Source: a virus (taxonomy: Duplodnaviria > Heunggongvirae > Uroviricota > Caudoviricetes). Taken from it: DNA of 64,000 nt. Location of the stretch: IMG/VR virus record IMGVR_UViG_3300035034_003552, one strand, 5' to 3'. The position numbers and the translations under genes are program-made. This document shows, in pieces, positions 1 through 64,000 of the stretch. Numbering within the stretch: the stretch's first letter is position 1; each line of letters opens with the position of its first letter. Below the pieces are notes generated by a model, which was given only the letters and a program-made list of their open reading frames with translations, made no database searches and had not been told where the DNA came from.

Positions 1-3000
1 AACAATACTAACTTTTTAACCTTTAGTAGTGACGGAGAGACATCATTATCCAGTGGAGACCATAGCGGAATAAAGAACGGATATGTTTACGCTAAGACCA
101 CGAAAGATACTGGAATGATATATGAACATACTAAATTAGGAAACGGTACAATAAAAGAAAAAGAAGGAACAGTAGATTTAGGAACAGTTGCAGATATGGG
201 ATTTGCCGCACCTCCCTCAGACCAGCAGGTAACATTTACGCTTACAAATCTTTCTACTCAAGACCATAATGTTAATTTAAGGTTTGCAAATGGAAGTATG
301 ACAACACATGACTTCAACGAAAGGATATACGTAAGTACCAGCTATGTTGCAAGTCAGAGAATAACGGGGTCAGTTGAGTATGCTGCGCCAGAGAGTATCA
401 ATCTCAGTCTGGATAGCGGATGGAACAGGAGCTTTCCTACAAGAGTAGGACTGGATACGCCAATACGAGTAGAGATAGATATGATAGATCAGTCAAATAA
501 CGGCTATATCACATCGAATTTTGTGATGTCTCCGTCTTCAAAAACCACGAAATATACCTCCCACAACGATGATTACCTTGATGACTTTCCCGATAATACT
601 TACAGACCTAATGACAGAATAGAAGTATCTTCAAGTCATGAAGAATATAAGGATGCGAGTTTTGTTTCCAACCCGAGATTTTTTGATGGGTTCATAAACG
701 GAGATGGCCCGCTTTTAATGCAGGAGAAGTATAAAGCCTTCCTAAATGTAAAGAAACCACAAAAGATAATAGAAGACAATAAAGAGTATTACATCATAGA
801 TTATGACATAAACTCCCTTAATTATTACGATTACAGGGGTAATTTTAAGATACCCGGTAACATATACCCAGAAACCTTAAAGGTGAGGTTAGAAATCAGT
901 AACTATGATTATGACTACATGGGTACCCTGAATGATGATGGAGTTCAAATCTTTTTCAATGATGATAGGTCAAAAGTAAAAGACCTAGACAGCGGCATAT
1001 ATGAAAAGCTTACTGTTAATTCTTTTACCTCTATTGAAGATCCGATAGAAAAAGAATGGGTATCATCAACAAAAATATTTTCTGACATAAGCTTAAGGCG
1101 TTCTGATCTATATGAAAAAGATCTGCCGCCAATAAGTGACTTTAATATACCAGACAGTGTAGATGGACCCTTCAGTTATTCAATAGATACCGATAATGAC
1201 AATATAAATATAAACAAAGATGATGGTAAGGTCAAGGCTTTTGTAAGAAACACAAATGAATGGCCATTAAATGTGCACAACGGATATTATTATTTCAATC
1301 AGAAAGAAAATTACTTGTTTGCAAATAAAAATACTGTAACCATAGAAAATATCGGTACAGATGATAATGATAGGTATGAGTTTTTACTTAAAGGCAATTG
1401 TAAAAGAAGCTTTACTGAGCCAGAATCAAAAACTATCACAATAGACGATAAAGAGGGTTTTGAAAAACATAAAACTTTCTCAAATATAGATTTCGATTCA
1501 GTTCCAGATAACTTAAAATTAACTCTAAACAAAGAAGATAACATCAAGTATAACTTCAATGTAGATGCCGACATAAAGGATATAGCAATAGACGAAGAAA
1601 GAAATATCTTATGGTTAGCAACGGGCAGAAAAGGTGTTATCATGTACGATTATTACAATAAAGAGATACTTAAAGAATTTAACACCATAAATAGTGATGA
1701 CATAAAGGAAGATAATATCAGCTCAATAGAATATGCAGATAATAAAGTTGCGATCGGATACTATTCTAGCGGGGTTGATTTAATCAATTCTGTTACCTAT
1801 GAGCTCATAAATGAATTTAATGAATCAAGTGAGCTTAATTTATACTGGAGAAACGGAAATAAGATAAGAGATCTTTATATGACAGAACAGTATTTAATTA
1901 TAGGTAGTGGGTCAGGCGGCGGAATAGCAGTAGTAGATATACCTTCAAATGTGATAGAACATTATAGAGGTGAAGGTGCTCAAAATTATATAACAGCATT
2001 AGATTATTATGATAACTATATTTATGCAAGTTACAATGCTGGAGGACCAGAAAGCAGTGTAATGAGGTGGCAGCTAAAAGATAACAATTACGATAATGCT
2101 ATTAATTACAAAGACGATATTCGCAACAGCTACCCCTCTATCATCGATATTAAGTACGATAGTAAAAAGCTATATTTAATACAGGATATACCAAACCAGT
2201 TACTTATACTGGATGATGAAACTAAAGAAAAACAAACAGTAATTCCTCCAGGTAATCACGATGTGAAATCAATTGAAACAGATAGTGATTATATTTATCT
2301 TGGAACAATATCTGGGGTGTATATCTACGAAAAAGAAAGCTTAATACTTAAGCAGGAAATAGATAACCCGATCGATCTCGGCCTTGGAACAACCATAAAC
2401 TCTATCACATCTAAAAATGGTAGAACATTTATAGGTAGTATAAGTGACGGCGGAGAGATCGGAAGAAAATATAATGGATACGGTGAACTGCTCTCTGAGC
2501 CTATCGATTTAGGCGAAGACATAGCAGATATAGAAACAGTTGACTGGGTATCAGAGGAGCTTGACGGCAGCCGAATAGTAATAGAAGGCAGAACATCTCC
2601 AGATACAAAAGACTGGTCTAATTGGTCACTGAACCCTCCTAAGAACAGATACTATCAATACAAGATAGAGATGTGGAGTGATGAAGCACTAGATAATAGA
2701 ACCAGTCCTTTACTTGAGTCTATAATAATTAAATACTATAAAACTGCAAACAGGACAGAAGATGTAGAAATTTATACTAATCCTATTGACTTCATAGTAA
2801 AACAGGATTCAAGATATCACCAGCTATTTAATGATACTGCTACTGAAATATTAACTACTTTTATAAGAGATAAAACCGATTATGACCTAAGCGATTTAGA
2901 AATAGATAATGTTACTGCAGATGAGATAAGTGATTTCATAGATGTATCGATACAGGATGACATCATATATGCTAAAACAATATTCGATGAAGATGGTAAG

Positions 3001-4152
3001 GATATCGACTATATATTAAATGATGTGCCTGCACAGGGCAGTCCAATAATAATTACGGATGTTGAAAATGATAAAACACTAAGATCCGTAAAGTTCAGGA
3101 ACGAATGGGGACAGTACGGGATAATGAATACAGAAGTTCTTGAGGTAACCAAAGACAGCACAGTAATAGCGTCGTTTAATGACATAAAAGATATCATAGC
3201 TTATGATGAAGATAATAATTTGCTGGACGCTTCTGGTGTAAGTAATAACGAAATAACTGTTTATCGCAATAGACAGGAGTTAAGCCAGGGTGAAGAAATA
3301 GAAGTTTCATATATATTGAGAAATTCATTTCTAGCAGACCACAATCACGAGAAAGAAAAGACCAGATTTATATTCTCAGACCACTTTGAAAAACTAAAAT
3401 TAGAATATGAGTCAGCTAAAAATACTCAATTCTATGAGGCTAAAGAAGCTGAGTTAAATCCTATCTTTAACCCATACAATAGTGGCTTTGCTTATCTAAC
3501 CGAAAACGAGAAAGATCCGTTCTTTATTAAATTAGAGGTATCACCTAAGTGGACATTCTTTGGAATAGAGGAAAACATATCAGTCTTTTGTATGATAACA
3601 GATATACTGGGAAACCCTATTCAAAACAGAGGTATAGAATTATTTACAAGTACCGGTAAGTTTACTGACTCAGAAGATGACAGTACAGGAGAGATACAGA
3701 CAACCACCGACAGATTTGGAGTTGTAAGAGCTTCACTTCTTCCTAATTCTGGGGCCAGAAACATAACAATAACAGCAAGGGTAAATGGATCTTCATTATC
3801 TGAGACTAAAAGTGTTAACGTAGTTTATGACAGACAACCTGACTATTATGTTTATTTAACCTCGGATACTGACTTTTTAACAACCAGTGTGGGTAATGAC
3901 CGACAGGAAACTCTTTTAAAAGCCCGAGTTGTAGATAAGAACTGGAACCCGGTAACAGAACAAGAAGTAAAGTTCAGTATAACAAAAGGATATGGATCTG
4001 TAGAGAGAAGTAAAGAAACAAATGAAGGCGGAGTTGCCACAGGGGTTTATACATCAAGCTCAAGAGAGGGCTTAACGACCATAAAGGCAACAGCTGTAAT
4101 AAACAATGAATACTATAATACCACAAAAGAAATAGAAGTAATGGATATATAA
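1..4152 (+). CDS. Giant tail/adhesin-like structural protein, 5'-truncated at the window edge. It has beta-propeller-type repeats and C-terminal bacterial Ig-like (Big_1/invasin-like) domains.
   Basis: The frame is open from nt 1 with no in-frame stop before the first Met at 115. There are seven or more repeats of the type 'YIYLGTISGVYIYEKESL' / 'YLIIGSGSGGGIAVVD' (Reg_prop / Y_Y_Y-like propeller blades). The C-terminus has Ig-like modules ('NITITARVNGSSLSETKSVNVVYD', 'IKATAVINNEYYNTTKEIEV'). Confidence 0.75.
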   Translation, partial: NNTNFLTFSSDGETSLSSGDHSGIKNGYVYAKTTKDTGMIYEHTKLGNGTIKEKEGTVDLGTVADMGFAAPPSDQQVTFTLTNLSTQDHNVNLRFANGSMTTHDFNERIYVSTSYVASQRITGSVEYAAPESINLSLDSGWNRSFPTRVGLDTPIRVEIDMIDQSNNGYITSNFVMSPSSKTTKYTSHNDDYLDDFPDNTYRPNDRIEVSSSHEEYKDASFVSNPRFFDGFINGDGPLLMQEKYKAFLNVKKPQKIIEDNKEYYIIDYDINSLNYYDYRGNFKIPGNIYPETLKVRLEISNYDYDYMGTLNDDGVQIFFNDDRSKVKDLDSGIYEKLTVNSFTSIEDPIEKEWVSSTKIFSDISLRRSDLYEKDLPPISDFNIPDSVDGPFSYSIDTDNDNININKDDGKVKAFVRNTNEWPLNVHNGYYYFNQKENYLFANKNTVTIENIGTDDNDRYEFLLKGNCKRSFTEPESKTITIDDKEGFEKHKTFSNIDFDSVPDNLKLTLNKEDNIKYNFNVDADIKDIAIDEERNILWLATGRKGVIMYDYYNKEILKEFNTINSDDIKEDNISSIEYADNKVAIGYYSSGVDLINSVTYELINEFNESSELNLYWRNGNKIRDLYMTEQYLIIGSGSGGGIAVVDIPSNVIEHYRGEGAQNYITALDYYDNYIYASYNAGGPESSVMRWQLKDNNYDNAINYKDDIRNSYPSIIDIKYDSKKLYLIQDIPNQLLILDDETKEKQTVIPPGNHDVKSIETDSDYIYLGTISGVYIYEKESLILKQEIDNPIDLGLGTTINSITSKNGRTFIGSISDGGEIGRKYNGYGELLSEPIDLGEDIADIETVDWVSEELDGSRIVIEGRTSPDTKDWSNWSLNPPKNRYYQYKIEMWSDEALDNRTSPLLESIIIKYYKTANRTEDVEIYTNPIDFIVKQDSRYHQLFNDTATEILTTFIRDKTDYDLSDLEIDNVTADEISDFIDVSIQDDIIYAKTIFDEDGKDIDYILNDVPAQGSPIIITDVENDKTLRSVKFRNEWGQYGIMNTEVLEVTKDSTVIASFNDIKDIIAYDEDNNLLDASGVSNNEITVYRNRQELSQGEEIEVSYILRNSFLADHNHEKEKTRFIFSDHFEKLKLEYESAKNTQFYEAKEAELNPIFNPYNSGFAYLTENEKDPFFIKLEVSPKWTFFGIEENISVFCMITDILGNPIQNRGIELFTSTGKFTDSEDDSTGEIQTTTDRFGVVRASLLPNSGARNITITARVNGSSLSETKSVNVVYDRQPDYYVYLTSDTDFLTTSVGNDRQETLLKARVVDKNWNPVTEQEVKFSITKGYGSVERSKETNEGGVATGVYTSSSREGLTTIKATAVINNEYYNTTKEIEVMDI

Positions 4153-4164
4153 GGAGGGTAGTAA

Positions 4165-6936
4165 ATGACTAATGCTTTTGATAAAGAAATAAAAGAAGGT
4201 AAATATAGCTTAAAAATTGGTACAGAAGTGCCAGAAGATGATATTAATATATGTTATTTAGATAGCCCTCCTTTAAAATCAACAGAAAATGTAAAGCTGT
4301 CAGATCTATCTGGAAGCATCACCGAAAATTACTGGGGCAATCAGAACCAAGAGAAAGACATGTATCCAGATTTAAACCATAAGTTAAATGACCTGGCCTT
4401 TATAAATGATACAGTTCCAACTGATGATATCTTGATCACTGACATATATTTAGACCAGGATAACTTAAATATACCACTTTATTATGATTATAACTTACTT
4501 TATAGATATAAAAATTACACATCTGATCCAAAAACAGGTATAGAAATTATAGACGAGAACGGAAGAGAGGTCAGCAGAGACAAGTACAAGATAGAACTAA
4601 CTAAAGTCGCTGAGGCTACTTATGATGTTAGGCTCTTATTGTCTTTTAACTCTGATGATGAACACACTTATAGCGTAGTTTATAATGCTATTGATAACAA
4701 CAACGTAACAATAAATTCGCATGAAGAGATACTGAATGCAGATATCATATTTAAAGAAGCAAGTATGCATGAAATAAGGGATCCAGATAATGAAAACAAA
4801 AAGATATATGCTAAAAAGTTAGACCTAAGAGCCAATGAGTATAACATCTATGTTCCTATAGATGCTGAAAAAAGAAACGATTCCAAGTTCAATAAAACTC
4901 TGGATGCAGACCTACCACTACCATTTCAATATGAAGTAGATATTAGTGGTTATAAGAGGTCAGAACATAAAGGTATTGCAATACATTTTGTTATTGATAA
5001 GTCGGGCTCTATGGGAGGCGAAGACCCGTGGACACCCATGAAAGACACGGTAAGATATTTTAGAGATGATCCTGATGTAGATTGTAAGTTTAATGTAACA
5101 TATTTTAGTAGCAGTGTTACAAATGTCTATAATAATTATGTTGGGGCAAATACGGTACTTGGTTGGAATCCTCCTGGAATGGGAGGAGGAACGGCATTCT
5201 TCGATGGCACTAAAAGTGCTGTAAGCAAGATGATAAGTAAAAATAATATAGATGAAGAAAATAGCAACACCCTAAAGGGTTGGAAAAAGGTAATCATAAC
5301 CCTTACTGATGGGAACGACAATGCAAGTGGATCGTCTCCACATAGCGTAAATAAAACTGCTCATGATAATTTAGATCTTACTATCTGGGGAATAGCCTTT
5401 GGTAGTGGGGCAGATGTGGGATCAGTAGAAGCCATATCAGATAAGATGGCCCAAAGCAGTAATCTGGGACAGATGTTTAAATCAATAAGAGAAGATGCAG
5501 CACCAAAACCATTCTCCGATAGGATAATGACAGGTTCTGGTCTAGTCTCAGAAAATAACAGCCCACTTAAGTTAAGACAGTTAATGCTTAACATTACGGA
5601 CGATATGATGGTAGAAACAGTAGAAATAACTATGACAGATACCGACGCGGATATTCATACATTTTTCTATAACGAAAATTCATCAAACAGGGTCGGAACT
5701 GTTTTTGATGGCGAGTCTAACAGCAAACTATATGCCAAAAATTTATTGACTTTTAATAAATCAAAAGATAAATGGGAGTTCAATACTGACAATAGGATAT
5801 ATGTATATGCTGAAACAAATAAGAAAACTAGAATATATACTAGAAAATACTCGGTTAAACTAAAAGAAAATAAAGGTATTTATGCAAGGATGCCAGATAT
5901 AGATAATATATTTAAAAACTGGTATTTAGAAGTACATGATGGCCGCTTCAGGACTGAAAATACTGAAGGTGATAAGACAACAGTTTATTCATATTTTCTA
6001 CCAGAATATCAGAGGCAGTTAGATGTTACAGATGGTAATAACGTAATAAGAATAACGGACGAGATACCTAAGGTGATCGACTCTAACACCTTAGAACTTG
6101 CTAACAGCCCTTTAGATATAGCACATGAAATTGAATCAGGTAAGAGGATTATCAAAAACATAGATGTAAAACAGGACGGTCAAGAAATAGAAATAGAAGA
6201 CTTTAATTCAGCCGGAGGCGTCCTCTTCTTAAGAGACAATATAGATCCTACTAAAGATATTAGAGTTAGTTATTCATACACTAACGAGTGGTATACGTAT
6301 AAAGGTTACTATGATAGTGATCATGATGAATTTGTATCACTAGACTTAAACCCATTTGATGGGCACAAATACAAAAAGAAGCTACCTAACAATACCTATG
6401 AGCTGGAAGATACAAGAAACTTATTCAATAAAGTTGTTTACTTATATATAAGACCAGCTGAGACAACAGAAAATAGGCCAGGCTATCCAAGAGATATAGT
6501 GCTAGGCTCTAAAAAAGACTACACATTGTTCCACACGATAGGAAGTCCGATAGAAGAATCAAACAACATGTATTCTGAACAGGTTAAATTACTGGCTAAA
6601 TGCTATCTTAAACCCAACGCTTCTCGTAATGATATTTCAATCATAGACGGTCGCCAAAGAGGTGGCGGGCTTAAAGAAGAAATAAATAAAGAAGTAATAG
6701 ATCAGATCAACCCAGAGGCGAACTTCTACTGGGATATTGGATATTTAGATGGTAAAGCTTATCCAGGTAACTCAGTAGTCATTGTAAAACTACCAAAGAA
6801 AATACTAAAAGAGTACGATGGCAAGTTTGAGTCTCAAGAAATAGACGAGATTGTAGATAAACACATAGCATACGGATCTTATTTTATAGTTGAGTATGTA
6901 GATGATGAAGATTTTATCAGTGAATATGATTTATAA
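4165..6936 (+). CDS. von Willebrand factor type A (vWA) domain protein with MIDAS motif; probable structural or adhesion protein.
   Basis: SD 'aaggaggg' 8 nt upstream. 'IAIHFVIDKSGSMGG' matches the DxSxS MIDAS signature, and 'VIITLTDGNDN' is a typical vWA strand; 923 aa. Confidence 0.7.
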   Translation: MTNAFDKEIKEGKYSLKIGTEVPEDDINICYLDSPPLKSTENVKLSDLSGSITENYWGNQNQEKDMYPDLNHKLNDLAFINDTVPTDDILITDIYLDQDNLNIPLYYDYNLLYRYKNYTSDPKTGIEIIDENGREVSRDKYKIELTKVAEATYDVRLLLSFNSDDEHTYSVVYNAIDNNNVTINSHEEILNADIIFKEASMHEIRDPDNENKKIYAKKLDLRANEYNIYVPIDAEKRNDSKFNKTLDADLPLPFQYEVDISGYKRSEHKGIAIHFVIDKSGSMGGEDPWTPMKDTVRYFRDDPDVDCKFNVTYFSSSVTNVYNNYVGANTVLGWNPPGMGGGTAFFDGTKSAVSKMISKNNIDEENSNTLKGWKKVIITLTDGNDNASGSSPHSVNKTAHDNLDLTIWGIAFGSGADVGSVEAISDKMAQSSNLGQMFKSIREDAAPKPFSDRIMTGSGLVSENNSPLKLRQLMLNITDDMMVETVEITMTDTDADIHTFFYNENSSNRVGTVFDGESNSKLYAKNLLTFNKSKDKWEFNTDNRIYVYAETNKKTRIYTRKYSVKLKENKGIYARMPDIDNIFKNWYLEVHDGRFRTENTEGDKTTVYSYFLPEYQRQLDVTDGNNVIRITDEIPKVIDSNTLELANSPLDIAHEIESGKRIIKNIDVKQDGQEIEIEDFNSAGGVLFLRDNIDPTKDIRVSYSYTNEWYTYKGYYDSDHDEFVSLDLNPFDGHKYKKKLPNNTYELEDTRNLFNKVVYLYIRPAETTENRPGYPRDIVLGSKKDYTLFHTIGSPIEESNNMYSEQVKLLAKCYLKPNASRNDISIIDGRQRGGGLKEEINKEVIDQINPEANFYWDIGYLDGKAYPGNSVVIVKLPKKILKEYDGKFESQEIDEIVDKHIAYGSYFIVEYVDDEDFISEYDL

Positions 6937-6951
6937 GGAAGGAGGACCTGC

Positions 6952-7341
6952 ATGGCTAATAGTGATTACCCAGATAGGGCAGATAGGTTTCCCAAGAGAA
7001 TAGAAAGATCAGACGGTACTGTAAATGTTGATGCAGAGGATTTCAACTTGATTCAGGACGCAATAGTCTCTATACAAAAGATACTGGGAGACGAGCCTTC
7101 TCTAGGCCAAGAAACGGTAAAAGACTTACTTAAAAGACTGAATGAAGATAAGGTAGAAAAAGGAACTCCGATAAGTTTAAATACAAGAACAGTAGAAAAT
7201 CAAGACGGGGAAAAAGAGCTAGAGGTTTCCTTTTCTTATGTAGAGGATGAAGATATAGACCATTTTGTTCTAGAGGTCTGGGACGAAGGTAAGCAAAGAT
7301 ATGTCCCATACGATAATAAATTAGGTATTATAAGAAAGTAG
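6952..7341 (+). CDS. Hypothetical small protein in the tail module.
   Basis: Strong SD 'aaggaaggagg'; 129 aa ORF, co-directional and tightly packed. Confidence 0.6.
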   Translation: MANSDYPDRADRFPKRIERSDGTVNVDAEDFNLIQDAIVSIQKILGDEPSLGQETVKDLLKRLNEDKVEKGTPISLNTRTVENQDGEKELEVSFSYVEDEDIDHFVLEVWDEGKQRYVPYDNKLGIIRK

Positions 7342-7773
7342 GTGCTTATATTGGATGTTTATAATATAGACGAGCTGGATACCGACAAAATAAGACTTAA
7401 AGTCGGGGATCAGCATATTATAACTAAAAATACTAGATTGAAAACTGAATATATAAGTGCCGACAACTTCAGAGTCAAAAAGGTTTCTAACGGTAAGAGT
7501 TCTACTTACTGTTATATGGATAAAGTTACATTACCAATTGATGGAAGAGCAAAAATAAGAGTAGGTACCGAAAGAGGCCAGTACTTAGATAGTATTGAGG
7601 TTAGGATACCTGGTAAAACTAATCTTAATGTAGAACTAGAAGAGAGACTAGACTCCCCAAAGGCGGCAGCTGTTGTAATGGATGTACCGCTATATCCTAG
7701 AATATTATTTACTCGGGTAGTAGATATTCCTCTATCAGTAAAAAATGTTGAAGCTGAGTCAATAAAAGTATGA
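7342..7773 (+). CDS. Hypothetical protein; start is GTG at 7342 or TTG at 7351.
   Basis: 143 aa ORF abutting the upstream stop; no ATG candidate; weak SD. Confidence 0.5.
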   Translation: MLILDVYNIDELDTDKIRLKVGDQHIITKNTRLKTEYISADNFRVKKVSNGKSSTYCYMDKVTLPIDGRAKIRVGTERGQYLDSIEVRIPGKTNLNVELEERLDSPKAAAVVMDVPLYPRILFTRVVDIPLSVKNVEAESIKV

Positions 7774-7813
7774 AATAGGAGGATTCCACAAAATATAAAT
7801 AGGAGATGATTAA

Positions 7814-9022
7814 ATGCCAAAAAGAACAAAGCTAGTATTTGACAGAAATTTGGACGACACACAGAAGTATAATATTTACAGAGACGGAAACTCAGGCGTT
7901 ACAAGTGCATCAGAACTGATAATGGAAATAGCACAGCCCGCCGCAGAAACTACAGTTAAAGATGTGGTTGGGGAAACGCTAACTCCAGATACTGACTATT
8001 TAGTCTACACAGCAGGGCATCAGAGCATAATCAATGATGCTACCAATTTCCCAATTACTGTATATGTTAACGGTACCGAAGAAACAGCAGGTTTTACAGT
8101 TAACTATACTAAAGGATTGGTTACATTTGACGTGGCTCTTACAGTAGATGATACAGTCACAATGGATTATTCCTATGATGCTGTTGAGGTACTTGATGAC
8201 GATGGAAGCCAGGCTAATGTAACATTCTTAGGAACAATGGCTGAAGATGTCACAGCTCCTGATATTCCAGCAAATCCATCTTTAGTTGCTGATGGTGCCA
8301 ACAATAAAGCAGTATTAGGTTGGGATGCAGTAACAGATGACAATGGAGATGAATTCTTCTATAAAGTAGAAGCAGAAGACGGTGCTGGAAATAGATCGAC
8401 TCTAACAGCCGAAGTATCAGCAACACTTAAAGAAGGCCTTGCAGCCAATCCTTATATCTTAGAGGAGTCTGCTGATGGTGGTACAACATGGAATGTAAAT
8501 TCAGAGTTAGCAACTACAAGCTTTGAAGAATTGGATGTTGATACAACAGCCCCAGACCCAGCAAGCGATGTAAGTAGTAATACAGTCAAGGGTTCAACAG
8601 CAGGAACAGCAGATGCTACCTTAACCTGGACAAACCCGGCAACAGATAACGGCACATTATCTAATGCTTATCGCTTAAAGGCACAGGATGCGGTTGGTAA
8701 TGTTTCTTCTCCAACAGCTGAGATCGCTCCAGTAGAAGTGGTGAGTGGCCTCAACAATATTCTGATTAAGAGAAAAGTTGATGATGGGTCATATCCTACA
8801 TTTGAGGATACAACATCAGAAATAGTATTAGATACTACAGACTTTGCGACAGAATCCGTAGTGGACTCTGGTCTAGCAGATGATACAGTTTATAACTATG
8901 CTATTTTTGTTACTGATAATGCTGGTAATGTTTCAACAGCAACAACAGTACAAGCAACAGTAAGTGACTTAACTGATCCTGGAACAGTAACAGGGTTAAC
9001 AGCTGAAGAAGTGACAGTGTAA
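7814..9022 (+). CDS. FN3/Ig-like repeat structural protein; decoration or fiber protein.
   Basis: SD 'aggag'. Repeated strand-end motif xDxAGNxS ('AEDGAGNRS', 'AQDAVGNVSS', 'VTDNAGNVST') typical of FN3/Ig-like modules. Thr/Ala-rich linkers. Confidence 0.65.
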   Translation: MPKRTKLVFDRNLDDTQKYNIYRDGNSGVTSASELIMEIAQPAAETTVKDVVGETLTPDTDYLVYTAGHQSIINDATNFPITVYVNGTEETAGFTVNYTKGLVTFDVALTVDDTVTMDYSYDAVEVLDDDGSQANVTFLGTMAEDVTAPDIPANPSLVADGANNKAVLGWDAVTDDNGDEFFYKVEAEDGAGNRSTLTAEVSATLKEGLAANPYILEESADGGTTWNVNSELATTSFEELDVDTTAPDPASDVSSNTVKGSTAGTADATLTWTNPATDNGTLSNAYRLKAQDAVGNVSSPTAEIAPVEVVSGLNNILIKRKVDDGSYPTFEDTTSEIVLDTTDFATESVVDSGLADDTVYNYAIFVTDNAGNVSTATTVQATVSDLTDPGTVTGLTAEEVTV

Positions 9023-9044
9023 ATAGTCAATAATTAAAATACTA

Positions 9045-9075
9045 CTAAAGCAGGGTAAAACCTGCTTTAGTATTT
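9045..9075 (+). terminator. Intrinsic terminator or attenuator hairpin between the 7814 and 9095 genes.
   Basis: 10-bp perfect stem 'ctaaagcagg'...'cctgctttag' with a 6-nt loop, followed by 'tattt'. Confidence 0.5.
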
Positions 9076-9094
9076 ACATAAAAGGAGTGAAAAA

Positions 9095-9634
9095 ATGCCA
9101 TTAAATATTAGATTAACATGGAACAAGAATACTGATGACACGACAGAATACGGTGTTTGGCGCCGACAGGAAAATACAGAATTAAGTGAAGTAACCAGAG
9201 TTGCTCAACCCGGTGATGGAAGTAACCCAGTTTATGAAGATACTAATGTTGATATAGCAGACCCAAGTGACCCGACTATAGCCACAAATAAACCTACAGC
9301 AACTACTTCTACTTTAGAAATTACAACCCCTTCAGAAGATGCGGCAAATCCAGTATACTACTATTCTATAAAAGCATACGACGAAGCAGGTAACGCGTCT
9401 CCCTTGTGCCCAGAAGTAAGTTTACAGCCATCAAACGCAATAGATAGATATGAATGGGAACTTGTAAGAGAAAGCGATACTACAGTTGTAGACAGTGGTC
9501 AAATCGACCCACTTAATCCTATATCCACTGAGTCAACACTAACAGAAGGAAATAGTTATCATTATAAAGCTCAAGCTTTTGATCTGGATGAAAACACAAG
9601 TAATATAGTTACATCAGCAACCTTTACTGCCTAA
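9095..9634 (+). CDS. FN3/Ig-like domain protein, paralogous to modules of the 7814 and 12802 genes.
   Basis: SD 'aaaaggagtg'; 'YYYSIKAYDEAGNASPLCPEVS' fits the same xDxAGNxS module; 179 aa. Confidence 0.6.
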   Translation: MPLNIRLTWNKNTDDTTEYGVWRRQENTELSEVTRVAQPGDGSNPVYEDTNVDIADPSDPTIATNKPTATTSTLEITTPSEDAANPVYYYSIKAYDEAGNASPLCPEVSLQPSNAIDRYEWELVRESDTTVVDSGQIDPLNPISTESTLTEGNSYHYKAQAFDLDENTSNIVTSATFTA

Positions 9635-9662
9635 TAGTTTTTAATGAATAAGGAGGTGTCCA

Positions 9663-10208
9663 ATGACTACACAATTTGAAAGACATTATGATAATATCGG
9701 TGAGATTATAGACGCACAAGATGTAAACGAGTTACAGGATGTTATAAATATAAACGAGCAAAATGTATTATTCCTTAAAGATGTAGACTTTGAAGATTAT
9801 GCATTGTGGCTGCTCAAAAATAGAGAAGAATTCGATAGATTATGGGTAGATACTTTTGATAATAAACAAAAAATAGACGAGGTGGAAAGTGAAGGTTTAG
9901 TATTTCTCCCTAAAGATAGAATGATAAAAGTGAGAAATGATAGGGACTATGCCGAAATATTTTCTGAGACATACAATGATGACAGCAAGATTAATAGATG
10001 CCTCTTATTGGTTCATGAAGTGACCCATAACAGCAATGACTTAATTAAATTCCAGATATCAGTAAATGGGATGGAGTTTGAAGATATAAATAAAAGTGAA
10101 TTGTATGAACCTAACGCTATAGGTAATAGTTTTAAACTAAAAGCCTTATTTAATAAAGATAGTGATAAAGGACCACATCTTTATAGATGGGCTTTATTAT
10201 GGGGATAA
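9663..10208 (+). CDS. Hypothetical protein.
   Basis: SD 'aaggagg'; 181 aa ORF. Confidence 0.6.
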   Translation: MTTQFERHYDNIGEIIDAQDVNELQDVININEQNVLFLKDVDFEDYALWLLKNREEFDRLWVDTFDNKQKIDEVESEGLVFLPKDRMIKVRNDRDYAEIFSETYNDDSKINRCLLLVHEVTHNSNDLIKFQISVNGMEFEDINKSELYEPNAIGNSFKLKALFNKDSDKGPHLYRWALLWG

Positions 10209-10232
10209 CAGCTATAAGAAAGGAGTGAGTAA

Positions 10233-12785
10233 ATGCCTCGCATATCAAAGCTAGATGATGGAACATATAAGATAGTACAGAACAAAGCAGAAAGAGAAAT
10301 AATAGAAAAGATAGAAAAAGAGATTGATGATCGGATAGCTGAAGACTTAAGAATAGAAACCAAGTTTGATGATATCACAGACCAGCTCGACTTTGATATA
10401 ACTCAAGTTAGAAATAATTTACAGCAGTTCATAATAGAACAAAATAATGTAAATGACCAGCTACAAAAAAATATAGATACCGAAGAAGCTCTTCGAAAAG
10501 AGGCTGACAACGAGCTCCAGGTAAATATAGATACCGAAGAGGATGAACGCAAAGCTGAAGATCTCAGACTGAACAATAAATTAGATACTGAAGAAGACGA
10601 AAGAATCTATCAGGATTCCATATTAAGAGACGAGATCCTTCAAGAGCAGGCAGCCAGAATCCAGGAAGATGAAAATCTACTAGAAAAAATAGTAGATGAA
10701 GAAACTGCCAGAATTGCAAAGGATACCGAACTCGAAAATAGGCTGGCCACCGAGGAAGATAAAAGGGCCGCGGAAGACAAGGACATCAGAGAAGCCTTAC
10801 AGTTTGAGATAGATGAACGCAAGCTTGATGTAAAGATACTCAATCAAAGACTTGGTACGGAAATACAGACTCGAACAAGTGAAGATAACCGTATTGATGA
10901 TCGTATAGATACTGAAATAGCAGATAGAACAGAAGAAGATATGATTCTGACCAACATGATAATGGATTTAGATTCTGAACTGCAGACGGAATCTAATACA
11001 AGAGAAGCAGAAGATATTAATTTACAGAACCAGCTTAATACAGAAGCAAATACGAGAGAAACAGAAGTAGCTGACCTACAGCTGCAGTTAGATAACGAAA
11101 AACAAAGTAGGATAGATGAAGATAGTAACTTAAATAAAAGATTAGATGACCACACCACAAACAATAATAGTGAATTTAATAGGGTAGATAAAAGAATTGA
11201 CGATGAAGTAAGAGATAGAAATGCTGATGTAGGTAGTCTACAAACCCAAGTTGATAACTTAGATACAATGCTTTCTGATGAGGAAACAGCTAGATTCAAT
11301 TCTGATAAGGATTTACAGGATGCAATAGATGCAGAGGAAGCCGCAAGAATAGCAGGAGACAATAACCTGCAGAACTCCCTCAATGAATCGATAGATCAAC
11401 TACTGGCGACAGAGTTTTACGGTGTAGGAGAAGAAAACTTAGGTAATATTAACACAAGCACTCATACCCTAAATACTAACCAGCAGGTAATACAGAATAC
11501 TAAATACTTTGTAGTCATGAATCCAGATGGTACAGAAGTTATCGGAGATAGCGGCAACAAGGTAAATATTATAGATGTAAGCGGTAAGACAGTTACTTTT
11601 AGCGAGATACCAAACCAGGAGATTATGCTCCAGTTTGCAATCAAGAAGACATTGGGTACTTTACCGGCAGATGCTTTGATTACCTATGATGTTGTTGGTA
11701 CTAAGTTAGATGCAGACATAACTGAAGTCATAGGAGCTGCCTATTATGATGGACGCAAGAATGTATCAGATAATTTCTCTCTAGATGTGAGAATAGAAAA
11801 TGAAATAGAAGACAGAATAAACGCCGATAACACCCTGCAGTCTAATATCGACTCCGAAGAGGCAGCAAGAATTAGTGCTGATAATACTCTGCAAAATAAT
11901 ATAGATTCAGAAGAGGCGGCCAGAATAGCCGCAGATAACGCATTAGAGCAGACTATAGAAGATGAGGTACAAACAGCAATCACTCAGCTTCAGGCGGATA
12001 TAGCAGCCGAAGAACAGGCGAGGATAGAAGCTGATGCAGCGCTTCAAGAAACCATAGACAACGATATCCAAATTGCTATTTCTCAAATCCAGGATGAGAT
12101 AGCGGCGGAAACAGCAGCCAGGCAGCAGCAAATAGCCGATCTACAGGAACAGATAGATAATGACATCCAGACTGCTATTGACCAGATGCAGTCAGATTTG
12201 GACAGCGAAAAAACAGCAAGACAGAATGCAGATGATGACCTACAATCTCAAATAGATACTATTAATACTGATGTAGCTTCAAAATTTGATGACTTATATG
12301 ATGACTTCTACGCCCATCATCACGGTAGTGAATATGTAAATCAAGATGGAGACCAGATGACTGGAGATTTAAGTTTCTCTTCGGGTATGGGAATCAAGTG
12401 GTCAGAGAATACTGATGGAGCCGATATCAGATTTAATAGCACAAGTGACAGCGCGCAGCAGTCCAACCTTGAATTTAGAGTCAGAGACAATATGGACGAA
12501 GGCTTTAAGTTTATAGCCCGCGATAACGATCCTGTATCTGAATTACAATTATTATATTTAAATAGTGATAACTTCGACTACAGAGGTCATGAGATATGGC
12601 ATGCAGGAAATGATGGCCACAATTCTGGCCTTAATGCAGACTTGGTCGACGGAGAACACAGCCAAGAATTAAAAGATAATGCTCGTAAGCAGACTAATGA
12701 ATTAAGAGTAGAGACCAGAACATCAGATCCTACTGATCCAGAGGTGGGTAGAATATGGTTAAGAACAGACTTAGTACCAGAGTAA
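10233..12785 (+). CDS. Long coiled-coil tail fiber protein with heptad-like peptide repeats and a conserved fiber C-terminal region.
   Basis: SD 'aaaggag'. About 600 aa of 'IDTEEA.R.EADN.LQ' / 'AARIAADNxLQxxIDSEE' repeats. 'YAHHHGSEYVNQDGDQMTGDLSF' is a motif shared with the downstream fibers ('GDTMSGSLTI', 'GDTMRGKL'). Confidence 0.7.
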   Translation: MPRISKLDDGTYKIVQNKAEREIIEKIEKEIDDRIAEDLRIETKFDDITDQLDFDITQVRNNLQQFIIEQNNVNDQLQKNIDTEEALRKEADNELQVNIDTEEDERKAEDLRLNNKLDTEEDERIYQDSILRDEILQEQAARIQEDENLLEKIVDEETARIAKDTELENRLATEEDKRAAEDKDIREALQFEIDERKLDVKILNQRLGTEIQTRTSEDNRIDDRIDTEIADRTEEDMILTNMIMDLDSELQTESNTREAEDINLQNQLNTEANTRETEVADLQLQLDNEKQSRIDEDSNLNKRLDDHTTNNNSEFNRVDKRIDDEVRDRNADVGSLQTQVDNLDTMLSDEETARFNSDKDLQDAIDAEEAARIAGDNNLQNSLNESIDQLLATEFYGVGEENLGNINTSTHTLNTNQQVIQNTKYFVVMNPDGTEVIGDSGNKVNIIDVSGKTVTFSEIPNQEIMLQFAIKKTLGTLPADALITYDVVGTKLDADITEVIGAAYYDGRKNVSDNFSLDVRIENEIEDRINADNTLQSNIDSEEAARISADNTLQNNIDSEEAARIAADNALEQTIEDEVQTAITQLQADIAAEEQARIEADAALQETIDNDIQIAISQIQDEIAAETAARQQQIADLQEQIDNDIQTAIDQMQSDLDSEKTARQNADDDLQSQIDTINTDVASKFDDLYDDFYAHHHGSEYVNQDGDQMTGDLSFSSGMGIKWSENTDGADIRFNSTSDSAQQSNLEFRVRDNMDEGFKFIARDNDPVSELQLLYLNSDNFDYRGHEIWHAGNDGHNSGLNADLVDGEHSQELKDNARKQTNELRVETRTSDPTDPEVGRIWLRTDLVPE
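11800..12260 (+). repeat. Imperfect tandem DNA repeats of about 57-63 nt that encode the coiled-coil peptide repeats of the 10233 fiber gene.
   Basis: Peptide series 'ADNTLQSNIDSEEAARIS / ADNTLQNNIDSEEAARIA / ADNALEQTIEDEVQTAITQLQADIAAEEQARIE...' read directly from the sequence. Confidence 0.6.
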
Positions 12786-12801
12786 TGGAGGTGAGTTGTA
12801 A

Positions 12802-15800
12802 ATGGCAGGACAAAAAATAGTATATGACTATTATAGGGAAAGAAGAGGGAGCTGGTACTGGCCAACATCAAACTTAAGAGAATGGTTAAACAGTGATCAA
12901 AACAATGTAGGATATACTAATAATCCTCCAAATAGTAGCAATCTCGGATCTGATAGTTACGCAGATGAAGCCGGGTTTTTAACTAATTTCACAGCAGCAG
13001 AAAGAAATGCTATAGCAGTTACGAGGCATAGATCCTATTTAAGAGGGGTAGACAACGCAGTCAAAGATGGTGGACATAAGGACGCCGACTTAAGCGGTTA
13101 TTATTACAGTACCCCATTTATAAATTATTATTCTCCAGATGTCGAAGATAATTGGACTAGTTATAACTATAAAATAGTTGATGACAAAGTATTCTTATTT
13201 TCCCAGCCCGAGCTGCATCATTACGTCCAGAGCAGAGACTACTCAATTAAAAAACCTCCATCTCAATATATAAGAAATAAATACAATATATCCTCCGATT
13301 ATATGAGATACTTTGCAGAAAGCGGAACTCACTATGATAGATTATTCTCGATAAGCAGCAATGGAGAAAGTACACAGGCAATCCCATCAACCGATCAGGG
13401 GATAGTTCCTGCCCTCCACCTTAAACCTGGATACACATTAGATAACGGAAAACAAGTATCTAATTTAGATGTAGGAGAAGAAGTTATATTTGGTAATTAC
13501 GGGGGGCACCAGATAAAATGGAAGGTTGTTAATAAAACCAACAGCAATTACGCCCTGTTATGGGCAAAGGAAGTAGTAACTCTTAAGGCTTTTGATGCTC
13601 CCAATGATGATTTTTCCTGGGAATTTTCAGATTATATAAATTTTAGTAATTATGACGTAGATATAATAAACGATCTACAGAAATGGTATCCCACAAATGA
13701 TAAAACTCTCCCAAGGCTTTATTTAACGAATGAAGATGATCTAAATTCAAGACAGGATGGCGGCTGGACTTTAAAGCTACAGGCGGATGGTACAGGGTCT
13801 GGAATAGAAAAAATAGTGCTACCAGACGGATCGGAAGTATATAACGATTACGCCGAGTATTATATTACTGAAAATAAAAGATACTTTATAAAAGTTATTG
13901 ATAATGGAGGCAATAGAAATAATCTAACAATACCTGTGAGTAATATAAATCCACCCTCATCGGTAAATATAAATTCTTCCTCTGATGGCTGGACTAATTC
14001 TCCAGTAAATATAGAAATAAAAGCATCAAACGATATAGATGATTTTTATAGAGCAGTGATAAATCCATCAGCAAAAGGAAGCTATACTGGTCCTGAGTTC
14101 CCGGACTCTATTTCTTATGTAGGAAAGAGATTTAAGATAAGTGGATATATGGAAACATTGGATTATAGCATAGACCCTGGTAATCTAACTGCTGGAGTTG
14201 GTTTTTCTTACAATACAAGAAGAAAAATTGGAGATGGATACGATATTACAAAAACCTGGCCCAGACAGGTAAGTTTCAGGTTAAAAGATATGTATCAATC
14301 AAAAAAATACTTTGAATATGAGTATACTATTGATGGTAATTTTTCCAGTAGTCTAAAACCATTTTTTCACGTTACCAATAGCTATCATCTTTACGATTTC
14401 ACCGTCCAGTACACAGATGTTAAATACGAACTTCTTGATAAAAGTGATTTCGGGATAAACTACATTAAACTACCAAATGGTCAGAAAATATACCAAGATA
14501 CTTATACTACTACTATAACAGAAGAAGGTAGTTACACTTTTGAGGTAATGGATAACAGAGGAGTAACAACCTCCAGAACAATAGATGTCTTAATAGAAAC
14601 TAATGCTCCTGATTTAAGTATCAGTCAGGAAATAACAGAAAAAACAAATCAAAGTTACGACTTAATAGTAAACGCCTCCGATAGTGAAAGTGGTGTAAAA
14701 AGGATACTACAACCCAATGGTGAGTGGGTAAATTCAAACTCATTAACTTATAATATTTACCAGAATGGCACCTATCAGTTTACGGCTGAAGATAATGCCG
14801 GCAACAGAAAAGCTAAATCAATAACAGTATCGAATATAGATAAAAAAAGGCCAATAGATCCAAATATACATGTTTCAGGTAAGGGAGAACATCACGTTAG
14901 TTTAGCATGGACTGCTGAAGATGAAGATTCTGAAATAGAAACTATTAAACTCTACTTTCAGAAATCAAATAGTTCTGGTGATTATCTGAGGGATGTTGAC
15001 ATAGACGGTGATGGCAATACTGAATATGATATCAATGTAAATGGATTAAGCTCCTACACGATAAATAACTTAGAAGACTATTCATATTACAGATATTATC
15101 TTAGAGTTATAGACTCACTTGGTAATGTTAGAAACGACGGTTACTACACGGTTCAGACCTCGGATACCACTCCTCCAACAATAGATATCACATCTCATAG
15201 CGATAACAGCGATATAGGATACATCAGTGGCAATCAACTTACTATAAGCGGAACAGCCGCTGATAACGGCGAAATCGATAGAATAATCCTAAATGCTTCG
15301 GGCGCGGTCACGCTCAATGATTTAGTAATAGATGATAGTTCACCTGAGAGCTGGTCTTATACAAGAAGTTATCCAGAAGGACACACCAGATTAGAAGTTA
15401 AAGCAATAGATGAAGCCGGCAACCAATCCGACACTAAGTATGTCGAGTTCGATGTGGATACTGAAGCTCCAGAAATCACCTGGAACAATCACACCGACCA
15501 CAGCTGGCGCAATACCGTACCAGATGTTCACACTAACAATATAGATACCAACTCTGGCATCCATAGTTCGAAACTTGCAGTAACTTCAAGTACGACAAAA
15601 CCTTCAAACTGGGTCGTCGATGATAGCCCAGGAGAAACACACTTCATTAATAGGTTAAAAAATAAGCCAGACGGAGAATGGTACTGTCATATTGAAATTA
15701 CAGACGAAAACGGTAACAGTACTTACGAATACGATGGCCCTTATAAAATAGATAGAACTAAACCTTCCCACATAAATCATGCAATAACTGAGGAAGATTT

Positions 15801-17130
15801 CAAAAGAGACGAGAACTACTATATAAAACCCGGCAATACTTTAAAGGTAGAAATAGAAGGTAGTGACAATAAATTACTAACTCATAACCACCTCACGATA
15901 AGTGATGAAGTAAATATAAGTAGCATACATAACCTAGAAGATAATTCATTTACCGAATATAGTTCTGGTCAGTATGCGAAAATAGTTTCAGCAACCAAAA
16001 AAGATGACAACACGACAGTGTTTGAGGTAAAAATAAATAATGATTGTCCTAACGGAAAATCTTATTCAGTTAGTGGTTCCCATAAAGACGCTGCTGATAA
16101 TATCACAGACTTCACAACAGGTATGAATATTATAGTAGATGGCCAAAAAGCAGAGCTAATAAACTGGGAAGTTAAAAATTATGGTTATTATGATGGAAAT
16201 ATATACTGGGGTAAAGCTAACGAAGATATAGTATTAAATCTTGACAGTTATGACGACACAAGCGGTGCAGGAACAGCTTATATTGAACTTGTTAACAAAG
16301 AGACAGGCGACACAGAGAACGCCCTGTATAAACGTAATAACGGCTACCTACACGGTGATAGATATGATAGTAATACAGATATAATAAACGGCAGACTCAT
16401 AACTTCTGATAATAAAAGTATGGAAGTTGAGTTTGATATTAAATTAGGAGAAGAAAAAACAATTTATGATGTAATCCAGTCTTCTAATGATAACGCAGGG
16501 AATATAATGAGCCCCAGTATGCTAGATAAGGATATAGGAATTGACATAAACCCTCCTGCAATAGAGGTTAGCCCAGAAACAGTAATGTATAAGCCAAACA
16601 TAATAGAGGTTGACCTAAGTATAACAGATCCAGATTCTGGAGTTAATAAAGTTGAATATAAGTTCGACAATAGTACTTACTATAGTGATGATAACTTAAG
16701 AGAGACATCAAGTGACGATACGATCTATGTTGAAGCTCCAGGGGAATGGTACCTACACATAAAGGCAGAAGATAATGTAGGCAATACATCAAGAAGAACG
16801 TTTGGTCCTTATATCAATTACTCTGATCCTGAGCAGTATGTAAAAATAGGCAGAGCAGACGGAGAACAGTCAATACCATTATATAAACTGAATGAAAGAA
16901 TAGATAATAGATTTAGAATAAAACATAAGAACGAAGTACTCTGCATGGGATTAGTGGATCCAGATGATAAAAGAGCAACAAGTATAAGAATTAGAATGGA
17001 AGATAGAATATACGCGATAGAAGGCAATAACGAAGTATTTAGATTTTCTGAGTATTACGGTGTTTCGACATTCAACAAATACCACGGATTTGGATACGGA
17101 CAATTTAGACCACCAGAAGATATAGACTAG
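12802..17130 (+). CDS. Giant (1442 aa) Ig-like repeat protein; tail or host-recognition structural protein.
   Basis: SD 'aatggaggtg'. Multiple about 90-aa modules ending in the xDxAGNxS motif ('TAEDNAGNRKAKSITVSNIDKKRP', 'VKAIDEAGNQSDTKYVEFDVDTEAPEI', 'IKAEDNVGNTSRRTFGPY', 'SSNDNAGNIMSP'). Confidence 0.7.
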   Translation: MAGQKIVYDYYRERRGSWYWPTSNLREWLNSDQNNVGYTNNPPNSSNLGSDSYADEAGFLTNFTAAERNAIAVTRHRSYLRGVDNAVKDGGHKDADLSGYYYSTPFINYYSPDVEDNWTSYNYKIVDDKVFLFSQPELHHYVQSRDYSIKKPPSQYIRNKYNISSDYMRYFAESGTHYDRLFSISSNGESTQAIPSTDQGIVPALHLKPGYTLDNGKQVSNLDVGEEVIFGNYGGHQIKWKVVNKTNSNYALLWAKEVVTLKAFDAPNDDFSWEFSDYINFSNYDVDIINDLQKWYPTNDKTLPRLYLTNEDDLNSRQDGGWTLKLQADGTGSGIEKIVLPDGSEVYNDYAEYYITENKRYFIKVIDNGGNRNNLTIPVSNINPPSSVNINSSSDGWTNSPVNIEIKASNDIDDFYRAVINPSAKGSYTGPEFPDSISYVGKRFKISGYMETLDYSIDPGNLTAGVGFSYNTRRKIGDGYDITKTWPRQVSFRLKDMYQSKKYFEYEYTIDGNFSSSLKPFFHVTNSYHLYDFTVQYTDVKYELLDKSDFGINYIKLPNGQKIYQDTYTTTITEEGSYTFEVMDNRGVTTSRTIDVLIETNAPDLSISQEITEKTNQSYDLIVNASDSESGVKRILQPNGEWVNSNSLTYNIYQNGTYQFTAEDNAGNRKAKSITVSNIDKKRPIDPNIHVSGKGEHHVSLAWTAEDEDSEIETIKLYFQKSNSSGDYLRDVDIDGDGNTEYDINVNGLSSYTINNLEDYSYYRYYLRVIDSLGNVRNDGYYTVQTSDTTPPTIDITSHSDNSDIGYISGNQLTISGTAADNGEIDRIILNASGAVTLNDLVIDDSSPESWSYTRSYPEGHTRLEVKAIDEAGNQSDTKYVEFDVDTEAPEITWNNHTDHSWRNTVPDVHTNNIDTNSGIHSSKLAVTSSTTKPSNWVVDDSPGETHFINRLKNKPDGEWYCHIEITDENGNSTYEYDGPYKIDRTKPSHINHAITEEDFKRDENYYIKPGNTLKVEIEGSDNKLLTHNHLTISDEVNISSIHNLEDNSFTEYSSGQYAKIVSATKKDDNTTVFEVKINNDCPNGKSYSVSGSHKDAADNITDFTTGMNIIVDGQKAELINWEVKNYGYYDGNIYWGKANEDIVLNLDSYDDTSGAGTAYIELVNKETGDTENALYKRNNGYLHGDRYDSNTDIINGRLITSDNKSMEVEFDIKLGEEKTIYDVIQSSNDNAGNIMSPSMLDKDIGIDINPPAIEVSPETVMYKPNIIEVDLSITDPDSGVNKVEYKFDNSTYYSDDNLRETSSDDTIYVEAPGEWYLHIKAEDNVGNTSRRTFGPYINYSDPEQYVKIGRADGEQSIPLYKLNERIDNRFRIKHKNEVLCMGLVDPDDKRATSIRIRMEDRIYAIEGNNEVFRFSEYYGVSTFNKYHGFGYGQFRPPEDID

Positions 17131-17139
17131 GAGGAAATA

Positions 17140-17502
17140 ATGAGTATATTAACTAATACACCTGACTGGAGTGCGCAATCAGATAGAGTAATAGAACCAG
17201 ATTCAGCAAAGAAGTCAGCTGGGTGGCGGCTTGGAGAGGAGCCCCCTCCTGGTTACTTTAACTGGTTCTGGAATATAGTATCAGATTCACTTAGTATTTT
17301 AGACACACATAATCATGATAGCAGATATTACACTAAAAATCACTTCGATTCACATGACCACGACGATAAGTATTATACTAAAGACGATGTTAATAGCATG
17401 CTTGGTTCGACATATATTGAAAGTCCAACAGTTGGTAATATTATAGTTTCAGATACAGAACCAGTTAACGCAAATGAGAACGACATCTGGGTAAAGGTAT
17501 AA
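17140..17502 (+). CDS. Short fiber-adaptor protein: conserved N-terminal 'GWRLGEEPPPGYFNWFW' motif plus two HxHDxRYYTK repeats.
   Basis: SD 'aggagg'. The motif is shared with the 21336, 22686 and 23529 genes. 'THNHDSRYYTKNHFDSHDHDDKYYTKDD'. Confidence 0.7.
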   Translation: MSILTNTPDWSAQSDRVIEPDSAKKSAGWRLGEEPPPGYFNWFWNIVSDSLSILDTHNHDSRYYTKNHFDSHDHDDKYYTKDDVNSMLGSTYIESPTVGNIIVSDTEPVNANENDIWVKV

Positions 17503-17515
17503 AGGAGGTACTAAA

Positions 17516-20500
17516 TTGGCTTATATAACACCAAATAAAGAACCAGGCATATATATGGATCCATTTACTGTTGTCTTTAGTGTTGACAGTAGTGTAGCCA
17601 ACATAGCCTCTACAGATGATGGGAGTAATCCTACGATAGCGAAATATATCGCTTATGATAATCTTAATCCTCCCAATCCTTTCATAGCAACAGTACAGGA
17701 TGGAAGAGGTAATGTATTATTCGACGGTGGATTCCCTAAATATTACAATCATCGCTGCAATACTTCTTGGAATTCGTTCTCTGATCTAAATAACACTTTC
17801 AAATACTTCTATAATGCCCTGGACTGGATAGCGAATGATGACAAAGTAGCCGAGGGTAACCGCAAGATATTATTCTTAGGAGATGCTATCCCCGGGGAAA
17901 GTTATAATATAAAACAAACCGGTGGCAGTGATTTCAAAACCTCAATAGAAACTATGTGTAGGATCGGCAACTGGGATCCTACCTACAAAGTAAGAACAGA
18001 TTTTAGCGGCAACCAGATAGATTTAAGTTATGCTGATTTAGAACCTTATGCGGCAGTATTTTTAATGTCGAGCAGGCACACAAGTAATAAATACATCACA
18101 GATAATACCGTGAATAATATACTTGCTTTCAGAGAAGCAGGTAATGGTATGTTTATCATAACAGACCATGGTTCAAGTGCTAATACTGGTTTCTATAAAA
18201 CAGCTAATTATATAGCAGAAGAACTTGGAGCTTATTTTATAGGAGATTATGACAGATCCCCGGTAAATGTTGGATACTTAATAGATAATTACGGAAACCA
18301 TCCTCTTTGGAACGGAATGGCCAGAAGTGATTCTATTTCAGCAGGAGGATCTGAATCAGAAATAATTGTAGATGAAACGCCGACCACTACAACTGCTGAC
18401 TCACTAACAGTAAATGAGCAGGGATTTAAGACAGCAAGATTCTTAATCGAATTAGACAGCGGAGAAAAAGTATTTGAAACTTATTCCTACGGACTTAATG
18501 CTGGTGATCCTGTAACTATCCACAATGATTTAGAAAATGGAGTAGAAAAGATAGGCTTTGGAAGAACGATTGATTTAGAATTCACAATAAACTTAGGAAT
18601 AATGGATAGTGCAAGTGGGCTTGTAAAAAGAAACAGTGATGTTTTAGCTCAGTGGTCAAAAGACAGCAGCAATAGAACAACAGAATGGTTCACGGATAGC
18701 GGTAATAATACGATCAAGGTAGATAATGGGGACAACATAGAAATAGAAATGCAGAATCCAGTATATTATTCCGAGTCTTTTACTGTAAATGCAGCCCCAA
18801 GAGATTCAAGTGCTATTAGTATAAATCTTAAAGATAAACGAAGTGAATATATATCAGTTGACTGGACATATAACAATAGAATAGAACTTGACTATCTAGA
18901 GTTTATCTTTCTCAAAAATGAGGACGGAGGAACCCAGGTAGATATTGACGATGATGGAACGCTCGAAGATAAGATGAACCTAAACAATGCCTCTTCTTAT
19001 AGTGTATCCAATCTTGAACCAGCTACTGAATATAAATACAAATTAAGAGTTTATGATAAAAACGGCGGCAGCCTGGATAGTGATTACTATACTACAAAGA
19101 CTGATGGGGCTTTTAAGGTTAAGATAGACAATAATTTTAAAGTACCTAAAAATATGCTAGTTAAAAAAGACTCTGGATGGGTTAAACTAGAGACCTCAAT
19201 AAAAAGAGATGGTAATTTTAAAGAACTTGATACCGGTAACACAATAAGAACTCAGCTTTTTAATACCGATATGTGGAGTGAATTCTCCAAAGAAGTAAGA
19301 GCTATTCATCTGATAGAAAACGACAGTGACATATACAATACTGAACTGATAGATGTGATTGAAGTTATAGATTTTTACGGCGGGACAGCAGAACTTGTAA
19401 AGAGCGACTCACTTGTGGAAACTTATGTAGACTTTACAAGTACAGATGGCCCGGGCCAGCCGGCAGGATTTACCTATATGGTAGAAAACGCTGAAGGCAA
19501 AAAACATATTGGCCACTGTCAGTTGGATATAACCGAACCGCCCACACTTGTTGCTAATGATGATTCTTTCGATATATATGAAGGTGGGTTTATTAACATT
19601 TACAAATCACAGATGCTTGATAATGATTACGATGAAGGCGGAAATGGCCCCATAGAAATAATAGGATTTTCTGATGTAACAGGAGGATCACTAACAGAGT
19701 ATGATAACTACGTAAGATTTGATGTAACAAGCCTGGTAGGTGAAGCCGCTGAGTTTAAGTACACCATAACAAATACTATAGGTCTTGAAACTACAGCTTA
19801 TGTAAAACTTATAATAAGGAAAGGCCTAATAGCAGGTACAGATACCATCGAAGCCTATAAGGATATAGAAAAGACAATACCACTTTCCACTCTTGATGTT
19901 GAGGATATATCAGAAAACCCTCCCGTAATTTTAACTGGTTTAAGCAATGTCAGTGGCGCAACAGCAACCCATGATGACAGCAGTATTTACATTAAACCTA
20001 CAGATCCAGATGGGACTACTATTTCTTTTAATTACTCAGTTAAAAACGATATAGATCTTACGGATACGGGTACCGTAAGCATAGGCATTCAGCCAACACC
20101 TCAGCTTCAAGCTTCAGATGATACATTTGAGGTTACCCAGGGTAAGGAGCTCATACTTTCCAAGTCTGATCTATCTGATAATGATAGTGATGCTGGAGGA
20201 TTTTATCCCTTAACGGTAACCAATGTTCATAGTCCTATTGGAGGTAATCTCAATGTTAGTGGAGATACCATAACTTTTGAATCAACAGGCTTGGCCGGGG
20301 AAGAAGCTGGCTTTAAATATGATATAAAAAATACTCAGGGGATAACACAGACTGGTAATGTTTATATAACAGTTAATCCACTACCAGCAGTAGAGGCTTT
20401 GGTTTACAACAGCACCGCGGAAACAGAAGCAGTACTTGACCAATACACACCACCAACAATGAAAGATATGTTTGATGACTGGTACAGATTTGCTCATAGC

Positions 20501-21316
20501 GGCAGCAGTATAAAAATAAATCCAGTAAGAGGATATTCTGTAGGTTATGTTGATTTATATAGTGAAGACGTTTGGACTTACAATTCATCAACTGATGAGG
20601 TAATATGTCAGATAAATTCAGTACCATATATAGGATTCATTTCTAATGACACTATAGAAAACTTCACTTTTGAAGCTAATTTCAGAGCAATAGGTGATGA
20701 TGATGCAATGTCATTTGTTATCGCTTTTGTGGAAGAAAACGGAGATGAATATACACTCTCAGCAGTAAGAGATCACGGTGGTAGTAATAGTGGGACAATA
20801 GCAGGGAACAATCACTGGGCCATATATTACAACTACAAAAGATCAAGTGCAGATATGTTAGATTATGTGGGAGAAGGAACAATAAGAGTAGGTAGTGGTA
20901 GTTGGAGTTCGTATCCATCAGGCACAAACGTTAAGGTAGAAAGAGAAGGTAATATCATAACTGCTTATACAAGTCAATTTGGAGAAGAATCATATGTTCC
21001 GTCATCTAAGCTGACTGTGGATTTAGATAGTGACCCAAAACTCCATAAATTTAAGGGAGAGCAAAGATATGGTTATGGTTCTCACTCTCAAAATCAGTCA
21101 ACATTTAGCAGTATAAACATTCAGGGTGGTATGAACAAAAATAAAATATATAACTTTGATACAGGAGAAGTTTACGTATATAACGAGAATACCATGCAAT
21201 GGGAAGTTTCTGATACCACTATCCAAGATGAAATTGGTTATGTGAGAGAAGTAGTAAATCCAGAAACTGGTGACAGATATTTAGTAAAAGAAAACGAGAT
21301 TATAAAAATGACCTAA
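17516..21316 (+). CDS. Giant (1266 aa) adhesin-like protein with three cadherin-like/VCBS-type repeats and a C-terminal lectin-like region; TTG start.
   Basis: SD 'aaggagg' + 7 nt + TTG. Repeats 'ANDDSFDIYEGGFINIYKSQMLDNDYDEGGNGPIEIIGF', 'ASDDTFEVTQGKELILSKSDLSDNDSDAGGFYPLTVTNV' and 'IAGTDTIEAYKD...' resemble bacterial cadherin-like / VCBS repeats (xDDxxxVxxGxxLxIxxxxLLxNDxDxDG). Confidence 0.65.
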   Translation: MAYITPNKEPGIYMDPFTVVFSVDSSVANIASTDDGSNPTIAKYIAYDNLNPPNPFIATVQDGRGNVLFDGGFPKYYNHRCNTSWNSFSDLNNTFKYFYNALDWIANDDKVAEGNRKILFLGDAIPGESYNIKQTGGSDFKTSIETMCRIGNWDPTYKVRTDFSGNQIDLSYADLEPYAAVFLMSSRHTSNKYITDNTVNNILAFREAGNGMFIITDHGSSANTGFYKTANYIAEELGAYFIGDYDRSPVNVGYLIDNYGNHPLWNGMARSDSISAGGSESEIIVDETPTTTTADSLTVNEQGFKTARFLIELDSGEKVFETYSYGLNAGDPVTIHNDLENGVEKIGFGRTIDLEFTINLGIMDSASGLVKRNSDVLAQWSKDSSNRTTEWFTDSGNNTIKVDNGDNIEIEMQNPVYYSESFTVNAAPRDSSAISINLKDKRSEYISVDWTYNNRIELDYLEFIFLKNEDGGTQVDIDDDGTLEDKMNLNNASSYSVSNLEPATEYKYKLRVYDKNGGSLDSDYYTTKTDGAFKVKIDNNFKVPKNMLVKKDSGWVKLETSIKRDGNFKELDTGNTIRTQLFNTDMWSEFSKEVRAIHLIENDSDIYNTELIDVIEVIDFYGGTAELVKSDSLVETYVDFTSTDGPGQPAGFTYMVENAEGKKHIGHCQLDITEPPTLVANDDSFDIYEGGFINIYKSQMLDNDYDEGGNGPIEIIGFSDVTGGSLTEYDNYVRFDVTSLVGEAAEFKYTITNTIGLETTAYVKLIIRKGLIAGTDTIEAYKDIEKTIPLSTLDVEDISENPPVILTGLSNVSGATATHDDSSIYIKPTDPDGTTISFNYSVKNDIDLTDTGTVSIGIQPTPQLQASDDTFEVTQGKELILSKSDLSDNDSDAGGFYPLTVTNVHSPIGGNLNVSGDTITFESTGLAGEEAGFKYDIKNTQGITQTGNVYITVNPLPAVEALVYNSTAETEAVLDQYTPPTMKDMFDDWYRFAHSGSSIKINPVRGYSVGYVDLYSEDVWTYNSSTDEVICQINSVPYIGFISNDTIENFTFEANFRAIGDDDAMSFVIAFVEENGDEYTLSAVRDHGGSNSGTIAGNNHWAIYYNYKRSSADMLDYVGEGTIRVGSGSWSSYPSGTNVKVEREGNIITAYTSQFGEESYVPSSKLTVDLDSDPKLHKFKGEQRYGYGSHSQNQSTFSSINIQGGMNKNKIYNFDTGEVYVYNENTMQWEVSDTTIQDEIGYVREVVNPETGDRYLVKENEIIKMT

Positions 21317-21335
21317 AAAGAAAGGCAGTGATACT

Positions 21336-22109
21336 ATGGAAAATTACGATTTACCAGAGTGGACTCCCGCCGCCAACCTAATAATAAAACCCGATACAGA
21401 ACGAATAAATCTAGGTTGGAACGCAGGAGAAAAGCCACCACCTGGCCACTTTAACTGGTTTTGGAGCACAACCTATAAAGCCTTAGAAGTGCTGCAGGAT
21501 CATAGACATGATGATAGATACCACACCAGAATGGAGATGAGTAACCTATTAGGAAATGTATCCCCTAAAGGTCACCAACATGAAGGTGGGGATGTAATAT
21601 CAAAAGTTTCTCTAGCGGCCATCGCCGAAGAAGCTCAGGACTCAAAATTACTGGAAGGTCGCCAGGCCGAACAGTTTGCAGATAACGTACACTACCACGA
21701 TGATCGATACTACACCGAATCAGAATTAGACAATAAATTAAATCTAAAATCTAATTCTGGCCACACTCACAATTACTCACCTGATGACCACATACACTCA
21801 GATATTTACAAGACAGAAGAAGAAATATATCACCTTGCCTCAATGGTAAGTGTCCAAGATTTATCTATTCTTCAGGGTTCAATAGAGGACGGAGAAAGAC
21901 TACCACTTCCAAGCGGATTTACCGAAAGCGAATGCCAATGGATGGTCAGCCCACGACATGTAGTGACTACAGGTAATACAAATGGTTATGATGACGGGAA
22001 GGGTATAAGGTTTTATGTTGATAACAATAGAGATGTAGTAGCAAGATTTGATGGCTTGGGCGGTATGAGCGGAACAGCAAATTATATGGTAATAGGAGTT
22101 AAAAAATAA
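21336..22109 (+). CDS. Tail fiber paralog: N-terminal PPPGHFNWFW adaptor motif, HxH repeats, C-terminal domain of type II (shared with the 24349 gene).
   Basis: 'GWNAGEKPPPGHFNWFWSTT...DHRHDDRYHTR', 'VHYHDDRYYTESELDNKLNLKSNSGHTHNY'. The C-terminal 'LPLPSGFTESECQWMVS...NYMVIGVKK' aligns with the 24349 C-terminus 'LPIPSGFLRQECHYMAS...NYIVIGVR'. Confidence 0.75.
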   Translation: MENYDLPEWTPAANLIIKPDTERINLGWNAGEKPPPGHFNWFWSTTYKALEVLQDHRHDDRYHTRMEMSNLLGNVSPKGHQHEGGDVISKVSLAAIAEEAQDSKLLEGRQAEQFADNVHYHDDRYYTESELDNKLNLKSNSGHTHNYSPDDHIHSDIYKTEEEIYHLASMVSVQDLSILQGSIEDGERLPLPSGFTESECQWMVSPRHVVTTGNTNGYDDGKGIRFYVDNNRDVVARFDGLGGMSGTANYMVIGVKK

Positions 22110-22122
22110 AAGAGGTGGAATA

Positions 22123-22557
22123 ATGTACTTACTTATTAATACAGATAAAGAAACTATTTATGGGTTCGCATCAAGCAAACCTAATACAGATGACTTAGAG
22201 AAAAATAATTGTACAGCAGTAAAATATACAGGAGATAAAGATTATTCATTGCTTAAGCCGGATATAACTGATGGTGTAGTAATGGATGTAATAGACAAAA
22301 CTGAATACTTTATGAGTGCCGATGATCAGCAGATAAATGCCGGTACGGATACTACTTATATTAAAGCTGCAGTAAAAGATGGTGACAGTGACAAAGTTGA
22401 GTTTATAGTAAATGATGAATCAGTTGGTGTTACCATGACAACCGACACTGTTGCCGAACTTGAATTTAGTGCTGATAATCCAGGTATTTATACTATAACA
22501 GCAAAAAGTGTTGATAAAAGATACTTAAGCAACTCAATAAACATAGAGGTGATATAG
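22123..22557 (+). CDS. Hypothetical small protein following a fiber gene; possible fiber assembly or chaperone protein.
   Basis: SD 'agaggtgg'; 144 aa. Its position and size resemble those of the 26341 gene, which also follows a fiber gene. Confidence 0.55.
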   Translation: MYLLINTDKETIYGFASSKPNTDDLEKNNCTAVKYTGDKDYSLLKPDITDGVVMDVIDKTEYFMSADDQQINAGTDTTYIKAAVKDGDSDKVEFIVNDESVGVTMTTDTVAELEFSADNPGIYTITAKSVDKRYLSNSINIEVI

Positions 22558-22558
22558 T

Positions 22559-22675
22559 ATGTCAGATCTTAAATTTAATGGGACAAAGCCAAAAGAAAAA
22601 GAACCGGCAGAAAAGATAAAAGACCTCGAAGCTAGAATAGACAAGCTAGAAGAAATAATAAAAGAAAACGGATAG
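22559..22675 (+). CDS. Small (38 aa) coiled-coil peptide ORF, below the ORF-track cutoff.
   Basis: SD 'agaggtga' then ATG at 22559. It ends exactly where the next gene's SD begins. 'MSDLKFNGTKPKEKEPAEKIKDLEARIDKLEEIIKENG'. Confidence 0.35.
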   Translation: MSDLKFNGTKPKEKEPAEKIKDLEARIDKLEEIIKENG

Positions 22676-22685
22676 GAGGCAGTAA

Positions 22686-23516
22686 ATGGGATACTTAGAT
22701 GAAGTACCACAGTGGAATCCACCATCACTCAAAAAACATGCCCCAACACCTAAGAAAATAGAAGAAGGTTGGAATATAGACGAAAGACCGCCGGCTGGAT
22801 ATTTTAACTGGTTTTGGAGTGTTACAGCAAAAGCAATACAAGTATTTGATACTCACGATCACGACTACAAATATATAATCAGAGGCGAAGATGGAGCTAT
22901 CTCAGAAGAAATGCTCCAGTCAAACATTATAAATAACGAACATCTCTCAATGGATTTTAACTTAGAAGAGTACGGGGTAGCAGATACAGCACACGATCAT
23001 GATTCCAAGTACCTAAATAAAAATGGTGACACAATGTCTGGATCTTTAACCATAGGGAGAAATGCATTGCTTAAAAAGGTAACAAGTAACTCAGTAGAAA
23101 CCATAATAAGCAGTGATGGAAGAGTCTGGAATGCAGTATATAACGATATAGCTGAGATGTATAAAGCAGATAAATGGCTTAAAGAAAATCAAGTTCTTGT
23201 CTGGGATGGAGAAAAAGTCACAACGACTACTGAGAAAGAAGATAAAAGAGTCATTGGTGTTTATTCTGATACCTACGCTCAATGCCTGGGAGGACAACCC
23301 GATAGTAAGGGTGTAGTACCAATAGGAATAAGCGGAAAAGTAAAGGTCAAAGTGAAAGGACCTGTTAGCTCAGGTGATCTATTAACTACATCTGAAATAC
23401 CGGGAGTTGCTGTTAAATCAGAAAACAAAGAATTAGGAACAATATTCGGAAAGGCAATGACAGATGTCAAGGAAGACAAGATTAAAATTATATGGGCTTT
23501 CATAGCCGTAATATAA
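22686..23516 (+). CDS. Tail fiber paralog: N-terminal adaptor motif, HxH repeats, C-terminal domain of type I (shared with the 26799 gene).
   Basis: 'GWNIDERPPAGYFNWFWSVT...THDHDYKY', 'AHDHDSKYLNKNGDTMSGSLTI'. The C-terminal roughly 150 aa 'GRVWNAVYNDIAEMY...VIGVYSDTYAQCLGGQPDSKGVVPIGISGKVKVKVKGPV' aligns with 26799 'GRVWNSVYNDLAEMF...VVGVYSDTFAQCYGGQPDDEGAVPIGIAGRVDVKIKGPI'. Confidence 0.75.
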   Translation: MGYLDEVPQWNPPSLKKHAPTPKKIEEGWNIDERPPAGYFNWFWSVTAKAIQVFDTHDHDYKYIIRGEDGAISEEMLQSNIINNEHLSMDFNLEEYGVADTAHDHDSKYLNKNGDTMSGSLTIGRNALLKKVTSNSVETIISSDGRVWNAVYNDIAEMYKADKWLKENQVLVWDGEKVTTTTEKEDKRVIGVYSDTYAQCLGGQPDSKGVVPIGISGKVKVKVKGPVSSGDLLTTSEIPGVAVKSENKELGTIFGKAMTDVKEDKIKIIWAFIAVI

Positions 23517-23528
23517 GGAGGTAAATAA

Positions 23529-24335
23529 ATGTCAATAACAAATAAAATTCCAATTTGGAATTCTCCAAATAGTAAGATGGTTAATCCTCCAAGCTCGAAG
23601 ATAAATAGTGGTTGGAATCCCGGGGAAAAACCGCCAGCATACTATTTCAACTGGTTCTGGACCGCAACATCAAAAGCACTTGAAGAAATAAACAATCACT
23701 TACATGATTCAAGGTATGCAAGAATAAGCCACAACCACAATCAAAGTGATTTAGATATCAGCACTCACGAGAATAAAGACTCGGGAATACACGGAGTTGG
23801 AGCAAGTGAGATAGAAAGCACTTACGGAGCCCAGCAAAAAGCTGACATAGCAGAAAATAGGGCAAAAAATTACGCAGAAGATTTAGCAAGTGATGCAGGT
23901 GTCCCAACAGGAGCTGTAATAATGTGGACAGGGTCTACTTCTAATATACCAAACGGTTGGACTCTATGTAATGGTAATAATGGAGCACCAAATCTACAGA
24001 ATAGATTCGTAGTAGGAGCTGGAGCTTCTTATAGTGTAGGCAATACTGGTGGTGCTATATCAGTAAGACTGACAGAAGAACATATGCCATCACACTCCCA
24101 TACGGGTAACACTAGTTCAGGTGGAAATCACAGACATAGGATGAGCGCTAGATCGTGGACACATGCTGGTTTTAATCATATAAATGCTGCTGACACTACA
24201 GGTGCTAGCGGTAGTGTCTATACAGACTACAATGGGGCTCACTCTCATTCCTTTACGACTAGAACCACTGGTGGAGATCAGAGTCACGAAAACAGACCGC
24301 CATATTACGCTTTAGCATATATTATGAAATTATAA
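23529..24335 (+). CDS. Tail fiber with N-terminal adaptor motif and C-terminal phage tail-collar domain.
   Basis: 'GWNPGEKPPAYYFNWFWTAT...NHLHDSRYAR'. C-terminal 'GAVIMWTGSTSNIPNGWTLCNGNNGAPNLQNRFVVGAG...ENRPPYYALAYIMKL' matches the tail-collar signature (xIPxGWxLCNGxxGTPDLRxRFxVGAG...eNrPPYxALxYII). Confidence 0.8.
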   Translation: MSITNKIPIWNSPNSKMVNPPSSKINSGWNPGEKPPAYYFNWFWTATSKALEEINNHLHDSRYARISHNHNQSDLDISTHENKDSGIHGVGASEIESTYGAQQKADIAENRAKNYAEDLASDAGVPTGAVIMWTGSTSNIPNGWTLCNGNNGAPNLQNRFVVGAGASYSVGNTGGAISVRLTEEHMPSHSHTGNTSSGGNHRHRMSARSWTHAGFNHINAADTTGASGSVYTDYNGAHSHSFTTRTTGGDQSHENRPPYYALAYIMKL

Positions 24336-24348
24336 GGGAGGTGGATAA

Positions 24349-26325
24349 ATGCCACTTACTGACGAAGAAATGGAAAATAGGATACTCGAATTAGAGAGTG
24401 CGCTCGAATACCACGACCACATAGTACTATTTGAAAACGGTGGCGGGGGAGCGGACATTAAAAAGAATGCATTAACCTCAGAGCTTTCCACAGAGATCAA
24501 TAACAACTCCTCACACAGACTTACCCTTCAGAAAAACCCTCATGAAACAAGGGCACATCAAATACTTATCACTTCAGGCTCGTATCAGAGCCACAATATC
24601 GAAGAAGCTTTAAATATCATAGAAAATGACAGCCAAATAAATTATGGTGAACTGGAAGAATTCGCCGCACAGAAAACTAACACCATAAAAACCGGTGATG
24701 CCGTAACAAACTGGACTACAGCTGAGGCCTCAACCAAGAACAACAGGGCTCTCTTCGATCTGATAGGCAGTCATAAACATGATTCCAGATATCTTAATAT
24801 AGATGATTTCAATAACGAGATAGACAGGCATTATGATAGTGATGACCATGATGAAAGATACTACACCAAAGATAAGATGAACAGTGACCTCAACCTAAAG
24901 TCTAATAAAACACACCTTCATGATGATATTTATTTAAGGAGAAATCAGCTCGATGATCTGTATTTTAATGTAGCTGACGATGAACTCAATATAGACCTTG
25001 AGCTAATAAAGAATTCACCTAAAGTAATCCTGGACGATAAGAGCACTAACGGTAAGAACATACAGTTTAAGTCAACCAATGAGAGATTAGAGGTCGAAAT
25101 AAATAATAACCTAGCTGCTACCTTAAAGAAGGACTTTAACGTGCTCACATCTGGTGAAATTAAACTGCGGGGAACACCGGTATCCCTAGAAGGACATATC
25201 CATGATAACAGGTATTATACAGAAACAGAAACTCAGGACTTATTAAAAGATAAGTCGGAAAAAGGTCATGTGCACGACCATATATACTACAGAGAATCAG
25301 AAGTAGATAATTTCTTAGACGGCAAAACTGATGTTGGCCATGTGCATGTTGAACACTACACAAGAGAACAGGCTGATGATAGGTTTGTCAATGTAACTAC
25401 TGATTCAATAGAGAAACTTACTGTAGAAGATAAATTAATAATGAATGAGAGAATAGACCTGCACGAAAAAGGAATGCTTTTTAAAAGCTATATGTCTGGG
25501 ATAAATGTTAGCAATGATCCAGGCGGAGAACTGAGCATGAAAATTGATGCCGGCAACTTAGACCAGCTTTATTTGGATACTGACAAAGTAAAGGTTAGAA
25601 GAAACCTTGAAGTTGTTGGCGATATAGAACTGGGCCATCTAATAAACGGTGTCAATATAGAAGACTTAAATGAAGATTACAATTACCATAAGGCTCAGAG
25701 CGATTCTCACCACGAAAAATACACAGACCGCGAAGCAAGAGTAGCAATCTACAATGACTCAAACCACTACGATTTATCCAACCACCAACATAATCATAAT
25801 GATATATATTATAAAAAAGACTTTCTGGATTCAAGGTTCGATCAGAAATCAGATAAAGGCCATGATCATGATGATCAGTATATGCCAATAGATGAGCTGC
25901 AGAAAGAGCTTGATAATAAATCAGATATAGACCACCTTCACGATGATAGATACTACACCAAAGATAAGATGAATGAACAGATAACTCTAATAGGTGACGA
26001 GCTGGCCAGAAAATCAAACAAAACTCATGACCATAATGAAGAATATTACACTCATGATGATGTTGAAAGAATAATAGAAGAAAGAACTGGTAACAGCACC
26101 TATATAGTAAGTGGAGAAATAGTAACTGACATAAATGGTAGGGCCACACTCCCCATTCCATCGGGATTCTTAAGACAGGAGTGTCACTACATGGCTTCTA
26201 TAGGTGAGAATACACTGATACCATATTCCAGTTCTGGAATAGATATAAATAGAAGTAATGGTGAAATAAGAGTGCGTCCAAGCAGCGTAGATTCAGTAAA
26301 CTATATAGTAATTGGTGTTAGATAG
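24349..26325 (+). CDS. Histidine-repeat tail fiber (658 aa): at least 10 copies of an HxHDxRYYTK-type motif, C-terminal domain of type II.
   Basis: 'SHKHDSRYLNIDDF', 'DDHDERYYTKDKMNSDLNLKSNKTHLHDDIYL', 'GHIHDNRYYTETE', 'GHVHDHIYYRESEVDNFLDGKTDVGHVHVEHYTREQADDRF', 'NHQHNHNDIYYKKDF', 'GHDHDDQYMP', 'IDHLHDDRYYTKDKMNEQ', 'THDHNEEYYTHDDVE'. The C-terminus is shared with the 21336 gene. Confidence 0.75.
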   Translation: MPLTDEEMENRILELESALEYHDHIVLFENGGGGADIKKNALTSELSTEINNNSSHRLTLQKNPHETRAHQILITSGSYQSHNIEEALNIIENDSQINYGELEEFAAQKTNTIKTGDAVTNWTTAEASTKNNRALFDLIGSHKHDSRYLNIDDFNNEIDRHYDSDDHDERYYTKDKMNSDLNLKSNKTHLHDDIYLRRNQLDDLYFNVADDELNIDLELIKNSPKVILDDKSTNGKNIQFKSTNERLEVEINNNLAATLKKDFNVLTSGEIKLRGTPVSLEGHIHDNRYYTETETQDLLKDKSEKGHVHDHIYYRESEVDNFLDGKTDVGHVHVEHYTREQADDRFVNVTTDSIEKLTVEDKLIMNERIDLHEKGMLFKSYMSGINVSNDPGGELSMKIDAGNLDQLYLDTDKVKVRRNLEVVGDIELGHLINGVNIEDLNEDYNYHKAQSDSHHEKYTDREARVAIYNDSNHYDLSNHQHNHNDIYYKKDFLDSRFDQKSDKGHDHDDQYMPIDELQKELDNKSDIDHLHDDRYYTKDKMNEQITLIGDELARKSNKTHDHNEEYYTHDDVERIIEERTGNSTYIVSGEIVTDINGRATLPIPSGFLRQECHYMASIGENTLIPYSSSGIDINRSNGEIRVRPSSVDSVNYIVIGVR

Positions 26326-26340
26326 AAAGGAGGATTATAA

Positions 26341-26799
26341 GTGTTTTATTTACTTGATGAAGATACATTAGAGATAAAAGCCTCTCTTAGAGGGAAGCCC
26401 AACATAGAGGAGATAGAAAAAAACGGAATCATAGTCCTAGACTCACATTATGAATACTCTCCTCGAAAACTTGAGGCGGTCAAAAACTATGACAAAATAC
26501 GACTTACCTTCAAGCCCGAGATTAAAACTTACACAGAGGTCAACAAAAATCACATAATAATTAATATAGAAATCCATAAAGAAAATGGAGATATAGATAC
26601 AGAAAGATCAGAAGACTTAACCATATTCAGAGAAGACTATGATAATCCAGATGATACTTTTTTCACCGAGGTAACATTAGAAAATGGTAAAGCCAGAAAG
26701 GAACTAGTAGTTAAAGATACTGGCAAGTATATTATCGAAGTCAGAAACTCTAACTTTAGTGACACCTCTGAGACGGTAGTTGTGGAGGGGATTATCTAA
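26341..26799 (+). CDS. Hypothetical small protein following a fiber gene (GTG start); possible assembly or chaperone protein.
   Basis: SD 'aaaggagg' + GTG; 152 aa. The N-terminus 'MFYLLDEDTLEIKASLRGKPNIEEIEKNG' resembles that of the 22123 product 'MYLLINTDKETIYGFASSKPNTDDLEKNN'. Confidence 0.55.
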   Translation: MFYLLDEDTLEIKASLRGKPNIEEIEKNGIIVLDSHYEYSPRKLEAVKNYDKIRLTFKPEIKTYTEVNKNHIIINIEIHKENGDIDTERSEDLTIFREDYDNPDDTFFTEVTLENGKARKELVVKDTGKYIIEVRNSNFSDTSETVVVEGII

Positions 26800-28940
26800 T
26801 GTCAAAGATTATAAAAAGAACAGATCAGACTTATGAAGAAGTTAAAACTAATTTTGAAATAAACGTTCTCAATGATATAGAAACAATTTTTAAGGATATA
26901 GATGCAGAAATATCAGAAAGAATAACTTCTGATGAAGAACTCCAGATTCAAATAGAAAGCCTCAGTGGAGATCTAACATCACAGGTAAGTTTAATAAACA
27001 ACATGATAACAGAAGAGACTAATAGGATAGACAGCAGAGTAGATCAGGAAATCTCTACTAGGGAAATAGAAGTAGAAAACTTAAATACTCGTGTCGATAA
27101 AGAGATTACCGATAGGAAAAACGAAGTAGATAGGCTTGACACCAGGGTAACAGACGAGGCTAATAAAAGGCTCAATGAAGATACACAGCTGCAGAATAAT
27201 ATAGATACACTGGAAAACTATACAGTTAATAATGTATCAAGGATAGATACTGACATATCGAATCTCGAAAATAGGACATCCTCCCTTAATGCAACTGTCA
27301 ATAAAACAATAAATGACAATGAAACAGATAGTATAAATAGGGACAATGATCTGCACGATAAAGTAGATCAAAACGAGGTAGAAAGTATTGACCGAGACCA
27401 GGAGATAAAAGATAAACAGTTTTACATACTGGCCCAGGAGGAAAAGAGTACCTCAGTAGATACAACTTCTGTTACTTTATCCACTGACCTAAACGTTGTA
27501 AGTGACCCCGATTATGTAACAATAAAGAACTTAGATGGATCAGAAGTATTAGACAGCAGCGGTAATCCTGTAGTGGCTGTCTCGATGTCCGATAAGACGG
27601 TAACACTAAGTGAGGCGCCCAATGAGCCGATAAAGATAGAGTTTGCCCATAGGAAGCATTTCTGGAACCTCTCAGCCGACTCGATGCTGGTTGGAGATAT
27701 AGTATCCTCCAGAAAAGACGCAGACATATCAGAGATAATTGGAGTGAAGTATTTTGACGGAACAAAGTCAGTATTCGATAATGATTCACTTGATGTAAGA
27801 ATTGACACTTTAGACAGTGATATTAATTCAAGAGTGGACAATGAAGTCTCTACTTTAAACAGCAGGATGGATAGTGAAGTCTCAACCTTAAACTCCAGAA
27901 TTACCTCAGAAAGAAATACCCTAAACGATAGAATAGATTCTGAAGTAAGTTCGCTGGATTCTGATATAGCCAATCTGGATTCAAGGGTAACTTCAGAGAA
28001 AAATACCTTAAATAACAGAATAGATAGTGAGGTATCCACATTAAACTCCACCATAAACAGTGAAGTTTCTACATTAAATAGCAGAATAGATACTGAAGTA
28101 TCTAATCTTAATACAGCAATAGACACAAGTCATACCTCGCTTCAAAATCAGATAGACTCACTTTCAGATGATTACAACTCTCACCTCCATGATAGCAGAT
28201 ACATTATGGAGGCTGGAGATACAATGCGCGGGAAGTTAAACATGAATGGTAATAAGTTTGTTGTTTATGGAGACAACTCAGATGGTGCATATCTTAATAG
28301 TGATAGCGGCATTTCTGGCCCTAATGATAACTTATTTATCGCAAAAACAGATGCACAGGGCATTCCCGATGGCAACATAGTAATAGGCTGGCATAACTTG
28401 GCTAACGGTTCTAAAGGGAAAGACATCACTATAGATCCTAACAATCTAATCCATCTTCACGAAACTACCCGTCTCTCTCAAGGGGCCACTCTTCAGAAGA
28501 CAAAATCAAATGGAGCAACAGACACTATAATAGATGATCATGGTAGAGTCTGGAACTCTGTTTACAATGACCTGGCAGAGATGTTTGACTGTGACGTAGA
28601 TGCTTCTCCTGGGGACATAATGTCGATTAGTGATGGTAAAGTAATAAAATCTCAACGATATTACAGCGAGAAGGTAGTTGGTGTTTACTCAGACACTTTT
28701 GCTCAATGTTATGGTGGTCAGCCTGATGATGAAGGAGCTGTTCCAATAGGGATAGCAGGTCGGGTTGATGTTAAAATAAAAGGTCCCATAGAAGAAGGTA
28801 ACTTAATAACTTCAAGCAAGGAGGAGGGTGTCGGACAGAAGGCAGATGTTCACGTTGTAGGCACGGTAATAGGAAAGGCTTTAGAGAACAAAGAATCAAA
28901 GGGAGTAGAAAGAGTCAAGATGCTCATACTAAATAACTAG
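26799..28940 (+). CDS. Coiled-coil tail fiber with 9-11 aa tandem peptide repeats and C-terminal domain of type I.
   Basis: Long 'ETNRIDSRVDQEISTREIEVENLNTRVDKEITDRKNEVDRLDTRV...' coiled coil. Repeat block 'RVDNEVSTLNSRMDSEVSTLNSRITSERNTLNDRIDSEVSSLDSDIANLDSRVTSEKNTLNNRIDSEVSTLNS'. 'NSHLHDSRYIMEAGDTMRGKL'. The C-terminus is shared with the 22686 gene. Confidence 0.75.
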   Translation: MSKIIKRTDQTYEEVKTNFEINVLNDIETIFKDIDAEISERITSDEELQIQIESLSGDLTSQVSLINNMITEETNRIDSRVDQEISTREIEVENLNTRVDKEITDRKNEVDRLDTRVTDEANKRLNEDTQLQNNIDTLENYTVNNVSRIDTDISNLENRTSSLNATVNKTINDNETDSINRDNDLHDKVDQNEVESIDRDQEIKDKQFYILAQEEKSTSVDTTSVTLSTDLNVVSDPDYVTIKNLDGSEVLDSSGNPVVAVSMSDKTVTLSEAPNEPIKIEFAHRKHFWNLSADSMLVGDIVSSRKDADISEIIGVKYFDGTKSVFDNDSLDVRIDTLDSDINSRVDNEVSTLNSRMDSEVSTLNSRITSERNTLNDRIDSEVSSLDSDIANLDSRVTSEKNTLNNRIDSEVSTLNSTINSEVSTLNSRIDTEVSNLNTAIDTSHTSLQNQIDSLSDDYNSHLHDSRYIMEAGDTMRGKLNMNGNKFVVYGDNSDGAYLNSDSGISGPNDNLFIAKTDAQGIPDGNIVIGWHNLANGSKGKDITIDPNNLIHLHETTRLSQGATLQKTKSNGATDTIIDDHGRVWNSVYNDLAEMFDCDVDASPGDIMSISDGKVIKSQRYYSEKVVGVYSDTFAQCYGGQPDDEGAVPIGIAGRVDVKIKGPIEEGNLITSSKEEGVGQKADVHVVGTVIGKALENKESKGVERVKMLILNN
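27797..28130 (+). repeat. Tandem about 27-33 nt DNA repeats encoding the (D/T)SEVSTLNSRI peptide repeats inside the 26799 fiber gene.
   Basis: Read directly. The repeats also create the spurious antisense ORF 27512..28126 (repetitive 'SILLFKVETSLS'). Confidence 0.6.
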
Positions 28941-28952
28941 GAGGAAATAAAA

Positions 28953-29246
28953 ATGACAGTAATCGATATTAATGGTGTGGTCTTAAAAGAGTATAGAGAT
29001 GCTAATTTCTATATTGCGAATGGAACTAATGGTAAAACATACGGGTTTAAGATGTCCAAAAAGACAGGTTCTACTGAACTCAAACAGCTCGCCACAGACG
29101 CAGAAGAGTTTAACATAAGAATGATAGATAATGACAATATGGATGTTATAGCAGAGCTTTTAGACGCTGAGCTCGTAAATTACAACTTTGACGATACCGA
29201 TGAAGAAATAAATCTAAAGGGAACTAATTTAACTATTTATAAATAA
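28953..29246 (+). CDS. Hypothetical small protein.
   Basis: SD 'aggagg'; 97 aa; followed by a GC hairpin. Confidence 0.55.
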   Translation: MTVIDINGVVLKEYRDANFYIANGTNGKTYGFKMSKKTGSTELKQLATDAEEFNIRMIDNDNMDVIAELLDAELVNYNFDDTDEEINLKGTNLTIYK

Positions 29247-29257
29247 AAACTAAAATA

Positions 29258-29277
29258 GCGGGGGCGCAAGTCCCCGC
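29258..29277 (+). terminator. GC-rich hairpin (weak intrinsic terminator) after the fiber gene block.
   Basis: 'gcgggggcgcaagtccccgc': a 6-7 bp G:C stem, but the downstream tract is not U-rich. Confidence 0.35.
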
Positions 29278-29299
29278 ATAAAACAAATAGGAGGATAAC

Positions 29300-29629
29300 A
29301 TGTACGAATATAAAGCAGTTGTAACAAGAGTAATAGATGGTGACACATTTGAAGCCAATGTAGATTTAGGATTTAAAACCTATCAGAGACAAACCTTCAG
29401 ACTAAAGGGTGTTGATACTCCAGAAGTTTATGGAACAGAGGAGATAAGAGGTCTGGAAGCAAAAGATGTTGTTGAGAATATGATTTTAGGCAAAGAAGTT
29501 ATTATCGAGACAGAAAAGACTGGCAGCTTCGGTAGATGGATAGCAGATGTAACGGTACCCAGAGAAAATGGGGGAATTAATTTAGGAGATTTACTAATAA
29601 AGAATGGTTTGGCAGAAATATACGAATAG
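29300..29629 (+). CDS. Thermonuclease (staphylococcal nuclease, SNase-like) family protein.
   Basis: SD 'aggagg'. 'VIDGDTFEANVDLG...QRQTFRLKGVDTPEV' matches the SNase signatures (DGDT ... RLxGIDxPE); 109 aa. Confidence 0.7.
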   Translation: MYEYKAVVTRVIDGDTFEANVDLGFKTYQRQTFRLKGVDTPEVYGTEEIRGLEAKDVVENMILGKEVIIETEKTGSFGRWIADVTVPRENGGINLGDLLIKNGLAEIYE

Positions 29630-29642
29630 AGGTGTTTAAGTA

Positions 29643-32141
29643 ATGTCAAAAGATTATATAGAAGATTTTATGGGCACACTACCCGAGTACCAGAGAAAAG
29701 AGTTTGATAAGATACTCGGCAAAAAAGAAGAAGATGGACTTATCAAGAGCAAAGAAGAATATGAACAGGAGCTTGATAAGCTAATAAACAAACTGAATGA
29801 AGAAAAACCAGAACCAATGACTAAGTTCAGAAAACAGTCTGGGAAAACAGATTCTGGAGATTATAATAAGACTTTTGATGAAATAAATATAGACTTGAAC
29901 GCATTATTTCAACAGTCTACCAACCTGGATAAAGCTGTTTCCAAACACCACCAGCTGAATAAATCAGGGTTGATGCTGATCAAAAAGAATATAAAGGACC
30001 TGGAGAACAAAGTATCAAGATATATGACACTACTTGGCAACAACGAAGGGTTTATAGATTCCTTCTATGAAACATTTTTGGATTCTACCAATAAAGAAAA
30101 AGAACATAAATACTATACAGACCCAATGACAGAAAGTCAGATCGACAGTAATGATATTGCTAAGATAGACCAAACAGGAGAGGCTCTAAAATTAGCAACT
30201 ACAGAAAGTATAGATTGTTTAACAAGTGAAAGCGGCAGCAGACTTGCTCAAATTAACATATTAAAACAGCCGGGAAGCGGATTTATAGGAGATGCCAATG
30301 ACATCTACGATATAGAAAAGGCAATTGATGATGATTTAGAAAGCTTCTGGGGTGAAGTTATCCTATCAGACGGAGAGATGAAACTTGATTTTAGTGATTA
30401 CGGCATAACAGAAGGAGCTTTTTGCGAATTCGAGATAGTATTCAATTCACTATCAGTAATCTCTGAGATAAACTTTTCTCCATTCACTGAGTTCCCAATG
30501 GAAGTCCTAAATATTAGATCATACGATGGTTTAACCAAAACAGCAGAAAGAACCGACCTCTTAAATCATACAGATTCCATTTCTATAGATGAACCACACA
30601 CCTTCCAATTCCCAGCAATTGAATCAAGAAGATTAGTATTTGTAGTAAACCAAAAACACTTTAAAGAAAATAACTACCTCGTAAAACAATCAGAGAGAAA
30701 TAACACTGAAATGTGGCAGAAGATAACCAATAAAGAAAAAGAAGTAACAGCTTCTGGAGAATGGGTAGATGATCTAAACGGTGAAAATCCTACAGTAAGT
30801 CAGGACTTCCTGAACACTATAAGCGGCTGGGACACATACGAGAAGAAATTAAAAGAATTCAATAAAAAAGTAAGGGAAAATGAAAAGAAATCTAACTTTA
30901 TGGGCACCTTAACCGGTATCTTAACAGCAGGAGCAGTAGTAATGACAGGTGGTGCGATAACACCAGCTCTAACAATAGGGGCAATAGGAGCAGGGGCAGG
31001 TGTAGGAAACCTAGTAAAAGACGGATTGCTTGAGAATTATGACTTCAGAAAAGACAAGTTAATAGAGGTAAATAAAAAAGAGTACTTATACGGCCTATAC
31101 GATATAGATATAAAAGGCAAAAAGTATATAAATAATTCTGTTTATGTATCAAAGCCAATCAAAACTCCGGCCAACATATCACAGATTGCCCTTGAAACCT
31201 CGGAAAGTCACCCCAGCTTAGATGAGTTCCCAAACATAGATATAACTGACATAGAATATTATGTAACTAATATAGATGAACCAACAGAAGATGACTGGTA
31301 TCCGATACTACCGACAAATAAGAAGTTTATAGATTCAGAAAGATTATTTGTTGATGCCTACACAAGCAAGGCAGAACTTAAATTTGAGGTACAGGATATG
31401 GGGTCTATCAAAATATACTCCAACAATGAAAGACTGAATCTAAATACTGACTACAGTCTGGATAATAAGACAGTAGATGGTAAAACCATAACTGTTGTTA
31501 CATTAAATAATATAAGCACAGGCGCTCTCTATACAGCATCATACAGACCAAAGAGTACAGCACATCTGCTTGATTTAGGTAATTCCGATGAAGTCACGAA
31601 GCTGACTAAAATCGAGAACTTTGAAAACGGAGCAGACAGAAACGGCATGGTTAAACTTAAAAACTATCCTTTCATAGACTACAGTAAGATCAACTCAGAA
31701 GAAAGAGCTAGCGGCTATGATCCTAATTTATCTGATTACAGACCGATAGAGGTAACTTTAAACGGGAGAATAGAGGGAAATAACGGTCACCTTTATCCTG
31801 CAGCCAGACCGATGCATATAAATGAGGATGGACCACAAACTAAAAATGTTACAAATTATACTGATAAAATACAAACTTCGCTAAGAGGTTATGAAGTAGA
31901 CGACTATCCTTTCTTTGAGTATCGACAGGATGGCAGCAAGATATTCTTCTCAGACAGTTTCAATGAATACGATAATGTTGATACCACAAACTCTACGGCA
32001 GAGATAAAAGTAAAGTACTCTTATTTAATATCAAAACTGAGAGTTAAAGCCGTACTCAGAAGAAACGTAGCCGGCAAAGAGTCAGTAACACCAGTACTTG
32101 AAGACTATACGCTTAAGTTTAAGACAGTGAATACTGGATAG
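29643..32141 (+). CDS. Paralog A of a five-member family (832 aa) with a conserved N-terminal domain and a central glycine-zipper hydrophobic segment.
   Basis: N-terminal 'KFRKQSGKTDSGDYNKTFDEINIDLNALFQQST...GFIDSFYETF' aligns with the N-termini of the 32153, 34386, 36420 and 36678 products. 'MGTLTGILTAGAVVMTGGAITPALTIGAIGAGAGVGNLV' is a Gly-zipper membrane-like segment. Confidence 0.7.
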   Translation: MSKDYIEDFMGTLPEYQRKEFDKILGKKEEDGLIKSKEEYEQELDKLINKLNEEKPEPMTKFRKQSGKTDSGDYNKTFDEINIDLNALFQQSTNLDKAVSKHHQLNKSGLMLIKKNIKDLENKVSRYMTLLGNNEGFIDSFYETFLDSTNKEKEHKYYTDPMTESQIDSNDIAKIDQTGEALKLATTESIDCLTSESGSRLAQINILKQPGSGFIGDANDIYDIEKAIDDDLESFWGEVILSDGEMKLDFSDYGITEGAFCEFEIVFNSLSVISEINFSPFTEFPMEVLNIRSYDGLTKTAERTDLLNHTDSISIDEPHTFQFPAIESRRLVFVVNQKHFKENNYLVKQSERNNTEMWQKITNKEKEVTASGEWVDDLNGENPTVSQDFLNTISGWDTYEKKLKEFNKKVRENEKKSNFMGTLTGILTAGAVVMTGGAITPALTIGAIGAGAGVGNLVKDGLLENYDFRKDKLIEVNKKEYLYGLYDIDIKGKKYINNSVYVSKPIKTPANISQIALETSESHPSLDEFPNIDITDIEYYVTNIDEPTEDDWYPILPTNKKFIDSERLFVDAYTSKAELKFEVQDMGSIKIYSNNERLNLNTDYSLDNKTVDGKTITVVTLNNISTGALYTASYRPKSTAHLLDLGNSDEVTKLTKIENFENGADRNGMVKLKNYPFIDYSKINSEERASGYDPNLSDYRPIEVTLNGRIEGNNGHLYPAARPMHINEDGPQTKNVTNYTDKIQTSLRGYEVDDYPFFEYRQDGSKIFFSDSFNEYDNVDTTNSTAEIKVKYSYLISKLRVKAVLRRNVAGKESVTPVLEDYTLKFKTVNTG

Positions 32142-32152
32142 GAGGTCAATTA

Positions 32153-34384
32153 ATGCCAGATAAATATAGAATAAAAAGCAACAGCAATATATTAATAAAG
32201 CAAGCTAGAGACATACTGGATAAAATCGGGGACAACATAAGAGACAAGAATCTATCGAAGTCTTCTGAGGTTATAAAAGAAATGCTTGAGGGCTTAAAGA
32301 ATATGTTTACTGAGATAGGTAAACCAAAGATGAAGAAAAGATATGCCCCAATAGATGGTCCCCCTTGGTCTGAGGACTACAATAAAACGATGAAAGAAAT
32401 ACAGGAGGACTTAAACACTTCCTATGATGAGATGCAAAGCCTCGAAGATGGAGTAATAACAGACTTTAACTTCAACAAAATACAGCGTACCAATATAAAT
32501 AATAGAATAGGTGTACTCAAGGAAAGGCTAAATGACTTTGTTTTATTTACAAATATAGATAATGATCTGGTACATGCTAAAGATATGTTCAATAACTTGG
32601 ATATGGTAGACGTAAAAGGAACATCGGGCAGCAGAGCTGCAATAGATACAGATAATGGGGTTGTCTCTTTATCGAGAGCCGGCTCAGAAAATCTATCACC
32701 GAATATGAACGTAGATATAGTAAAGACAAACAGTAACGGATTCCCGGGCAACTTACACCAGGTTAAAAACGCAAATCCTATAGAGGGCGGACAATTTGAG
32801 CCCATAAAAAGAAAAGACCCTGAGTGGATGTTTTACGGAGAAGAAGATATGCACCTCGTACCAGAAACAGTTTTAGATAATAACCCAGATACATGGTTTG
32901 AATATGAGTGCTGCGATATACCAGAATCAAAAAAGAAACAGCAAAAGCACTTCGGATTCACCTATGAAGATGGAGAACAATGGTCAAGAGATCCCGCAGA
33001 ACCATATAAGCGCGATGGCCAGGCTCCAGAAATACAGGACAACAGCTCAACCGATTCATTCCTGGGATCTGTGAATAACGCTTTTAACGGTTCTGGTGGG
33101 ATAGTGGGCTCTGCACTAGGATCTATACACGGTTCTAGTTTAAGAAAGATAGGTAGAATAACTGGTAGTTCTGGTATTTTCGGTAAACTTTTTGGCTCTA
33201 TTAAAAACAGTAAATCAAGTAATAGTGGAAACAGGAACAAAAATCAGGCTGATCTTTCAAAGCCACTTAGGTTAAACCTTGAACTTAGCTTTGAGGAAGC
33301 TCAGATAGCAAACTGGATCAATGTAAATCCACACGTACCTCCTTTTGATGGATCAACAGCTCCTAGAGTTGTAAATATATTCATTTCAGACGGGGATGAG
33401 TATAAGAGATCCATCGTAGATGAGACATATAAAGACCTGCGTCTAAGTGAAGAGTTAAACGAATCTCCGGCTACATATGAAGAAGATGAAATACCTAGTG
33501 GTGATAACTTCACTGGCCAGGCTGTTTATACATTTCCGCCTTCTAAGACAGAAACAATCTCGATAATAATAGAACAGGAAGCTCCTTATGATTGTCGGAT
33601 AGGGCATATATATTACCAGAGAGTGGATAAGATTAAAACAGAAGAGACCGGGCCATTAGGCGGTATTTTCGGAGGTAATGATACATCTTATGAGACAAAA
33701 AAGACTTATGTAGAAGGACCGAAAGTTAAGCTCGGCGTCTTATATACTGACTGGGATGACAAACTAGGTATAACTGATTTAGGTGAAGGAACATTCGCTG
33801 AACCACTTACTGATCTAGTGGGAGGTATATCGGGTTTTGTCTTCGGCAGTGAAGAAAAATCACTTGTTAGCAGCAATATAGAATCTGGGATAAATGGATT
33901 TGAGGGCTGGAGATGGGCGATAGGAATAAAAGGAATCAATGTCTTTGCCTATGAATTCGAACAGACAAGTGAAATAGTAAGTAAAGAGCACATAATAGGG
34001 GATTCAATAAAGAGAATATCTCTTACAGTAAATGAAGAAATACCAAAAAGTTTTGTAACCAACGATAATTACGAAAAAAGAAACGACTGGATAAAATACT
34101 ATGTATCAGTTGACGGCAATCAGTGGCACAGGATAAGTCCAGAGTCACACGGAGAAACAATAGAAAACGGTGATATAGTCCCTGAAGTATACGTAGTAAA
34201 TAGTGAAGTCTCAGAGGAGAACAGAAATCCCAATACTGGTTATATAGATTTAGAAAAGGATGCGGCAACAGTAAGATTTAAAGCAATCCTTTCAAGACCA
34301 ACCAGTATAGAAGATGCAGAGCATTTCACTCCAGTACTAAGAGGTTATGCGCTCAAAATGCAAACTGAAGGTGAGGTAGTATAG
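32153..34384 (+). CDS. Paralog B (743 aa) of the same family, with a Gly/Ser-rich hydrophobic stretch.
   Basis: 'KMKKRYAPIDGPPWSEDYNKTMKEIQEDLNTSYDEMQS' N-terminal motif. 'GSVNNAFNGSGGIVGSALGSIHGSSLRKIGRITGSSGIFGKLFGSI'. Confidence 0.7.
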   Translation: MPDKYRIKSNSNILIKQARDILDKIGDNIRDKNLSKSSEVIKEMLEGLKNMFTEIGKPKMKKRYAPIDGPPWSEDYNKTMKEIQEDLNTSYDEMQSLEDGVITDFNFNKIQRTNINNRIGVLKERLNDFVLFTNIDNDLVHAKDMFNNLDMVDVKGTSGSRAAIDTDNGVVSLSRAGSENLSPNMNVDIVKTNSNGFPGNLHQVKNANPIEGGQFEPIKRKDPEWMFYGEEDMHLVPETVLDNNPDTWFEYECCDIPESKKKQQKHFGFTYEDGEQWSRDPAEPYKRDGQAPEIQDNSSTDSFLGSVNNAFNGSGGIVGSALGSIHGSSLRKIGRITGSSGIFGKLFGSIKNSKSSNSGNRNKNQADLSKPLRLNLELSFEEAQIANWINVNPHVPPFDGSTAPRVVNIFISDGDEYKRSIVDETYKDLRLSEELNESPATYEEDEIPSGDNFTGQAVYTFPPSKTETISIIIEQEAPYDCRIGHIYYQRVDKIKTEETGPLGGIFGGNDTSYETKKTYVEGPKVKLGVLYTDWDDKLGITDLGEGTFAEPLTDLVGGISGFVFGSEEKSLVSSNIESGINGFEGWRWAIGIKGINVFAYEFEQTSEIVSKEHIIGDSIKRISLTVNEEIPKSFVTNDNYEKRNDWIKYYVSVDGNQWHRISPESHGETIENGDIVPEVYVVNSEVSEENRNPNTGYIDLEKDAATVRFKAILSRPTSIEDAEHFTPVLRGYALKMQTEGEVV

Positions 34385-34385
34385 T

Positions 34386-36413
34386 ATGGGCATAAGAAGA
34401 AGACATATTAGAGAAACACTAGAGAAGATAATCAAAGAGGAGATACAAAAGGGTAGATATCCCAATACAGAAACAATAACTAATAGATTGAGAAAAGAGT
34501 TTGATAAACACCAACCGGGATTACCCAAGTTCGGACCGATAAAAGCCCCTAAAAATGGGGTGTCTTCTCCAGAAGATTATAATGAAATGATAGAAGAAAT
34601 CTATGAAGATCTATATATGGTGTTTACTGAAACATCAGAACAGGCCAATAGATTGCTTAAGAACTTCGATTATGGTGAAGTAGAGAGAAATAAAATACTT
34701 AAAAGACTCGAAAAGCTTGAGGACAGAATAGATAATCTGCTGCTTCTAGCTGAGAATACGGACGGCTACTTAGACAGCATATATGATAACTTTCACGATT
34801 ATGAGAATATAAACATGGAAGAAACCACGGCCAATGTTGACTTAAAAAGCAGAGAAGTCTCATTGGGAGAAATAAAAAGTGATGGTAAAAAGTATTCTCT
34901 TACTAATAGGAGGTATGAAGTTGATATAGTAGATGGCCCGGGTAGGCTTGAAACAATAGAGTCATTTTCCAACGCCTTGGATGACTATCTTAATTCAGCC
35001 TGGATGACAAAACTGGTAAAGAGTGATAAGTCTTCAGCCACAGTAGAAGTGGTTATCCATCTGACCGATCTCGAGAACGACCCCAATGATAGGTTTGCTG
35101 ACGAGATACTGGTAAGCTCGCTAGAGTTTGTCGACAGCAGCCCGAAAATTACTGAAGTTTCGGCCATGTGGTCAAATGATAATATAAACTATTTTAGCAT
35201 AGATAAAAATAAGCAGCTGGTAGATGTTGTAGAGAATGAAAAATGGATCTGCGATGAAACGCCAATGCAATATATAAAGTTGAGGCTGACCAAAAATGAA
35301 CCAGATAAGGAACTTGAAGATGGAAACTTCCTTTATAGGTTCGGCGCCAAGAGTATAGATGTTAAGAAAGTAGGCTTTAAACAAGCTGGCAGATTTGTTT
35401 CAAAATATCATGATGTTAGTAACATAGATAGTGCGAATCCAATCAATCAAGTATCACTTGATGTAGTAGAAGAACTTCCCAAATTTACTTCTATAGAATA
35501 CTACCTTGACTTCCCCGAAAGTACAGGACTTATTCCCATAAGTAAGATAGAAGATCCAAACCCAGAACACACTAAAATAATCAACCTGGATAATATCTCG
35601 ACACCAAATCCAATAGACATAACTGGATCCTCAAACAAGATAGATACTCATAACGGAATAGACTTCTACAACCTAAAGTCGCTCGGCCACACCCCAACAA
35701 AAGGTAGTGTTAACCTATACAGAGGTAAGGACATGTGGAAAAAGCAAGAATTTGTAACAGAAAGCTATAAAGATACCGATTATTCCCATGAGCCAACACT
35801 TAAAGATTGGGTGAACCTCCCTGGTGATGTTAAAAAGAGCGATATAAAACCCGATTTTCTAAACAGCAGCTCAAACTTGAATAAATCAAATAGCCAGGGA
35901 GCTATGACCAAGTGGACTACTTACATTCATTGTGAAACAACTAAAACCATAAAAGAGAGCATAACAATAGCAGAAGATGTTAATACAGCTCTAATACTAA
36001 ATGGTAGAACAGTTTCAGTAGATGAGGATGGCAATTATATTATCAGAATGCCTCAAGGTTGGAACAAGATAGAAGTATTAAGTTACAACAAAGATAACAA
36101 TTCGACTAATATAAATATTAACTTCTCCCCTCATAACTACGGTAAAATGCTTGCCGAAAACTCTCCTCTAGAAAAAGTTAGCACTTATGATCTCAAGAAT
36201 AATGTCTTAATGAATGATAAGAATAAATACGCCATAGACGGCAATAAGATTATTCTAAACTATGATCCTAGCGGTCTAGAGTATGAAATAAGCTACTCTT
36301 ATGCTGTTTCAACAGGGTTTAATGAAATTAAGCTAGTGGCAGAACTTAAAAGAGAAAGAGACCAGGCAAGTCTTACTCCAAAACTTAAGAAATACAATAT
36401 AAGAATTTCATAG
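34386..36413 (+). CDS. Paralog C (675 aa) of the same family.
   Basis: 'FGPIKAPKNGVSSPEDYNEMIEEIYEDLYMVFTETSEQ...GYLDSIYDNFHDYE' aligns with A, B and E. Confidence 0.7.
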   Translation: MGIRRRHIRETLEKIIKEEIQKGRYPNTETITNRLRKEFDKHQPGLPKFGPIKAPKNGVSSPEDYNEMIEEIYEDLYMVFTETSEQANRLLKNFDYGEVERNKILKRLEKLEDRIDNLLLLAENTDGYLDSIYDNFHDYENINMEETTANVDLKSREVSLGEIKSDGKKYSLTNRRYEVDIVDGPGRLETIESFSNALDDYLNSAWMTKLVKSDKSSATVEVVIHLTDLENDPNDRFADEILVSSLEFVDSSPKITEVSAMWSNDNINYFSIDKNKQLVDVVENEKWICDETPMQYIKLRLTKNEPDKELEDGNFLYRFGAKSIDVKKVGFKQAGRFVSKYHDVSNIDSANPINQVSLDVVEELPKFTSIEYYLDFPESTGLIPISKIEDPNPEHTKIINLDNISTPNPIDITGSSNKIDTHNGIDFYNLKSLGHTPTKGSVNLYRGKDMWKKQEFVTESYKDTDYSHEPTLKDWVNLPGDVKKSDIKPDFLNSSSNLNKSNSQGAMTKWTTYIHCETTKTIKESITIAEDVNTALILNGRTVSVDEDGNYIIRMPQGWNKIEVLSYNKDNNSTNININFSPHNYGKMLAENSPLEKVSTYDLKNNVLMNDKNKYAIDGNKIILNYDPSGLEYEISYSYAVSTGFNEIKLVAELKRERDQASLTPKLKKYNIRIS

Positions 36414-36419
36414 GAGTTG

Positions 36420-36677
36420 ATGATAATCGAAAACAAAAACTTTAAAACAGAAATGAAAAAAAGAAATGCGCGGCACAGAGGCCCCACTGAGAGTTATAAG
36501 TATAATATGGATGTTTATGAAAGAGTGGTAGATATCAGTAACGCCTATGAAAACATAGAATACACCGATGAGATCCTAGCTCAAAGACAAGGGGTAGAAG
36601 CTACCAAAAGAAACAATGCACAGAGATTGAATAAGATAAAAGACGAGTTAGGCGAAATGATAAAGGAGGTCAATTAA
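36420..36677 (+). CDS. Paralog D: an 85-aa stand-alone copy of the family's N-terminal motif only.
   Basis: 'KKRNARHRGPTESYKYNMDVYERVVDISNAYENIEY' matches the motif; ATG at 36420, with TTG at 36417 as an alternative. Confidence 0.5.
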   Translation: MIIENKNFKTEMKKRNARHRGPTESYKYNMDVYERVVDISNAYENIEYTDEILAQRQGVEATKRNNAQRLNKIKDELGEMIKEVN

Positions 36678-37925
36678 ATGCCAGATAAATTCACTCCCAG
36701 TTTAAAAAAGCCAAATGTAAGATACAGAGGAAAGACCTCTAGTAAAGAGTACAACCAGATGACTAATAATCTCTATTATGACTTAAGTAATATATTCACT
36801 GAGACCAATAAGAACACCAAAGAAGCTGCAGACCTCATTGATCAGCTGACATTAGAAAACAAAATACTGAGCAACCAGATAAAAGAACTTGAGGGTAAGC
36901 TTGATAACGTAAAAGACCTATTAGTAGAGATTCAGAAAAGAAATAATCAGTACAACAAGACTATATTTGCTGATGACTTTAAGGAAGACAGTGATGCAAG
37001 TACTGTAAACAAAGCCTTCATAGACTCTGAACATAGAGTGGCCACCCTGCCCACAAGCGGCAAGGGAATAAGTAAGACACATATTTGGGACTCATTTAAA
37101 GAGGAGGTGTTTATACCAGATGAATTAAAGGTTTCATTTAATAAGTCAATAGAAGACTATGTTGATGCAGAAGAAAATGACCCAAAGAATGTTTTCGATG
37201 GATCAGATGAAACAACATGGATCAGAAAGATAAGATATCCAGACGATGACCCAAAGACTACAGAGGAACTTACAATGTATGTTAAGCTCCCTGAAAACAT
37301 AATAAATAACAGGCTATTTAATACCATAATAGTCCATCCCTTCCCGATAAATGGGCTCGACATAATGAACATCGAATACTCTAAAAGTGTTACGAGCAAT
37401 ATAAATAATGCAAAGTGGGATAGAATACCAGGGTGGCCGAGGAATGAAAAAGCAGAGCCAATCAACATTAATAATAGTGGACCCATAAAGTTCTGTTTTG
37501 AAGATATCAATGCTAACTGGATAAGGATAAAAATAAGACAGAATAAATCCATCATAGAAAACAATATGAAAGTATTTAATATCGGGCTAAAACAGTTTGA
37601 AATTAAGTACAACAACTATACTTCAGAAGAAGCTTCATTTATAATACCTATTAATTTGACTGCGCCAGAGGCTGTCCTATATACGATAAGGGACATAAAA
37701 GCGCTATTGGATAATGATAGCACAATATCTGAAGGTTACAGGTCCTACAGTCTTGAGGTTTATGGTAAAGACGAGTTCGGTGATACCGAGTATTTAGGCA
37801 GCAATCTACCAATAAAGAATATAAAACATAAAAACATAGAAGTTAAGGTTACAATACATGCAGATAAAAACAAAGAGTCAACCCCTGCTGTATCAGCCTT
37901 AAATATATACTACGAAGCTATTTAA
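36678..37925 (+). CDS. Paralog E (415 aa) of the same family.
   Basis: SD 'aaaggaggt'. 'KKPNVRYRGKTSSKEYNQMTNNLYYDLSNIFTETNK' followed by the coiled coil 'LENKILSNQIKELEGKLDNVKDLLVEIQ'. Confidence 0.7.
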   Translation: MPDKFTPSLKKPNVRYRGKTSSKEYNQMTNNLYYDLSNIFTETNKNTKEAADLIDQLTLENKILSNQIKELEGKLDNVKDLLVEIQKRNNQYNKTIFADDFKEDSDASTVNKAFIDSEHRVATLPTSGKGISKTHIWDSFKEEVFIPDELKVSFNKSIEDYVDAEENDPKNVFDGSDETTWIRKIRYPDDDPKTTEELTMYVKLPENIINNRLFNTIIVHPFPINGLDIMNIEYSKSVTSNINNAKWDRIPGWPRNEKAEPININNSGPIKFCFEDINANWIRIKIRQNKSIIENNMKVFNIGLKQFEIKYNNYTSEEASFIIPINLTAPEAVLYTIRDIKALLDNDSTISEGYRSYSLEVYGKDEFGDTEYLGSNLPIKNIKHKNIEVKVTIHADKNKESTPAVSALNIYYEAI

Positions 37926-37954
37926 AAAATATTTTATAACTAGGAGGAATCAAG

Positions 37955-38500
37955 TTGGGAATATTCCAACAGAGTATGCAGGTAGCGTTCCGCTTTCTTT
38001 TTGGCCAGGTCAATTCGACTCTATCTGCATTCTTCCTGTTTTCTGCAATAGCACTTATAATTTCTTATTTTTCTAACAAAATGAAAGCAGTTAAAGAGCA
38101 GTCTAAATATATTGGGGTTTATAATGTTCTAATAATAATATCTCATCACATAGATATAATCATAATCAATAATATAGCCCCTGCTGAGGACACAACAAGG
38201 ATGTTTGTAATAATTCTCATGTCAGCCAGGGTTCTCAATGAGATATTTGCTTATTTTAAAACTGATGGCATAACAATACCTAAGATACTTACATTAAGTG
38301 TGGAAAAAATGGAAGAATTGGATAAGGAAGATCTAAAGAAAAACTTAAGCGGCAAGGAAAAAGACGACATGAACCAGTGGAATGAAGAAAAGATCAGCAA
38401 ACAAATTGAATACATCAGTAAAAAGATTAAAAACTTCGAGGAATTAGAAAAACAGATCAAAGAAAAACTTGATCGCCAAGAAGGAGGGGAGAATGAATAA
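37955..38500 (+). CDS. Holin-like membrane protein with a charged C-terminal tail; TTG start.
   Basis: SD 'aggagg' + 7 nt + TTG. N-terminal hydrophobic helices 'STLSAFFLFSAIALIISYF', 'VLIIISHHIDIIIINNIA'; highly charged C-terminus. Confidence 0.5.
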   Translation: MGIFQQSMQVAFRFLFGQVNSTLSAFFLFSAIALIISYFSNKMKAVKEQSKYIGVYNVLIIISHHIDIIIINNIAPAEDTTRMFVIILMSARVLNEIFAYFKTDGITIPKILTLSVEKMEELDKEDLKKNLSGKEKDDMNQWNEEKISKQIEYISKKIKNFEELEKQIKEKLDRQEGGENE

Positions 38501-39228
38501 TGACTATTTTTAAGATCCTTGCAACCATCTTCATGGAATTCGGGGTTGGGTTGTTTGTAGGACTGTTAATAAAAGAAGGAAGTCATGAAAACACTGTAGA
38601 TGAAATAAAGATAGCGACACTAATGTTTATTGTTGTCTTATTCAGTTGGTATTTCGGCTCGGCAAGAGCGATTATTGAAATAATCTTTGAAGTTAGTTAC
38701 CTATGGGGGGCACTTATATTTGGTGTATTCCTGGGTAACCATATTAAATTACGATTCTTCAAAAAGATAATATTCTTGCTAAGAAAGAAAGACCTACAAT
38801 TGGCAATATCGGAATATCAGATAATAGCGAATCAAGTTGCAATTAATTACAGTGATAAAACCATTAAAAAGATGGAAAATAAACTAGACAGGATAGGAAA
38901 ACTGATCAATAACCTAAAAGCTTTTAAAGATTACCAGACCGGTCAATGGATTATCCATCTAGATGAGATAAATACTATCTGTTATGAGTACTCAATGCTC
39001 AGTAAGAAGATAGGAGAACAAGAAAGTGATCGAAAGTTAAGAGATGACCTAATTCAGACCGGAGATGAACTGGCTGAAATCGTATATCACACACTAAATC
39101 ACACTGAAAAAGAACTTAACACGATAGGAATTATAACAAATAGAGGTGGTCATAATGAAAAAAGAAAACTTGATAGAGAAAAAAGCCAAAGAGATAATGG
39201 ACATAGCGAAGGGACTAAATCTGAGTAG
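38500..39228 (+). CDS. Multi-pass membrane protein in the lysis cassette (holin or antiholin-like) with a charged C-terminus.
   Basis: 'MTIFKILATIFMEFGVGLFVGLLI', 'IATLMFIVVLFSWYFG', 'LWGALIFGVFLG' predicted TM helices; ATGA overlap with the upstream gene. Confidence 0.5.
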   Translation: MTIFKILATIFMEFGVGLFVGLLIKEGSHENTVDEIKIATLMFIVVLFSWYFGSARAIIEIIFEVSYLWGALIFGVFLGNHIKLRFFKKIIFLLRKKDLQLAISEYQIIANQVAINYSDKTIKKMENKLDRIGKLINNLKAFKDYQTGQWIIHLDEINTICYEYSMLSKKIGEQESDRKLRDDLIQTGDELAEIVYHTLNHTEKELNTIGIITNRGGHNEKRKLDREKSQRDNGHSEGTKSE

Positions 39229-39790
39229 GGATATAGACCTGTCTGGTAAGTTAGTTATAGTAGATGCCGGCCATGGCGGAGAAGATCCTGGGGCAGTAGG
39301 ACAGAACGGCTTAAAAGAGTCAGAGGTAGCTTTAAAAGTAGCATACCTTGTTGGATATAAACTCAAAAAGATGGGCGCAAGAGTAGTACTAACACGCCCT
39401 ACAAATGAGTTCATCACTCTCAAAGAGAGAGTAGAAATCGCCAAAGAAGGAGAAAACAGAGAAGCTGACTGCTTTGTGAGCATTCACTGTAATGCAGTAG
39501 CAAACAGAGATGTGTCTGGTATAGAGACATATCACTACAGGAACAGCTCCACAGGACCAGAGTTAGCAGATAGTATCCAAACCTCTATTATGGCTTTATT
39601 TGATGAGAATAAAGATAGAGGGGTCAAGGGAGCTGGCCTATATGTTACTAAATACACACCAATGCCTGCAGTGCTGACAGAGTTAGAATTCATTTCAAAT
39701 CCCGAAATGGAAAAGAAATTTAAAAATCCTAACATTATATATAAGTACACTGAAGCAATTTCAGAGGGTATAATAGACTACATTAAATAA
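39155..39790 (+). CDS. N-acetylmuramoyl-L-alanine amidase (Amidase_3 family) endolysin without a separate wall-binding domain.
   Basis: SD 'agaggtgg' 5 nt before ATG 39155. 'LVIVDAGHGGEDPGAVG...VVLTRPTNEFITLKERVEIA...ADCFVSIHCNA...SGIETYHY' is the canonical Amidase_3 (CwlD-like) motif set. The 5' end overlaps the 38500 gene out of frame. Confidence 0.8.
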   Translation: MKKENLIEKKAKEIMDIAKGLNLSRDIDLSGKLVIVDAGHGGEDPGAVGQNGLKESEVALKVAYLVGYKLKKMGARVVLTRPTNEFITLKERVEIAKEGENREADCFVSIHCNAVANRDVSGIETYHYRNSSTGPELADSIQTSIMALFDENKDRGVKGAGLYVTKYTPMPAVLTELEFISNPEMEKKFKNPNIIYKYTEAISEGIIDYIK

Positions 39791-39801
39791 GGAGTGATTA
39801 T

Positions 39802-40095
39802 ATGACAATAGAATTAGTAGTAGTTGGAGCAATAGCAGGTCTGGTTGGAATAGCAGTTGGCCAATATGTAAAAACAGACGATGTCGATAAGCTAATAACC
39901 ACATTATCTAAAATATCTAATATAGTGGTAAAGTCGACAGAACAGGACATAGGTAATAAGTCTGGTGATCAGAAAAAGCATGTTGCAAAGATGAAACTCA
40001 AAAATGAAATGCAGAACCTCGGTATTGACCTGGCAGAAACACTAATGGATGAGGCTATAGAGGCCTCAGTTAAAGAGATGAACAAAGAAGAATAA
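39802..40095 (+). CDS. Small membrane protein with an N-terminal TM helix (holin or spanin-like).
   Basis: SD 'aaggagtg'; 'MTIELVVVGAIAGLVGIAVGQYV', then a charged tail. Confidence 0.5.
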   Translation: MTIELVVVGAIAGLVGIAVGQYVKTDDVDKLITTLSKISNIVVKSTEQDIGNKSGDQKKHVAKMKLKNEMQNLGIDLAETLMDEAIEASVKEMNKEE

Positions 40096-40100
40096 GCTAT

Positions 40101-40170
40101 AACCCCCCTCCTATCAATGGTTTTCAGCCTTTCCTGCCATTAGTTAGGGGGGTATTTTTATCTATTTTTA
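40101..40170 (+). terminator. Strong rho-independent terminator closing the structural and lysis transcription unit.
   Basis: Long imperfect hairpin 'acccccctcctatcaatgg...ccattagttaggggggt' followed by 'atttttatctattttt'. Confidence 0.7.
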
Positions 40171-40220
40171 ATGCGAGCAGAAATGGGAAGTCGTATTTCA
40201 TAATTATATTCGGTTATCTG

Positions 40221-40249
40221 TTGACAGCATTACATTTGAGTGTTATAAT
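40221..40249 (+). promoter_or_regulatory. Consensus sigma-A/sigma-70-type promoter (TTGACA-17-TATAAT) for the replication/recombination module.
   Basis: 'ttgaca' 40221-40226, 17-nt spacer, 'tataat' 40244-40249. The ORF-track entry 40221..41093 starts at this 'ttgaca' and is an artefact. Confidence 0.7.
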
Positions 40250-40325
40250 TAAGTTGCAGTTAAGAAAGAGGTACCGGCGTTACAGTATATTAAACGCTAT
40301 AAAAAATTATAAGGAGGTAACGCTG

Positions 40326-41093
40326 ATGAAAACTACAGAAATTATGAAAGCACAACAGCCAGAAAGACTGAAAGAGGTAATTGAACAAAAGCTTAACCCT
40401 AACTGGATTAAGCAGAGAAAAGGTAGAGGCGGAATGATGTTAGATTACTTGGAAGGACACAGAGTAATCTCAATCCTAAATGACGCTACAGATTATAAGT
40501 GGAGTTTTGAGATTATTAGTAAAGAAACAATCTCCCCGAAAAAAGGTAAAGAGTTTATCGAGGTACTCGGTAAGCTAACAATACCAGGAGTCGGTGTAAA
40601 GCAGGCTTACGGTACAAAGGAACTATATGGTGACCAGAGTCAGGCAGCCAAAGCAGCTACCACTGACGCCCTTAAGAAGGCAGCCAGTATGGCAGGAGTC
40701 GGACTTGAGTTGTGGTCGGATGATGAGCCAGCAAATGATTACAATAATAACAGCAATGGCAACAGCAATTACAACAACAATGGTAATGGTGCCAGCAATG
40801 GTAACAGCAATTACAATAATAACAACAGCCAGAGCAATAGTAATAATTCTAGCAAATCAAGTAATAACGGCAGTAGTACCAAGACATGGGCTCAACCAGA
40901 AATAGTAAAAGCCGCAAACGCACTCAAGGAACACAAAAAAGCATTGGGAATTAAGAAGAACAAAGAACTTAACTCCTATGTTGATGAATGGTCAGATGGT
41001 GAACTGAGTAGTTGGAGTGATATAACACCAGCAAATATACAAGATTTCAACAAGTGGTTAGAAAACAATAAGATTCAAAAGCTGTCAGCCTAA
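40326..41093 (+). CDS. Rad52/Rad22-family (Sak-like) single-strand annealing protein with an Asn/Ser-rich low-complexity linker.
   Basis: SD 'aaggaggt'. 'KQRKGRGGMMLDYLEGHRVISILNDATDYKWSFEI...GVGVKQAYGTKELYGD...AAKAATTDALKKAASMAGVGLELW' parallels the Rad52 N-terminal core (xxGGxxxxYIEGxxVIxLAN...GYxWS...KxAxTDALKRA...FGxxLG). 'NNNSNGNSNYNNNGNGASNGNSNYNNNNSQSNSNNSSKSSNNGSS' tail. Confidence 0.75.
   Translation: MKTTEIMKAQQPERLKEVIEQKLNPNWIKQRKGRGGMMLDYLEGHRVISILNDATDYKWSFEIISKETISPKKGKEFIEVLGKLTIPGVGVKQAYGTKELYGDQSQAAKAATTDALKKAASMAGVGLELWSDDEPANDYNNNSNGNSNYNNNGNGASNGNSNYNNNNSQSNSNNSSKSSNNGSSTKTWAQPEIVKAANALKEHKKALGIKKNKELNSYVDEWSDGELSSWSDITPANIQDFNKWLENNKIQKLSA
40738..40880 (+). repeat. AAT/AGC-rich imperfect tandem repeats of about 24 nt encoding the N/S-rich segment of the Rad52-like protein.
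   Basis: 'aatggcaacagcaattacaacaac' / 'aatggtaacagcaattacaataat' near-duplicates read directly from the sequence. They generate the spurious out-of-frame ORF 40627..40905. Confidence 0.55.
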
Positions 41094-41162
41094 ATACTAA
41101 GATCCCTGCTAGTACCTATCCGTACTGGCGGGGATTAATTCTTAATGGTAAGGAGATTTAAG

Positions 41163-41489
41163 ATGAAATACTGTAAAGATTGTTCCAACTTTAATATAAG
41201 CATACGCACTTGTTCGATCATGTTAGTAGATTTATACCAGCATATTGAACAGGATGATAAAATAAATGATTTATTAAAAGATAAAATAGATACTTATGAT
41301 TTCATGAAGTTTAAAGTAGACAATGCTTTAGAAGAAAGCAATATGACAGGGATTGACCCTGAACAGTATCTACAAGGAGAAATAGTTCATGGTGGTGGCC
41401 AGTTAAATAAAGATAACGCCTGTCCATTCTACCAAAAAGATATACTTAAAAGCTCAATTAATCAGATAAAGAGCATCTTTTCTTCTTAG
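41163..41489 (+). CDS. Small Cys-containing hypothetical protein.
   Basis: SD 'aaggag' then ATG 41163 ('MKYCKDCSNFN...'); CxxC near the N-terminus and further Cys residues. Confidence 0.5.
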   Translation: MKYCKDCSNFNISIRTCSIMLVDLYQHIEQDDKINDLLKDKIDTYDFMKFKVDNALEESNMTGIDPEQYLQGEIVHGGGQLNKDNACPFYQKDILKSSINQIKSIFSS

Positions 41490-41516
41490 TTTTAAAGATA
41501 GATCGGAGGAGATATC

Positions 41517-42200
41517 ATGGGTTCCAAAGTAGATTTAATGGTATATTTTGTTGAGAGTATGTTTGAAAGTAAACCTACTCAGGAGCAGAAAAACAATATC
41601 ATAAATACTATAAGCAACTTACTGCAAAATGGTTATTCAGATAGAGATATTAAATTGGTAATAGATAAACATATAAGGAAGTTTGGAGTAGAAAAAGATA
41701 TTACACAGGTTTTTGATGACAGGCACAAAAAGCCAACAGACGATGTCAACTTGATAGATCCTAACAAATTTTACTATCATTCGTCCCTGAGAATAGCACC
41801 AGGGCCACCTACAACGAAATACAATCCTGAAACGCGAGAGATAACTAGACGCTATGAAGACTACTTTTTAGAAATGAAAGCTAGTTATACGATAAAGGAT
41901 TTAGTTAAATATTATTGTGAGACTATGAAAATCAAAATGAATAAGCACACTATTAGTAGATACCATTCTGTATTTGAGAATTTACTTAGTTCTTACAGTT
42001 TAGACAGGATACTTTTTACGATAGATGCAGCGGCTGAAATAAGACAGTCAAACCATCTGAATCCATTGGTAAACCCATTTGGACTAACAGATTATATGCA
42101 TACAGGTGAAGAAAACTACAGTCTCAAGGTTAATTTAAGTAAACAGGAAGGTGTTGATGAAATTGTCTATCGCAAAAGACCCCCAATATTCGATGATTGA
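41517..42200 (+). CDS. Hypothetical protein in the replication module.
   Basis: SD 'ggaggag'; 227 aa. Confidence 0.6.
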   Translation: MGSKVDLMVYFVESMFESKPTQEQKNNIINTISNLLQNGYSDRDIKLVIDKHIRKFGVEKDITQVFDDRHKKPTDDVNLIDPNKFYYHSSLRIAPGPPTTKYNPETREITRRYEDYFLEMKASYTIKDLVKYYCETMKIKMNKHTISRYHSVFENLLSSYSLDRILFTIDAAAEIRQSNHLNPLVNPFGLTDYMHTGEENYSLKVNLSKQEGVDEIVYRKRPPIFDD

Positions 42201-43209
42201 GTTTGGATGTCATCTGCCAAATGGGTATTTCAAGCGAGGACAATATATAACATCTGATGACTTACTGGATATGCGCAAGAAGTACAGTAATACAGGAATT
42301 TATACTACAATTTATAGATATTCTAAAGAATTAGAAGAAGAAGACCCCATTTACGGACCATTTTATTTGGACTTCGATGCTGATATGTGGGGCGTCAGCG
42401 ATGATGTAGCAGAAAAGAACTTAAAAAAAGTACAGGAAGACTTAAAACTAGCAATAACTTATTTTGAAGTCATATACAACATACCGAGGGAATATGCCAG
42501 ATGTTACTATTCAGGTAAAAAGGGGGTACATCTGGTTTACCCTGCTGATCTATTCGGGATTAAGCCGAGGGAAGACCTTAATAGAATATTTAAGCTTATA
42601 AAAGATGATGTAAGTAAATATGTCAATCACGACACGATAGATCAAAGAATATATGATAATAAAAGATTATTCAGAGTGCCAAACTCAAGGCACCAGGATA
42701 CAGGACTTTATAAGATACCGGCCAGTCCAGATTTTTTAATAAACAGCTCACTCAAGGAGATAAGAGATAAGGCAAAGATGCCACAGGAGCTTAAAGTTAA
42801 AGAACCCAGGACATTAAGAAAGCCGGCAAAACAGTACAGAGCAGTAGTTGATAAATATGAATACCAGAAAAAAGAGCGGGAAGAAAAGATGAAAAGGTAC
42901 AAAGATAAGCCGTTAAAACACACACCTCCATGTATCGATAACCTATTAGAAGACGGAGCACGAAAGGGCCACCGCAACAATTCGATGGCTGCACTAACAA
43001 GTTTTCTCAAACAGACTGGGTTAACCGAAGAAGAGGTATTCATGAAAATAAAGAAGTGGGGCAAAGAGAAATGTGTTCCACCAATTAATGAAAACGAGAT
43101 AAAAGCGACAGTCCCTTCAGTTTATGGAAGTGAAAAGAACTACGGATGTGCAGCACTAAAGGAACTATCGACTTGTGAAAAGGATAAATGCAAGCTGGTA
43201 AAAGATTAA
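42157..43209 (+). CDS. Archaeo-eukaryotic-primase-type primase-polymerase (PrimPol) with a C-terminal PriCT-1 domain.
   Basis: AEP motifs 'FYLDFD' (DxD), 'GKKGVHLVYP' (sGxGxH), 'RLFRVPNSRHQDTG'. The C-terminal 'GARKGHRNNSMAALTSFLKQTGLTEEEVF' fits PriCT-1 (GxRNxxLxxxA). ATG 42157 after 'aggaaggtg'. Confidence 0.7.
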   Translation: MKLSIAKDPQYSMIEFGCHLPNGYFKRGQYITSDDLLDMRKKYSNTGIYTTIYRYSKELEEEDPIYGPFYLDFDADMWGVSDDVAEKNLKKVQEDLKLAITYFEVIYNIPREYARCYYSGKKGVHLVYPADLFGIKPREDLNRIFKLIKDDVSKYVNHDTIDQRIYDNKRLFRVPNSRHQDTGLYKIPASPDFLINSSLKEIRDKAKMPQELKVKEPRTLRKPAKQYRAVVDKYEYQKKEREEKMKRYKDKPLKHTPPCIDNLLEDGARKGHRNNSMAALTSFLKQTGLTEEEVFMKIKKWGKEKCVPPINENEIKATVPSVYGSEKNYGCAALKELSTCEKDKCKLVKD

Positions 43210-44096
43210 AAAGGATTTTTGTCTTCTATTTCACGCTCAAGTATAGCATCAGTAACATGAGTATAGATCTCTGTTGTAGAGAGATTAGCGTGGCCAAGAA
43301 GTTTCTGTAAGTTTCTGATGTCCATACCGGCTGAGTGATACAGCGTAGCAAAGGTATGACGCAGGCTATGGCTTGATATGTCAGCGTTAAGGCCCATATT
43401 CTTTACCAGCTTTTTTACTATCCAATGGACAGTATGTCGACTGATTCTATTTTTCCTTTTAGAAATGAAGACAGCATCAAGTCTAGTCTTAGGTCTTTTT
43501 TCTAAATACTCTTTAAGTAGCTTGGCAATGTCTTTATTGAGAAAGATGGTACGCTCTTTAGAGCCCTTACCTAAAACTCGAATTACATTCTCATTAAGAC
43601 TCAAATCATTCATATTAAGACCAGTCAGTTCACTTACTCGAAGACCCGCCATGCTCATCAGGCCTATCATGGCCTTGTTTCTCGTATGAAACTCGGTGAA
43701 GGTTTCGTCAACGCCGTCCAAAATAAGCAAAAGCTGTCTCCTAGTAAGGAAGAGAGGTAACTTTTTGCCTCTAGGGGTATGGTAATCAATTTTTTCCATC
43801 GGGTTTGAGCCAATAAGGTCCTCATTGTAGAGGTAAATGAAGAAAGAGTTTAAGGAAGATACTTTCCTGGCCACTGTATAAGGGGAGTTTTCCCTTAGAT
43901 CAGTACAGTGAGAAAGAAAAGATCTAATATCATCCACTTCGAAGTTATCAAGTTTCTTATCAATATGTGATAAAAGGAGCTCGATATCTCGTAAATATTC
44001 TTCAATAGTGGAAGCACTTATATTCTTTTCAACTCTTAACCAGTTCTGCCAGTTGTTAATGATTTTCTTAGCTTCTTTCATGGAAGATTCCTCCAA
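43206..44096 (-). CDS. Xer-like tyrosine recombinase / integrase (XerC/XerD family, 296 aa).
   Basis: 'ARKVSSLNSFFIYLYNEDLIGSNP', 'GLRVSELTGLNMND', 'VLGKGSKERTIFL', 'HSLRHTFATLYHSAGMDIRNLQKLLGHANLSTTEIYTHV' (R...K...HxxR...Y catalytic set). No large N-terminal arm-binding domain. Confidence 0.85.
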   Translation of the reverse strand: MEESSMKEAKKIINNWQNWLRVEKNISASTIEEYLRDIELLLSHIDKKLDNFEVDDIRSFLSHCTDLRENSPYTVARKVSSLNSFFIYLYNEDLIGSNPMEKIDYHTPRGKKLPLFLTRRQLLLILDGVDETFTEFHTRNKAMIGLMSMAGLRVSELTGLNMNDLSLNENVIRVLGKGSKERTIFLNKDIAKLLKEYLEKRPKTRLDAVFISKRKNRISRHTVHWIVKKLVKNMGLNADISSHSLRHTFATLYHSAGMDIRNLQKLLGHANLSTTEIYTHVTDAILEREIEDKNPF

Positions 44097-44128
44097 TTCA
44101 ACAAAATATAGATTTTGTTTAGTTAGAA

Positions 44129-44157
44129 CTCATATTATATATATTTATACGTAAACT
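44129..44157. promoter_or_regulatory. Candidate dif-like Xer recombination site next to the recombinase gene.
   Basis: '...catattatatatatttATACGTAAACT' in the recombinase 5' intergenic region. Its right half resembles the conserved XerD-arm of firmicute dif (ttATGTAAACT), and the centre is TA-rich. Confidence 0.3.
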
Positions 44158-44276
44158 ATTAAAATCCTTTTTTTTAAATCGGGAAATTACTATATTATAG
44201 TTAAACTTGTATTTAATCCCATTCTGCCAAGTTATCTCTGGATTTTGGGACAGAAAAGAAATTTAGGAGGCTTATT

Positions 44277-45389
44277 ATGGAAAATGAACAATCCACAGCA
44301 AATGCTCCAGAACGACATCCACTTGCTGATGATGAACAATTAGCTCCACCACCTGTTGTTGAGGCTAATGATGAAGATTTAGATAATAATTTACCACCAA
44401 TACAGTCAGTTCCACAAGATCAACTTGATGGAATGCCGGATTATATGAAAAATACTTCAATGCTTATCGAGGAGTTTGATAGATATTGTAAAGAAAATCC
44501 TGATGGTGGTTATGTTACAGGATATCAACAGTTAGATGATGCATTAATCGGATTCCAGCCTGGACTACATTTTGTTGCTGGTATGAGTAATGCAGGTAAA
44601 TCCTCTTTTCTACTAAATTTAGCATGGAGTGTCGGACAATCAAACGATAACGCCTATGCTTTATATATAACTTTAGATGATGGAACAAATGACTTACTAC
44701 CAAGAATAGTTGCTATGGAACAGCAAGTACCTATTAATACTGCAAGGTATCCTGGCCGGTATTCAGAGTTTGATAACTTAATGGATGCTCGCGAGGAAGG
44801 TGTGAGAATTCTCTATGATAATGTAGATAAATTTGGAATGATTAATAAAGATTACGGTTGGAACGCCGAGGAGCTTGAGGACTTAGTAAAAGAATTAAGA
44901 ATGCAATTAGCCGCAAGTGGGTCCGGTCGTGACTTATGTATCTTCATTGATAACTTTCACGACCTCTCCTCTGAAAAAATTAGTATTGGTACTGACCAGA
45001 ATGCACGATTCGAACAAGCTGGTGGTGCACTAAAAAACATTTCAGAAACCTATGATGTGCCTATTATAGCAACAGCTGAGTACAAAAAACTCGAAGGTAA
45101 ATCAAGGCCAGTTATCTCAGATATTAAACAGACTGGTAAAACAATCTATCAGGCCAAAACAGTTATGCTATGCTATAACGAAGTTGGAGTTAAAGATGAA
45201 ATGGCCAAGGTCTTTTTTGGTAGAGAGGAACGTGAAAGAAAGAGTCCAATCTTTGAAGTACACATAGCAAAAAATAAAAGTTCAGACATGAAATCCCGTC
45301 TCTTCTATGAGTTTTATGAAGAAATGGCCAGATTTGAAGAAGTACCAAGTCACAGATCTGGATACTACCTAAATATGCTAGGAGGTTGA
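44277..45389 (+). CDS. DnaB-C-terminal-family (RecA-fold) replicative helicase-like ATPase.
   Basis: SD 'aggagg'. 'TGYQQLDDALIGFQPGLHFVAGMSNAGKSSFLLNLA' (Walker A in DnaB-like context), 'LCIFIDNFHDL' (H2-like). Confidence 0.7.
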   Translation: MENEQSTANAPERHPLADDEQLAPPPVVEANDEDLDNNLPPIQSVPQDQLDGMPDYMKNTSMLIEEFDRYCKENPDGGYVTGYQQLDDALIGFQPGLHFVAGMSNAGKSSFLLNLAWSVGQSNDNAYALYITLDDGTNDLLPRIVAMEQQVPINTARYPGRYSEFDNLMDAREEGVRILYDNVDKFGMINKDYGWNAEELEDLVKELRMQLAASGSGRDLCIFIDNFHDLSSEKISIGTDQNARFEQAGGALKNISETYDVPIIATAEYKKLEGKSRPVISDIKQTGKTIYQAKTVMLCYNEVGVKDEMAKVFFGREERERKSPIFEVHIAKNKSSDMKSRLFYEFYEEMARFEEVPSHRSGYYLNMLGG

Positions 45390-45395
45390 TAAACA

Positions 45396-45776
45396 ATGGA
45401 TAAAGACTTACTGATAAGCAGCATGATCCATTCTAAGATGGAACAATTACTTATCCCCTATCAAACAGTCAAGCAAATAAGCAGAAAAACAGATACACCA
45501 GAACAGATAATTGATGATAGAAAAAATAAATACATCCAGAGAAACTTAAGAAAATGGAACAGATTCAGTAAAGAAGAGAAAAAAGAAAAGTCTAGACTGT
45601 GGCAGGAAGAAGCTGCAGTATTGGATTTTTTAAGAACAGAAGGAATCACTGATGGAATTCCAAGTAATATAGAGATTATGTGGCAGCAAAATGAGGAAGG
45701 TCATATAAGCTCCTGTGATGTAAGGCTGTATTATAATAATAAAGCCAAAGGAGGAAATAATGAAGCTATTCGATGA
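45396..45776 (+). CDS. Hypothetical basic protein.
   Basis: SD 'ggagg'; 126 aa. Confidence 0.55.
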   Translation: MDKDLLISSMIHSKMEQLLIPYQTVKQISRKTDTPEQIIDDRKNKYIQRNLRKWNRFSKEEKKEKSRLWQEEAAVLDFLRTEGITDGIPSNIEIMWQQNEEGHISSCDVRLYYNNKAKGGNNEAIR

Positions 45777-46014
45777 TGCTAAAAAGAAGTTAAAGAAACT
45801 TGCTAAATGTGATGAATATTTCCCCTGTCCTCTCTGCTATCGATGTATGGCAGAAAGTAGTAGTAATCCTAAGTGCAGGAAATGCAAGGCGGCCAATTGC
45901 AAGCACAATGATGAGCAACGAGCCAAGCTGATTAAAAGAGATAATTTCAAGCTTAAGGTTAATGATGATGTAAAAGATGCAATAAGGAATATGGAGGATG
46001 ATATATGCAAGTAG
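45760..46014 (+). CDS. Cys-rich zinc-ribbon-like small protein.
   Basis: 'CDEYFPCPLCYRCM...PKCRKCKAANCKH' contains eight or more Cys in CxxC-type spacing. It overlaps both neighbouring genes by 10-17 nt. Confidence 0.5.
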   Translation: MKLFDDAKKKLKKLAKCDEYFPCPLCYRCMAESSSNPKCRKCKAANCKHNDEQRAKLIKRDNFKLKVNDDVKDAIRNMEDDICK

Positions 46015-46568
46015 AATACATAGACACAAAAGGAAGTTGGCGTGAAGTAGCAAATGCCGCCAGAACGACTATCGGCATGGAAGCTGGGGATGGCGAACCC
46101 TCTTCAGAGTGGAAAACAAAGATACTTAAAGCAGAGCACTCTCCTATTCGTCTGCTTAAGATTAGATGGAAGTGGGTTGACTTAAAGAGTTGGATCTCAG
46201 TCCATTTTGTGAGGCACAAATTTGGTGTAGAACACTTCGTAAGAAGTCAGCGTAATGATCGCCAGGACGAATACGACAGGGACTCTGCTCCTCAATCTAC
46301 GCTTATTACTCACGAAGTTGAGGCCAATGCACAGGCTATTATAAACATCTCTCGTAAAAGATTATGCAAGCAGTCACATCCAGAGACGGTTGCAACCTGG
46401 ATAAAGTTTTTAGAAGAAGTAGTAAGGCCTGTAGAGCCAGAGTTGTATGACATTTGTGTAAGGGAATGCATTTATCGCGGGCATTGCACAGAAATGAAAT
46501 CTTGTGGATACTCACAGAGTATGGCCTATTCAGACAGGCTATTCAGCTATGAAATGCTAATACAATAA
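46005..46568 (+). CDS. Flavin-dependent thymidylate synthase (ThyX)-like protein, short form.
   Basis: N-terminal 'VEYIDTKGSWREVANAARTTIG' parallels the ThyX N-terminus (VELVDxxGxDxxxVxAARVS). 'VHFVRHKFGVEHFVRSQRN' resembles the ThyX RHRxxxxxxxSxR(Y) signature with one extra residue. Confidence 0.5.
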   Translation: MQVEYIDTKGSWREVANAARTTIGMEAGDGEPSSEWKTKILKAEHSPIRLLKIRWKWVDLKSWISVHFVRHKFGVEHFVRSQRNDRQDEYDRDSAPQSTLITHEVEANAQAIINISRKRLCKQSHPETVATWIKFLEEVVRPVEPELYDICVRECIYRGHCTEMKSCGYSQSMAYSDRLFSYEMLIQ

Positions 46569-46583
46569 CAGGAGTTGAACTAA

Positions 46584-46763
46584 TTGGCAGACAAGAAAAT
46601 GATGGTGAAAACTTATGATTATAGAGACATGAAGAAAAAAGCTGAAAAGTATCATGATGCCAGAGATCTCTTAACTGAGATTAAGGAATATATAGACGCA
46701 GGGACTATTGATATAGAAAAACCAAGAATAGTTTCTGAGATAAACAAAGTACTACAAAATTAA
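46584..46763 (+). CDS. Small (59 aa) hypothetical ORF filling the 46569-46781 gap; TTG start.
   Basis: SD 'aggag' + 8 nt + TTG; ends at the next gene's SD; not in the ORF track (<60 aa). Confidence 0.35.
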   Translation: MADKKMMVKTYDYRDMKKKAEKYHDARDLLTEIKEYIDAGTIDIEKPRIVSEINKVLQN

Positions 46764-46781
46764 AGGAGGAATTTATTAGTT

Positions 46782-47009
46782 ATGAAATTAGAAGACATTA
46801 AAGGCAAGAAGGTAAACACTATTACTAAGAGTGAGAATGGTGGTTATTGGGTGGTATTAGAAGACGGAAGTGCAGTAGGATTTAGTTCTTCACTTAATAA
46901 GATAGACAGCAACACTTTCCAGACAACAGTTGCAGTAACAAGTGCTCCGCCTAAAGAAGAAACTGAAGCAGTAACACCAGATATGAGTGCAGACGAAATA
47001 AGAAAGTAG
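46782..47009 (+). CDS. Hypothetical small protein.
   Basis: SD 'aaaggagg'; 75 aa. Confidence 0.55.
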   Translation: MKLEDIKGKKVNTITKSENGGYWVVLEDGSAVGFSSSLNKIDSNTFQTTVAVTSAPPKEETEAVTPDMSADEIRK

Positions 47010-47019
47010 GTTAAAGTTC

Positions 47020-47355
47020 ATGCAGGTATTACATGTAGAAATAGATGAAAGCATACCAAGTGACATAGTTAACAGATTCAAAGAGAGCCTTCATGACAGT
47101 ATAGATGATGATATAAGAATAATCGTAAGTCGTGAAGGCAAGTTAAAGGTATCAATGCATGATCCTGATACTTTAGCAGAAATAAAGTCGGACATCAAAG
47201 AGATTAAAGAGTTTCTGTTCAGACCAAGATATATCTTAAATGAAGATTTTGTAGGATATGATGATAATATGGAGTCCTTTGAACCATTTAAGACAGACAA
47301 AATAACACTTGATGATATCAAAATGTTTTTCAAGGAGGATGTAGATGAAATTTGA
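47020..47355 (+). CDS. Hypothetical acidic protein.
   Basis: 111 aa ORF, tightly packed. Confidence 0.5.
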   Translation: MQVLHVEIDESIPSDIVNRFKESLHDSIDDDIRIIVSREGKLKVSMHDPDTLAEIKSDIKEIKEFLFRPRYILNEDFVGYDDNMESFEPFKTDKITLDDIKMFFKEDVDEI

Positions 47356-47554
47356 TGACCTCTCTCCTCTTGAACGCTGGATGGTGAGAGAACTACACGA
47401 ACTAATACATGAAAATAATATCGAACTAAAAGATATAGGAAGTTTAAATAATCTATGGGAAAACAAAGTGATCACAGAAGAAAAAAGAGAACTCTATAGA
47501 GAAGTGTCATCAGACCCAGAACTGCTACATAAAATAATAGAAATTAGGAGGTAA
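47345..47554 (+). CDS. Hypothetical small protein.
   Basis: SD 'aaggagg'; 69 aa; ATGA overlap with the upstream gene. Confidence 0.5.
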   Translation: MKFDDLSPLERWMVRELHELIHENNIELKDIGSLNNLWENKVITEEKRELYREVSSDPELLHKIIEIRR

Positions 47555-47558
47555 CTAA

Positions 47559-47798
47559 ATGGCCAGTCTTGATAAGGTTTTAGGAGATTCAATACAGAAA
47601 GAGATTGACAGGGAGGCTATGAGGGGATCTGAACCAAAAAAAGCGGGTGTCGGGAACGCATTACCCCCTAGCGGAACTCTTAAGTGTAGGTTCTGCAATG
47701 AACCAATCTATGCCAAAGGGAAAAAGAAGGTATATGAGTGGGAGGTTAAATATAGAGCACATGTAAATTGTGCAAAAAAACATGAAGAAAGCAAATAA
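47559..47798 (+). CDS. Small zinc-finger-like protein.
   Basis: SD 'aggagg'; 'CRFCNEPIYAKGKK...YRAHVNCAKKHEE' (CxxC...HxxC). Confidence 0.55.
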   Translation: MASLDKVLGDSIQKEIDREAMRGSEPKKAGVGNALPPSGTLKCRFCNEPIYAKGKKKVYEWEVKYRAHVNCAKKHEESK

Positions 47799-47803
47799 AA
47801 ATT

Positions 47804-47832
47804 AGAGGGGGTTCTCCCCTCTTCTCTTTATT
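47804..47832 (+). terminator. Intrinsic terminator.
   Basis: 'agagggggttctcccctct' hairpin followed by 'tctctttatt'. Confidence 0.6.
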
Positions 47833-47847
47833 AAGGGAGTGTTATCG

Positions 47848-48276
47848 GTGGAAAACTTATTAGGATTATATTACCCGCTGCAGGGAGATACATTCGTATT
47901 CGGTAAGGCTAGATTTTATTCTATGTCAAGTTTAAAACAGAAGGGAAATAGCTTAAACAGCGAAAGTTTTAAGGATACATTTTTTGATTTCTTTGAGAAA
48001 GAAACTAGTTTAGGCAATGATCCATTTATCTTAATTAGAAACGATATAATAAATACAGAGTTTGTACTTGAACTGTTATTTGTAACTGAAGCAGTGAAAA
48101 AAAGTCACGACTCTTATGTCATTAAGGGTGAAATTGAACCACCTAAGATATCTTCTAATAAAGATATAGTCTATTTCGATATGAAAGCAGATGAAAAAAA
48201 CTTTTATAACTTTTTAAAGAACATACCAGAAAAATGTCTGGGAGCAAAGGTAGATCTGAAGGGTGGTAAAGATTGA
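47848..48276 (+). CDS. Hypothetical protein; GTG start.
   Basis: ORF 47839..48276. GTG 47848 is better spaced from 'aaggga' than GTG 47839. Confidence 0.45.
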   Translation: MENLLGLYYPLQGDTFVFGKARFYSMSSLKQKGNSLNSESFKDTFFDFFEKETSLGNDPFILIRNDIINTEFVLELLFVTEAVKKSHDSYVIKGEIEPPKISSNKDIVYFDMKADEKNFYNFLKNIPEKCLGAKVDLKGGKD

Positions 48277-48640
48277 ATTAATAAGCGAGTATCTTATTAA
48301 AGTACAGGCCAATAGCAAACTGGATAATAGGGCAGGATTTCTAGTACACGGTAAGCTGTATCCATTCAACCATTTGGAGGAAGTAGTTCATGAAAGTCAT
48401 CCACATAATAACGGCTATATGACTACGGTATCACTTACATTAGTAAGACCAAGAGATCGTAATATACACTCAATAGATATAACAGTAGAGTTTAATTTAA
48501 CCGAGGAGATAGCTGATAAACTAAGGTCTGTTATAGAACTTAAATTTAAAGACGAATATAGCAATGAAGAGCTTAAAGATTGTGGAACTATAGTTTTAGA
48601 TGACTACATAATAAGAATAGATCAAAATATCAACTTATAA
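48263..48640 (+). CDS. Hypothetical protein; member of an 'ELIxEYL' N-terminal-motif group.
   Basis: GTG start overlapping the upstream stop; 'MVKIELISEYLIKV'. Confidence 0.5.
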   Translation: MVKIELISEYLIKVQANSKLDNRAGFLVHGKLYPFNHLEEVVHESHPHNNGYMTTVSLTLVRPRDRNIHSIDITVEFNLTEEIADKLRSVIELKFKDEYSNEELKDCGTIVLDDYIIRIDQNINL

Positions 48641-48654
48641 AGGAGAATAATTTC

Positions 48655-49416
48655 ATGGAACTTATACAGGAATACTTAAATATTTTTGAAGATTATTATG
48701 ACGAACTGGAAGTAGAAAAAGATGTTGGCTTTACCGTCCAGGGCGAGCTTTTTGAAATAACAAGCCTTGTTGATGTAGAAAGAAGTCCTCGTACGAATGG
48801 TTTTTATTACACAATGGAGGATTTTCATCACGCCCATGAGTCAAGTCCAAGGGCTGGATTTACATCTAAATACCAATTAACATTTAATTCTCAGGATTAT
48901 AATACAAGAATTTATCTTGCTATAGGAGAAGATGAATATTCAATGGAGGTATTGCAGGTAATACAGGAGTATATAAGAACAGGTGAAGTAATGATTAATA
49001 AAACTATAGAGATTGGGCGCCTTGTTGAGCGCGTAGAAAGAGTTCCATCAATTAATACGTATACGACTCCCGAAGTCCAGTCACATACTCATGTATTTAT
49101 GGGAGATCATGTAGATTCTGACGGCTCTACTCCTGTATCCGAACATTCAGAGGTAGAACCACACCCTATAGAAACTTTTGAAGTCAGTATGAGAATTGGA
49201 ATTGATACAGATGAAGATGGTGACTGGATGACTGAATTCCAGGAGATGCCTCTTACTGAAGATACTTTAACCGAAATTGCTCACAATCTTACTCAAGAAG
49301 TAGAAAGAGAATTCAGTGGAGTTATGAATGGTGGTAATGCGGCTGGTTCCATAAAAGAATCAGTAGAAAACAGCATGCAGAGGCTTATATCAAGCTTTAT
49401 CTCTGGAGATGAGTAA
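48655..49416 (+). CDS. Hypothetical acidic protein; 'ELIQEYL' N-terminus.
   Basis: SD 'aaaggag'; 253 aa. Confidence 0.6.
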   Translation: MELIQEYLNIFEDYYDELEVEKDVGFTVQGELFEITSLVDVERSPRTNGFYYTMEDFHHAHESSPRAGFTSKYQLTFNSQDYNTRIYLAIGEDEYSMEVLQVIQEYIRTGEVMINKTIEIGRLVERVERVPSINTYTTPEVQSHTHVFMGDHVDSDGSTPVSEHSEVEPHPIETFEVSMRIGIDTDEDGDWMTEFQEMPLTEDTLTEIAHNLTQEVEREFSGVMNGGNAAGSIKESVENSMQRLISSFISGDE

Positions 49417-49903
49417 GATGGATCTTATAAAAGAATACTTAAAAGTTAACCAGGAAAAAATAGATTATGGTATCTGGATTAAACATATATTCATACCTTA
49501 CAGAAAAATGAATATTAAAAAAGTCCAAAAGACATATATTAGACACCAGCGATCAGAGTATGACGGACTTAGCGCTTATTCTGTTAGAGGCTATTCAGAA
49601 GACATAGGCATTAGATTAGAGTTAGAAGCTACAAAAAATTCACATGAAAGAATAAACATGACATTAGAACTCGGTATAGATAAGGCTTTTGTTCTACTAA
49701 AAGAGTCTGGTAAGAACAACGAGATGAGAGAACTATTTGAAAAAGCATATAAAGATGTATTAGAAAACGAAGAAATCGAAACCAGAATGGATCTACAGAT
49801 AGTAAGGGAAGAAATAAAAGATCTATCACCTTACTACTCATATCACTTACAATTTTCTACAGAATACAACACAGAAACAAATGGTTACGATTACGTATTT
49901 TAA
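49409..49903 (+). CDS. Hypothetical protein; 'DLIKEYL' N-terminus.
   Basis: SD 'ggagatgag'; 164 aa. Confidence 0.55.
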   Translation: MSKMDLIKEYLKVNQEKIDYGIWIKHIFIPYRKMNIKKVQKTYIRHQRSEYDGLSAYSVRGYSEDIGIRLELEATKNSHERINMTLELGIDKAFVLLKESGKNNEMRELFEKAYKDVLENEEIETRMDLQIVREEIKDLSPYYSYHLQFSTEYNTETNGYDYVF

Positions 49904-49921
49904 TAAAAGGAGATTACTTAA

Positions 49922-50683
49922 ATGGAGTTTACCATAGAAGAGCTTAAAGTTTTTGGACAATGCCCACTTAAATATAAATACGGTTATATGAATGACTACA
50001 AATACAGAAAATCCAGAGAACAAGAATATGCAGACTCCATTAGGTCAGTCTCAACATGGTTTTTCGATAATGTAAGAACCGGCAGTATCCCCACCAAAAG
50101 AGAAATAAGAAAAAAGTGGGGGAGTATCTGGCATAAAGGCAAAGATGTTTACGATATCTTATTTGATACTTCTTATAAATATGAAAGGCGCCGCAATATA
50201 AAGGGAGTTGAAAAGATTGATAAATTTTACGATAGATTCACCAAAACACCGGGAACCATCTTAATAAATAATTACCCCTTCGATGTTCCAATAGGTAACG
50301 GCCACATATTAAAAGGTAGATTCGACATAATAAGAGAAGTAGAAAAAAACAATTCTACAAGAATTGAACTACTGAATTTAAGGACAGATAAATATGTTCC
50401 TTACAGTAGATTAAGGGAAAGGGATTTACTGCTTACTATACATGACTATGCATATAGGAAGACATTTGAACAGATCCCGGACCAACTAGCTTATTATGCC
50501 TTTAAGAATGATACAAGGGCCGTTATAGACCCTATGAGGCCGAAGCATTTTAAGAAGTTAGAGACTATGGTCAACAACATTGCATCTATTATAGATCAAG
50601 GTCTCTTCTTTCCTCGCTTCGATGAAGAACATAAAATATGCAGACACTGTGATTATACAACTGTCTGTGCGGGACGGAGGTGA
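49922..50683 (+). CDS. Cas4-like / RecB-family PD-(D/E)XK nuclease with a cysteine (Fe-S) cluster.
   Basis: SD 'aaaggag'. N-terminal 'ELKVFGQCPLKYKYGYM' (Cas4-type 'CPRK(F/Y)' box), 'GRFDIIREVEK' (D...ExK), C-terminal 'CRHCDYTTVCAG'. Confidence 0.65.
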   Translation: MEFTIEELKVFGQCPLKYKYGYMNDYKYRKSREQEYADSIRSVSTWFFDNVRTGSIPTKREIRKKWGSIWHKGKDVYDILFDTSYKYERRRNIKGVEKIDKFYDRFTKTPGTILINNYPFDVPIGNGHILKGRFDIIREVEKNNSTRIELLNLRTDKYVPYSRLRERDLLLTIHDYAYRKTFEQIPDQLAYYAFKNDTRAVIDPMRPKHFKKLETMVNNIASIIDQGLFFPRFDEEHKICRHCDYTTVCAGRR

Positions 50684-50687
50684 AAAT

Positions 50688-50867
50688 ATGCTTGATATCA
50701 AAAACGGTGAAGGGAAAACAGTACTGACACTCAATGATGAAGGGGAACAAGAATCTATCGATGAAGAGTATTTTAATAAAATTAATGAAGAAAATGAAAC
50801 TAACTACAGAGTAAAAGAAAATGGTGAAATTGTAAATATCGAAGAAGAAGAAAACGACAACAACTAA
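50688..50867 (+). CDS. Small, highly acidic protein (59 aa).
   Basis: SD 'ggaggtg' + 5 nt + ATG 50688. The ORF-track entry 50622..50867 probably starts too early. Confidence 0.45.
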   Translation: MLDIKNGEGKTVLTLNDEGEQESIDEEYFNKINEENETNYRVKENGEIVNIEEEENDNN

Positions 50868-50883
50868 AAAGGAGATGAACTAA

Positions 50884-51381
50884 TTGATCATACTAGGAAT
50901 TGACCCATCTACAGTCGCAACAGGGTATTCAGTAATGGAAGCAGACGAAAACGCCTTAGTTCTCTCTCCTACCGTTGTTGAATATGGCAGCATAAACACA
51001 AAGAGAAAGAATCGAATTTCAGATAGAATAACAAAGATTTATGATGAACTTGAAGTATTAATCAATAAATATGAACCAGACATCATAGTATCAGAAGATC
51101 AGTACGGTGGCCATACCAACGCTGTAAAAGCTCTTAGCCAGGTCCGAGGTGCAATAATGATTCTATCATCCAAACATGAACTACCTCTCTTCCTCTTAGC
51201 TCCAAGCCGTGTTAAGAAAGTAGTAACCGGTAAAGGCAACTGCAATAAACAAAAAGTTATTGAGGGCATAAGTGAAAGGTTTGTAATAGATGAAGATGAC
51301 CTTACAAGTGATATGGCAGATGCTATAGGAATAGCCTATACATTTCTAACATTCGAAGAAAACGACCTTAGAACAGCATAA
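50884..51381 (+). CDS. RuvC-family Holliday junction resolvase.
   Basis: SD 'aaaggag'. 'MIILGIDPSTVATGYSVME' is the classic RuvC N-terminal motif; 165 aa; TTG start. Confidence 0.75.
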   Translation: MIILGIDPSTVATGYSVMEADENALVLSPTVVEYGSINTKRKNRISDRITKIYDELEVLINKYEPDIIVSEDQYGGHTNAVKALSQVRGAIMILSSKHELPLFLLAPSRVKKVVTGKGNCNKQKVIEGISERFVIDEDDLTSDMADAIGIAYTFLTFEENDLRTA

Positions 51382-51417
51382 ATACCAAACGTTACAGCCA
51401 AGGAGGCACACACCGAA

Positions 51418-52212
51418 GTGATGGATACAGAAGAACAATTAACAGCAGATGAAGTAGAAGAACTAGTCAAAGATTACAAAGACCCAGAAAGCGATACTGA
51501 AGCCGCAAAGAAATTACTCAATGCATTTTACCCATATCATCAAAAGTTTATTAAGATAATCAAAAGAAGTACCTGCAATATTTCCGATGAAGACAGCAGA
51601 GAATTTATAGGATTATTTATAGAAGATAAAGAAACTAAAGATCAGTTCATAAAAAACTGGAACACTGGCTGGGCTAAGAAAGTAGGGACCAGCCGGGCCT
51701 CTTTTCTGACAGAGCTGTGTAAAAACATCTCATACGAGGAAATAAGCCAGGAATGCAAGCTAATAACTTTAAAGCTGGCAGACAGGTATGAAGATTTAAA
51801 CAGAAGTTTTTTAGCTTATATCAGCTCTTCTTTTAAATATGAGCTCAAAAGAAGCCTTGATGAATTGACTCAGGATCCACTTGTTATGATGCAAAACTAC
51901 AATATCCCTTATGATTATCACGAGATAGACAGCATGGAGGGTAGTAGTTACATAGTCAATGAGAACATGCAGTATGATGAAAATGCATTCACAATGAAAT
52001 ACGAGGAACTGGGTCCAGACTGGATAAGAGGGATCACCTGTTCAAGAGAATTTAAAGATTTAGACTTGGTAGAAAGAAAGATTATCAAGTACTACTATCT
52101 CGACGATCTTACCGATGAAGCAATCGGAAATGAAATAGGTTATTCAAGACAGTGGGCACATGAAATGAGACAGAGAACGATAAAAAAACTTAAAGAAAAA
52201 ATAGTAATGTAA
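51418..52212 (+). CDS. Phage-encoded sigma-70-family sigma factor.
   Basis: SD 'aaggagg'. C-terminal region-4 HTH 'RKIIKYYYLDDLTDEAIGNEIGYSRQWAHEMRQRTIKKLKEKI'. Confidence 0.65.
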   Translation: MMDTEEQLTADEVEELVKDYKDPESDTEAAKKLLNAFYPYHQKFIKIIKRSTCNISDEDSREFIGLFIEDKETKDQFIKNWNTGWAKKVGTSRASFLTELCKNISYEEISQECKLITLKLADRYEDLNRSFLAYISSSFKYELKRSLDELTQDPLVMMQNYNIPYDYHEIDSMEGSSYIVNENMQYDENAFTMKYEELGPDWIRGITCSREFKDLDLVERKIIKYYYLDDLTDEAIGNEIGYSRQWAHEMRQRTIKKLKEKIVM

Positions 52213-52234
52213 TACGAAAATGTTAATATAGACC

Positions 52235-52264
52235 TTGACAAGTGTAATACATATATGTTATACT
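52235..52264 (+). promoter_or_regulatory. Sigma-A-type promoter (TTGACA-18-TATACT) upstream of the second Cas4-like gene.
   Basis: 'ttgaca' 52235-52240; 'tatact' 52259-52264. Confidence 0.55.
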
Positions 52265-52294
52265 ATAAACAACAGATGGAAGGAGGGCTTGTAA

Positions 52295-53005
52295 ATGGCA
52301 ACAGAACTCATAAAAGAATATATAGAAACTACTGATGGTGGATATGGTAAAGGTTACAGCTTAAAAGATCTTGTCAATTCACACCTTAGACAAAAACAAG
52401 TATTTTCAGAAAGAGATATGACAAAATTTCACCCCTCCTCCGTTGGTTATTGCGCAAGGAAAGTGGCAGCTGACATGATTGGTACATTTCCTAAAGAATT
52501 TATTGAGGACAGGATACTAAGAATATTCCAAAACGGCCACTATTCTCATGATAGAATACAGGATTGGCTTGAAGAAATGGGATTAATGGTTGAAGCAGAA
52601 AGAAAACTTATAGATGAAAGCTTAAACATAAGAGGTAACTGCGATGGTGTTATAGAGTTATATGATGAAGGTGAATTTATCATCGAAATCAAAACTATAA
52701 GTGCCAAAGGCTACAGGTACACTAAAAAGCCCAAGGACAAACACTACGCACAGATACAGCTTTACATGCATCTATCAGAGGTCCATAAAGGTATCCTCTT
52801 CTATGAATGCAAGGATGACCAGCGAATCAAAGAATTTAAGGTCGATTATGACCCAGAATTTGCACAGGAACTTATAGAAAAGATTAAGTTTATAAATAGT
52901 CATGTAGAGGAAGGTACTCTACCAGATAAACAATACGAGAAAAACAGCTTTGACTGCCGCTATTGTGAGTACAGAGAAACAATATGCTGGGCAGACGAAG
53001 ATTAA
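52295..53005 (+). CDS. Second Cas4-like PD-(D/E)XK nuclease with a Cys cluster.
   Basis: SD 'ggaaggaggg'. 'HPSSVGYCARKVA' (N-terminal Cys box), 'GNCDGVIELYDEGEFIIEIKT' (D...ExK), C-terminal 'CRYCEYRETICW'. Confidence 0.65.
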   Translation: MATELIKEYIETTDGGYGKGYSLKDLVNSHLRQKQVFSERDMTKFHPSSVGYCARKVAADMIGTFPKEFIEDRILRIFQNGHYSHDRIQDWLEEMGLMVEAERKLIDESLNIRGNCDGVIELYDEGEFIIEIKTISAKGYRYTKKPKDKHYAQIQLYMHLSEVHKGILFYECKDDQRIKEFKVDYDPEFAQELIEKIKFINSHVEEGTLPDKQYEKNSFDCRYCEYRETICWADED

Positions 53006-53370
53006 TTTAGTTAACCAAACTCCTTAAAATAAACCTCTAGAAATTGGTGACACAAAAGATTGATCAACTATTTAGCTTGTCAAATGTATATGTCACCTCT
53101 AAAAACTTGACCGGGTCCATAAAAGTGACTCCCTGTCGACAAGCACAGAGTCAGCCTGGTTTTTTGCCGAGAAGTTAATAAGACCCTTTAAAATCGAGGG
53201 CACTGTTCAGAGAACTATGAGGTTTCTAATCGGCTTAGTTTTTCCATGATAACAGGTGCGGATGTTCAACAGCCATTCGCACCACTCCTTAAATATAATA
53301 ATTTTCCTTTCTTCCGTCCCTGAAATATGGGGCGGTAATTTTATCCCAAAAATACACGAAAAGAGGTAAG

Positions 53371-53604
53371 ATGATGGCAAATAACAAAGATCAAACGTCT
53401 CTCAAGCTTATAGGTATGGCCACTAATATGTTTTCAGCAAATAAAGATGAAATAGAGGCATTTCTTTCAGCTTGGGATGAACATTTACATATATTTGAAG
53501 ATACAAAATCAGATAGAGGTAGAACTTTAAGTGACTTAATAGAAGATCTTAAAGAATATGCTGATGAAAAGTACAGTATAAGTTCTGTTATTAAAGAAGA
53601 GTAA
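53371..53604 (+). CDS. Hypothetical small protein.
   Basis: SD 'aagaggtaag'; 77 aa. Confidence 0.5.
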   Translation: MMANNKDQTSLKLIGMATNMFSANKDEIEAFLSAWDEHLHIFEDTKSDRGRTLSDLIEDLKEYADEKYSISSVIKEE

Positions 53605-53619
53605 AAAGGCGGTAGATAA

Positions 53620-53895
53620 ATGAATGTTAGACTCACGGTAAAAACAATATTCTCAGTATTAATAGCATACATGGTAGATATCTTCAATGAAGTCTATCCT
53701 ATTATAGGTAATTACATAGTTGGAGGACAGCTTGAGTCGTCAGATTTCAATTATTTACTTTTACAGTATTATAAAGAAGTGGATACTCTCTTCTATGCTC
53801 TTATAATTATGCTTTTAATCATGGTATGGTATCGAGAAATCAAGTATTTACATGACAACTATTGGGTGGCTGAAAAAGAAACAGCTACTGAATAA
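53620..53895 (+). CDS. Small two-TM membrane protein immediately upstream of the SPFH gene (possible NfeD-like partner).
   Basis: 'IFSVLIAYMVDIF' and 'LFYALIIMLLIMVWY' hydrophobic helices; 91 aa. Confidence 0.5.
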   Translation: MNVRLTVKTIFSVLIAYMVDIFNEVYPIIGNYIVGGQLESSDFNYLLLQYYKEVDTLFYALIIMLLIMVWYREIKYLHDNYWVAEKETATE

Positions 53896-53929
53896 CAAAT
53901 AATATATACAAAAGGGGTTGCATAAGTTA

Positions 53930-54973
53930 ATGAAGAAAAAGATTTTATTACTATCGATCATTTTATTAGTCGTACTATTCGCTACAACAGGTTGTGTCAT
54001 CAAGGAATACAAGGAACCATTGATTGTTGAGGGTGGCTCTAATGAAACACTTATTCTAATTCCAATGGTGGGGAACAATAAGGACACTCAGGAGAAATTA
54101 GATTCTCTTTCCTATCTTGAGGAAAACAAAGTAGCTTCAAAAAGAGTTGAATTAACTCAAGGCTGGCTTAAGAAAGGACGCCTACCTAACTCTGGGACAT
54201 ATATCCCCGACCAAAAAGCTATTAGAGTAGATAGAACTCCAGTAAACTTGGAGTGGACTGCAGAGAAAAATAGAGGCAGTAGCTCAAGCGATCAGGGTAT
54301 CGTCGGAGAAAGTAAGAACTCAATCAGTTTTGCGGTTGACTGGTATGTAACAGCAACAGTACTTGAAGAAAACGCACATGAATTCCTATATTGGTACGGT
54401 GTTAATAATGAAACTGCCAGAACAAAAGGCGGCAGAACCTACAGTGTAAAATCAAGACAGCTACATGATGTTGTTAATACTGAAGTAAGAAGGATGGTTG
54501 CCAAGCTCTTTACTGAAAAAACAGGACGGCTATCACTCGATGAAATAATGTCTGGTAAAGATAGGCTATCACAGGAAATTGAAAGCGAAGTTAAAGAACA
54601 TTTCGAGAAAAAAGGTATCACCATCACCGCTTCTGGATGGACTGGTGACATCACATATTTTGATGATGCAGTACAGGAATCAATTAACCAAGAATTTAAG
54701 GCTGACAGAAAGGCAAAGGCACAGGCTAAGGTAAATCAAATGAACTTAGATATGGCCAAAAACGAGGTTGAAGTGGCCAAGCAAGAAAGACTAGCCGCCG
54801 AGGAAAGACAGAAAGCCTGGGACATCATCGCACAGCGCAGAGAATTAGATATCTTAGAAAATTATGTAGATGTTCTTAATGAAAAATGGGATGGTAAGTA
54901 TCCTTCTACTCTCTTAAAGAATGGTGGAGGTTCTAATCAACCATTTATGATGGAACTACCAATGCCCGAATAA
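53930..54973 (+). CDS. SPFH/band-7 (stomatin/prohibitin/flotillin-like) lipoprotein.
   Basis: 'MKKKILLLSIILLVVLFATTGC' is a signal peptide with a lipobox-like TTGC. The mid-region 'RRMVAKLFTEKTGRLSLDEIMSGKDRLSQEIESEVKEHFEKKGITITASGWTGDITYFDDAVQESI', followed by the Ala/Glu/Lys coiled coil 'KAKAQAKVNQMNLDMAKNEVEVAKQERLAAEERQKA', is typical of SPFH domains. TTG at 53918 is an alternative start. Confidence 0.6.
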   Translation: MKKKILLLSIILLVVLFATTGCVIKEYKEPLIVEGGSNETLILIPMVGNNKDTQEKLDSLSYLEENKVASKRVELTQGWLKKGRLPNSGTYIPDQKAIRVDRTPVNLEWTAEKNRGSSSSDQGIVGESKNSISFAVDWYVTATVLEENAHEFLYWYGVNNETARTKGGRTYSVKSRQLHDVVNTEVRRMVAKLFTEKTGRLSLDEIMSGKDRLSQEIESEVKEHFEKKGITITASGWTGDITYFDDAVQESINQEFKADRKAKAQAKVNQMNLDMAKNEVEVAKQERLAAEERQKAWDIIAQRRELDILENYVDVLNEKWDGKYPSTLLKNGGGSNQPFMMELPMPE

Positions 54974-54986
54974 ATAGGAGGAATAT

Positions 54987-55244
54987 ATGGACTTTTCTAA
55001 AGCACTAAGTAAAGTGAAAGAAGGAAAGAAAATCGCAAGAAAAGGCTGGAACGGTAATGGTATGTATATTTATTTTGTCTCTGAAGATAGTTATGAGTCA
55101 AAAACTAAACATGCGAAGAAAGAATTTGGTGATGTAACACCTTATCTGCCATACCTTGCCCTAAAAACTGTTAATGACAAAGTAGTCCCATGGACCGTGA
55201 GTCAGACGGATATCTTATCTGATGATTGGACCGTGTTAGAATAA
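54987..55244 (+). CDS. DUF2829-like small protein (family of the Thoeris anti-defence protein Tad2).
   Basis: SD 'aggagg'. 'ALSKVKEGKKIARKGWNGNGMYIYF' and 'VVPWTVSQTDILSDDWTVLE' match the DUF2829 hallmarks (A(L/I)xxGKK(V/I)xRKGWNGKGM...W.PSQ.D(L/I)LA.DWE) from memory; 85 aa. Confidence 0.5.
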   Translation: MDFSKALSKVKEGKKIARKGWNGNGMYIYFVSEDSYESKTKHAKKEFGDVTPYLPYLALKTVNDKVVPWTVSQTDILSDDWTVLE

Positions 55245-55298
55245 ATAAACTAAATAGGGAGGCTTAACTGCCTCTCTTCTTTTTATTGGAGTGAGAAT

Positions 55299-55583
55299 AT
55301 GGATCTGTACTTTATAGAGCAAAATATTAAGTGGCCCGGCATTAAAAAAACTACAGGATACAGTGAATATTACTGCGAGCAATCAATAGAATTAATCAAC
55401 TGGGCCGTAAATGCAAAAGAAAGACTTAAAGTTCATAAACTGGTAGACATAGCAGATAAGCTGGAGACAGAAAAAAGGAATAGCTTCGGGTTTATGATAG
55501 GACTAACAAGAGGCGAATCAAAATATCTTGCTGTGATCGACTTACCACAACCAAAAGAAGTTAAATATAAAGGGGCTAGATAA
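55299..55583 (+). CDS. Hypothetical protein.
   Basis: SD 'ggagtgag'; 94 aa. Confidence 0.5.
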   Translation: MDLYFIEQNIKWPGIKKTTGYSEYYCEQSIELINWAVNAKERLKVHKLVDIADKLETEKRNSFGFMIGLTRGESKYLAVIDLPQPKEVKYKGAR

Positions 55584-55585
55584 AA

Positions 55586-55855
55586 GTGGAATTATTAGAA
55601 AACTTAAATATTAAAAATCTGTTCGAGACTAAAAAAGATGCTATTGAAAAATTCAACGATGTATTAGACCAAGACGAAATTCACTCTCAAATACGGGATA
55701 CTCTTGATAAGATAGAGAGTCAGATGCACAATAACATAATGGCACTTGAGGAGATCGAACAAAAAAAGAAAAAGCTTGAAGAGTATGAGAAAGAACTCAA
55801 TAAGAGAACTGATTCTTACAGAGATATGTACACAAAATTAGAAGAAATCATATAG
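55586..55855 (+). CDS. Small coiled-coil protein; GTG start.
   Basis: 89 aa, heptad-rich 'IMALEEIEQKKKKLEEYEKELNKRTD'. Confidence 0.45.
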   Translation: MELLENLNIKNLFETKKDAIEKFNDVLDQDEIHSQIRDTLDKIESQMHNNIMALEEIEQKKKKLEEYEKELNKRTDSYRDMYTKLEEII

Positions 55856-55865
55856 GAGTGATTAG

Positions 55866-56210
55866 ATGTTAGGATTATTAGTATCAAATGATGAAATAGT
55901 CGGGAAACTTGAGGATCTAAGCTTTGAAAGGAAAAATAATGGCATATATGACTATGCCGAAGGTAATTTTAGTATCATGCCTCTAGATGATAAGGATTAT
56001 GACATTGAAGAAATCGACATCTTAAAGGTCAGTGTTACCACTAAGTTCTTAGGTATTGAGGATAATTACAATACTGTAAATAAGTTAATTAAGAATGTAG
56101 AGATATTCGACCAGGACGATGAAAAACTGGAAAGCTTAGATGATATTCAGGAATCGTATCCTTACACCTTTAAATCAGATAGGATCTACAAGCAGATACA
56201 AGAAAACTAA
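55866..56210 (+). CDS. Hypothetical protein.
   Basis: SD 'aggagtg'; 114 aa. Confidence 0.55.
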   Translation: MLGLLVSNDEIVGKLEDLSFERKNNGIYDYAEGNFSIMPLDDKDYDIEEIDILKVSVTTKFLGIEDNYNTVNKLIKNVEIFDQDDEKLESLDDIQESYPYTFKSDRIYKQIQEN

Positions 56211-56237
56211 AACAAGAAAGGGAGATAATTTCACACT

Positions 56238-58628
56238 ATGCCAATAAACTATATAACTAAAAGAGATAAAGAGATAGTAGAATTTGACAGAGAAAAAATA
56301 GAGATTGCAGTAAATAATGCAGCCGTAGATGGTAATTTCGAGGAGAATCCCTTAGAACTGGGTATAAAGGTCGCAGATATAGTAGTACGAAAACTGCTTC
56401 CTGCTTATGAGGACAATACCAAAAACGATACTCCAACTGTGGAGCTTGTTCAAGATCTTATTGAGGAAACATTGATGGAACTAGGAAACTTCAAGATTGC
56501 TAAAAAGTATATTATATATAGAAGTAAAAGAGAAAGTGTTAGAATCAAGAAAAATAAAGAAGATGATAAAAACTCTATCCTTTCAAATGAATTCCTGAGC
56601 AAGTATAAACACCAGCCTAACCCTTTCCCAACAGAGCTGGGGGAATTTATTTATTATAGAACCTATTCGCGATGGTTGGAAGTAGAACAGCGCCGCGAGT
56701 ATTGGTGGGAAACAGTTAAAAGAGCTGTAGAATACAACTGCTCACTTGCACCAACAACTGAAGAAGAAGCTGAGGAATTATATGATAATGTATATAACTT
56801 AAGAAACTTTGTTGCCGGTCGTACATTATGGACAGCGAGTACAGAATCATCTAAAAAATACGGAATGAGTAACTACAATTGTTCCTTTACAGTTATAGAT
56901 AGCTTTAAGGCATACCAGGACATTTTCTACTTGCTTATGATAGGCAGCGGAACTGGATTTCGCGTTCTTCCTCGTGATGTTGATCATCTGCCTAAGATCA
57001 GAACTAATGTGGAAATTATTCATAAATATTATGACCCTATTGAGAAGGACGAGAGGCGTGAATATACCGACTTCGACTTTGATGGTAGAGTTGCTACTAT
57101 TAATGTTGGAGACTCAAAAGAGGGCTGGATTCAATCCCTAGAGTATTACTTTAAGTTCTTAACCGAACATTCTTATAGACCAGTAAGTAAAATCATCTTT
57201 AATTATGACTCCGTACGCCCGAAAGGCGAGAAACTTAAGACATTTGGTGGTACAGCTTCTGGCCATGGAAGTCTAAAGCGTATGTTTACTAAGGTTGATA
57301 AACTATTACACAGCAAAAGCGATAGAGATACAGACGATCTGGATAGAGTTAAGCTAAAGCCTATTGACGCAATGGATATTTCAAACATTATTGCTGAAAA
57401 TGTAGTTAGTGGTGGAGTAAGACGCTCCTCTCAAATTTGCCTCTTTTCTGCTGATGATAAAGAGATTGCCCAGGCTAAAAGCAAGTTATATGAGCAGGTA
57501 AATGGAGAATGGGTAATAGATGAAGAAATAGCACACCGTCAAATGAGTAATAACAGTATCTTTTACGAAGAAAAGCCAACCAGAGAACAACTTAAATGGC
57601 ATGTTGAGCAAATGCGTTTTAGCGGAGAACCGGGATTCATTAATGCAGAAGAAGGAAGGCGCCGCAGGGAAGATTTTAAAGGTGTAAATCCCTGTGCTGA
57701 GATTCTGTTAGATTCTAAGGGTGTATGTAACTTAACCTCCCTTAATGTAATGAGCTTTGTAGAAGACGGTGAGCTTGATAGAGAAGCCATGATGAACTCA
57801 CAAAGATTATCTGCTAGAGCCGGTTATAGGATGGCCACAATAGAGTTTGAACTGCCAGAATGGGGTTACATCAATGACAGAGATAGACTAATTGGGCTAT
57901 CAGTTACTGGGTGGCAGGATATGGTGAATGCTGCTGACTTAGATAAAGATGAAGAAGCACAACTATTAAGACAGCTAAAAAATGCTGGCCAGGATGCTGC
58001 AGAAGAAATAGCGGCAGAATTAGATGGTAACGAACCTAAGCTAGTCACTACCGTTAAGCCAGAAGGCACTCAGACACAAATGCCTACGGTATCAAGCGGA
58101 CTCCATTATAACCATAGTGCATATTATTTAAGAAGAGTTAGAATTTCTGCTTCTGATCCGCTGGCCCGGGTGTGTGAAGAATTGGATTATCCAGTACACC
58201 CTGAAACCGGTCAGGATCCTGACAATCCAGAAACACTAGTCATAGAATTCCCAGTACGCGCTCCAGAAGGCAAAGTCAAGGATGACGTTGGAGCCCTAGA
58301 ACAGTTAGAAACCTACAAGATGTTTATGAAAAACTATGTTGATCATAATGCTTCGATCACTGTTCATGTCAAGGATGACGAATGGGAAGATGTAGAAGAA
58401 TGGTTATGGGAAAACTGGGAATATACAGTTGGTATCTCCTTTCTTTCTTATAATGACAGCTTCTATGAACTAATGCCTTATGAGGAAATTACCGAAGAAG
58501 AATACTTAGATAGAGCAGAAAAAATGAAAGAGTTTAAGCCCGGTCTAGTTGCTAAGTATGAAACTGAACAGCTTGAGAGAGAGGTTGAGGGTAGTTCCTG
58601 TGAGACTGGAGCCTGTCCGATCAGATAA
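56238..58628 (+). CDS. nrdJ: Ribonucleotide reductase, class II (adenosylcobalamin-dependent, NrdJ-type), with an N-terminal ATP-cone-like region.
   Basis: SD 'aagggag'. N-terminal 'ITKRDKEIVEFDREKIEIAVNNAAVDG' (ATP-cone-like), 'NPCAEILLDSKGVCNLTSLNV' (class II active-site Cys/Asn motif NPCxEIxL...CNLxSxN), C-terminal 'SSCETGACPI' redox Cys pair; 796 aa. Confidence 0.8.
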   Translation: MPINYITKRDKEIVEFDREKIEIAVNNAAVDGNFEENPLELGIKVADIVVRKLLPAYEDNTKNDTPTVELVQDLIEETLMELGNFKIAKKYIIYRSKRESVRIKKNKEDDKNSILSNEFLSKYKHQPNPFPTELGEFIYYRTYSRWLEVEQRREYWWETVKRAVEYNCSLAPTTEEEAEELYDNVYNLRNFVAGRTLWTASTESSKKYGMSNYNCSFTVIDSFKAYQDIFYLLMIGSGTGFRVLPRDVDHLPKIRTNVEIIHKYYDPIEKDERREYTDFDFDGRVATINVGDSKEGWIQSLEYYFKFLTEHSYRPVSKIIFNYDSVRPKGEKLKTFGGTASGHGSLKRMFTKVDKLLHSKSDRDTDDLDRVKLKPIDAMDISNIIAENVVSGGVRRSSQICLFSADDKEIAQAKSKLYEQVNGEWVIDEEIAHRQMSNNSIFYEEKPTREQLKWHVEQMRFSGEPGFINAEEGRRRREDFKGVNPCAEILLDSKGVCNLTSLNVMSFVEDGELDREAMMNSQRLSARAGYRMATIEFELPEWGYINDRDRLIGLSVTGWQDMVNAADLDKDEEAQLLRQLKNAGQDAAEEIAAELDGNEPKLVTTVKPEGTQTQMPTVSSGLHYNHSAYYLRRVRISASDPLARVCEELDYPVHPETGQDPDNPETLVIEFPVRAPEGKVKDDVGALEQLETYKMFMKNYVDHNASITVHVKDDEWEDVEEWLWENWEYTVGISFLSYNDSFYELMPYEEITEEEYLDRAEKMKEFKPGLVAKYETEQLEREVEGSSCETGACPIR

Positions 58629-58801
58629 TGTTTAAACTAACAGATAATAAAGAGCTCCTTGAAGCACTAAGAAAGGGCTTTAAAAACAAAGGTGGGTATT
58701 GTCCCTGTAAATTAGAAAAGACAGATGATAATATCTGCCCCTGTACTGAGTTTATAGAGACCGGTAAATGTCACTGCGGATTATTTGTAGAAGTTGAATA
58801 A
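58628..58801 (+). CDS. Ferredoxin-thioredoxin-reductase-catalytic-subunit-like miniprotein (57 aa, CPC/CPC/CHC), translationally coupled to nrdJ.
   Basis: ATG overlaps the nrdJ stop (TAATG). 'MFKLTDNKELLEALRKGFKNKGGYCPCKLEKTDDNICPCTEFIETGKCHCGLFVEVE' carries the CPC-x-CPC-x-CHCxLF arrangement characteristic of FTR catalytic chains. Not in the ORF track (<60 aa). Confidence 0.5.
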   Translation: MFKLTDNKELLEALRKGFKNKGGYCPCKLEKTDDNICPCTEFIETGKCHCGLFVEVE

Positions 58802-58807
58802 TAACTT

Positions 58808-58836
58808 AGACCCCTCAAAAGGGGTCTTTTTTTTTG
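58808..58836 (+). terminator. Strong rho-independent terminator ending the plus-strand module.
   Basis: 'agacccctcaaaaggggtct' followed by T9. Confidence 0.8.
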
Positions 58837-58848
58837 CCCATAATAAAA

Positions 58849-58878
58849 GGCCGCCCGAAAATGAAAAATAGGGCGGCC
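58849..58878 (-). terminator. Terminator for the convergent minus-strand gene block.
   Basis: 'ggccgccc...gggcggcc' 8-bp GC stem. On the minus strand it is followed by 'ttttattatggg'. Confidence 0.55.
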
Positions 58879-58906
58879 ACAGTTTTATCTATATTCTGTT
58901 ATTTTT

Positions 58907-59233
58907 CTAATCTAGGTCGATAATTGATTCTACCCCATACTGCTCTAAAAGATTGAATAAATCTGGATAGTCTTCTTTCATCTTATCCTTCTCAATTTCA
59001 GTAATAGATTCTCCACATACAGGACACCTTTCTGTCTCTTCATATTCTTCAGACTTTAAAATATTAAGCAGTTCTAGATAGGCGTCATCCTTGGTTTTTT
59101 CATACTCCAGTAAATCTGTCATACCTTCTTTCTCAGCGTGTTTAAGTACTTTCTTAGAATCAGTAAATAGGTTAAATTCATCAGTTCTTCTAATCTTAAT
59201 GAGATCTACTATAGCTTTCTCTTTGTTAGTCAT
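58907..59233 (-). CDS. Hypothetical acidic protein with a CxxC motif.
   Basis: 108 aa; 'RCPVCGESI'. Confidence 0.55.
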   Translation of the reverse strand: MTNKEKAIVDLIKIRRTDEFNLFTDSKKVLKHAEKEGMTDLLEYEKTKDDAYLELLNILKSEEYEETERCPVCGESITEIEKDKMKEDYPDLFNLLEQYGVESIIDLD

Positions 59234-59514
59234 TAGAATCCCCCTTCAATATTTTCTTGCCCTACTACGTCAAGATACTTAAAAATTAAGGAGCCACTAT
59301 CTATTAAGTTCTCTTTAACTGGTCCATTAATCCAGCTTTCTTTAACTACTGCTAAATTAGAGGCACTAAAAAGAGCTTTACCAATACATAAATACCTTCC
59401 GTTAGGTCTTTTTTTTAGTACTACAATGTCTTCTCTATGCCTGAAGGTAAGCCCTCTTGGTCTATTTTTAGAACCTATAAATTCAACAACATCTCCTAAT
59501 TTATAATTACTCAT
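59233..59514 (-). CDS. Hypothetical protein.
   Basis: 93 aa; ATGA overlap with the downstream gene. Confidence 0.55.
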   Translation of the reverse strand: MSNYKLGDVVEFIGSKNRPRGLTFRHREDIVVLKKRPNGRYLCIGKALFSASNLAVVKESWINGPVKENLIDSGSLIFKYLDVVGQENIEGGF

Positions 59515-59656
59515 CAGTTTTAGCAGGTTCGGTCATCTTCCAAAAAGTTTCTGGAGTAACTGTTACGGCTCTTTCCTCGCTTGTGCTGTCATTTCTTAAA
59601 TTTATTGTCACATTAACACCATCAAAATTAAAACCAACAATACTATATGGACTCAT
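59507..59656 (-). CDS. Small (49 aa) hypothetical ORF.
   Basis: Minus-strand SD 'aaggagatataaat' + ATG at 59656; 8-nt overlap with the next gene; below the ORF-track cutoff. Confidence 0.35.
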   Translation of the reverse strand: MSPYSIVGFNFDGVNVTINLRNDSTSEERAVTVTPETFWKMTEPAKTDE

Positions 59657-59690
59657 ATTTATATCTCCTTTGGAATATATTTAGTTACTG

Positions 59691-60074
59691 TTATCTGTCC
59701 TGATCCATCGCATTTTGGACAGTATTTTCATTTTTAGTCACAGTCATAAACTTATCTATTATATAATCAATTGCGTCTTCTTTTTCTGTAAATATTATAT
59801 AACTTTTCATATTTTCAGCCTCCAATTCATAAAAACCACCATAACCATTTTCTTTTTCACCTGTTTTGTGATTATACCAATCCCAGAAATTAGAAACACC
59901 ATGCTCTCCCCAGTACTGGCCGCCTTTAATAGTTATCCTGTTCCCATTACTGAGTTGATAGTCTTCTCCAATTACTACATCTTCACCATATATGCGTTTT
60001 GGGTCTGAAGTGGCTTCTGTTGCGTCTCTGACCATTTTTTTTATATCATTACTTACCATCTTCGTCGCCTCCAA
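59691..60074 (-). CDS. Hypothetical protein.
   Basis: 127 aa; minus-strand SD 'ggaggcgacgaag' precedes the ATG. Confidence 0.55.
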   Translation of the reverse strand: MEATKMVSNDIKKMVRDATEATSDPKRIYGEDVVIGEDYQLSNGNRITIKGGQYWGEHGVSNFWDWYNHKTGEKENGYGGFYELEAENMKSYIIFTEKEDAIDYIIDKFMTVTKNENTVQNAMDQDR

Positions 60075-60353
60075 ATATTAAAAGCCTGAAAAAGTTTATA
60101 ACTACTGCAGCTACGAATATTATTCCTAAAAGTTGCAAATGATCACTCCTCCAGTTTTTCTTTAAAAGTATTATAACCATCTTGCCATGCTTGTCCTGGA
60201 GTTTCAGCCCATGATACACCAGTAATAGGTTTTACCTGGTATGACGGCAGGTTCGTTTGGTTTAACGTGAACATCTATTTTAACATCTTTAAATTCGATA
60301 GTAATCACCCCATTAGAAAACTCCGCACATATTAGTATCTGCGGATATTATTT

Positions 60354-60746
60354 TCACTCTCCATATATTTCTTTTATAGATATCTTTAACATCTGAATAG
60401 CTTCTTTAAATATAGGATCATATTTTTTCTTCTGCTCCTTGTAGTAATCTCTACCAGTAGGTGTTATTCTATAAAACTTCTTACTATTTACCATTTCGTC
60501 TTCTTTATAATAACTTAAGTAACCCTGGTTGGCCAATCTTTTAAGTATCGGGTATACACTACCTGAGGAAGGGCTCCAGTCCGATACTTCTTCAAATTCT
60601 TGCTCCATCCACTCCATCATCTCTGCTCCGTACATTTCTGCCTTACGATTAACCAAATAATGAAGTATAAAGAGTCTAATGAGTCCAGAAGTACTTATCT
60701 TTGCCGGCTGCAACAGAAATCTGTTGTAAGTATTCCTATTAGTCAT
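60354..60746 (-). CDS. PadR-family transcriptional regulator.
   Basis: 'LIRLFILHYLVNRKAEMYGAEMMEWMEQEFEEVSDWSPSSGSVYPILKRLANQGYL' matches the PadR winged-helix consensus (...GYEI...xxxxGxLYPxLxRLExxGxL). Confidence 0.7.
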   Translation of the reverse strand: MTNRNTYNRFLLQPAKISTSGLIRLFILHYLVNRKAEMYGAEMMEWMEQEFEEVSDWSPSSGSVYPILKRLANQGYLSYYKEDEMVNSKKFYRITPTGRDYYKEQKKKYDPIFKEAIQMLKISIKEIYGE

Positions 60747-60760
60747 TTTAAATCCCCCTT

Positions 60761-61738
60761 TTACCAGTCTAACCTTGAAGTGAATACTAATTCATTTGTA
60801 CCTTTTCTAAAATTAGCTTCAAAGTTGCCAAAATAATTGGCGAGAAATTTACCGGTTTCTCCTGTATTCATATCTACATAGTACATACCGTAATATCTAT
60901 CCAGATCTTCTCTGGGATCTACCTGTTGATACTGGAAAAGTCTTGATACTATGAAGTAAGAACCGGTCTTATTGAAGCCGTTAGGTACAAGATATTTATC
61001 GTCCTCATATATGACCTTATTTACATGTAAATCATCAACTTCTAGTTTATCATAAGGCTCTATAAAGAACAATGGTTTGGCTATCTTGGCCATTGCCATT
61101 TGGCCATCGGGGGAAACTATCCCATCTCTTGCATAAACTCCTGTCTCCTTAATTTCTTGAGTATCTGGATCATATGTCATTAACTCTAACTCTCTTTTTT
61201 CTAGTCTGACTTCTGTTAAGATCAGCTTGTCTAAATTACTGTCATAAGATGTTGGATAAACTCTTCTTTCAGACAATAACTTAGGAATACCAAAATTATC
61301 TTCCTTCTCTAAAACATAAAGCTCTCTTATATGCCTATACCAGTAGTGTCTTAAATTATTATTAACCTGCGTAAGACCAGTTATATATAGTTTTTCACTA
61401 TCATCTGACCATACTGGCTTTACTCCCCAGTTTATTTCGGCTATTATCTTACCATCTCTTTTAAACTCCTGGACAGTAAGTGTAGGCCCTTTCTTTACAT
61501 AAGCGATATAGTTACCATCTGGTGATATAGCACCCATTCTGGCATCTTTGACAAACCCTGAGTAGGATGGATAACCCGCCATAGTCTTGAAAAACTCGTC
61601 TTCATTCATTGTCCATAGGTTAGTACCGCTTGGCCAGGTCCCTGGAACTTGATTTATTGGAGCTTCTTCTGCAAACCCTGTAACTGACATTAATAGAATC
61701 ATAAAAAATAAAATAGTAAGTCTAAAATTTCTTTTCAT
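60761..61738 (-). CDS. Secreted beta-propeller protein with PD40/TolB-like repeats.
   Basis: Signal peptide 'MKRNFRLTILFFMILLMSVTGFAEEA'. Repeats 'AISPDGNYIAYV', 'GIVSPDGQMAMAKI' (sPDGxxIAF PD40 motif); 325 aa. Confidence 0.6.
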   Translation of the reverse strand: MKRNFRLTILFFMILLMSVTGFAEEAPINQVPGTWPSGTNLWTMNEDEFFKTMAGYPSYSGFVKDARMGAISPDGNYIAYVKKGPTLTVQEFKRDGKIIAEINWGVKPVWSDDSEKLYITGLTQVNNNLRHYWYRHIRELYVLEKEDNFGIPKLLSERRVYPTSYDSNLDKLILTEVRLEKRELELMTYDPDTQEIKETGVYARDGIVSPDGQMAMAKIAKPLFFIEPYDKLEVDDLHVNKVIYEDDKYLVPNGFNKTGSYFIVSRLFQYQQVDPREDLDRYYGMYYVDMNTGETGKFLANYFGNFEANFRKGTNELVFTSRLDW

Positions 61739-61769
61739 AAGTAACTACCCCCTGTTTTTGTGTATCAAG

Positions 61770-61784
61770 CTCGATAATGTCGAG
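61770..61784. promoter_or_regulatory. Perfect 5-5-5 palindrome (CTCGA-TAATG-TCGAG) in the promoter region of the secreted-protein/PadR operon; candidate operator.
   Basis: Read directly. It lies about 30 nt upstream of the minus-strand gene start, next to 'ttgaaa'/'ttgata' -35-like hexamers. Confidence 0.3.
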
Positions 61785-61839
61785 TGTGATACTACTATTT
61801 TCAAGACAGAAGGTTTATATCCTTCATTTTTTTATAAAT

Positions 61840-62160
61840 TTATGCAGATTTTTTTACAACTGTCTCTCGATTAAGACGGGAGAAGAGCTGATCTTCGTTT
61901 TTTAAATCCGCTATGTGAGCCCTATATTCGAGTTCTGAGGGCATTTTCTTTTTGGTAGACAAGTAATCGTGTGCGTAATCTAAAGCCGTATACATCTCGT
62001 CTAGTAGGACATAATGTGGTTTGTTCTCCTCTGTGTATTCTTCCATACATTCCCTGCTGTCTATATAACCATCTCTATCATGTAGATCATAAACATTCTG
62101 GTTGGGATAAATTGGGCGGCCACAGTGGACACAATCATCTATAGGTACTTGGTTTCTCAT
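61840..62160 (-). CDS. Hypothetical Cys/His-containing small protein.
   Basis: 106 aa; 'CVHCGRPIYPNQNVYDLHDRDGYIDSREC'. Confidence 0.55.
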   Translation of the reverse strand: MRNQVPIDDCVHCGRPIYPNQNVYDLHDRDGYIDSRECMEEYTEENKPHYVLLDEMYTALDYAHDYLSTKKKMPSELEYRAHIADLKNEDQLFSRLNRETVVKKSA

Positions 62161-62171
62161 ATCATTTCCTC

Positions 62172-62627
62172 CTATTTTATCTTTTTGGCTACGGCATAAG
62201 CATCCTCGAATGTATCGTAATTGTCTACAGTACCGTATATATATTTATTGTTTTCTTTTCTGATAGGTCTCTCTACAACAAAAAACGGGTCATGAAAGAG
62301 GATTTTATTCTTTCCAACCTCTAAAGCGCCTTCTTTTAGATTCTTAAACTCATAAGCACTCATCTTAATATAGTTTAATGGAATATTATTTATCTCATAT
62401 CTCAAAAAGAATTCCTGCTCATTTAGGATATAATAAAAAGAAAACCAGCCAAAGATAACAAATAGTACGGTTTTAATAATGTGTATCCTATAAAGGGCAA
62501 CAAAAGCCCCTTCATCTCTTTTCATAGAGGAATAAGTTTTATATACTCTTAGTATCATAAACCCACACCCCATAGAGTAGAGTGTTAAGTATCCGATTAA
62601 AAAATCACTCAATTTATCCACCTCCAA
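62172..62627 (-). CDS. Membrane protein (2 TM) with a C-terminal domain paralogous to that of the adjacent HTH protein.
   Basis: 'FLIGYLTLYSMGCGFMIL', 'IIKTVLFVIFGWFSFYYIL'. The C-terminal 'EFKNLKEGALEVGKNKILFHDPFFVVERPI...YDTFEDAYAVAKKI' aligns with the 62644 C-terminus. Confidence 0.6.
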   Translation of the reverse strand: MEVDKLSDFLIGYLTLYSMGCGFMILRVYKTYSSMKRDEGAFVALYRIHIIKTVLFVIFGWFSFYYILNEQEFFLRYEINNIPLNYIKMSAYEFKNLKEGALEVGKNKILFHDPFFVVERPIRKENNKYIYGTVDNYDTFEDAYAVAKKIK

Positions 62628-62643
62628 TAAAAAAGACTGCTAA

Positions 62644-63171
62644 TTAAATAACCTTAGCAGTCTCTATAGCGTCTTCAAATATATGATAACCTTCATGTGT
62701 TTCATATATATCCACTTCTTTTCTGACTATGCCTTCATCTGTTGATTCGATTCCTTTTTCTACGGTTTCTATATATCTATCAACAACAAAGTATGACTTA
62801 TCACCAGATATTTCATATCTTATTCTATTTTTACCTACTAGAAAAATTCCATCAACTAATTTCTTAAAATTCTCAGCATAATTAAGACTTGGGATTATGG
62901 GTTGATCATCCATAAAATGATTGGGCAAATAACCTGCAGCAACCATCAAATCTATATATTCTAAGCAGGAGTTCTTTGAAATCTGCAACAAGGTCTTTGG
63001 GTTTGGCGGTGTATCTTTCCTGGTATTCATTAATTTTGAGATATAAGTTCTATCAACACCGACCTCATCACAAAACTTTGTTGCAGTTTCGTAATTATCA
63101 ACAGCCTCTTCTAACATTTCTTTTAACATCTCTGGTTTAAACTGAAAGTTTTCAGGTTCCAATAAGATCAC
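62644..63171 (-). CDS. XRE-type helix-turn-helix regulator with a C-terminal domain shared with the 62172 membrane protein.
   Basis: 'ATKFCDEVGVDRTYISKLMNTRKDTPPNPKTLLQISKNSCLEY' (HTH). 'NFKKLVDGIFLVGKNRIRYEISGDKSYFVVDRYI...YETHEGYHIFEDAIETAKVI'. Confidence 0.6.
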   Translation of the reverse strand: MILLEPENFQFKPEMLKEMLEEAVDNYETATKFCDEVGVDRTYISKLMNTRKDTPPNPKTLLQISKNSCLEYIDLMVAAGYLPNHFMDDQPIIPSLNYAENFKKLVDGIFLVGKNRIRYEISGDKSYFVVDRYIETVEKGIESTDEGIVRKEVDIYETHEGYHIFEDAIETAKVI

Positions 63172-63401
63172 ATTCCTTCTTTATATTTTCTCAATATCTT
63201 CAGCATAAATTCCTCTACTGCTTAAAAGTTTAAGTTCTGACATTATAAATTCTTCCGTACTGTCATATCCATATATCTCTTTTTTCTCATTTTATTTTCC
63301 CCACTTATGCTCTGTTAGCCTTCTTGACGCTCCTCGGGGCAAGCCCACAAGGTTTTCTAGTCCCTAACTTCTATAACACCCTTTCTAACCTTAAAATTAA
63401 T

Positions 63402-63563
63402 TTAATCTATCAATACTTCTTCAACCTCTCTTTTATCTACTGCACTAGCAACATTTTTTAAATCCTGAGATAATAAATCAAACTCTTCTTCTGTCATTTC
63501 CCTCTCACAAAACTCATGAGCTCTAGTAAAAAATGTCTGTAATTTCTGTTCTAATTCTCTCAT
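63402..63563 (-). CDS. Small (53 aa) acidic hypothetical protein. The ORF-track version 63402..63656 probably starts too far upstream.
   Basis: Minus-strand 'aggagagataat' + ATG at 63563, preceded by a consensus promoter. Confidence 0.45.
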   Translation of the reverse strand: MRELEQKLQTFFTRAHEFCEREMTEEEFDLLSQDLKNVASAVDKREVEEVLID

Positions 63564-63627
63564 ATTATCTCTCCTAATTAGTTTTTTTTGTGGCGCTTTT
63601 TTCTTTGTTTTCTGTCTCACTGTTACC

Positions 63628-63656
63628 AGTATAGCACTTATATTATACCATGTCAA
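63628..63656 (-). promoter_or_regulatory. Consensus promoter on the minus strand (TTGACA-17-TATACT).
   Basis: Minus-strand 'ttgacatggtataatataagtgctatact' (plus 63628-63656). Confidence 0.55.
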
Positions 63657-63694
63657 GTAAAATTTAAAATTAATTTATTTTATTTTATTTTTTA

Positions 63695-63737
63695 TCAGGC
63701 CTCTTTTACAAGGCCTGATTTTTTTAATTATTTTTTG
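63695..63737. terminator. Hairpin 'caggcctcttttacaaggcctg' flanked by A/T tracts; bidirectional terminator-like element downstream of the 63728 gene.
   Basis: 7-bp stem. T7 follows on the plus strand and an A-run precedes it on the minus-strand reading. Confidence 0.45.
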
Positions 63738-63994
63738 TCAATATCAATTATATAATCTTTGTTATCTAATACATTCAAAACGAATCTCAAATTATTTTTT
63801 GAGTTATTAACTTCAGTCGCGTAAAAGTCATTACCTTGCTTTAGAATTTCAATGATACTTTCAGCTGTTACATTGCCTCTTTTTTTCTTTTCTGTAAGTG
63901 CTTCGCACTTCTCTATTATCATCCACTTTTCTTGTCTTTTTTCTCTTTTATTCTCCTCAACAAGTTTAATTAATTCTTTTCTTTTAATCATCAA
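63728..63994 (-). CDS. Hypothetical basic/acidic small protein.
   Basis: 88 aa; the start is at the window edge (TTG/ATG). Confidence 0.45.
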   Translation of the reverse strand: MMIKRKELIKLVEENKREKRQEKWMIIEKCEALTEKKKRGNVTAESIIEILKQGNDFYATEVNNSKNNLRFVLNVLDNKDYIIDIDKK

Positions 63995-64000
63995 AAACCA

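Follow-up and report, generated by a model that had tools for sequence, protein, structure and literature searches.

Several groups of tailed phages deploy more than one receptor-binding protein (RBP). In Ackermannviridae CBA120 (TSP1-4), Alcyoneusvirus RaK2/phiK64-1 and the Klebsiella dual-RBP phages, several RBPs combine conserved N-terminal anchors with exchangeable distal modules, as do the fibres described here. Those phages rely on tailspike depolymerases and on branching domains like that of T4 gp10; in contrast, the stretch of DNA that we analysed (64,000 nucleotides; the window) encodes four fibres that have a wedge joint in common, and our searches of it found no branching domain. 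The docking of a single fibre has been visualised in Pectobacterium phage phiTE: cryo-EM shows the N-terminus of its short tail fibre (STF) as a globular joint attached to wedge 1. Each wedge protomer there has a single wedge 1, and there is a single STF site (PMC11972413). In Bacillus phage 0305phi8-36, domain substitution is on record for the hyperplastic baseplate/fibre region (PMC2147016).

Sequence comparison identifies our locus as a tail-fibre (host-recognition) cluster of an uncultured jumbo myophage of about 200 kb, a distant relative of 0305phi8-36. By the same comparison, it occupies the hypervariable fibre slot already known for that lineage: the expanded slot here is flanked by homologues of gp164-166 and gp171-175 and corresponds to gp167-170 in the 0305phi8-36 region (gp162-170). 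The joint-bearing fibres, unlike the slot itself, are absent from the syntenic regions examined in 0305phi8-36 and KLEB27-3, and were gained in the sub-lineage of this phage.

The gene coordinates given in an earlier note on this DNA all proved accurate (Table 1), and every gene of the cluster has a GGAGG ribosome-binding site. In L002, a relative of 202 kb, gene order is kept, the proteins are mostly 61-68% identical, and the paralogues are even more numerous than here. The g10233/g12802 region matches a tail fibre family (phrog_19567, 8e-10), and Big_13, FN3 and DUF6273 were also found there; g28953 has no family match in Pfam or PHROG and is not in the L002 gene list. Truncated paralogues of other virion genes, g9095 and g9663, lie close by.

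Some of the fibre paralogues might be decaying duplicates that do not function in the virion, a reading that could draw on the very short g17140 and on the nearby g9095 and g9663. However, all of the ORFs are uninterrupted and have strong ribosome-binding sites, and the conservation of order and sequence in L002, which has still more copies, argues against decay. We consider this explanation highly improbable.

Table 1. Genes of the fibre cluster and the modules assigned to them (aa, amino acids; positions are those of the window).
Gene	Position	Strand	Modules and remarks
g10233 (850 aa) and g12802 (1442 aa)	10233..17130	+	upstream fibre/adhesin-like proteins, same expanded slot
g17140, 120-aa mini-fibre	17140..17502	+	joint 17140-17304 (aa 1-55); HxH aa 57-80; cap 17383-17499
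g17516, 1266-aa adhesin-like virion protein	17516..21316	+	conserved N-terminal domain; FN3; Big_9/cadherin-like repeats
g21336, 257-aa short fibre	21336..22109	+	joint 21336-21497; five HxH repeats; type II tip ~21840-22106
g22123, 144 aa, type II partner	22123..22557	+	chaperone-like N-terminus; Ig-like C-terminus; weak Big_7/Big_3_5
g22686, 276 aa	22686..23516	+	joint 22686-22850; short shaft; gp12-type autochaperone 23145-23513 (D154 on)
g23529, 268 aa	23529..24335	+	joint 23529-23693; collar/Gp10_C-type tip ~23880-24332
g24349, 658-aa long fibre without joint	24349..26325	+	coiled-coil N-terminus; ten HxH repeats; type II tip ~26065-26322
g26341, 152 aa, second type II partner	26341..26799	+	chaperone-like; N-terminus similar to g22123
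g26799, 713-aa long fibre without joint	26799..28940	+	11-aa coiled-coil repeats 27851-28125; gp12-type autochaperone 28569-28937 (D591 on)
g28953, 97 aa	28953..29246	+	last small gene of cluster

The N-terminal joint and its proposed docking partner

Four genes (g17140, g21336, g22686 and g23529) had been proposed to begin with a nearly identical segment of about 45 residues. We found that the homology is real and extends over about 55 residues, but that "nearly identical" is too strong (32-39% identity over 77 aa). Pairwise blastp among the four gave E values between 1e-18 and 2e-21; the aligned stretches were 57-239 aa long and 31-49% identical, with identity reaching about 44-49% in the pairs that align over the core of about 57 aa alone. 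In all four proteins this segment, hereafter the joint or adaptor, forms the extreme N-terminus (residues 1-55), and 18 positions are invariant, including W10, P20, G28, W29, E33, P35, P36 and F40-N-W-F-W44; an HMM of the adaptor matches g17140 with an E value of 1.7e-23. Models of the adaptor monomer had pLDDT values of 55-81 in one case and 87-91 in the other. The motif has no Pfam or NCBIfam match in profile searches, in agreement with the earlier view that it belongs to no named family, and it is embedded in several PHROG tail-fibre families. The suggestion that modules were shuffled between the paralogues, which would imply recent exchange, was not supported: the shared modules are old, the best-conserved 40-nt core is only 68-83% identical in DNA, and we found no long tracts of near-identical DNA among them.

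The adaptor is widespread, with 1,864 cluster representatives. In the best 150 of these it is N-terminal (residues 1-52) in nearly all, and the proteins that carry it range from 63 to 876 aa and end in many different C-terminal domains. Similarly, tblastn detected joint homologues (35-53% identity over 35-56 aa) in fibres of Bacillus phage Sam46 (gp24), Listeria phage B054 (gp26), Aeribacillus phage AP45 and Geobacillus phage D6E. In the fibres of Bacillota P2/PBSX-like myophages the joint is always N-terminal and the distal parts are highly variable, as here. Those phages, however, are 40-50 kb in size and carry a single joint beside Baseplate_J and an I-like gene, whereas this phage of about 200 kb has four joints and no adjoining wedge gene. 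Among 80 fetched adaptor-carrying loci, 79 have one adaptor ORF and a single locus (L083) has two, as compared with four copies here and five in relatives. This multiplication of a joint that is normally single-copy is the sole unusual trait of the locus.

In 78 of the 80 loci the adaptor gene is preceded by an ORF of about 200-215 aa and a Baseplate_J ORF of about 385 aa. The order Baseplate_J, wedge gene, adaptor is also annotated in Sam46 and B054, and in phiTE and in Aeromonas and Vibrio phages the fibre gene likewise comes directly after Baseplate_J and a wedge-1/gpI-like gene of about 210 aa. Searches of the 64-kb window by blastp, HMM and hhalign detected no homologue of wedge 1 or Baseplate_J, so the proposed docking partner is unseen here; from synteny, both genes probably lie just left of the window.

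The known structure nearest to the joint is the phiTE STF (phiTE_236; PDB 9CUY/9MJN). Both it and the joint-bearing window fibres have an N-terminal segment of the form G-(W/Y)-x-x-G-x-K-P-x-A-x-x-F-N-(W/Y), and the adaptor profile matches the N-terminus of the STF (9cuy) with an E value of 0.0044 and, by hhalign, with 64% probability; in a shuffle test the match scored 27.0 bits, whereas the best of 2000 shuffles reached 13.4. The STF was also the first-ranked of 350k chains in a Foldseek search with the g21336 model, but with an E value of 0.55 and a TM score of 0.43; the link is thus marginal on each single measure. The STF gene lies directly 3' of a gene for a wedge protein of about 210 aa, whose family is also the one found in the Bacillota phages: wedge 1 is phiTE_235, recognised by its single Cys at 143, and belongs with the genes upstream of the adaptor elsewhere (6.6e-10). 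In phiTE the segment stands at the start of a trimeric fibre, and its docking is demonstrated. The two systems are only distantly similar, and they differ in that phiTE has one such fibre, with a distal part of coiled coil and Ig domains and a Caudo_TAP-type assembly protein; the window has four, and the wedge gene is not among its genes.

The earlier proposal of a common docking site is therefore supported by the N-terminal position of the joint ahead of many different C-terminal domains, its genomic coupling to the wedge (78 of 80 loci), and the wedge-bound state of a distant member in cryo-EM. Because the adaptor follows a wedge gene elsewhere and the phiTE STF has been seen bound to its wedge, the segment that the four fibres have in common most likely serves to dock varied distal parts to the baseplate.

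Type I and type II C-termini

The earlier note had described two C-terminal domains, each shared by two fibres. The type I domain is indeed common to g22686 and g26799 (46% identity over 144 aa, E 2e-38) and has 852 homologues. It had been read as an interchangeable receptor-binding module; profile, motif and fold instead point to an autochaperone of the phi29 gp12 type. The family profile matches phi29 gp12 in the PDB (E 4.4e-5), as well as the isolated autochaperone of gp12, starting DFAEYF, and the predicted type I fold agrees with the autochaperone domain. Pfam Peptidase_G2 (PF11962) is matched by 35 of 124 family members (best 1.6e-8), with g22686 itself at 19.2 bits, under the 25-bit cut-off. 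The cleavage-site Asp and the Glu three residues on are both present (D154-I-A-E157 in g22686, D591-L-A-E594 in g26799) and are conserved across the family, as is the Ala (D in 118/119, A in 115/118, E in 116/118). The motif aligns to S|DFAEYF of gp12 (D692/E695); the 3suc chain has DFAQYF. By analogy with the gp12 pre-neck appendage autochaperone (MEROPS G2, PF11962; PDB 3GQH, 3SUC), to which type I is 19% identical, the domain would be expected to be cleaved off, leaving a predicted mature g22686 of residues 1-153. The carriers differ: the gp12 autochaperone rides a beta-helix tailspike, whereas type I rides thin HxH/coiled-coil fibres. In L002, the slot of g26799 is taken by a protein of 202 aa that shares its N-terminus but has, in place of the autochaperone, the cap described below. 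The N-terminus of g26799 resembles 0305phi8-36 gp168 by eye only, and not significantly.

The type II domain, common to g21336 and g24349, is more weakly conserved than type I but real. With the HxH repeats left out, the Smith-Waterman score was 69, whereas shuffled sequences averaged 25 and peaked at 56 (z 9.6; none of 2000 reached the real score). The relationship is confirmed by outside homologues in Aeromonas, Vibrio and Xanthomonas phage fibres (33-38% identity), and the Aeromonas phage 2L372X short tail fibre can be aligned with g21336 over its whole length (E 8e-14). The type II domain is a mobile fibre tip. Its model is of moderate confidence, and Foldseek gave no significant fold match.

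We found that a small gene follows all six type II tips whose surroundings were examined (the window and L002 have two each, Aeromonas and Vibrio one each); the g24349 and g26341 orthologues in L002 are 61% and 42% identical, respectively. The Aeromonas and Vibrio fibres lie 3' of a wedge gene and a baseplate gene of about 205 aa, and the small overlapping gene comes next. The cassettes of 2L372X (gp077/gp076) and Vibrio vB_CoeS_P1 share with g21336 the joint, short shaft and type II tip ending ...NYxxIGV(K/R), and with the window the overlapping small gene 3', whose product begins M-(Y/H)-Y-I-F-N-K.... The likeness of g22123, in position and N-terminal motif, and of g26341 to these partner genes is confined to about 50 N-terminal residues (Vibrio, 12.0 bits against a shuffle maximum of 6.3; Aeromonas, 5.5 bits, equalled in 2 of 1000 shuffles). 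The 2L372X/vB_CoeS_P1 partner ends in a Phage_tail_APC chaperone domain (PF16778), the Pfam family of the Aeromonas gene, whereas the C-terminus of g22123 and of g26341 is Ig-like. Neither window protein matches a chaperone family in Pfam, PHROG or NCBIfam, and g22123 has only weak Ig-like matches.

Since type II has a partner gene, probably for its chaperone, and type I an autochaperone, the swapped C-termini would represent two folding strategies, in trans and in cis, respectively, rather than two receptor-binding domains. The alternative, that both are interchangeable receptor-binding domains on a common adaptor, giving about five receptor specificities, has some points in its favour: each type is common to otherwise unlike fibres, type II stands at the extreme C-terminus of other phages' short tail fibres, as fits a distal tip, and Foldseek returned weak, non-significant matches to lactococcal RBP heads. 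We regard this alternative as quite unlikely.

Cap, collar tip and shaft

The smallest fibre, g17140, had been described as the adaptor alone. We found instead that two HxH shaft repeats follow the joint and that about 39 residues at the C-terminus (82-120) form a cap, which recurs at the C-terminus of an L002 protein of 202 aa with a different N-terminus (E 2.5e-5). The adjacent g17516 matches phrog_11065 (3.5e-113), and its C-terminal domain is related to 0305phi8-36 gp163 (4e-28); L002 has an orthologue, 68% identical, and an extra paralogue of 1775 aa. Pfam matches of g17516 are to Big_9 (1.1e-10; 42.7 bits, cut-off 23.6) and, below their cut-offs, to Cadherin_5 and FN3. The collar domain ascribed to g23529 is supported by PHROG (phrog_1800, tail collar fiber protein, 1.4e-32, residues 118-268) and on tblastn matches to tail collar fibres in 134 phage records; in Pfam, Collar (PF07484; 18.7 against 24 bits) and Gp10_C (PF21939; 18.6 against 27 bits) remain below threshold.

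The six fibres contain 2, 5, 2, 5, 10 and 2 H-x-H sites, most but not all of them in repeat units of the H-x-H-D-x-R-Y type. Pfam PTR (PF12789) on g24349 falls just below its 27-bit cut-off (24.4 bits, 3.2e-5), and distant homologues of g21336 mostly match through the HxH repeat alone.

The g17140-g17516 pair is kept in L002 with the same 13-nt spacing. This arrangement, the lack of a recognisable wedge joint in the two long fibres, the recurrence of the cap at the end of another short L002 protein, and the branched complexes documented in Ackermannviridae and Alcyoneusvirus are all consistent with a connector role, in which g17140 and mature g22686 (153 aa) would not bind receptors but link the wedge to the joint-less g17516, g24349 and g26799 in a branched complex. 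However, the only likeness to branching domains (T4 gp10-like XD) that was found is the Gp10_C-type tip of g23529, and g21336 is an end-to-end homologue of a stand-alone short tail fibre. We therefore consider a connector role unlikely.

Proposed arrangement on the baseplate

Our results suggest that the four joint-bearing fibres plug into the wedge and differ in their distal ends, and we regard this explanation as a whole as probable. Three copies of the joint (about 55 aa each) would most likely insert together, in trimeric form, into a wedge protein of the baseplate that resembles P2 gpI and phiTE "wedge 1" and is presumably encoded beyond the window. A shaft of HxH-D-x-R-Y-Y-T repeats follows, which by analogy with T4 gp37 may bind metal. 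The fibres would then end in one of four ways: in the short cap (g17140); in the type II tip with its small downstream gene (g21336 with g22123, g24349 with g26341), probably a folding chaperone or else a tip-bound accessory; in the phi29 gp12-type intramolecular chaperone, which would trimerise the fibre and then cut itself off before D154 (g22686) or D591 (g26799), a step predicted from the fold and motif seen there; or in the collar/Gp10_C-type tip (g23529). Because the autochaperone would remove itself, a conserved strand, ...TIIxxxGRVWNxVYN, would form the mature tip of such fibres. Both long fibres (g24349 and g26799) have other N-termini and so would attach elsewhere.

The six wedge sites might also be contested by all four fibres that have the joint, so that each virion carries a random mixture or the dominant fibres vary with expression conditions; the four would then not be displayed side by side at separate sites. 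The single joint beside a single wedge gene elsewhere, the one STF site of phiTE (PMC11972413), and the retention of the same invariant residues in all four joints are consistent with such competition. Against it, the baseplate of the 0305phi8-36 lineage is unusually complex, with many extra virion proteins (PMC2147016), such that several sites are conceivable, and joints of just 32-39% identity leave room for different partners. We judge competition to be somewhat unlikely. It is similarly doubtful, though conceivable, that the amplification of the joint to four or five copies in this sub-lineage yields stochastically mosaic virions, with differing fibre sets on equivalent wedge sites (bet-hedging of host range), or a baseplate with multiplied docking sites.

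The type of system is not new; the locus well exemplifies a known modular design and provides a Gram-positive jumbo-phage case of plug-and-play receptor-binding-protein logic. It makes a very common motif without a Pfam or NCBIfam model, LPEW..G.EP..KK..GW..GEKPPA.YFNWF, readable as a wedge-docking joint, and this joint would mark a safe fusion point for fibre swaps in Bacillota phages and tailocins. For such swaps, the type I C-terminus, as a predicted self-removing chaperone, should not be taken for a specificity determinant, and the type II tip, which moves together with its downstream gene, is best transferred along with it. A testable question raised by the four- to fivefold amplification of the joint is that of fibre stoichiometry on the baseplate. 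If mosaic virions or multiplied sites prove true, they would represent a route to multivalency unlike the branched adaptors of Ackermannviridae and Alcyoneusvirus.

The fibre cluster and its shared modules

Between 17.1 and 29.3 kb, the window carries ten closely spaced plus-strand ORFs, each preceded by a GGAGG-type ribosome-binding site at the usual spacing. Among its products are at least six fibres: four bear a common N-terminal segment of about 55 residues, the joint, and two long ones, g24349 and g26799, lack it and must attach by other means. The basic observation of the earlier note, a shared N-terminus combined with shared C-termini, is essentially right. Using pairwise blastp, we found that the N-termini of g17140, g21336, g22686 and g23529 are homologous (E 1e-18 to 2e-21), with 18 invariant positions that include G28-W29, E33, P35-P36 and F40-N-W-F-W44; the segments had been described as nearly identical, and here homology holds while near-identity does not (32-39% over 77 aa). 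The sharing of C-terminal domains was borne out for both types: type I of g22686 and g26799 is 46% identical over 144 aa (E 2e-38), and type II of g21336 and g24349, aligned locally with the HxH shaft repeats removed, scored 69, a value reached by 0 of 2000 shuffles (mean 25, maximum 56, z 9.6).

Features in and around the fibre cluster (window coordinates; ORFs are named by their start)
Feature	Position	Length (aa)	Strand	Assignment
g4165				match to gp164 (vWA) of 0305phi8-36
g7814				match to gp165/166 (FN3) of 0305phi8-36
g9095	9095-9634	179		FN3 N-terminal likeness
g9663	9663-10208	181		match to gp167 N-terminus of 0305phi8-36
g17140		120	+	joint-bearing
g21336		257	+	joint-bearing
g22686		276	+	joint-bearing
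g23529		268	+	joint-bearing
Antisense ORFs	27472-28126			opposite g26799
Tandem repeats	27851-28125			within g26799
SNase gene	29300-29629			stand-alone
g29643-g36678				matches to gp171-175 of 0305phi8-36, then primase and DnaB
Replication module and reductase	40221-45389 and 56238-58628			

The four joint-bearing fibres differ distally: g17140 ends in a cap, g21336 in a type II tip with a partner in trans, g22686 in an autochaperone in cis, and g23529 in a collar/Gp10_C tip (phrog_1800, 1.4e-32). Thus g17140, previously taken for the adaptor alone, is a mini-fibre that combines the joint with two HxH repeats and the cap. Each of the six fibres has between 2 and 10 H-x-H sites, and most of these fall within HxH-D-x-R-Y-Y-T shaft repeats (Pfam PTR-type). 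T4 gp37 is the established precedent for a metal-binding HxH shaft, and by likeness to it the repeats, arranged as a trimeric shaft, probably coordinate metal ions. Within the long fibre g26799, an S-x-L-N-S-R-I-D-S-E-V coiled-coil is encoded by imperfect tandem repeats of 33 nt (11 aa); the long ORFs on the antisense strand there probably arise as artefacts of this repetitive sequence.

We asked whether the modules had been exchanged recently between paralogues. At the DNA level, identity between paralogues is 68-83% in the best 40-nt adaptor core, and a search for long near-identical tracts between the paralogues of the window found none. The modules were therefore not swapped recently within this genome: the absence of long, highly identical tracts rules out recent recombination between paralogues, and the shared modules are old at the DNA level.

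The joint, its gene neighbourhood and its likely docking site

The FNWFW motif had not been assigned to a named family, and indeed neither Pfam nor NCBIfam holds a model for the joint; several PHROG tail-fibre families match it at their N-termini. A strict FNWFW pattern scan recovered one locus, and a broader alignment was needed. A homologue search with g21336 was discarded as evidence for the joint, as the proteins returned mostly share just the HDDRYYTE shaft repeat. The exhaustive profile search used only the first 55 residues, cut ahead of the first HxH repeat, and at E <= 1e-3 it yielded 1,864 cluster representatives. For the best 150 of these, the match lies nearly always at residues 1-52 of proteins of 63 to 876 aa. 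Their C-terminal parts include Phage_fiber_2, Gp10_C, Gp53-like_C, Peptidase_G2, C1q, Collar and endosialidase domains, and most belong to no family. Examples with an annotation are named as tail fibre or receptor-binding proteins and come from myophages of Bacillota (AP45, D6E, B054 gp26, Sam46 gp24). One match, P0139 (1512 aa), was hit in 24 separate stretches and resembles an unrelated W- and PP-rich repeat protein; it is probably spurious.

The joint is single-copy in 79 of the 80 viral loci fetched by the profile. Three loci nominally have two joints, and two of these are double-domain artefacts; L083 (5718-7190 and 9971-11077), alone among the 80 unrelated loci, has two joint ORFs, a possible independent duplication. 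In 78 of 80 loci, the joint gene is directly preceded by an ORF of ~200-215 aa, a DUF2612-like 'I-like' baseplate protein, itself preceded by a ~385-aa Baseplate_J ORF. A literature search on XkdV found nothing. The Methanosarcinales virus vir515 was rejected as a parallel for the joint, since its N-termini lack it and likeness begins only at the HxH repeat. That virus (L001 7569-9672) encodes three tandem collar-type tail proteins of ~232 aa, after the tape measure and a 611-aa protein, with their own short common N-terminus (M-A/S-Y-x-x-x-x-W-T) unlike the joint, and thus offers an archaeal-virus parallel to the fibre paralogy seen here.

Window-only alignments of the three modules gave nothing useful against the PDB, and deeper profiles were required. 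The broader joint profile matches the N-terminus of the short tail fibre (STF) of Pectobacterium phage phiTE, residues 27-66 (PDB 9CUY/9MJN, E 0.0044), at 27.0 bits versus a maximum of 13.4 in 2000 shuffles; hhalign gave 64% probability. In a structural model of g21336 (joint pLDDT 87-91), the phiTE STF chain ranked first of 350,542 PDB chains by fold, weakly (E 0.55, TM 0.43). Phage phiTE has the same gene order, J-like gene, 214-aa baseplate protein, STF, and the 214-aa protein belongs to the family of the Bacillota upstream ORFs (6.6e-10). Its sole cysteine, at 143, identifies it as the 'wedge 1' to which the globular joint at the STF N-terminus is attached (PMC11972413). From the match, the gene order, the wedge 1 family and the published structure, we interpret this N-terminal segment as a probable wedge-docking joint, in agreement with the common docking site proposed in the earlier note.

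Searches by blastp, HMM and hhalign detected no wedge-1 or Baseplate_J homologues in the window, and none in gp159-175 of the jumbo Bacillus phage 0305phi8-36; P2 gpV and gpJ homologues have been reported in the latter's lineage (PMC2147016). In the related phage KLEB27-3, gp041 weakly matches both models (Baseplate_J 1.4e-7; the wedge 1 family 4e-4), and the J-like wedge gene of that phage is found upstream of the stretch that corresponds to the left end of the window. It is therefore likely that the docking partner is encoded just beyond the window. The exact protein is absent from the records searched, and no relatives that would extend the window leftwards were found in IMG/VR.

Type I and type II distal modules

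The type I profile, with 852 homologues, matches phi29 gp12 in the PDB, the isolated gp12 autochaperone fragment starting DFAEYF, and tailspike 'chaperon domain D4'; 35 of 124 type I homologues match Pfam Peptidase_G2 (IMC autoproteolytic domain). By these sequence matches, type I, which had been listed among the distal modules of interchangeable receptor-binding proteins, is a predicted chaperone and not a receptor binder. Self-cleavage is predicted immediately N-terminal to D154 (g22686) and D591 (g26799); the mature forms, of 153 and 590 aa, would then terminate in a conserved ...GRVWNxVYN strand. A gp12-type autochaperone domain is also present in P0286, P0322 and P0346, from MAGs labelled Woesearchaeota, Chloroflexota and Deltaproteobacteria, and its distribution is therefore far wider than Bacillota phages.

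Counterparts of the type II tip, the last 89 residues of g21336, occur in tail fibres from phages of Aeromonas, Vibrio and Xanthomonas, at 33-38% identity over >90% of the tip. The 232-aa fibre of Aeromonas phage 2L372X has the joint (26 bits) and aligns with g21336 end to end (E 8e-14). In the Aeromonas and Vibrio phages, genes for a wedge subunit and for a ~205-aa baseplate protein of the wedge 1 family precede the type II fibre, and an overlapping ~135-aa gene comes after it; the Aeromonas product exceeds the curated cut-off of the Pfam Phage_tail_APC chaperone. The partner genes g22123 and g26341 and their counterparts in the uncultured relative L002 begin with a motif in common with the Aeromonas and Vibrio chaperones, M-(Y/F)-(Y/L)-L-(I/L)-(N/D)...KPN..(D/E)(L/I)EKN. 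Its likeness to the Vibrio gene has modest support (12.0 bits versus a maximum of 6.3 in 1000 shuffles), and that to the Aeromonas gene is marginal; these proteins end in an Ig-like domain, whereas the Aeromonas and Vibrio chaperones end in a chaperone tail. At each of the six type II loci examined, such a partner gene follows the tip. We therefore treat tip and partner as one cassette, in which the mobile type II tip is accompanied by a gene whose putative role is that of chaperone or tip accessory. A fold search with the type II domain gave no significant match because model confidence was too low.

Relatives and variation in the fibre complement

Megablast against 50,697 phage records found no DNA-level relatives of the locus. 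At the protein level, the flanking virion genes have relatives at ~28-32% identity in KLEB27-3 and 0305phi8-36, both jumbo Bacillus myophages, and in Moorella phage MTATph1, with clear synteny to 0305phi8-36, whose gp167-170 slot is occupied here by the fibre cluster (about 10.2-29.3 kb). Adjoining baseplate/fibre genes of that phage (orfs 162-164) were termed 'hyperplastic' (PMC2147016). The likeness of its gp168/gp169 to the N-termini of g26799 and g22123/g26341 is by eye only, with a score that is not significant. Left of the cluster, the likeness of g9095 to the FN3 virion proteins g7814, gp165 and gp166 is confined to their N-terminus, and g9663 matches just the first third of gp167 (591 aa); both are truncated or split forms of larger virion genes. 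The staphylococcal-nuclease (SNase) gene between the cluster and the gp171-like virion gene is kept in L002; in the related prophage BtI1, an SNase domain is fused to the hub protein (PMC2147016). The replication module includes a Rad52-like protein, an archaeo-eukaryotic-type primase (PriS/PriL-like domains) and DnaB, with a large ribonucleotide reductase beyond it, and the coding strand switches near 58.7 kb, where GC skew reverses sign.

The closer relative L002 (ENA ERZ27245728 k141_29228, a contig of 202,621 bp) keeps the gene order, with most genes 61-68% identical at the protein level, and differs from the window in entire genes and modules. Between the collar fibres of the two there is only 29% identity, and the slot of the 713-aa g26799 holds a 202-aa protein with the g26799 N-terminus and a cap resembling the g17140 C-terminus (E 2.5e-5). 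These differences show directly that modules are replaced between relatives. L002 also has a 1775-aa paralogue of the 1266-aa adhesin and a 205-aa fibre with joint and Gp10_C (L002 4014-9341 and 9353-9970), both absent from the window; the number of fibre genes thus varies among close relatives.

Together, these results uphold docking and modularity as the interpretation of the locus, without type I as a receptor binder or g17140 as a bare adaptor. A conserved anchor with exchangeable distal modules, chaperones in cis and in trans, and virions with multiple receptor-binding proteins are already well documented. The sole feature for which we found no parallel is the amplification of the joint, single-copy elsewhere, to four copies in the window and five in relatives, which raises the question of fibre stoichiometry.

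Follow-up and report, generated by a model that had tools for sequence, protein, structure and literature searches.

A 24-residue histidine-pair repeat in phage tail-fibre genes and its relation to the Pfam PTR family

Within the window, by which is meant the whole stretch of 64,000 nucleotides that was analysed, a group of neighbouring genes encodes fibre-like proteins in which pairs of histidines recur, in greatest number in a protein of 658 residues. The locus raises the question of what this repeat is: whether it is a new element, as the first-pass annotation had suggested in calling it a distinct and possibly undescribed metal-binding fibre repeat, or a member of a family already on record, and whether its histidines might hold a metal on the axis of a trimeric fibre.

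The repeat and the genes that carry it

The unit of the 658-residue protein (ORF 24349-26325) has the 24-residue consensus (G/S)HxHDxRYYT(E/K)xExDxxLxxKxD. Anchoring on the invariant tyrosine yields 11 units, in keeping with the at least ten copies claimed earlier, and these are distributed over three arrays of three, three and five units, which start at residues 142, 165 and 189, at 283, 307 and 331, and at 452, 481, 505, 529 and 560. The corresponding spacings are 23 and 24, 24 and 24, and 29, 24, 24 and 31, with 24 as the modal value. HxH occurs 12 times in the protein, where composition-preserving shuffles predict 2.0 +/- 1.4, and the strict pattern H.H[DN].[RKIQE]Y matches eight times, against 0.006 expected. 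In the N-terminal region a helix is followed by H22-D-H24 (nt 24412-24420), which is invariant in orthologues, while the C-terminal domain is presumed to form the distal or receptor-binding tip.

The units are far from uniform. The first Tyr is present in all 11, the Asp after the second His in seven, the second Tyr in six and the Arg in four, and the description of HxH as invariably coupled to D-x-R-Y-Y was overstated for this protein; the full HxHDxRYY consensus characterises canonical family members elsewhere and not this divergent protein. The first His is absent from units 165 and 452. This divergence, with Arg in only four of the units and two units short of one His, counts against a metal reading of the protein.

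Six other fibre genes of the window had also been credited with the motif. Five of them do carry it, with one to three units each (Table 1), and in the remaining one, the gene at 10233, the supposed copy, AHHHGSEYVNQDGDQMTGDL, proved not to be the internal unit: it fits a variant of the terminal unit, HxH..Y...GDxMTGxL, which is likewise present in genes 22686 and 26799 and recurs in unrelated family members. The window's structural proteins contain 16 strict motifs against 0.017 expected by chance, and when all six frames of the window were scanned every strict match (16/16) fell within a fibre gene on the + strand. In the small paralogues a single unit either follows immediately on a shared 55-residue N-terminal module or immediately precedes a GDTMxGxL-type domain, which places the sites at domain junctions.

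Table 1. Parts of the 658-residue protein and repeat units of the other fibre genes, in window positions
Feature	Positions	Strand	Details	Evidence
ORF, 658-aa fibre protein	24349..26325	+	intact, 5.6 % His	ORF analysis, identical protein P0001, orthologues
N-terminal region	24349..24765	+	aa 1-139, mostly helical (low-confidence model)	model, orthologue alignment
Repeat array 1	24766..24984	+	aa 140-212: 142 HKHDSRY, 165 DDHDERYYTK (first His lost), 189 HLHDDIY	Tyr-anchored units
Spacer domain 1	24985..25188	+	aa 213-280, non-repeat, beta-strands (low-confidence model)	
Repeat array 2	25189..25410	+	aa 281-354: 283 HIHDNRYYTE, 307 HVHDHIYY, 331 HVHVEHY; spacing exactly 24	
Spacer domain 2	25411..25695	+	aa 355-449, non-repeat	
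Repeat array 3	25696..26097	+	aa 450-583: 452 DSHHEKY (degenerate), 481 HNHNDIYY, 505 HDHDDQY, 529 HLHDDRYYTK, 560 HDHNEEYY	
C-terminal domain	26098..26322	+	~75 aa, beta-rich, well conserved across orthologues	model, orthologue alignment
Degenerate terminal unit, 850-aa fibre gene 10233-12785	12315..12341	+	AHHHGSEYVNQDGDQMTGDL aa 695	
Two units, 120-aa fibre gene 17140-17502	17308..17379	+	HNHDSRYYTK aa 57, HDHDDKYYTK aa 72	
Three units, 257-aa fibre gene 21336-22109	21501..21815	+	HRHDDRYHTR aa 56, HYHDDRYYTE aa 119, HIHSDIYKTE aa 152	
Two units, 276-aa fibre gene 22686-23516	22854..23018	+	HDHDYKY aa 57, terminal unit HDHDSKYLNKNGDTMSGSL aa 103	
One unit, 268-aa collar-type fibre gene 23529-24335	23697..23723	+	HLHDSRY aa 57	
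Terminal unit, 713-aa fibre gene 26799-28940	28182..28208	+	HLHDSRYIMEAGDTMRGKL aa 462, end of coiled-coil region	

That these are fibre-type proteins, as first proposed, is borne out by several observations: the small paralogues match the tail-fibre PHROGs 2126, 7389 and 1800, the genes lie in a virion gene module, and relatives of the repeat proteins carry trimerising modules. The 658-residue protein itself has no direct match to a fibre family except PTR. The genes on either side match structural proteins from the virions of 0305phi8-36-like phages, and the locus lies in the virion module of a phage related to that lineage; the source is best explained as a large uncultivated myophage, a distant relative of Bacillus phage 0305phi8-36. 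In 0305phi8-36 itself the homologous fibre module has no such motif, so the repeat is not a trait of the lineage.

Kinship with the PTR repeat

The 24-residue repeat has matches in 6,928 protein clusters, spread over viruses and prophages from archaea and from many bacterial phyla, and most of its canonical arrays are already annotated as PF12789 (PTR, "Phage tail repeat like"). A profile of the 24-residue unit (A1) was aligned by hhalign to a profile of the canonical 22-residue unit (A5), the latter including units of gp12 of Alteromonas phage R22Y, a canonical PTR protein with 84 bits on PF12789. The two align over 32 columns (probability 83 %, E 9e-6) with a gap of two residues straight after HxH, the longer unit being the 24-residue type. 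Both units have a periodic HxH and, behind it, a helix-type segment that closes with LxxK(S/A)x; they differ in that the canonical PTR unit reads sHtHxIxDVtGLqxaLdgKxx over 22 residues, whereas the window-type unit, with 24, has DxRYYTExE after HxH. Moreover, the two types occur together in 51 of 160 family proteins, where they switch in register: in these relatives the step from a 24-residue unit to a PTR unit is exactly 24 residues, and that from PTR to PTR is 22. The 658-residue protein has the 24-residue type only. By these comparisons the 24-residue unit is a sister subtype of the PTR repeat, with two extra residues immediately after HxH. The suggestion of a distinct, possibly undescribed repeat is thus wrong, and the 658-residue protein is a new and divergent addition to a repeat family that is known but uncharacterised.

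The Pfam model itself detects the 24-residue type erratically. The 658-residue protein scores 24.4 bits (E 3.2e-5, aa 478-531), below the gathering cut-off of 27 bits; its orthologue P0002 scores 17.5 bits, its orthologue P0003 gives no match, and P0020, with nine perfect 24-residue units, reaches only 21 bits. Since the model misses or under-scores what is the commonest variant of the repeat, a dedicated model for the 24-residue unit would improve fibre annotation. Other searches added little: a Pfam scan of the 658-residue protein found no fibre-repeat family besides PTR at E <= 1, NCBIfam gave no match for any of the fibres, tblastn of the 658-residue protein against GenBank phages gave none, and nothing relevant came up for the motif in the literature. 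With a canonical array as the query, tblastn found only three archaeal-virus records, low-complexity masking being the probable cause.

The company kept by the repeat is that of trimeric fibres, as its relatives carry the fibritin foldon, collagen, the endosialidase (S74) chaperone, Phage_tail_C, the tail-collar fibre N-terminal domain or Mtd_N. T4 fibritin (gpwac) is a trimeric rod in which short coiled-coil segments are broken by non-helical inserts and which bears a foldon. Many members of the repeat family likewise end in or contain the Fibritin_C foldon, although the 658-residue protein does not. The segments of T4 fibritin vary in length, and its inserts are not known to contain HxH. The sole solved entry with PTR-type units in its sequence is gp4 of cluster-A mycobacteriophages, the 'tail collar fibers' of PDB 9D93, which has AHDHVAADVTDLDSAI and SHTHSIANVTGLQDALDEK (PTR profile E 7.6e-11); there the units are isolated and of the 22-residue type, whereas those of the 658-residue protein are of the 24-residue type and arranged in arrays.

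Conservation of the histidine pair

The 658-residue protein is identical to P0001, and its orthologues P0002 and P0003 share 61 % and 44 % identity with it. Among the window protein and the two orthologues (44-62 % identity) the motif histidines are invariant at 20 of 20 positions, compared with an invariant background of 36 % (Fisher p = 7e-10), and His is the most conserved of the common residue types, with 84 % invariant. The motif is also retained in the paralogues of locus L002, which is syntenic with the locus of the window. These figures support strong selection on the HxH pair.

Across the family the two histidines come and go together. When units were anchored independently of H, D and R, both His were present in 1,483 units, neither in 193 and one of the two in only 6; anchored on DxRYYT, the counts were 850 with both, 124 with neither, none with the first only and five with the second only. 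The 193 units with neither mostly have Gly and Leu at the two positions, and a Leu in place of the second His fits a residue that points into the core. As the remainder of the unit is retained in the roughly 11 % of family units that lack both His, the fold does not strictly need a metal site.

A probable metal site on the axis of a trimeric rod

Precedent offers a ready role for such pairs. Fe is bound octahedrally at trimer-axis HxH sites in T4 gp37, P2 gpV, phi92 gp138 and the R-pyocin fibres, and T4 gp12 was crystallised with Zn at its HxH site, possibly as a result of the preparation (PMC6116203). In phi11 Gp45 six His hold an Fe ion where two helical bundles meet, and the second shell is of acid/base type (PMC4901313); the 80alpha RBP has the same six-His Fe site (PMC7048315). 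For the PTR family itself, iron binding at the HxH sites of gp12 of Alteromonas phage vB_AmeP-R22Y was predicted in 2024 by modelling and docking only (PMC11705849); the step from HxH to iron had thus been published already for a PTR fibre.

The known sites resemble the present one in part. In the T4 gp37 needle (PDB 2XGF) and the R-type pyocin shaft, HxH is likewise repeated along the fibre and six His hold a buried axial Fe (PMC6116203). However, their sites lie in interwoven beta structure with no regular 24-residue period (PMC12609058, PMC6116203), whereas a short helix is predicted after HxH in the window unit, and neither a PDB profile search nor a Pfam scan found sequence similarity between them and the 658-residue protein. 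The stems of phi11 Gp45 and the 80alpha RBP are the nearest architectural analogue, a helix, a His clasp and a helix with flanking Asp and Arg, in which the axial Fe lies between two triple-helical bundles and the second shell consists of Glu46/Arg43. The site in phi11 Gp45 is single, non-periodic and of the form His-X7-His, in contrast to the periodic His-X-His of the window, and there is no sequence match.

On this precedent, the HxH pair is at present best explained by coordination of a metal on the axis of a trimer, with iron as the likeliest metal, if only as a guess. The 658-residue protein is probably, and we hold this with moderate confidence, a trimeric tail fibre whose rod is built of 24-residue units with axial His-pair metal sites. 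Such a rod would comprise the three arrays (3 + 3 + 5), the two non-repeat domains between them and a small C-terminal tip domain. Each unit would consist of an extended HxHDxRYY segment, a helix of about eight residues over ExEvDxLL and a KSD-type linker, and three parallel chains in register would turn both His of each unit towards the three-fold axis, so that six His form an octahedral site around a buried metal ion and the flanking Asp, Arg and Tyr provide second-shell and inter-chain contacts. The coiled-coil segments of this rod would be too short to be stable alone, and the metal may clasp the chains in register during folding and stiffen the rod.

Several other readings have to be weighed against this one. 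The notion that the motif is a functionless by-product of recent tandem duplication of DNA, or of low complexity, draws on a stretch of 35 nt shared by units 165 and 529 at 94 % identity, but it is already refuted: TRF finds no tandem repeat at the DNA level in the repeat region, mean identity between units is 47 % in nucleotides and 27 % in amino acids, so that selection must be keeping the conserved positions, and not only are the His positions invariant across orthologues but the same unit recurs in many phyla. A metal-free unit, in which His, Tyr, Asp and Arg form a ladder of hydrogen bonds, stacking and salt bridges in the core or interface of the trimer, is a more serious contender, if a rather unlikely one. 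In 35 proteins, GxL units that lack the His but keep the other motif residues are interspersed with His units, which indicates that the fold tolerates loss of the pair, and the iron of R22Y gp12 is a product of modelling and docking (PMC11705849). Nevertheless, the both-or-neither pattern is what would be expected of a site that takes two His from each chain and is harder to explain by generic packing, and metal is present in all the solved trimer-axis HxH sites cited (PMC6116203, PMC4901313).

Two further readings concern what the histidines might do during infection. One would assume that the pairs, whose side chains titrate near neutral pH, could work as a switch responding to pH or redox state: once protonated, or stripped of a metal, at the cell surface, they would loosen the rod and trigger a conformational change. 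The authors of the phi11 study suggested for their Fe site a possible role in stem flexibility or rearrangement (PMC4901313). A switch seems improbable here, as eleven sites along the rod, together with the domain-junction sites of the paralogues, resemble structural staples and not one trigger, and a switch would in any case be compatible with metal binding and secondary to it. It is more improbable still that the fibre displays iron to hijack siderophore receptors, with HxH as exposed receptor-binding elements, in the manner of the 'Ferrojan Horse' hypothesis that has been cited for marine phage fibres with HxH (PMC11705849): the iron of the solved examples is buried on the axis and inaccessible (PMC6116203), the units belong to the shaft and not to the tip at the C-terminus, and the repeat spans viruses of Gram-positive bacteria, CPR bacteria and methanogenic archaea, whose envelopes are very different.

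AlphaFold monomer models of the whole 658-residue protein (mean pLDDT 33.5) and of a three-unit array with a 40-sequence alignment (mean pLDDT 52.8) are unreliable; these two independent models, both of low confidence, have in common a helix after the motif. Foldseek found nothing meaningful in the PDB for the three-unit model; PDB searches with the 658-residue protein, P0004, the repeat profile and R22Y gp12 gave no significant structural relative, and neither the repeat profile nor the whole 658-residue protein retrieved gp37-type fibre chains at E <= 10. The PDB profile search and the literature yielded no solved structure or metal measurement for the 24-residue unit. The first-pass annotation had named, as grounds for rejecting its reading, a match to an annotated fibre-repeat family whose structure is known and free of metal; the annotated family exists (PF12789), but it has no known structure of any kind. 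Among possible templates, 80alpha FibU has NHNHDERY and is unresolved beyond residue 123; DT57C LtfA has YTKtEVDSaLadKaD units, and only its N-terminal part has been modelled; the cryo-EM fibres of Bas63, Sf14, Alteromonas A5 and Burkholderia are gp37-type needles or spike tips and not the 24-residue unit.

If the His pairs are indeed metal sites, every 24 residues of this very common module would hold an ion, a much higher density than that of T4 gp37; this would explain the register of rods built from very short helical segments and supply numbers for the proposed binding of trace metals by phage fibres (PMC11705849). A bolder and distinctly more tentative generalisation is that the 24-residue unit and PTR together represent an uncharacterised 'metal-stapled segmented coiled coil', with a buried six-His site in each unit at regular spacing. 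Were this true, a trimer of the 658-residue protein would hold some 9-10 ions and a set of trimers from the seven fibre genes about 19 sites, and the roughly 6,900 protein clusters would amount to a large unrecognised class of metalloproteins in bacterial and archaeal viruses, with a direct bearing on the amount of trace metal bound in virus particles. The in-register interchange of 22- and 24-residue units suggests in addition a modular build of the rods, of which fibre engineering could make use.

Definition and family of the repeat

The 658-aa fibre protein is a new, divergent member of a widespread repeat family, catalogued but structurally uncharacterised. The new findings are the definition of a 24-residue subtype of the repeat and its relation to Pfam PF12789 ('Phage tail repeat like', PTR), the both-or-neither behaviour of its His pair, a terminal-unit variant, and the scale of the family.

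The reading frame of the protein is intact, and its product contains 5.6 % histidine. HxH sites number 12 versus 2.0 +/- 1.4 expected from composition-preserving shuffles, and neighbouring structural proteins mostly carry 0-2 each. The stricter motif H.H[DN].[RKIQE]Y occurs eight times versus 0.006 expected and, across all structural proteins of the window, 16 times versus 0.017 expected, with a six-frame scan placing all 16 in plus-strand fibre genes. Counted by the invariant Tyr, there are 11 units in three arrays, mostly spaced by 24 residues; two non-repeat domains lie between the arrays, a C-terminal domain of ~75 aa follows the last, and an extra H22-x-H24 is located after the N-terminal helix. 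The array noticed in the first-pass annotation is thus real, but the description of its HxH as invariably coupled to D-x-R-Y-Y was too strong, as the first Tyr alone is invariant over the 11 units and Arg occurs in 4/11.

Coordinates of the repeat arrays and associated features (window positions unless marked aa)
Feature	Position	Strand	Remark
658-aa fibre ORF	24349-26325	+	
Array 1, units	aa 142/165/189	+	Tyr anchor
Array 2, units	aa 283/307/331	+	Tyr anchor
Array 3, units	aa 452/481/505/529/560	+	Tyr anchor
35-nt stretch, unit 165	24847-24881		
35-nt stretch, unit 529	25939-25973		
268-aa fibre	23529-24335	+	C-terminal domain, aa 118-268
152-aa ORF	26341-26799	+	directly downstream of 658-aa fibre gene
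713-aa fibre	26799-28940	+	33-nt tandem repeat, especially nt 28004-28104
109-aa ORF	29300-29629	+	after fibre block
Ribonucleotide reductase large subunit	56238-58628	+	farther downstream; phrog_367, E 5e-168

The array could in principle be a duplication artefact. Tandem Repeats Finder detected no DNA-level tandem repeat in the gene, and mean identity between units is 47 % at the nucleotide and 27 % at the amino-acid level, values low enough to imply that the units are old and that selected positions alone were kept; we regard this explanation as refuted. Among the window protein and two orthologues (about 62 % and 44 % identity), the motif His are invariant in 20/20 cases versus 36 % invariance overall (Fisher p = 7e-10), and no common residue type is better conserved than His (84 % invariant). 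Units 165 and 529 have in common a 35-nt stretch of 94 % identity that encodes HD(E/D)RYYTKDKMN, all other unit pairs being much more diverged. This pattern suggests recent intragenic conversion between the two; the likeness is not seen in the orthologue P0002.

The sole Pfam match of the protein is PF12789, at 24.4 bits and under the cut-off of 27, and the same family is present in the precomputed annotation of most canonical relatives. Its scores are erratic (21 bits for the database protein P0020, with nine perfect units, and 71 bits for P0040) because the PTR unit, as seen in Alteromonas phage R22Y gp12 (84 bits on PTR), is 22 residues long (sHtHxIxDVtGLqxaLdgKxx). Profiles of the 22- and 24-residue units match with 83 % probability (E 9e-6) and a 2-residue gap directly after HxH. 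Both types occur together in 51/160 family proteins and switch in register: a PTR unit comes 24 residues after a unit of the 24-residue type and 22 residues after another PTR unit. The alignment and the in-register switching argue that the 24-residue unit is a sister subtype within a PTR superfamily. R22Y gp12 was published with 'six potential iron-binding domains', so that iron binding by the HxH of the sister type had already been proposed, solely on the strength of AlphaFold models and docking (PMC11705849). The earlier view of the repeat as possibly undescribed is therefore not correct; profile searching places it with the annotated PF12789 family.

Distribution among phages

At E <= 1e-3, a two-unit profile of the 24-residue repeat matched 6,928 proteins among 1.84 billion cluster representatives; 2,442 of them reach E <= 1e-10 and 406 reach E <= 1e-30, and some contain 25-40 matched stretches. 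Across the family the consensus reads x(G/S)HxHDDRYYTE(T/S)E(I/V)DxxLxGK(S/A)D, and the modal spacing is 24 residues. The exact HxHDDRYYTE coding pattern occurs in at least 120 genome stretches; hosts among the matches listed for it include Firmicutes, Actinobacteria, Proteobacteria, Bacteroidetes, Chloroflexi, Saccharibacteria, Planctomycetes, Thermotogae and Methanobrevibacter, and the repeat is also matched in tailed viruses of methanogens. The window is distant kin (~30 % amino-acid identity) of the lineage of Bacillus jumbo myophage 0305phi8-36, and the absence of the motif from the 0305phi8-36 fibre module indicates that the repeat is a mobile fibre module rather than a lineage trait. 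Trimeric-fibre domains found beside it in relatives include the fibritin foldon, collagen repeats, the endosialidase chaperone, Phage_tail_C, the P2-type tail-collar fibre N-terminal domain and Mtd_N, and the presence of Fibritin_C in many relatives ties the repeat to fibritin-like trimeric rods.

In the metagenomic relative P0004, a segment like the T4 fibritin foldon (AYEADAPKDGGKYNRQNGNWVP, aa 124-167) lies between repeat arrays. A very abundant 422-aa fibre protein (P0170, P0205 and ~50 near-identical proteins; 147 member sequences in one cluster) combines 24-residue units with PF22337 (Phage_fiber_rpt), and its occurrence on contigs of ~97-110 kb and ~245-312 kb points to a common uncultivated phage group.

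The histidine pair and a possible metal site

Sites at which the HxH motifs of three chains place six His on a metal occur in T4 gp37, P2 gpV, phi92 gp138 and the R1/R2 pyocin fibres (PMC6116203), and the His-X7-His site of the phi11/80alpha RBP is likewise metal-bound by six His from three chains (PMC4901313, PMC7048315). All solved cases described in these three papers hold a metal, which is usually iron (PMC6116203, PMC4901313, PMC7048315), with zinc at the HxH site of crystallised T4 gp12 (PMC6116203). By analogy, metal binding by the HxH of the 24-residue unit is plausible, and the indirect evidence makes a reasonably strong case. Among family units, which are not phylogenetically independent, an anchor without H, D or R finds both His in 1,483, neither in 193 and a mixed state in 6, and a DxRYYT anchor finds both in 850, neither in 124, the first alone in 0 and the second alone in 5. 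His-less units are spread over 35 different proteins, every one of which has His units too, and mostly read G-x-L, Leu in place of the second His being as expected for a core-facing residue. Asp and Arg drop from 91 % and 83 % to ~60 % each in His-less units, as would fit residues that contribute in part to a putative second shell, in the manner of Glu46 and Arg43 at the phi11 site (PMC4901313).

On the reading that we hold, as a whole, to be rather probable, the rod would consist of three parallel, in-register chains forming short three-helix segments, between which the extended HxHDxRYY stretches would converge on the axis. There six His would grip a buried metal ion, with Tyr, Asp and Arg packed round the site; such clasps would fix chain register in folding and stiffen the rod, and single clasps at domain junctions of the small fibres would perform the same task. 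That the motif serves instead for metal-free packing is rather unlikely. A switch driven by pH or redox state would not conflict with metal binding; it appears improbable, and exposed iron acting as receptor bait highly so.

PDB searches returned no solved structure with the 24-residue unit. Of three near matches, FibU of 80alpha carries NHNHDERY and is not resolved past residue 123, and DT57C LtfA, modelled in its N-terminal part only, lacks HxH but contains the unit's helical half. The third, 9D93, is the one PDB entry that the PTR profile finds (E 7.6e-11) and represents the gp4 'tail collar fibers' from a cluster-A mycobacteriophage. In cluster-A mycobacteriophages, gp4 (as in L006, Mycobacterium phage Mule gene 4) has two isolated PTR-type HxH units and an N-terminus like gp6 'collar spacer' of 9D93; the 20-aa unit SSHTHSIANVTGLQDALDEK is matched in 453 phage records, the majority of them from mycobacteriophages, with ~130 identical matches. 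Two AlphaFold monomer models are unreliable (mean pLDDT 33.5 and 52.8), and their one point of agreement is a predicted short helix over ExEvDxLL, preceded by HxHDxRYY in extended form.

Paralogous fibres and neighbouring genes

The fibre genes starting at 17140, 21336, 22686 and 23529 have in common an N-terminal module of ~55 aa (PxW..GW..EkPPxgyFNWFW), which matches tail-fibre PHROGs and is directly followed by an invariant HxHDxxY (residues 57-63), with additional units downstream in the first three. The terminal-unit variant HxH..Y...GDxMTGxL occurs once each in genes 22686, 26799 and 10233, as well as in unrelated family members, and explains the odd 'HHHGSEY' site of gene 10233. All paralogue sites are kept at L002, a syntenic locus that lies on a 202-kb contig and encodes a ~61 %-identical orthologue.

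The 268-aa fibre ends in a tail-collar or T4 gp10_C-like domain (phrog_1800, E 1.4e-32; Pfam Collar and Gp10_C matches sub-threshold) with three more HxH sites (SHSH, NHRH, AHSH) that have no relation to the 24-residue unit; these sites are reminiscent of the metal-binding HxH in T4 gp12. The 713-aa fibre includes a long coiled coil, rich in Ser and Asn, whose period is 11 residues (..EVSTLNSRIDS..) and which is partly seen in the DNA as 3.1 copies of a 33-nt tandem repeat; the L002 gene at the position of this fibre is just 202 aa, so the window's gene has been extended or fused. The 152-aa ORF, whose position and length are kept in the orthologous locus, has no family match and is a candidate fibre assembly chaperone. 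The counterpart of the 109-aa ORF in the orthologous locus has a staphylococcal-nuclease (SNase) domain.

Follow-up and report, generated by a model that had tools for sequence, protein, structure and literature searches.

Introduction

The closest described relatives of the gene array analyzed here encode gp171–gp175 of Bacillus phage 0305phi8-36. According to section 15 of PMC2147016, these are virion coiled-coil proteins encoded by the last genes of the tail block, far from the head and neck genes. GenBank notes record that mass spectrometry found each of the five in virions, with gp172 and gp173 at low copy. The proteins have been known since 2007, and the literature passages searched assigned them no paralogy, fold or function.

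The array lies in a 64,000-nt stretch of DNA from a virus of the Caudoviricetes (IMG/VR record IMGVR_UViG_3300035034_003552), referred to below as the window. Two further kinds of system served as points of comparison. Branched multi-receptor-binding-protein systems, such as the CBA120 tailspikes TSP1-4 and G7C gp63.1/gp66, use shared N-terminal anchor modules. Evolved Dit, Tal and BppA of lactococcal phages, which are virion proteins of Gram-positive phages, carry CBM-type modules.

Results

Organization of the array and its relatives

Five contiguous plus-strand open reading frames, A to E, occupy positions 29,643–37,925 with intergenic gaps of 0–11 nt. They encode proteins of 832, 743, 675, 86 and 415 aa; the sequence-only reading had given the same sizes except for D, which is 86 aa if counted from a TTG codon and 85 aa, the size given there, if it starts at the ATG one codon on, at 36,420. 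The proposed flanks were also confirmed: a SNase-type nuclease lies upstream (29,300–29,629, plus strand; Pfam SNase 7.6e-11, phrog_452 1.5e-29) and a lysis cassette downstream (37,955–40,095, plus strand), comprising a holin-like protein (37,955–38,500), an unknown membrane protein, an Amidase_3 endolysin (39,146–39,790) and an LLH holin (39,802–40,095).

Megablast of the 8.3-kb array region against phage genomes gave no match, and relatives were found at the protein level. Paralog A (29,643–32,141, plus strand) is the gp171 orthologue and belongs to phrog_20243 (6.9e-138, aa 5–829); its tblastn matches comprised gp171 and the orthologues of KLEB27-3, MTATph1, Edson and WH1. Paralog B (32,153–34,384, plus strand; phrog_21108, 8.7e-97), the gp172 orthologue, matched gp172, KLEB gp056, Edson 0670 and MTATph1 CDS0054 in BLASTP. 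The gp173 orthologue C (34,386–36,413, plus strand; phrog_19683, 1.5e-64, aa 2–671) was matched over its full length in six phage records by tblastn. D (36,417–36,677, plus strand) is the positional counterpart of gp174, and E (36,678–37,925, plus strand; phrog_19670, 3.8e-65, aa 6–413), the smallest complete member, is the orthologue of gp175 (tblastn 4e-46). The four PHROGs carry the annotation 'virion structural protein'.

From gene order and protein alignment, the array is the syntenic orthologue of gp171–gp175. The proteins correspond one to one, with the same order and genome place and coiled-coil N-termini (755/591/686/82/398 aa in 0305phi8-36 versus 832/743/675/86/415 aa here), whereas identity is only 23–30% and the 0305phi8-36 proteins lack both the 124-aa glycine-zipper insert of A and the 69-aa Gly/Ser insert of B. 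Virion presence is known for 0305phi8-36 only. Because the array matches a known virion five-gene set and shares a stalk and lectin plan, described below, we regard it as a structural module that is under-described rather than new.

The order A-B-C-D-E is kept in 0305phi8-36, KLEB27-3, Edson, MTATph1 and the metagenomic contigs L005–L011; WH1 matches A, C and E, and its gene order lay outside the comparison. An HMM of the N-terminal domain found three to five paralogs in unchanged order in every locus holding the whole cassette; in L013–L015 it marked no more than two or three genes, in unchanged orientation. Lysis genes then follow the array in the window, KLEB27-3, L005, L008 and L011, and primase and DnaB genes lie further downstream in 0305phi8-36, MTATph1, L010 and L014. 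The module showed 24–30% identity to 0305phi8-36, compared with 34–36% for primase and DnaB (at most 39% against other relatives). Among the upstream fibre genes (10,233–29,246), only one domain, at the C-terminal end of 17,516–21,316, has a 0305phi8-36 counterpart.

A word-indexed homologue search gave 4–6 relatives per query; the family size was revealed by an exhaustive HMMER search of metagenomes, which returned 894 clusters at 50% identity, the 150 best of the 894 being mostly E-sized (~400 aa). Look-up of the matching clusters gave no informative names, and a close-alignment search for related loci in IMG/VR found nothing. Possible structural counterparts are encoded at the same operon end in Acinetobacter phage ME3, which has a Gram-negative host; as the ME3 proteins gave no match to the N-terminal HMM, this link is one of Foldseek alone. 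The array was also considered as a source of the curly fibres and was ruled out, the published candidates being ORF119, ORF129 and ORF131 (PMC4870245).

A shared N-terminal module and paralogy beyond it

The sequence-only reading had noticed a signature common to the N-termini of the five proteins, and pairwise BLASTP, profile-profile comparison and HMM search revealed that it is genuine and above chance. BLASTP between paralogs gave 5e-6 (A-C), 2e-7 (B-C), 5e-5 (C-E) and 0.02 (D-E), and hhalign P values were 1e-11 to 1e-18 among A, B, C and E and 2.3e-6 for D-E. Among the plus-strand open reading frames of the window, the HMM matched A–E only. In A the module covers aa 53–147 (29,799–30,083, plus strand; HMM 1e-26) and consists of a basic arm, a G..(S/T)S.(D/E)YN cap and a heptad coiled coil. 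A, B and C can be aligned from their first residue, whereas D and E are without the extra N-terminal extension of ~50 aa.

Three residues (G18, N26 and D35 in E numbering) were invariant in a 10-sequence alignment; in a 34-sequence alignment, N26 remained invariant, D35 was D in 33 of 33 aligned sequences and G18 was G in 20 of 34. Conserved hydrophobic columns at spacings of 3–4 run through E 25–82 in the larger alignment, and in every family the invariant N and D occupy e/g positions, at the flanks of the heptad. Residues invariant across families (A numbering) are N75, D84, W236, F323, G484 and P817.

The C-terminal regions had been thought unrelated to one another. Profile-profile alignment did not bear this out, since homology extends over A1–559/B1–665, A10–569/C1–399, A66–344/E17–295 and C46–339/E6–323, so that paralogy spans 260–480 aligned columns; PHROG cross-matches between paralogs were found at A 475–578. 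A C-terminal closing motif, ..K....R....TP.L..Y.L, recovered A (8.9e-8) and B (1.5e-3) in leave-one-family-out searches, and C and E weakly or not at all. These alignments indicate that the five genes are true paralogs.

D was confirmed as a bare N-terminal module in the present phage. Its HMM match (6.7e-18) holds by construction, as D was among the 34 sequences from which the model was built. The D proteins of relatives have a RNARYRGP.ES.KY motif in common, and the KLEB27-3 and Edson versions carry ~170 aa more.

Predicted fold

AlphaFold models of E and A, built on 10-sequence alignments, had mean pLDDT of 75 and 65, respectively, and in both the stalk is a single long helix. The A model contains helices at 3–53 and 71–131, a jelly roll at ~236–348 plus 473–503, and more beta domains up to residue 828. 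The E model places a CBM32/discoidin-like jelly roll at ~aa 150–311 (37,125–37,610, plus strand) and a C-terminal beta-sandwich, with strands at aa 318–414 and the shared TP.L..Y motif at its end (37,629–37,919, plus strand); P403 is invariant across the E family. The predicted eight-stranded jelly roll could be superposed on solved CBM32 and F5/8 type C (discoidin) members. We predict that each full-size member (A, B, C and E) joins a lectin-like beta-sandwich to a coiled-coil stalk. E-type relatives bear C-terminal Listeria-Bacteroides repeats (five copies; Flg_new) or Big_4 domains, typical cell-surface modules, which suggests that this C-terminus is exposed.

Foldseek of the A model against BFVD gave A7KUU5 (755 aa) at 3.4e-58 and also A7KUU6, A7KUU7 and A7KUU9 (591, 686 and 398 aa), the four spanning 3e-58 to 4e-11; these entries, nameless there, were taken as gp171, gp172, gp173 and gp175 by protein length alone. 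Searches of A–E against Pfam and NCBIfam, with F5_F8_type_C and toxin models included, revealed nothing significant; the best F5_F8_type_C score of the wider family was 26.8 bits (L014:5087–7000) against a cut-off of 27.8, and against PDB sequences, queries with A, C and the E-family profile brought up coiled-coil noise only. The earlier suggestion of an undescribed structural family was thus near the truth in the lack of Pfam, NCBIfam or PDB relatives, but not in novelty, because the orthologues have been known as virion proteins since 2007.

Compared with CBM32/F5/8 type C proteins, the domain in A and B is broken by big insertions, and in KLEB27-3 and Edson it is apparently split across two genes. 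Neither homology to known fibre or anchor domains nor a trimeric state was found for A–E, and T4 gp10-like anchor domains showed neither sequence nor fold similarity to them. The array resembles the CBA120 and G7C systems in its adjacent genes with a common N-terminal assembly module and differing distal parts, whereas its distal parts are homologous and orthologously conserved and are not swapped enzymatic tailspikes. With the lactococcal evolved Dit, Tal and BppA proteins, whose modules contact cell-wall polysaccharide, it would share a lectin-type beta-sandwich on a tail-end structural protein, if the array proteins are so located; the carrier proteins differ and homology is not detectable.

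Insertions in paralogs A and B

Identity per 100-aa window was flat along the length of the proteins against L005, L008 and 0305phi8-36, except at an insertion in B. This ~69-aa Gly/Ser-rich segment (33,026–33,232, plus strand; boundaries within a few codons) occurs in this phage only, being absent from the L005 (69% identical) and L008 (54%) orthologues and from all cultured ones. It contains no tandem repeat and is not hydrophobic (best 19-mer ~+9.8 kcal/mol on the Hessa scale), and is probably a recent, neutral surface loop.

The insertion in A is specific to a clade: 124 aa (aa 349–472; 30,687–31,058, plus strand) in the loop ahead of the last jelly-roll strand. It is missing from gp171, MTATph1, P0007 and P0008, the gene is broken at that point in KLEB27-3 and Edson, and tblastn of the insertion against cultured phages gave no match. 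Its pLDDT of 23–44 indicates no confident structure. Within it lies a hydrophobic glycine-zipper hairpin of 31 aa, GILTAGAVVMTGGAITPALTIGAIGAGAGVG (A aa 425–455; 30,915–31,007, plus strand), which is more hydrophobic than any other stretch in the family (Kyte-Doolittle maximum 1.55; crude Hessa sum +2.9 kcal/mol); the window's holin-type proteins have lower Hessa values (+1.2 to −0.15). The (G/A/S)xxxGxxxG motif at A 447–455 (AIGAGAGVG) is kept in L005 and L008 and missing from all other orthologues. No glycine-zipper family was matched when the isolated Gly-rich segments were searched against Pfam, and the A hairpin gave only weak PHROG matches, to phrog_594 (0.002) and tape-measure proteins (0.02). 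Between the window and L008, its 31 codons differ by 19 synonymous and 3 conservative changes, a ratio indicating that strong purifying selection acts on the hairpin in its uncultured clade.

Discussion

The explanation we favor, at about even confidence, is that the array is this phage's copy of an ancient five-gene module encoding a low-copy attachment appendage of the tail end with lectin-like heads, a function that we infer. In the proposed common plan of A, B, C and E, an N-terminal arm and capping motif would lead into a coiled coil of ~60 residues and a small beta region, followed by a CBM32/discoidin-type jelly roll and one or more further beta-sandwich domains closed by the shared C-terminal strand motif; the four would differ through domains and loops inserted in this frame, with D as the N-terminal module alone. 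The coiled-coil module may assemble subunits, as homo- or hetero-oligomers, and dock them to the tail end, and the heads would face outward, making generic carbohydrate or envelope contacts or gripping other fibres. On this mechanism the module would be an accessory appendage, conserved and serving adhesion or as a scaffold, rather than the primary, fast-evolving receptor-binding protein. The model unites four PHROG families and the small D protein in one paralog family with a predicted coiled-coil anchor and discoidin-type head, and can be tested in a culturable phage. The module is common in metagenomes and a fixed part of the 0305phi8-36-like large-phage lineage, its function having been left blank since 2007.

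A fixed set of paralogs conserved this deeply suits a structural scaffold no less than it suits an adhesin, and a second reading, which we hold at clearly less than even, gives the array an architectural role only, as a complex of the baseplate or tail tip. The paralogs would then co-assemble through their N-terminal helices into a hetero-oligomeric scaffold (an A+B+C unit and a D+E unit), the jelly rolls serving as protein-protein modules that hold variable fibres, without ligand binding of their own. Set and order of the paralogs are fixed at only 24–30% identity, a level close to that of replication genes, beside a hyperplastic fibre region; the N-terminal extension sets A, B and C apart from D and E; gp174, the counterpart of the bare module D, is nonetheless found in virions; the N and D at the flanking heptad positions are invariant; discoidin folds frequently mediate protein contacts; and the possible ME3 counterparts occupy the same operon end. 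The accretion of Flg_new and Big_4 domains at the C-terminus of E-type relatives instead favors an exposed binding end.

Placement at the tail is read from gene order only: the genes are the most distal ones of the tail/baseplate/fibre operon, which suggests a tail rather than a neck or head location. Fibritin-type proteins likewise combine an N-terminal anchor, a coiled coil and a globular head, and low copy number, as in gp172 and gp173, would also suit neck, collar or head-attached whisker-like fibres, cf. T4 fibritin or head fibres, whose stalks and lectin heads would serve environmental sensing or reversible surface binding. We rate this very unlikely, since in both 0305phi8-36 (PMC2147016, section 15) and ME3 the genes close the tail/baseplate/fibre block and those for head and neck lie a long way off, and searches of PDB and BFVD found no similarity to fibritin or known head fibres.

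The sequence-only reading had also offered baseplate-attached polymorphic effectors or membrane-penetration proteins, whose Gly-rich segments would enter the host membrane at infection; we now consider this very unlikely. Since every relative has a separate orthologue of each paralog and identity stays level along the whole protein, the family behaves unlike polymorphic toxins, and neither variable C-terminal cassettes, toxin domains (Pfam, NCBIfam, PHROGs) nor an adjacent immunity gene were found for the array. The Gly-rich strings exist in both A and B, but that of B is not hydrophobic and is confined to one genome, and that of A is membrane-like only marginally. Both are lineage-specific insertions in loops of the predicted jelly roll, a pattern close to the surface loops that the sequence-only reading had itself named as counting against it. 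Several features of the A hairpin would fit a membrane segment, namely its zipper, its hydrophobicity, a Hessa value near, yet above, those of the holins, its conservation and its faint likeness to tape-measure and phrog_594 segments; however, its insert has no confident structure and no Pfam glycine-zipper match, and since the hairpin is missing from 0305phi8-36, MTATph1, KLEB27-3 and Edson, it cannot be the conserved function of the module.

A small chance of membrane activity is therefore left for the A insert only. The cassette (helix, basic linker, glycine-zipper hairpin, helix) on a lectin-like loop might be membrane-active and act from the virion on the host cytoplasmic membrane, by insertion or by anchoring, which we think improbable; if true, a peripheral tail protein would carry a membrane device separate from the tape measure protein. 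Strong selection on the hairpin is left unaccounted for by the attachment-appendage explanation. The analysis removes the tempting effector reading. The conserved hairpin is a small, well-defined question of its own, and the simplest reading is that it helps the oligomer to self-associate or pack.

Gene organization of the array

The five tandem paralogs, A to E in gene order, are contiguous on the + strand with intergenic gaps of 0–11 nt: A at 29643–32141 (832 aa), B at 32153–34384 (743 aa), C at 34386–36413 (675 aa), D at 36417–36677 (86 aa with a TTG start, 85 aa with the next ATG) and E at 36678–37925 (415 aa). The coordinates and gene sizes of the earlier sequence-only reading were right. 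Directly upstream lies a gene for a 109-aa SNase-type nuclease (29300–29629; Pfam SNase, 7.6e-11), which itself follows an extended run of fibre-like genes; the array is followed by genes for a holin-like protein, an Amidase_3 endolysin and an LLH holin and, beyond these lysis genes, a Rad52-like annealing protein, a primase and a DnaB-type helicase. The nuclease gene lies within the late structural operon and is conserved in the metagenomic relatives L005–L007; Bacillus phage 0305phi8-36 lacks it before the module and carries two small hypothetical genes at that place. A tyrosine recombinase gene (43206–44096, − strand; Phage_integrase, 1.2e-45) lies between primase and helicase on the opposite strand, an arrangement also found in the metagenomic locus L008 and surprising in a presumably large lytic-type phage genome. 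In the terminal part (approximately 58000–64000), GC skew and AT skew flip sign near 58 kb, together with a change to minus-strand genes.

Homology of the paralogs

Pairwise BLASTP, with E-values scaled to a 1e6-residue database, connected the N-termini of all members transitively (B–C 2e-7, A–C 5e-6, C–E 5e-5, A–B 3e-3, D–E 0.02). PHROG searches gave cross-matches of B 73–176 to the C family and of C 29–164 to the B family, and an HMM of the N-terminal module built from 34 sequences matched A–E and no other + strand ORF of the window; together, these results confirm the common N-terminus noticed by eye. The module consists of a P-x-hydrophobic-K-K/R arm, a G..(S/T)S.(D/E)YN capping motif, a stretch of about 58 residues (E 25–82) with hydrophobic positions every 3–4 residues, and a closing (Y)(D/E).F.D motif. 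Across the five families, N26 is unchanged in 34 of 34 sequences and position 35 is Asp in each of the 33 aligned sequences; the two residues occupy flanking heptad positions. A helical extension of about 50 aa precedes the module in A, B and C, and is absent from D and E.

The C-terminal regions had been regarded as unrelated to one another, but several analyses revealed homology. Profile–profile alignment of the orthologue families matched A1–559 with B1–665 (P 1.3e-15), A10–569 with C1–399 (P 1.4e-18), A66–344 with E17–295 (P 2.4e-11), B13–663 with C3–387 (P 2.4e-18) and C46–339 with E6–323 (P 1.5e-14), and A 475–578 matched the B-family and C-family PHROG models. In the joint alignment, W236, F323, G484 and P817 (A numbering), well past the N-domain, are invariant in the A, B, C and E families. 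A closing motif is common to the final ~50 residues: leave-one-family-out profiles recovered A (8.9e-8) and B (1.5e-3), the top non-training matches among 218 window frames, and recovered C and E weakly or not at all. The predicted structure of A matched, besides its own orthologue, the nameless BFVD entries A7KUU6/7/9 (591, 686 and 398 aa), which by protein length we took as gp172, gp173 and gp175, the 0305phi8-36 counterparts of B, C and E. Paralogy extends over the full length of the members, which combine a coiled-coil N-terminus with a discoidin-type core.

Gly-rich segments

The Gly-rich stretches reported for A and B are present, as insertions within jelly-roll loops; the membrane-like character ascribed to both is no more than marginal for A and fails for B. 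The B insertion (~69 aa, Gly/Ser/Asn-rich) contains no tandem repeat, is not hydrophobic, and is missing from the 69%-identical L005 orthologue, from L008 and from every cultured orthologue. The A insertion (124 aa, aa 349–472) precedes the last jelly-roll strand and was found only in the window, L005 and L008 (protein P0006); it is missing from gp171 (the 0305phi8-36 counterpart of A), from MTATph1, and from the relatives' proteins P0007 and P0008. Both segments are thus lineage-specific loop insertions. The core of the A insertion is 31 aa (GILTAGAVVMTGGAITPALTIGAIGAGAGVG) with an AxxxGxxxG zipper, and is marginally hydrophobic (Kyte-Doolittle 1.55; crude Hessa sum +2.9 kcal/mol, where the window's holin-type proteins score +1.2 to −0.15). 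Selection on the core is strongly purifying: between the window and L008 it differs by 19 synonymous and 3 conservative changes in 31 codons. AlphaFold gave no confident structure for the insertion (pLDDT 23–44).

In KLEB27-3 and Edson, a gene break occurs exactly where the A insertion sits. The A orthologue is divided there into two or three genes (KLEB27-3 gp053–055, L002 3774–7247; Edson 0690/0680, L004 4906–7286), with the last break in the loop ahead of the final jelly-roll strand; because the break precedes that strand, another polypeptide would have to supply it.

An orthologous virion module

One-to-one orthologues were detected by tblastn in Bacillus phages 0305phi8-36, vB_BauM_KLEB27-3, Edson and vB_BceM_WH1 and in Moorella phage MTATph1. 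Those of 0305phi8-36 are gp171–175 (755/591/686/82/398 aa), all five annotated as virion-detected by mass spectrometry, gp172 and gp173 at low copy number; the array is thus orthologous to a virion module that mass spectrometry has verified. Gene order was compared across 0305phi8-36, KLEB27-3, Edson, MTATph1 and the metagenomic contigs L005–L011 and L013–L015; the contigs include one of 202 kb and one of 120 kb, and L009, a close relative of the latter, comes from an anaerobic-digester metagenome. A-B-C-D-E order was kept in the four phages and L005–L011; in L013–L015 just two or three genes with the N-domain were seen, in matching orientation. An exhaustive HMMER search yielded 894 clusters at E ≤ 1e-3, the best 150 of which were mostly E-sized, and no informative name was found among the clusters looked up.

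Foldseek matched the A model to three entries of Acinetobacter phage vB_AbaM_ME3 (408, 713 and 520 aa; E 6e-6 to 4e-7), which infects a Gram-negative host and is distantly related to 0305phi8-36. By protein length these correspond to ME3_48, ME3_49 and ME3_53 (L018 7430–15303), located at the end of the structural operon and without sequence match to the N-terminal HMM.

Conservation and possible roles of the module

Against relatives of 68%, 53% and ~25% identity, identity per 100 residues was even from N- to C-terminus, the insertion of B excepted, and no toxin domains or immunity-like genes were found, which contradicts the polymorphic behaviour once suspected. The module retained 24–30% identity with 0305phi8-36, a little below the 34–36% of primase and DnaB (≤39% against other relatives), whereas the fibre genes at 10233–29246 have no 0305phi8-36 counterpart save for a single domain common to both at the C-terminal end of 17516–21316; this places the module in the conserved core of the lineage, outside the hyperplastic host-range region. 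E-type proteins of some relatives bear C-terminal extensions (L010 10001–12889, L013 6107–10546, L012 1126–4797) with Listeria-Bacteroides repeats (five in P0096, four in P0082) and an InlB B-repeat-like domain, or with a Big_4 domain. Because surface-type domains vary there in other lineages, the far C-terminus of E-type proteins may be exposed, as this comparison suggests.

The array belongs to a family of phage virion proteins that is known but functionally blank. Section 15 of Hardies et al. 2007 (PMC2147016) names gp171–175 only as coiled-coil-containing products of an 'additional baseplate/fibre' region, and PMC4870245 ascribes the curly fibres of 0305phi8-36 to other genes, ORF119, ORF129 and ORF131. 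We infer that the subunits would be assembled and docked to the tail end by their N-terminal module, with the lectin-like heads turned outward, together forming a conserved accessory appendage for adhesion or scaffolding. The chief alternative is a hetero-oligomeric scaffold with a purely architectural role. Membrane penetration or effector delivery, as the sequence-only reading envisaged, is improbable for the entire module and retains a small possibility for the insertion of A in the window's clade; this segment has no Pfam family, no match in cultured phages, and only weak PHROG matches, to phrog_594 and a tape-measure family. Overall, the observation behind that reading was partly confirmed and its interpretation partly supported.

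Other features of the fibre region

Three small proteins of 257, 276 and 268 aa (21336–22109, 22686–23516 and 23529–24335) have in common an N-terminus of about 60 aa, which matches tail-fibre PHROGs 2126 and 7389, and have different C-termini: one protein resembles tail-collar fibres (phrog_1800, 1.4e-32) and another weakly matches the Peptidase_G2 autoproteolytic domain. This trio is a second set in which a common N-terminus is joined to differing C-termini, and it comes nearer than the A–E array to genuinely swappable receptor-binding proteins. A 713-aa coiled-coil fibre protein (26799–28940) contains 3.1 copies of an 11-aa (33-nt) repeat at 28004–28104, and the close relative L005 has just a 202-aa protein at the corresponding place.
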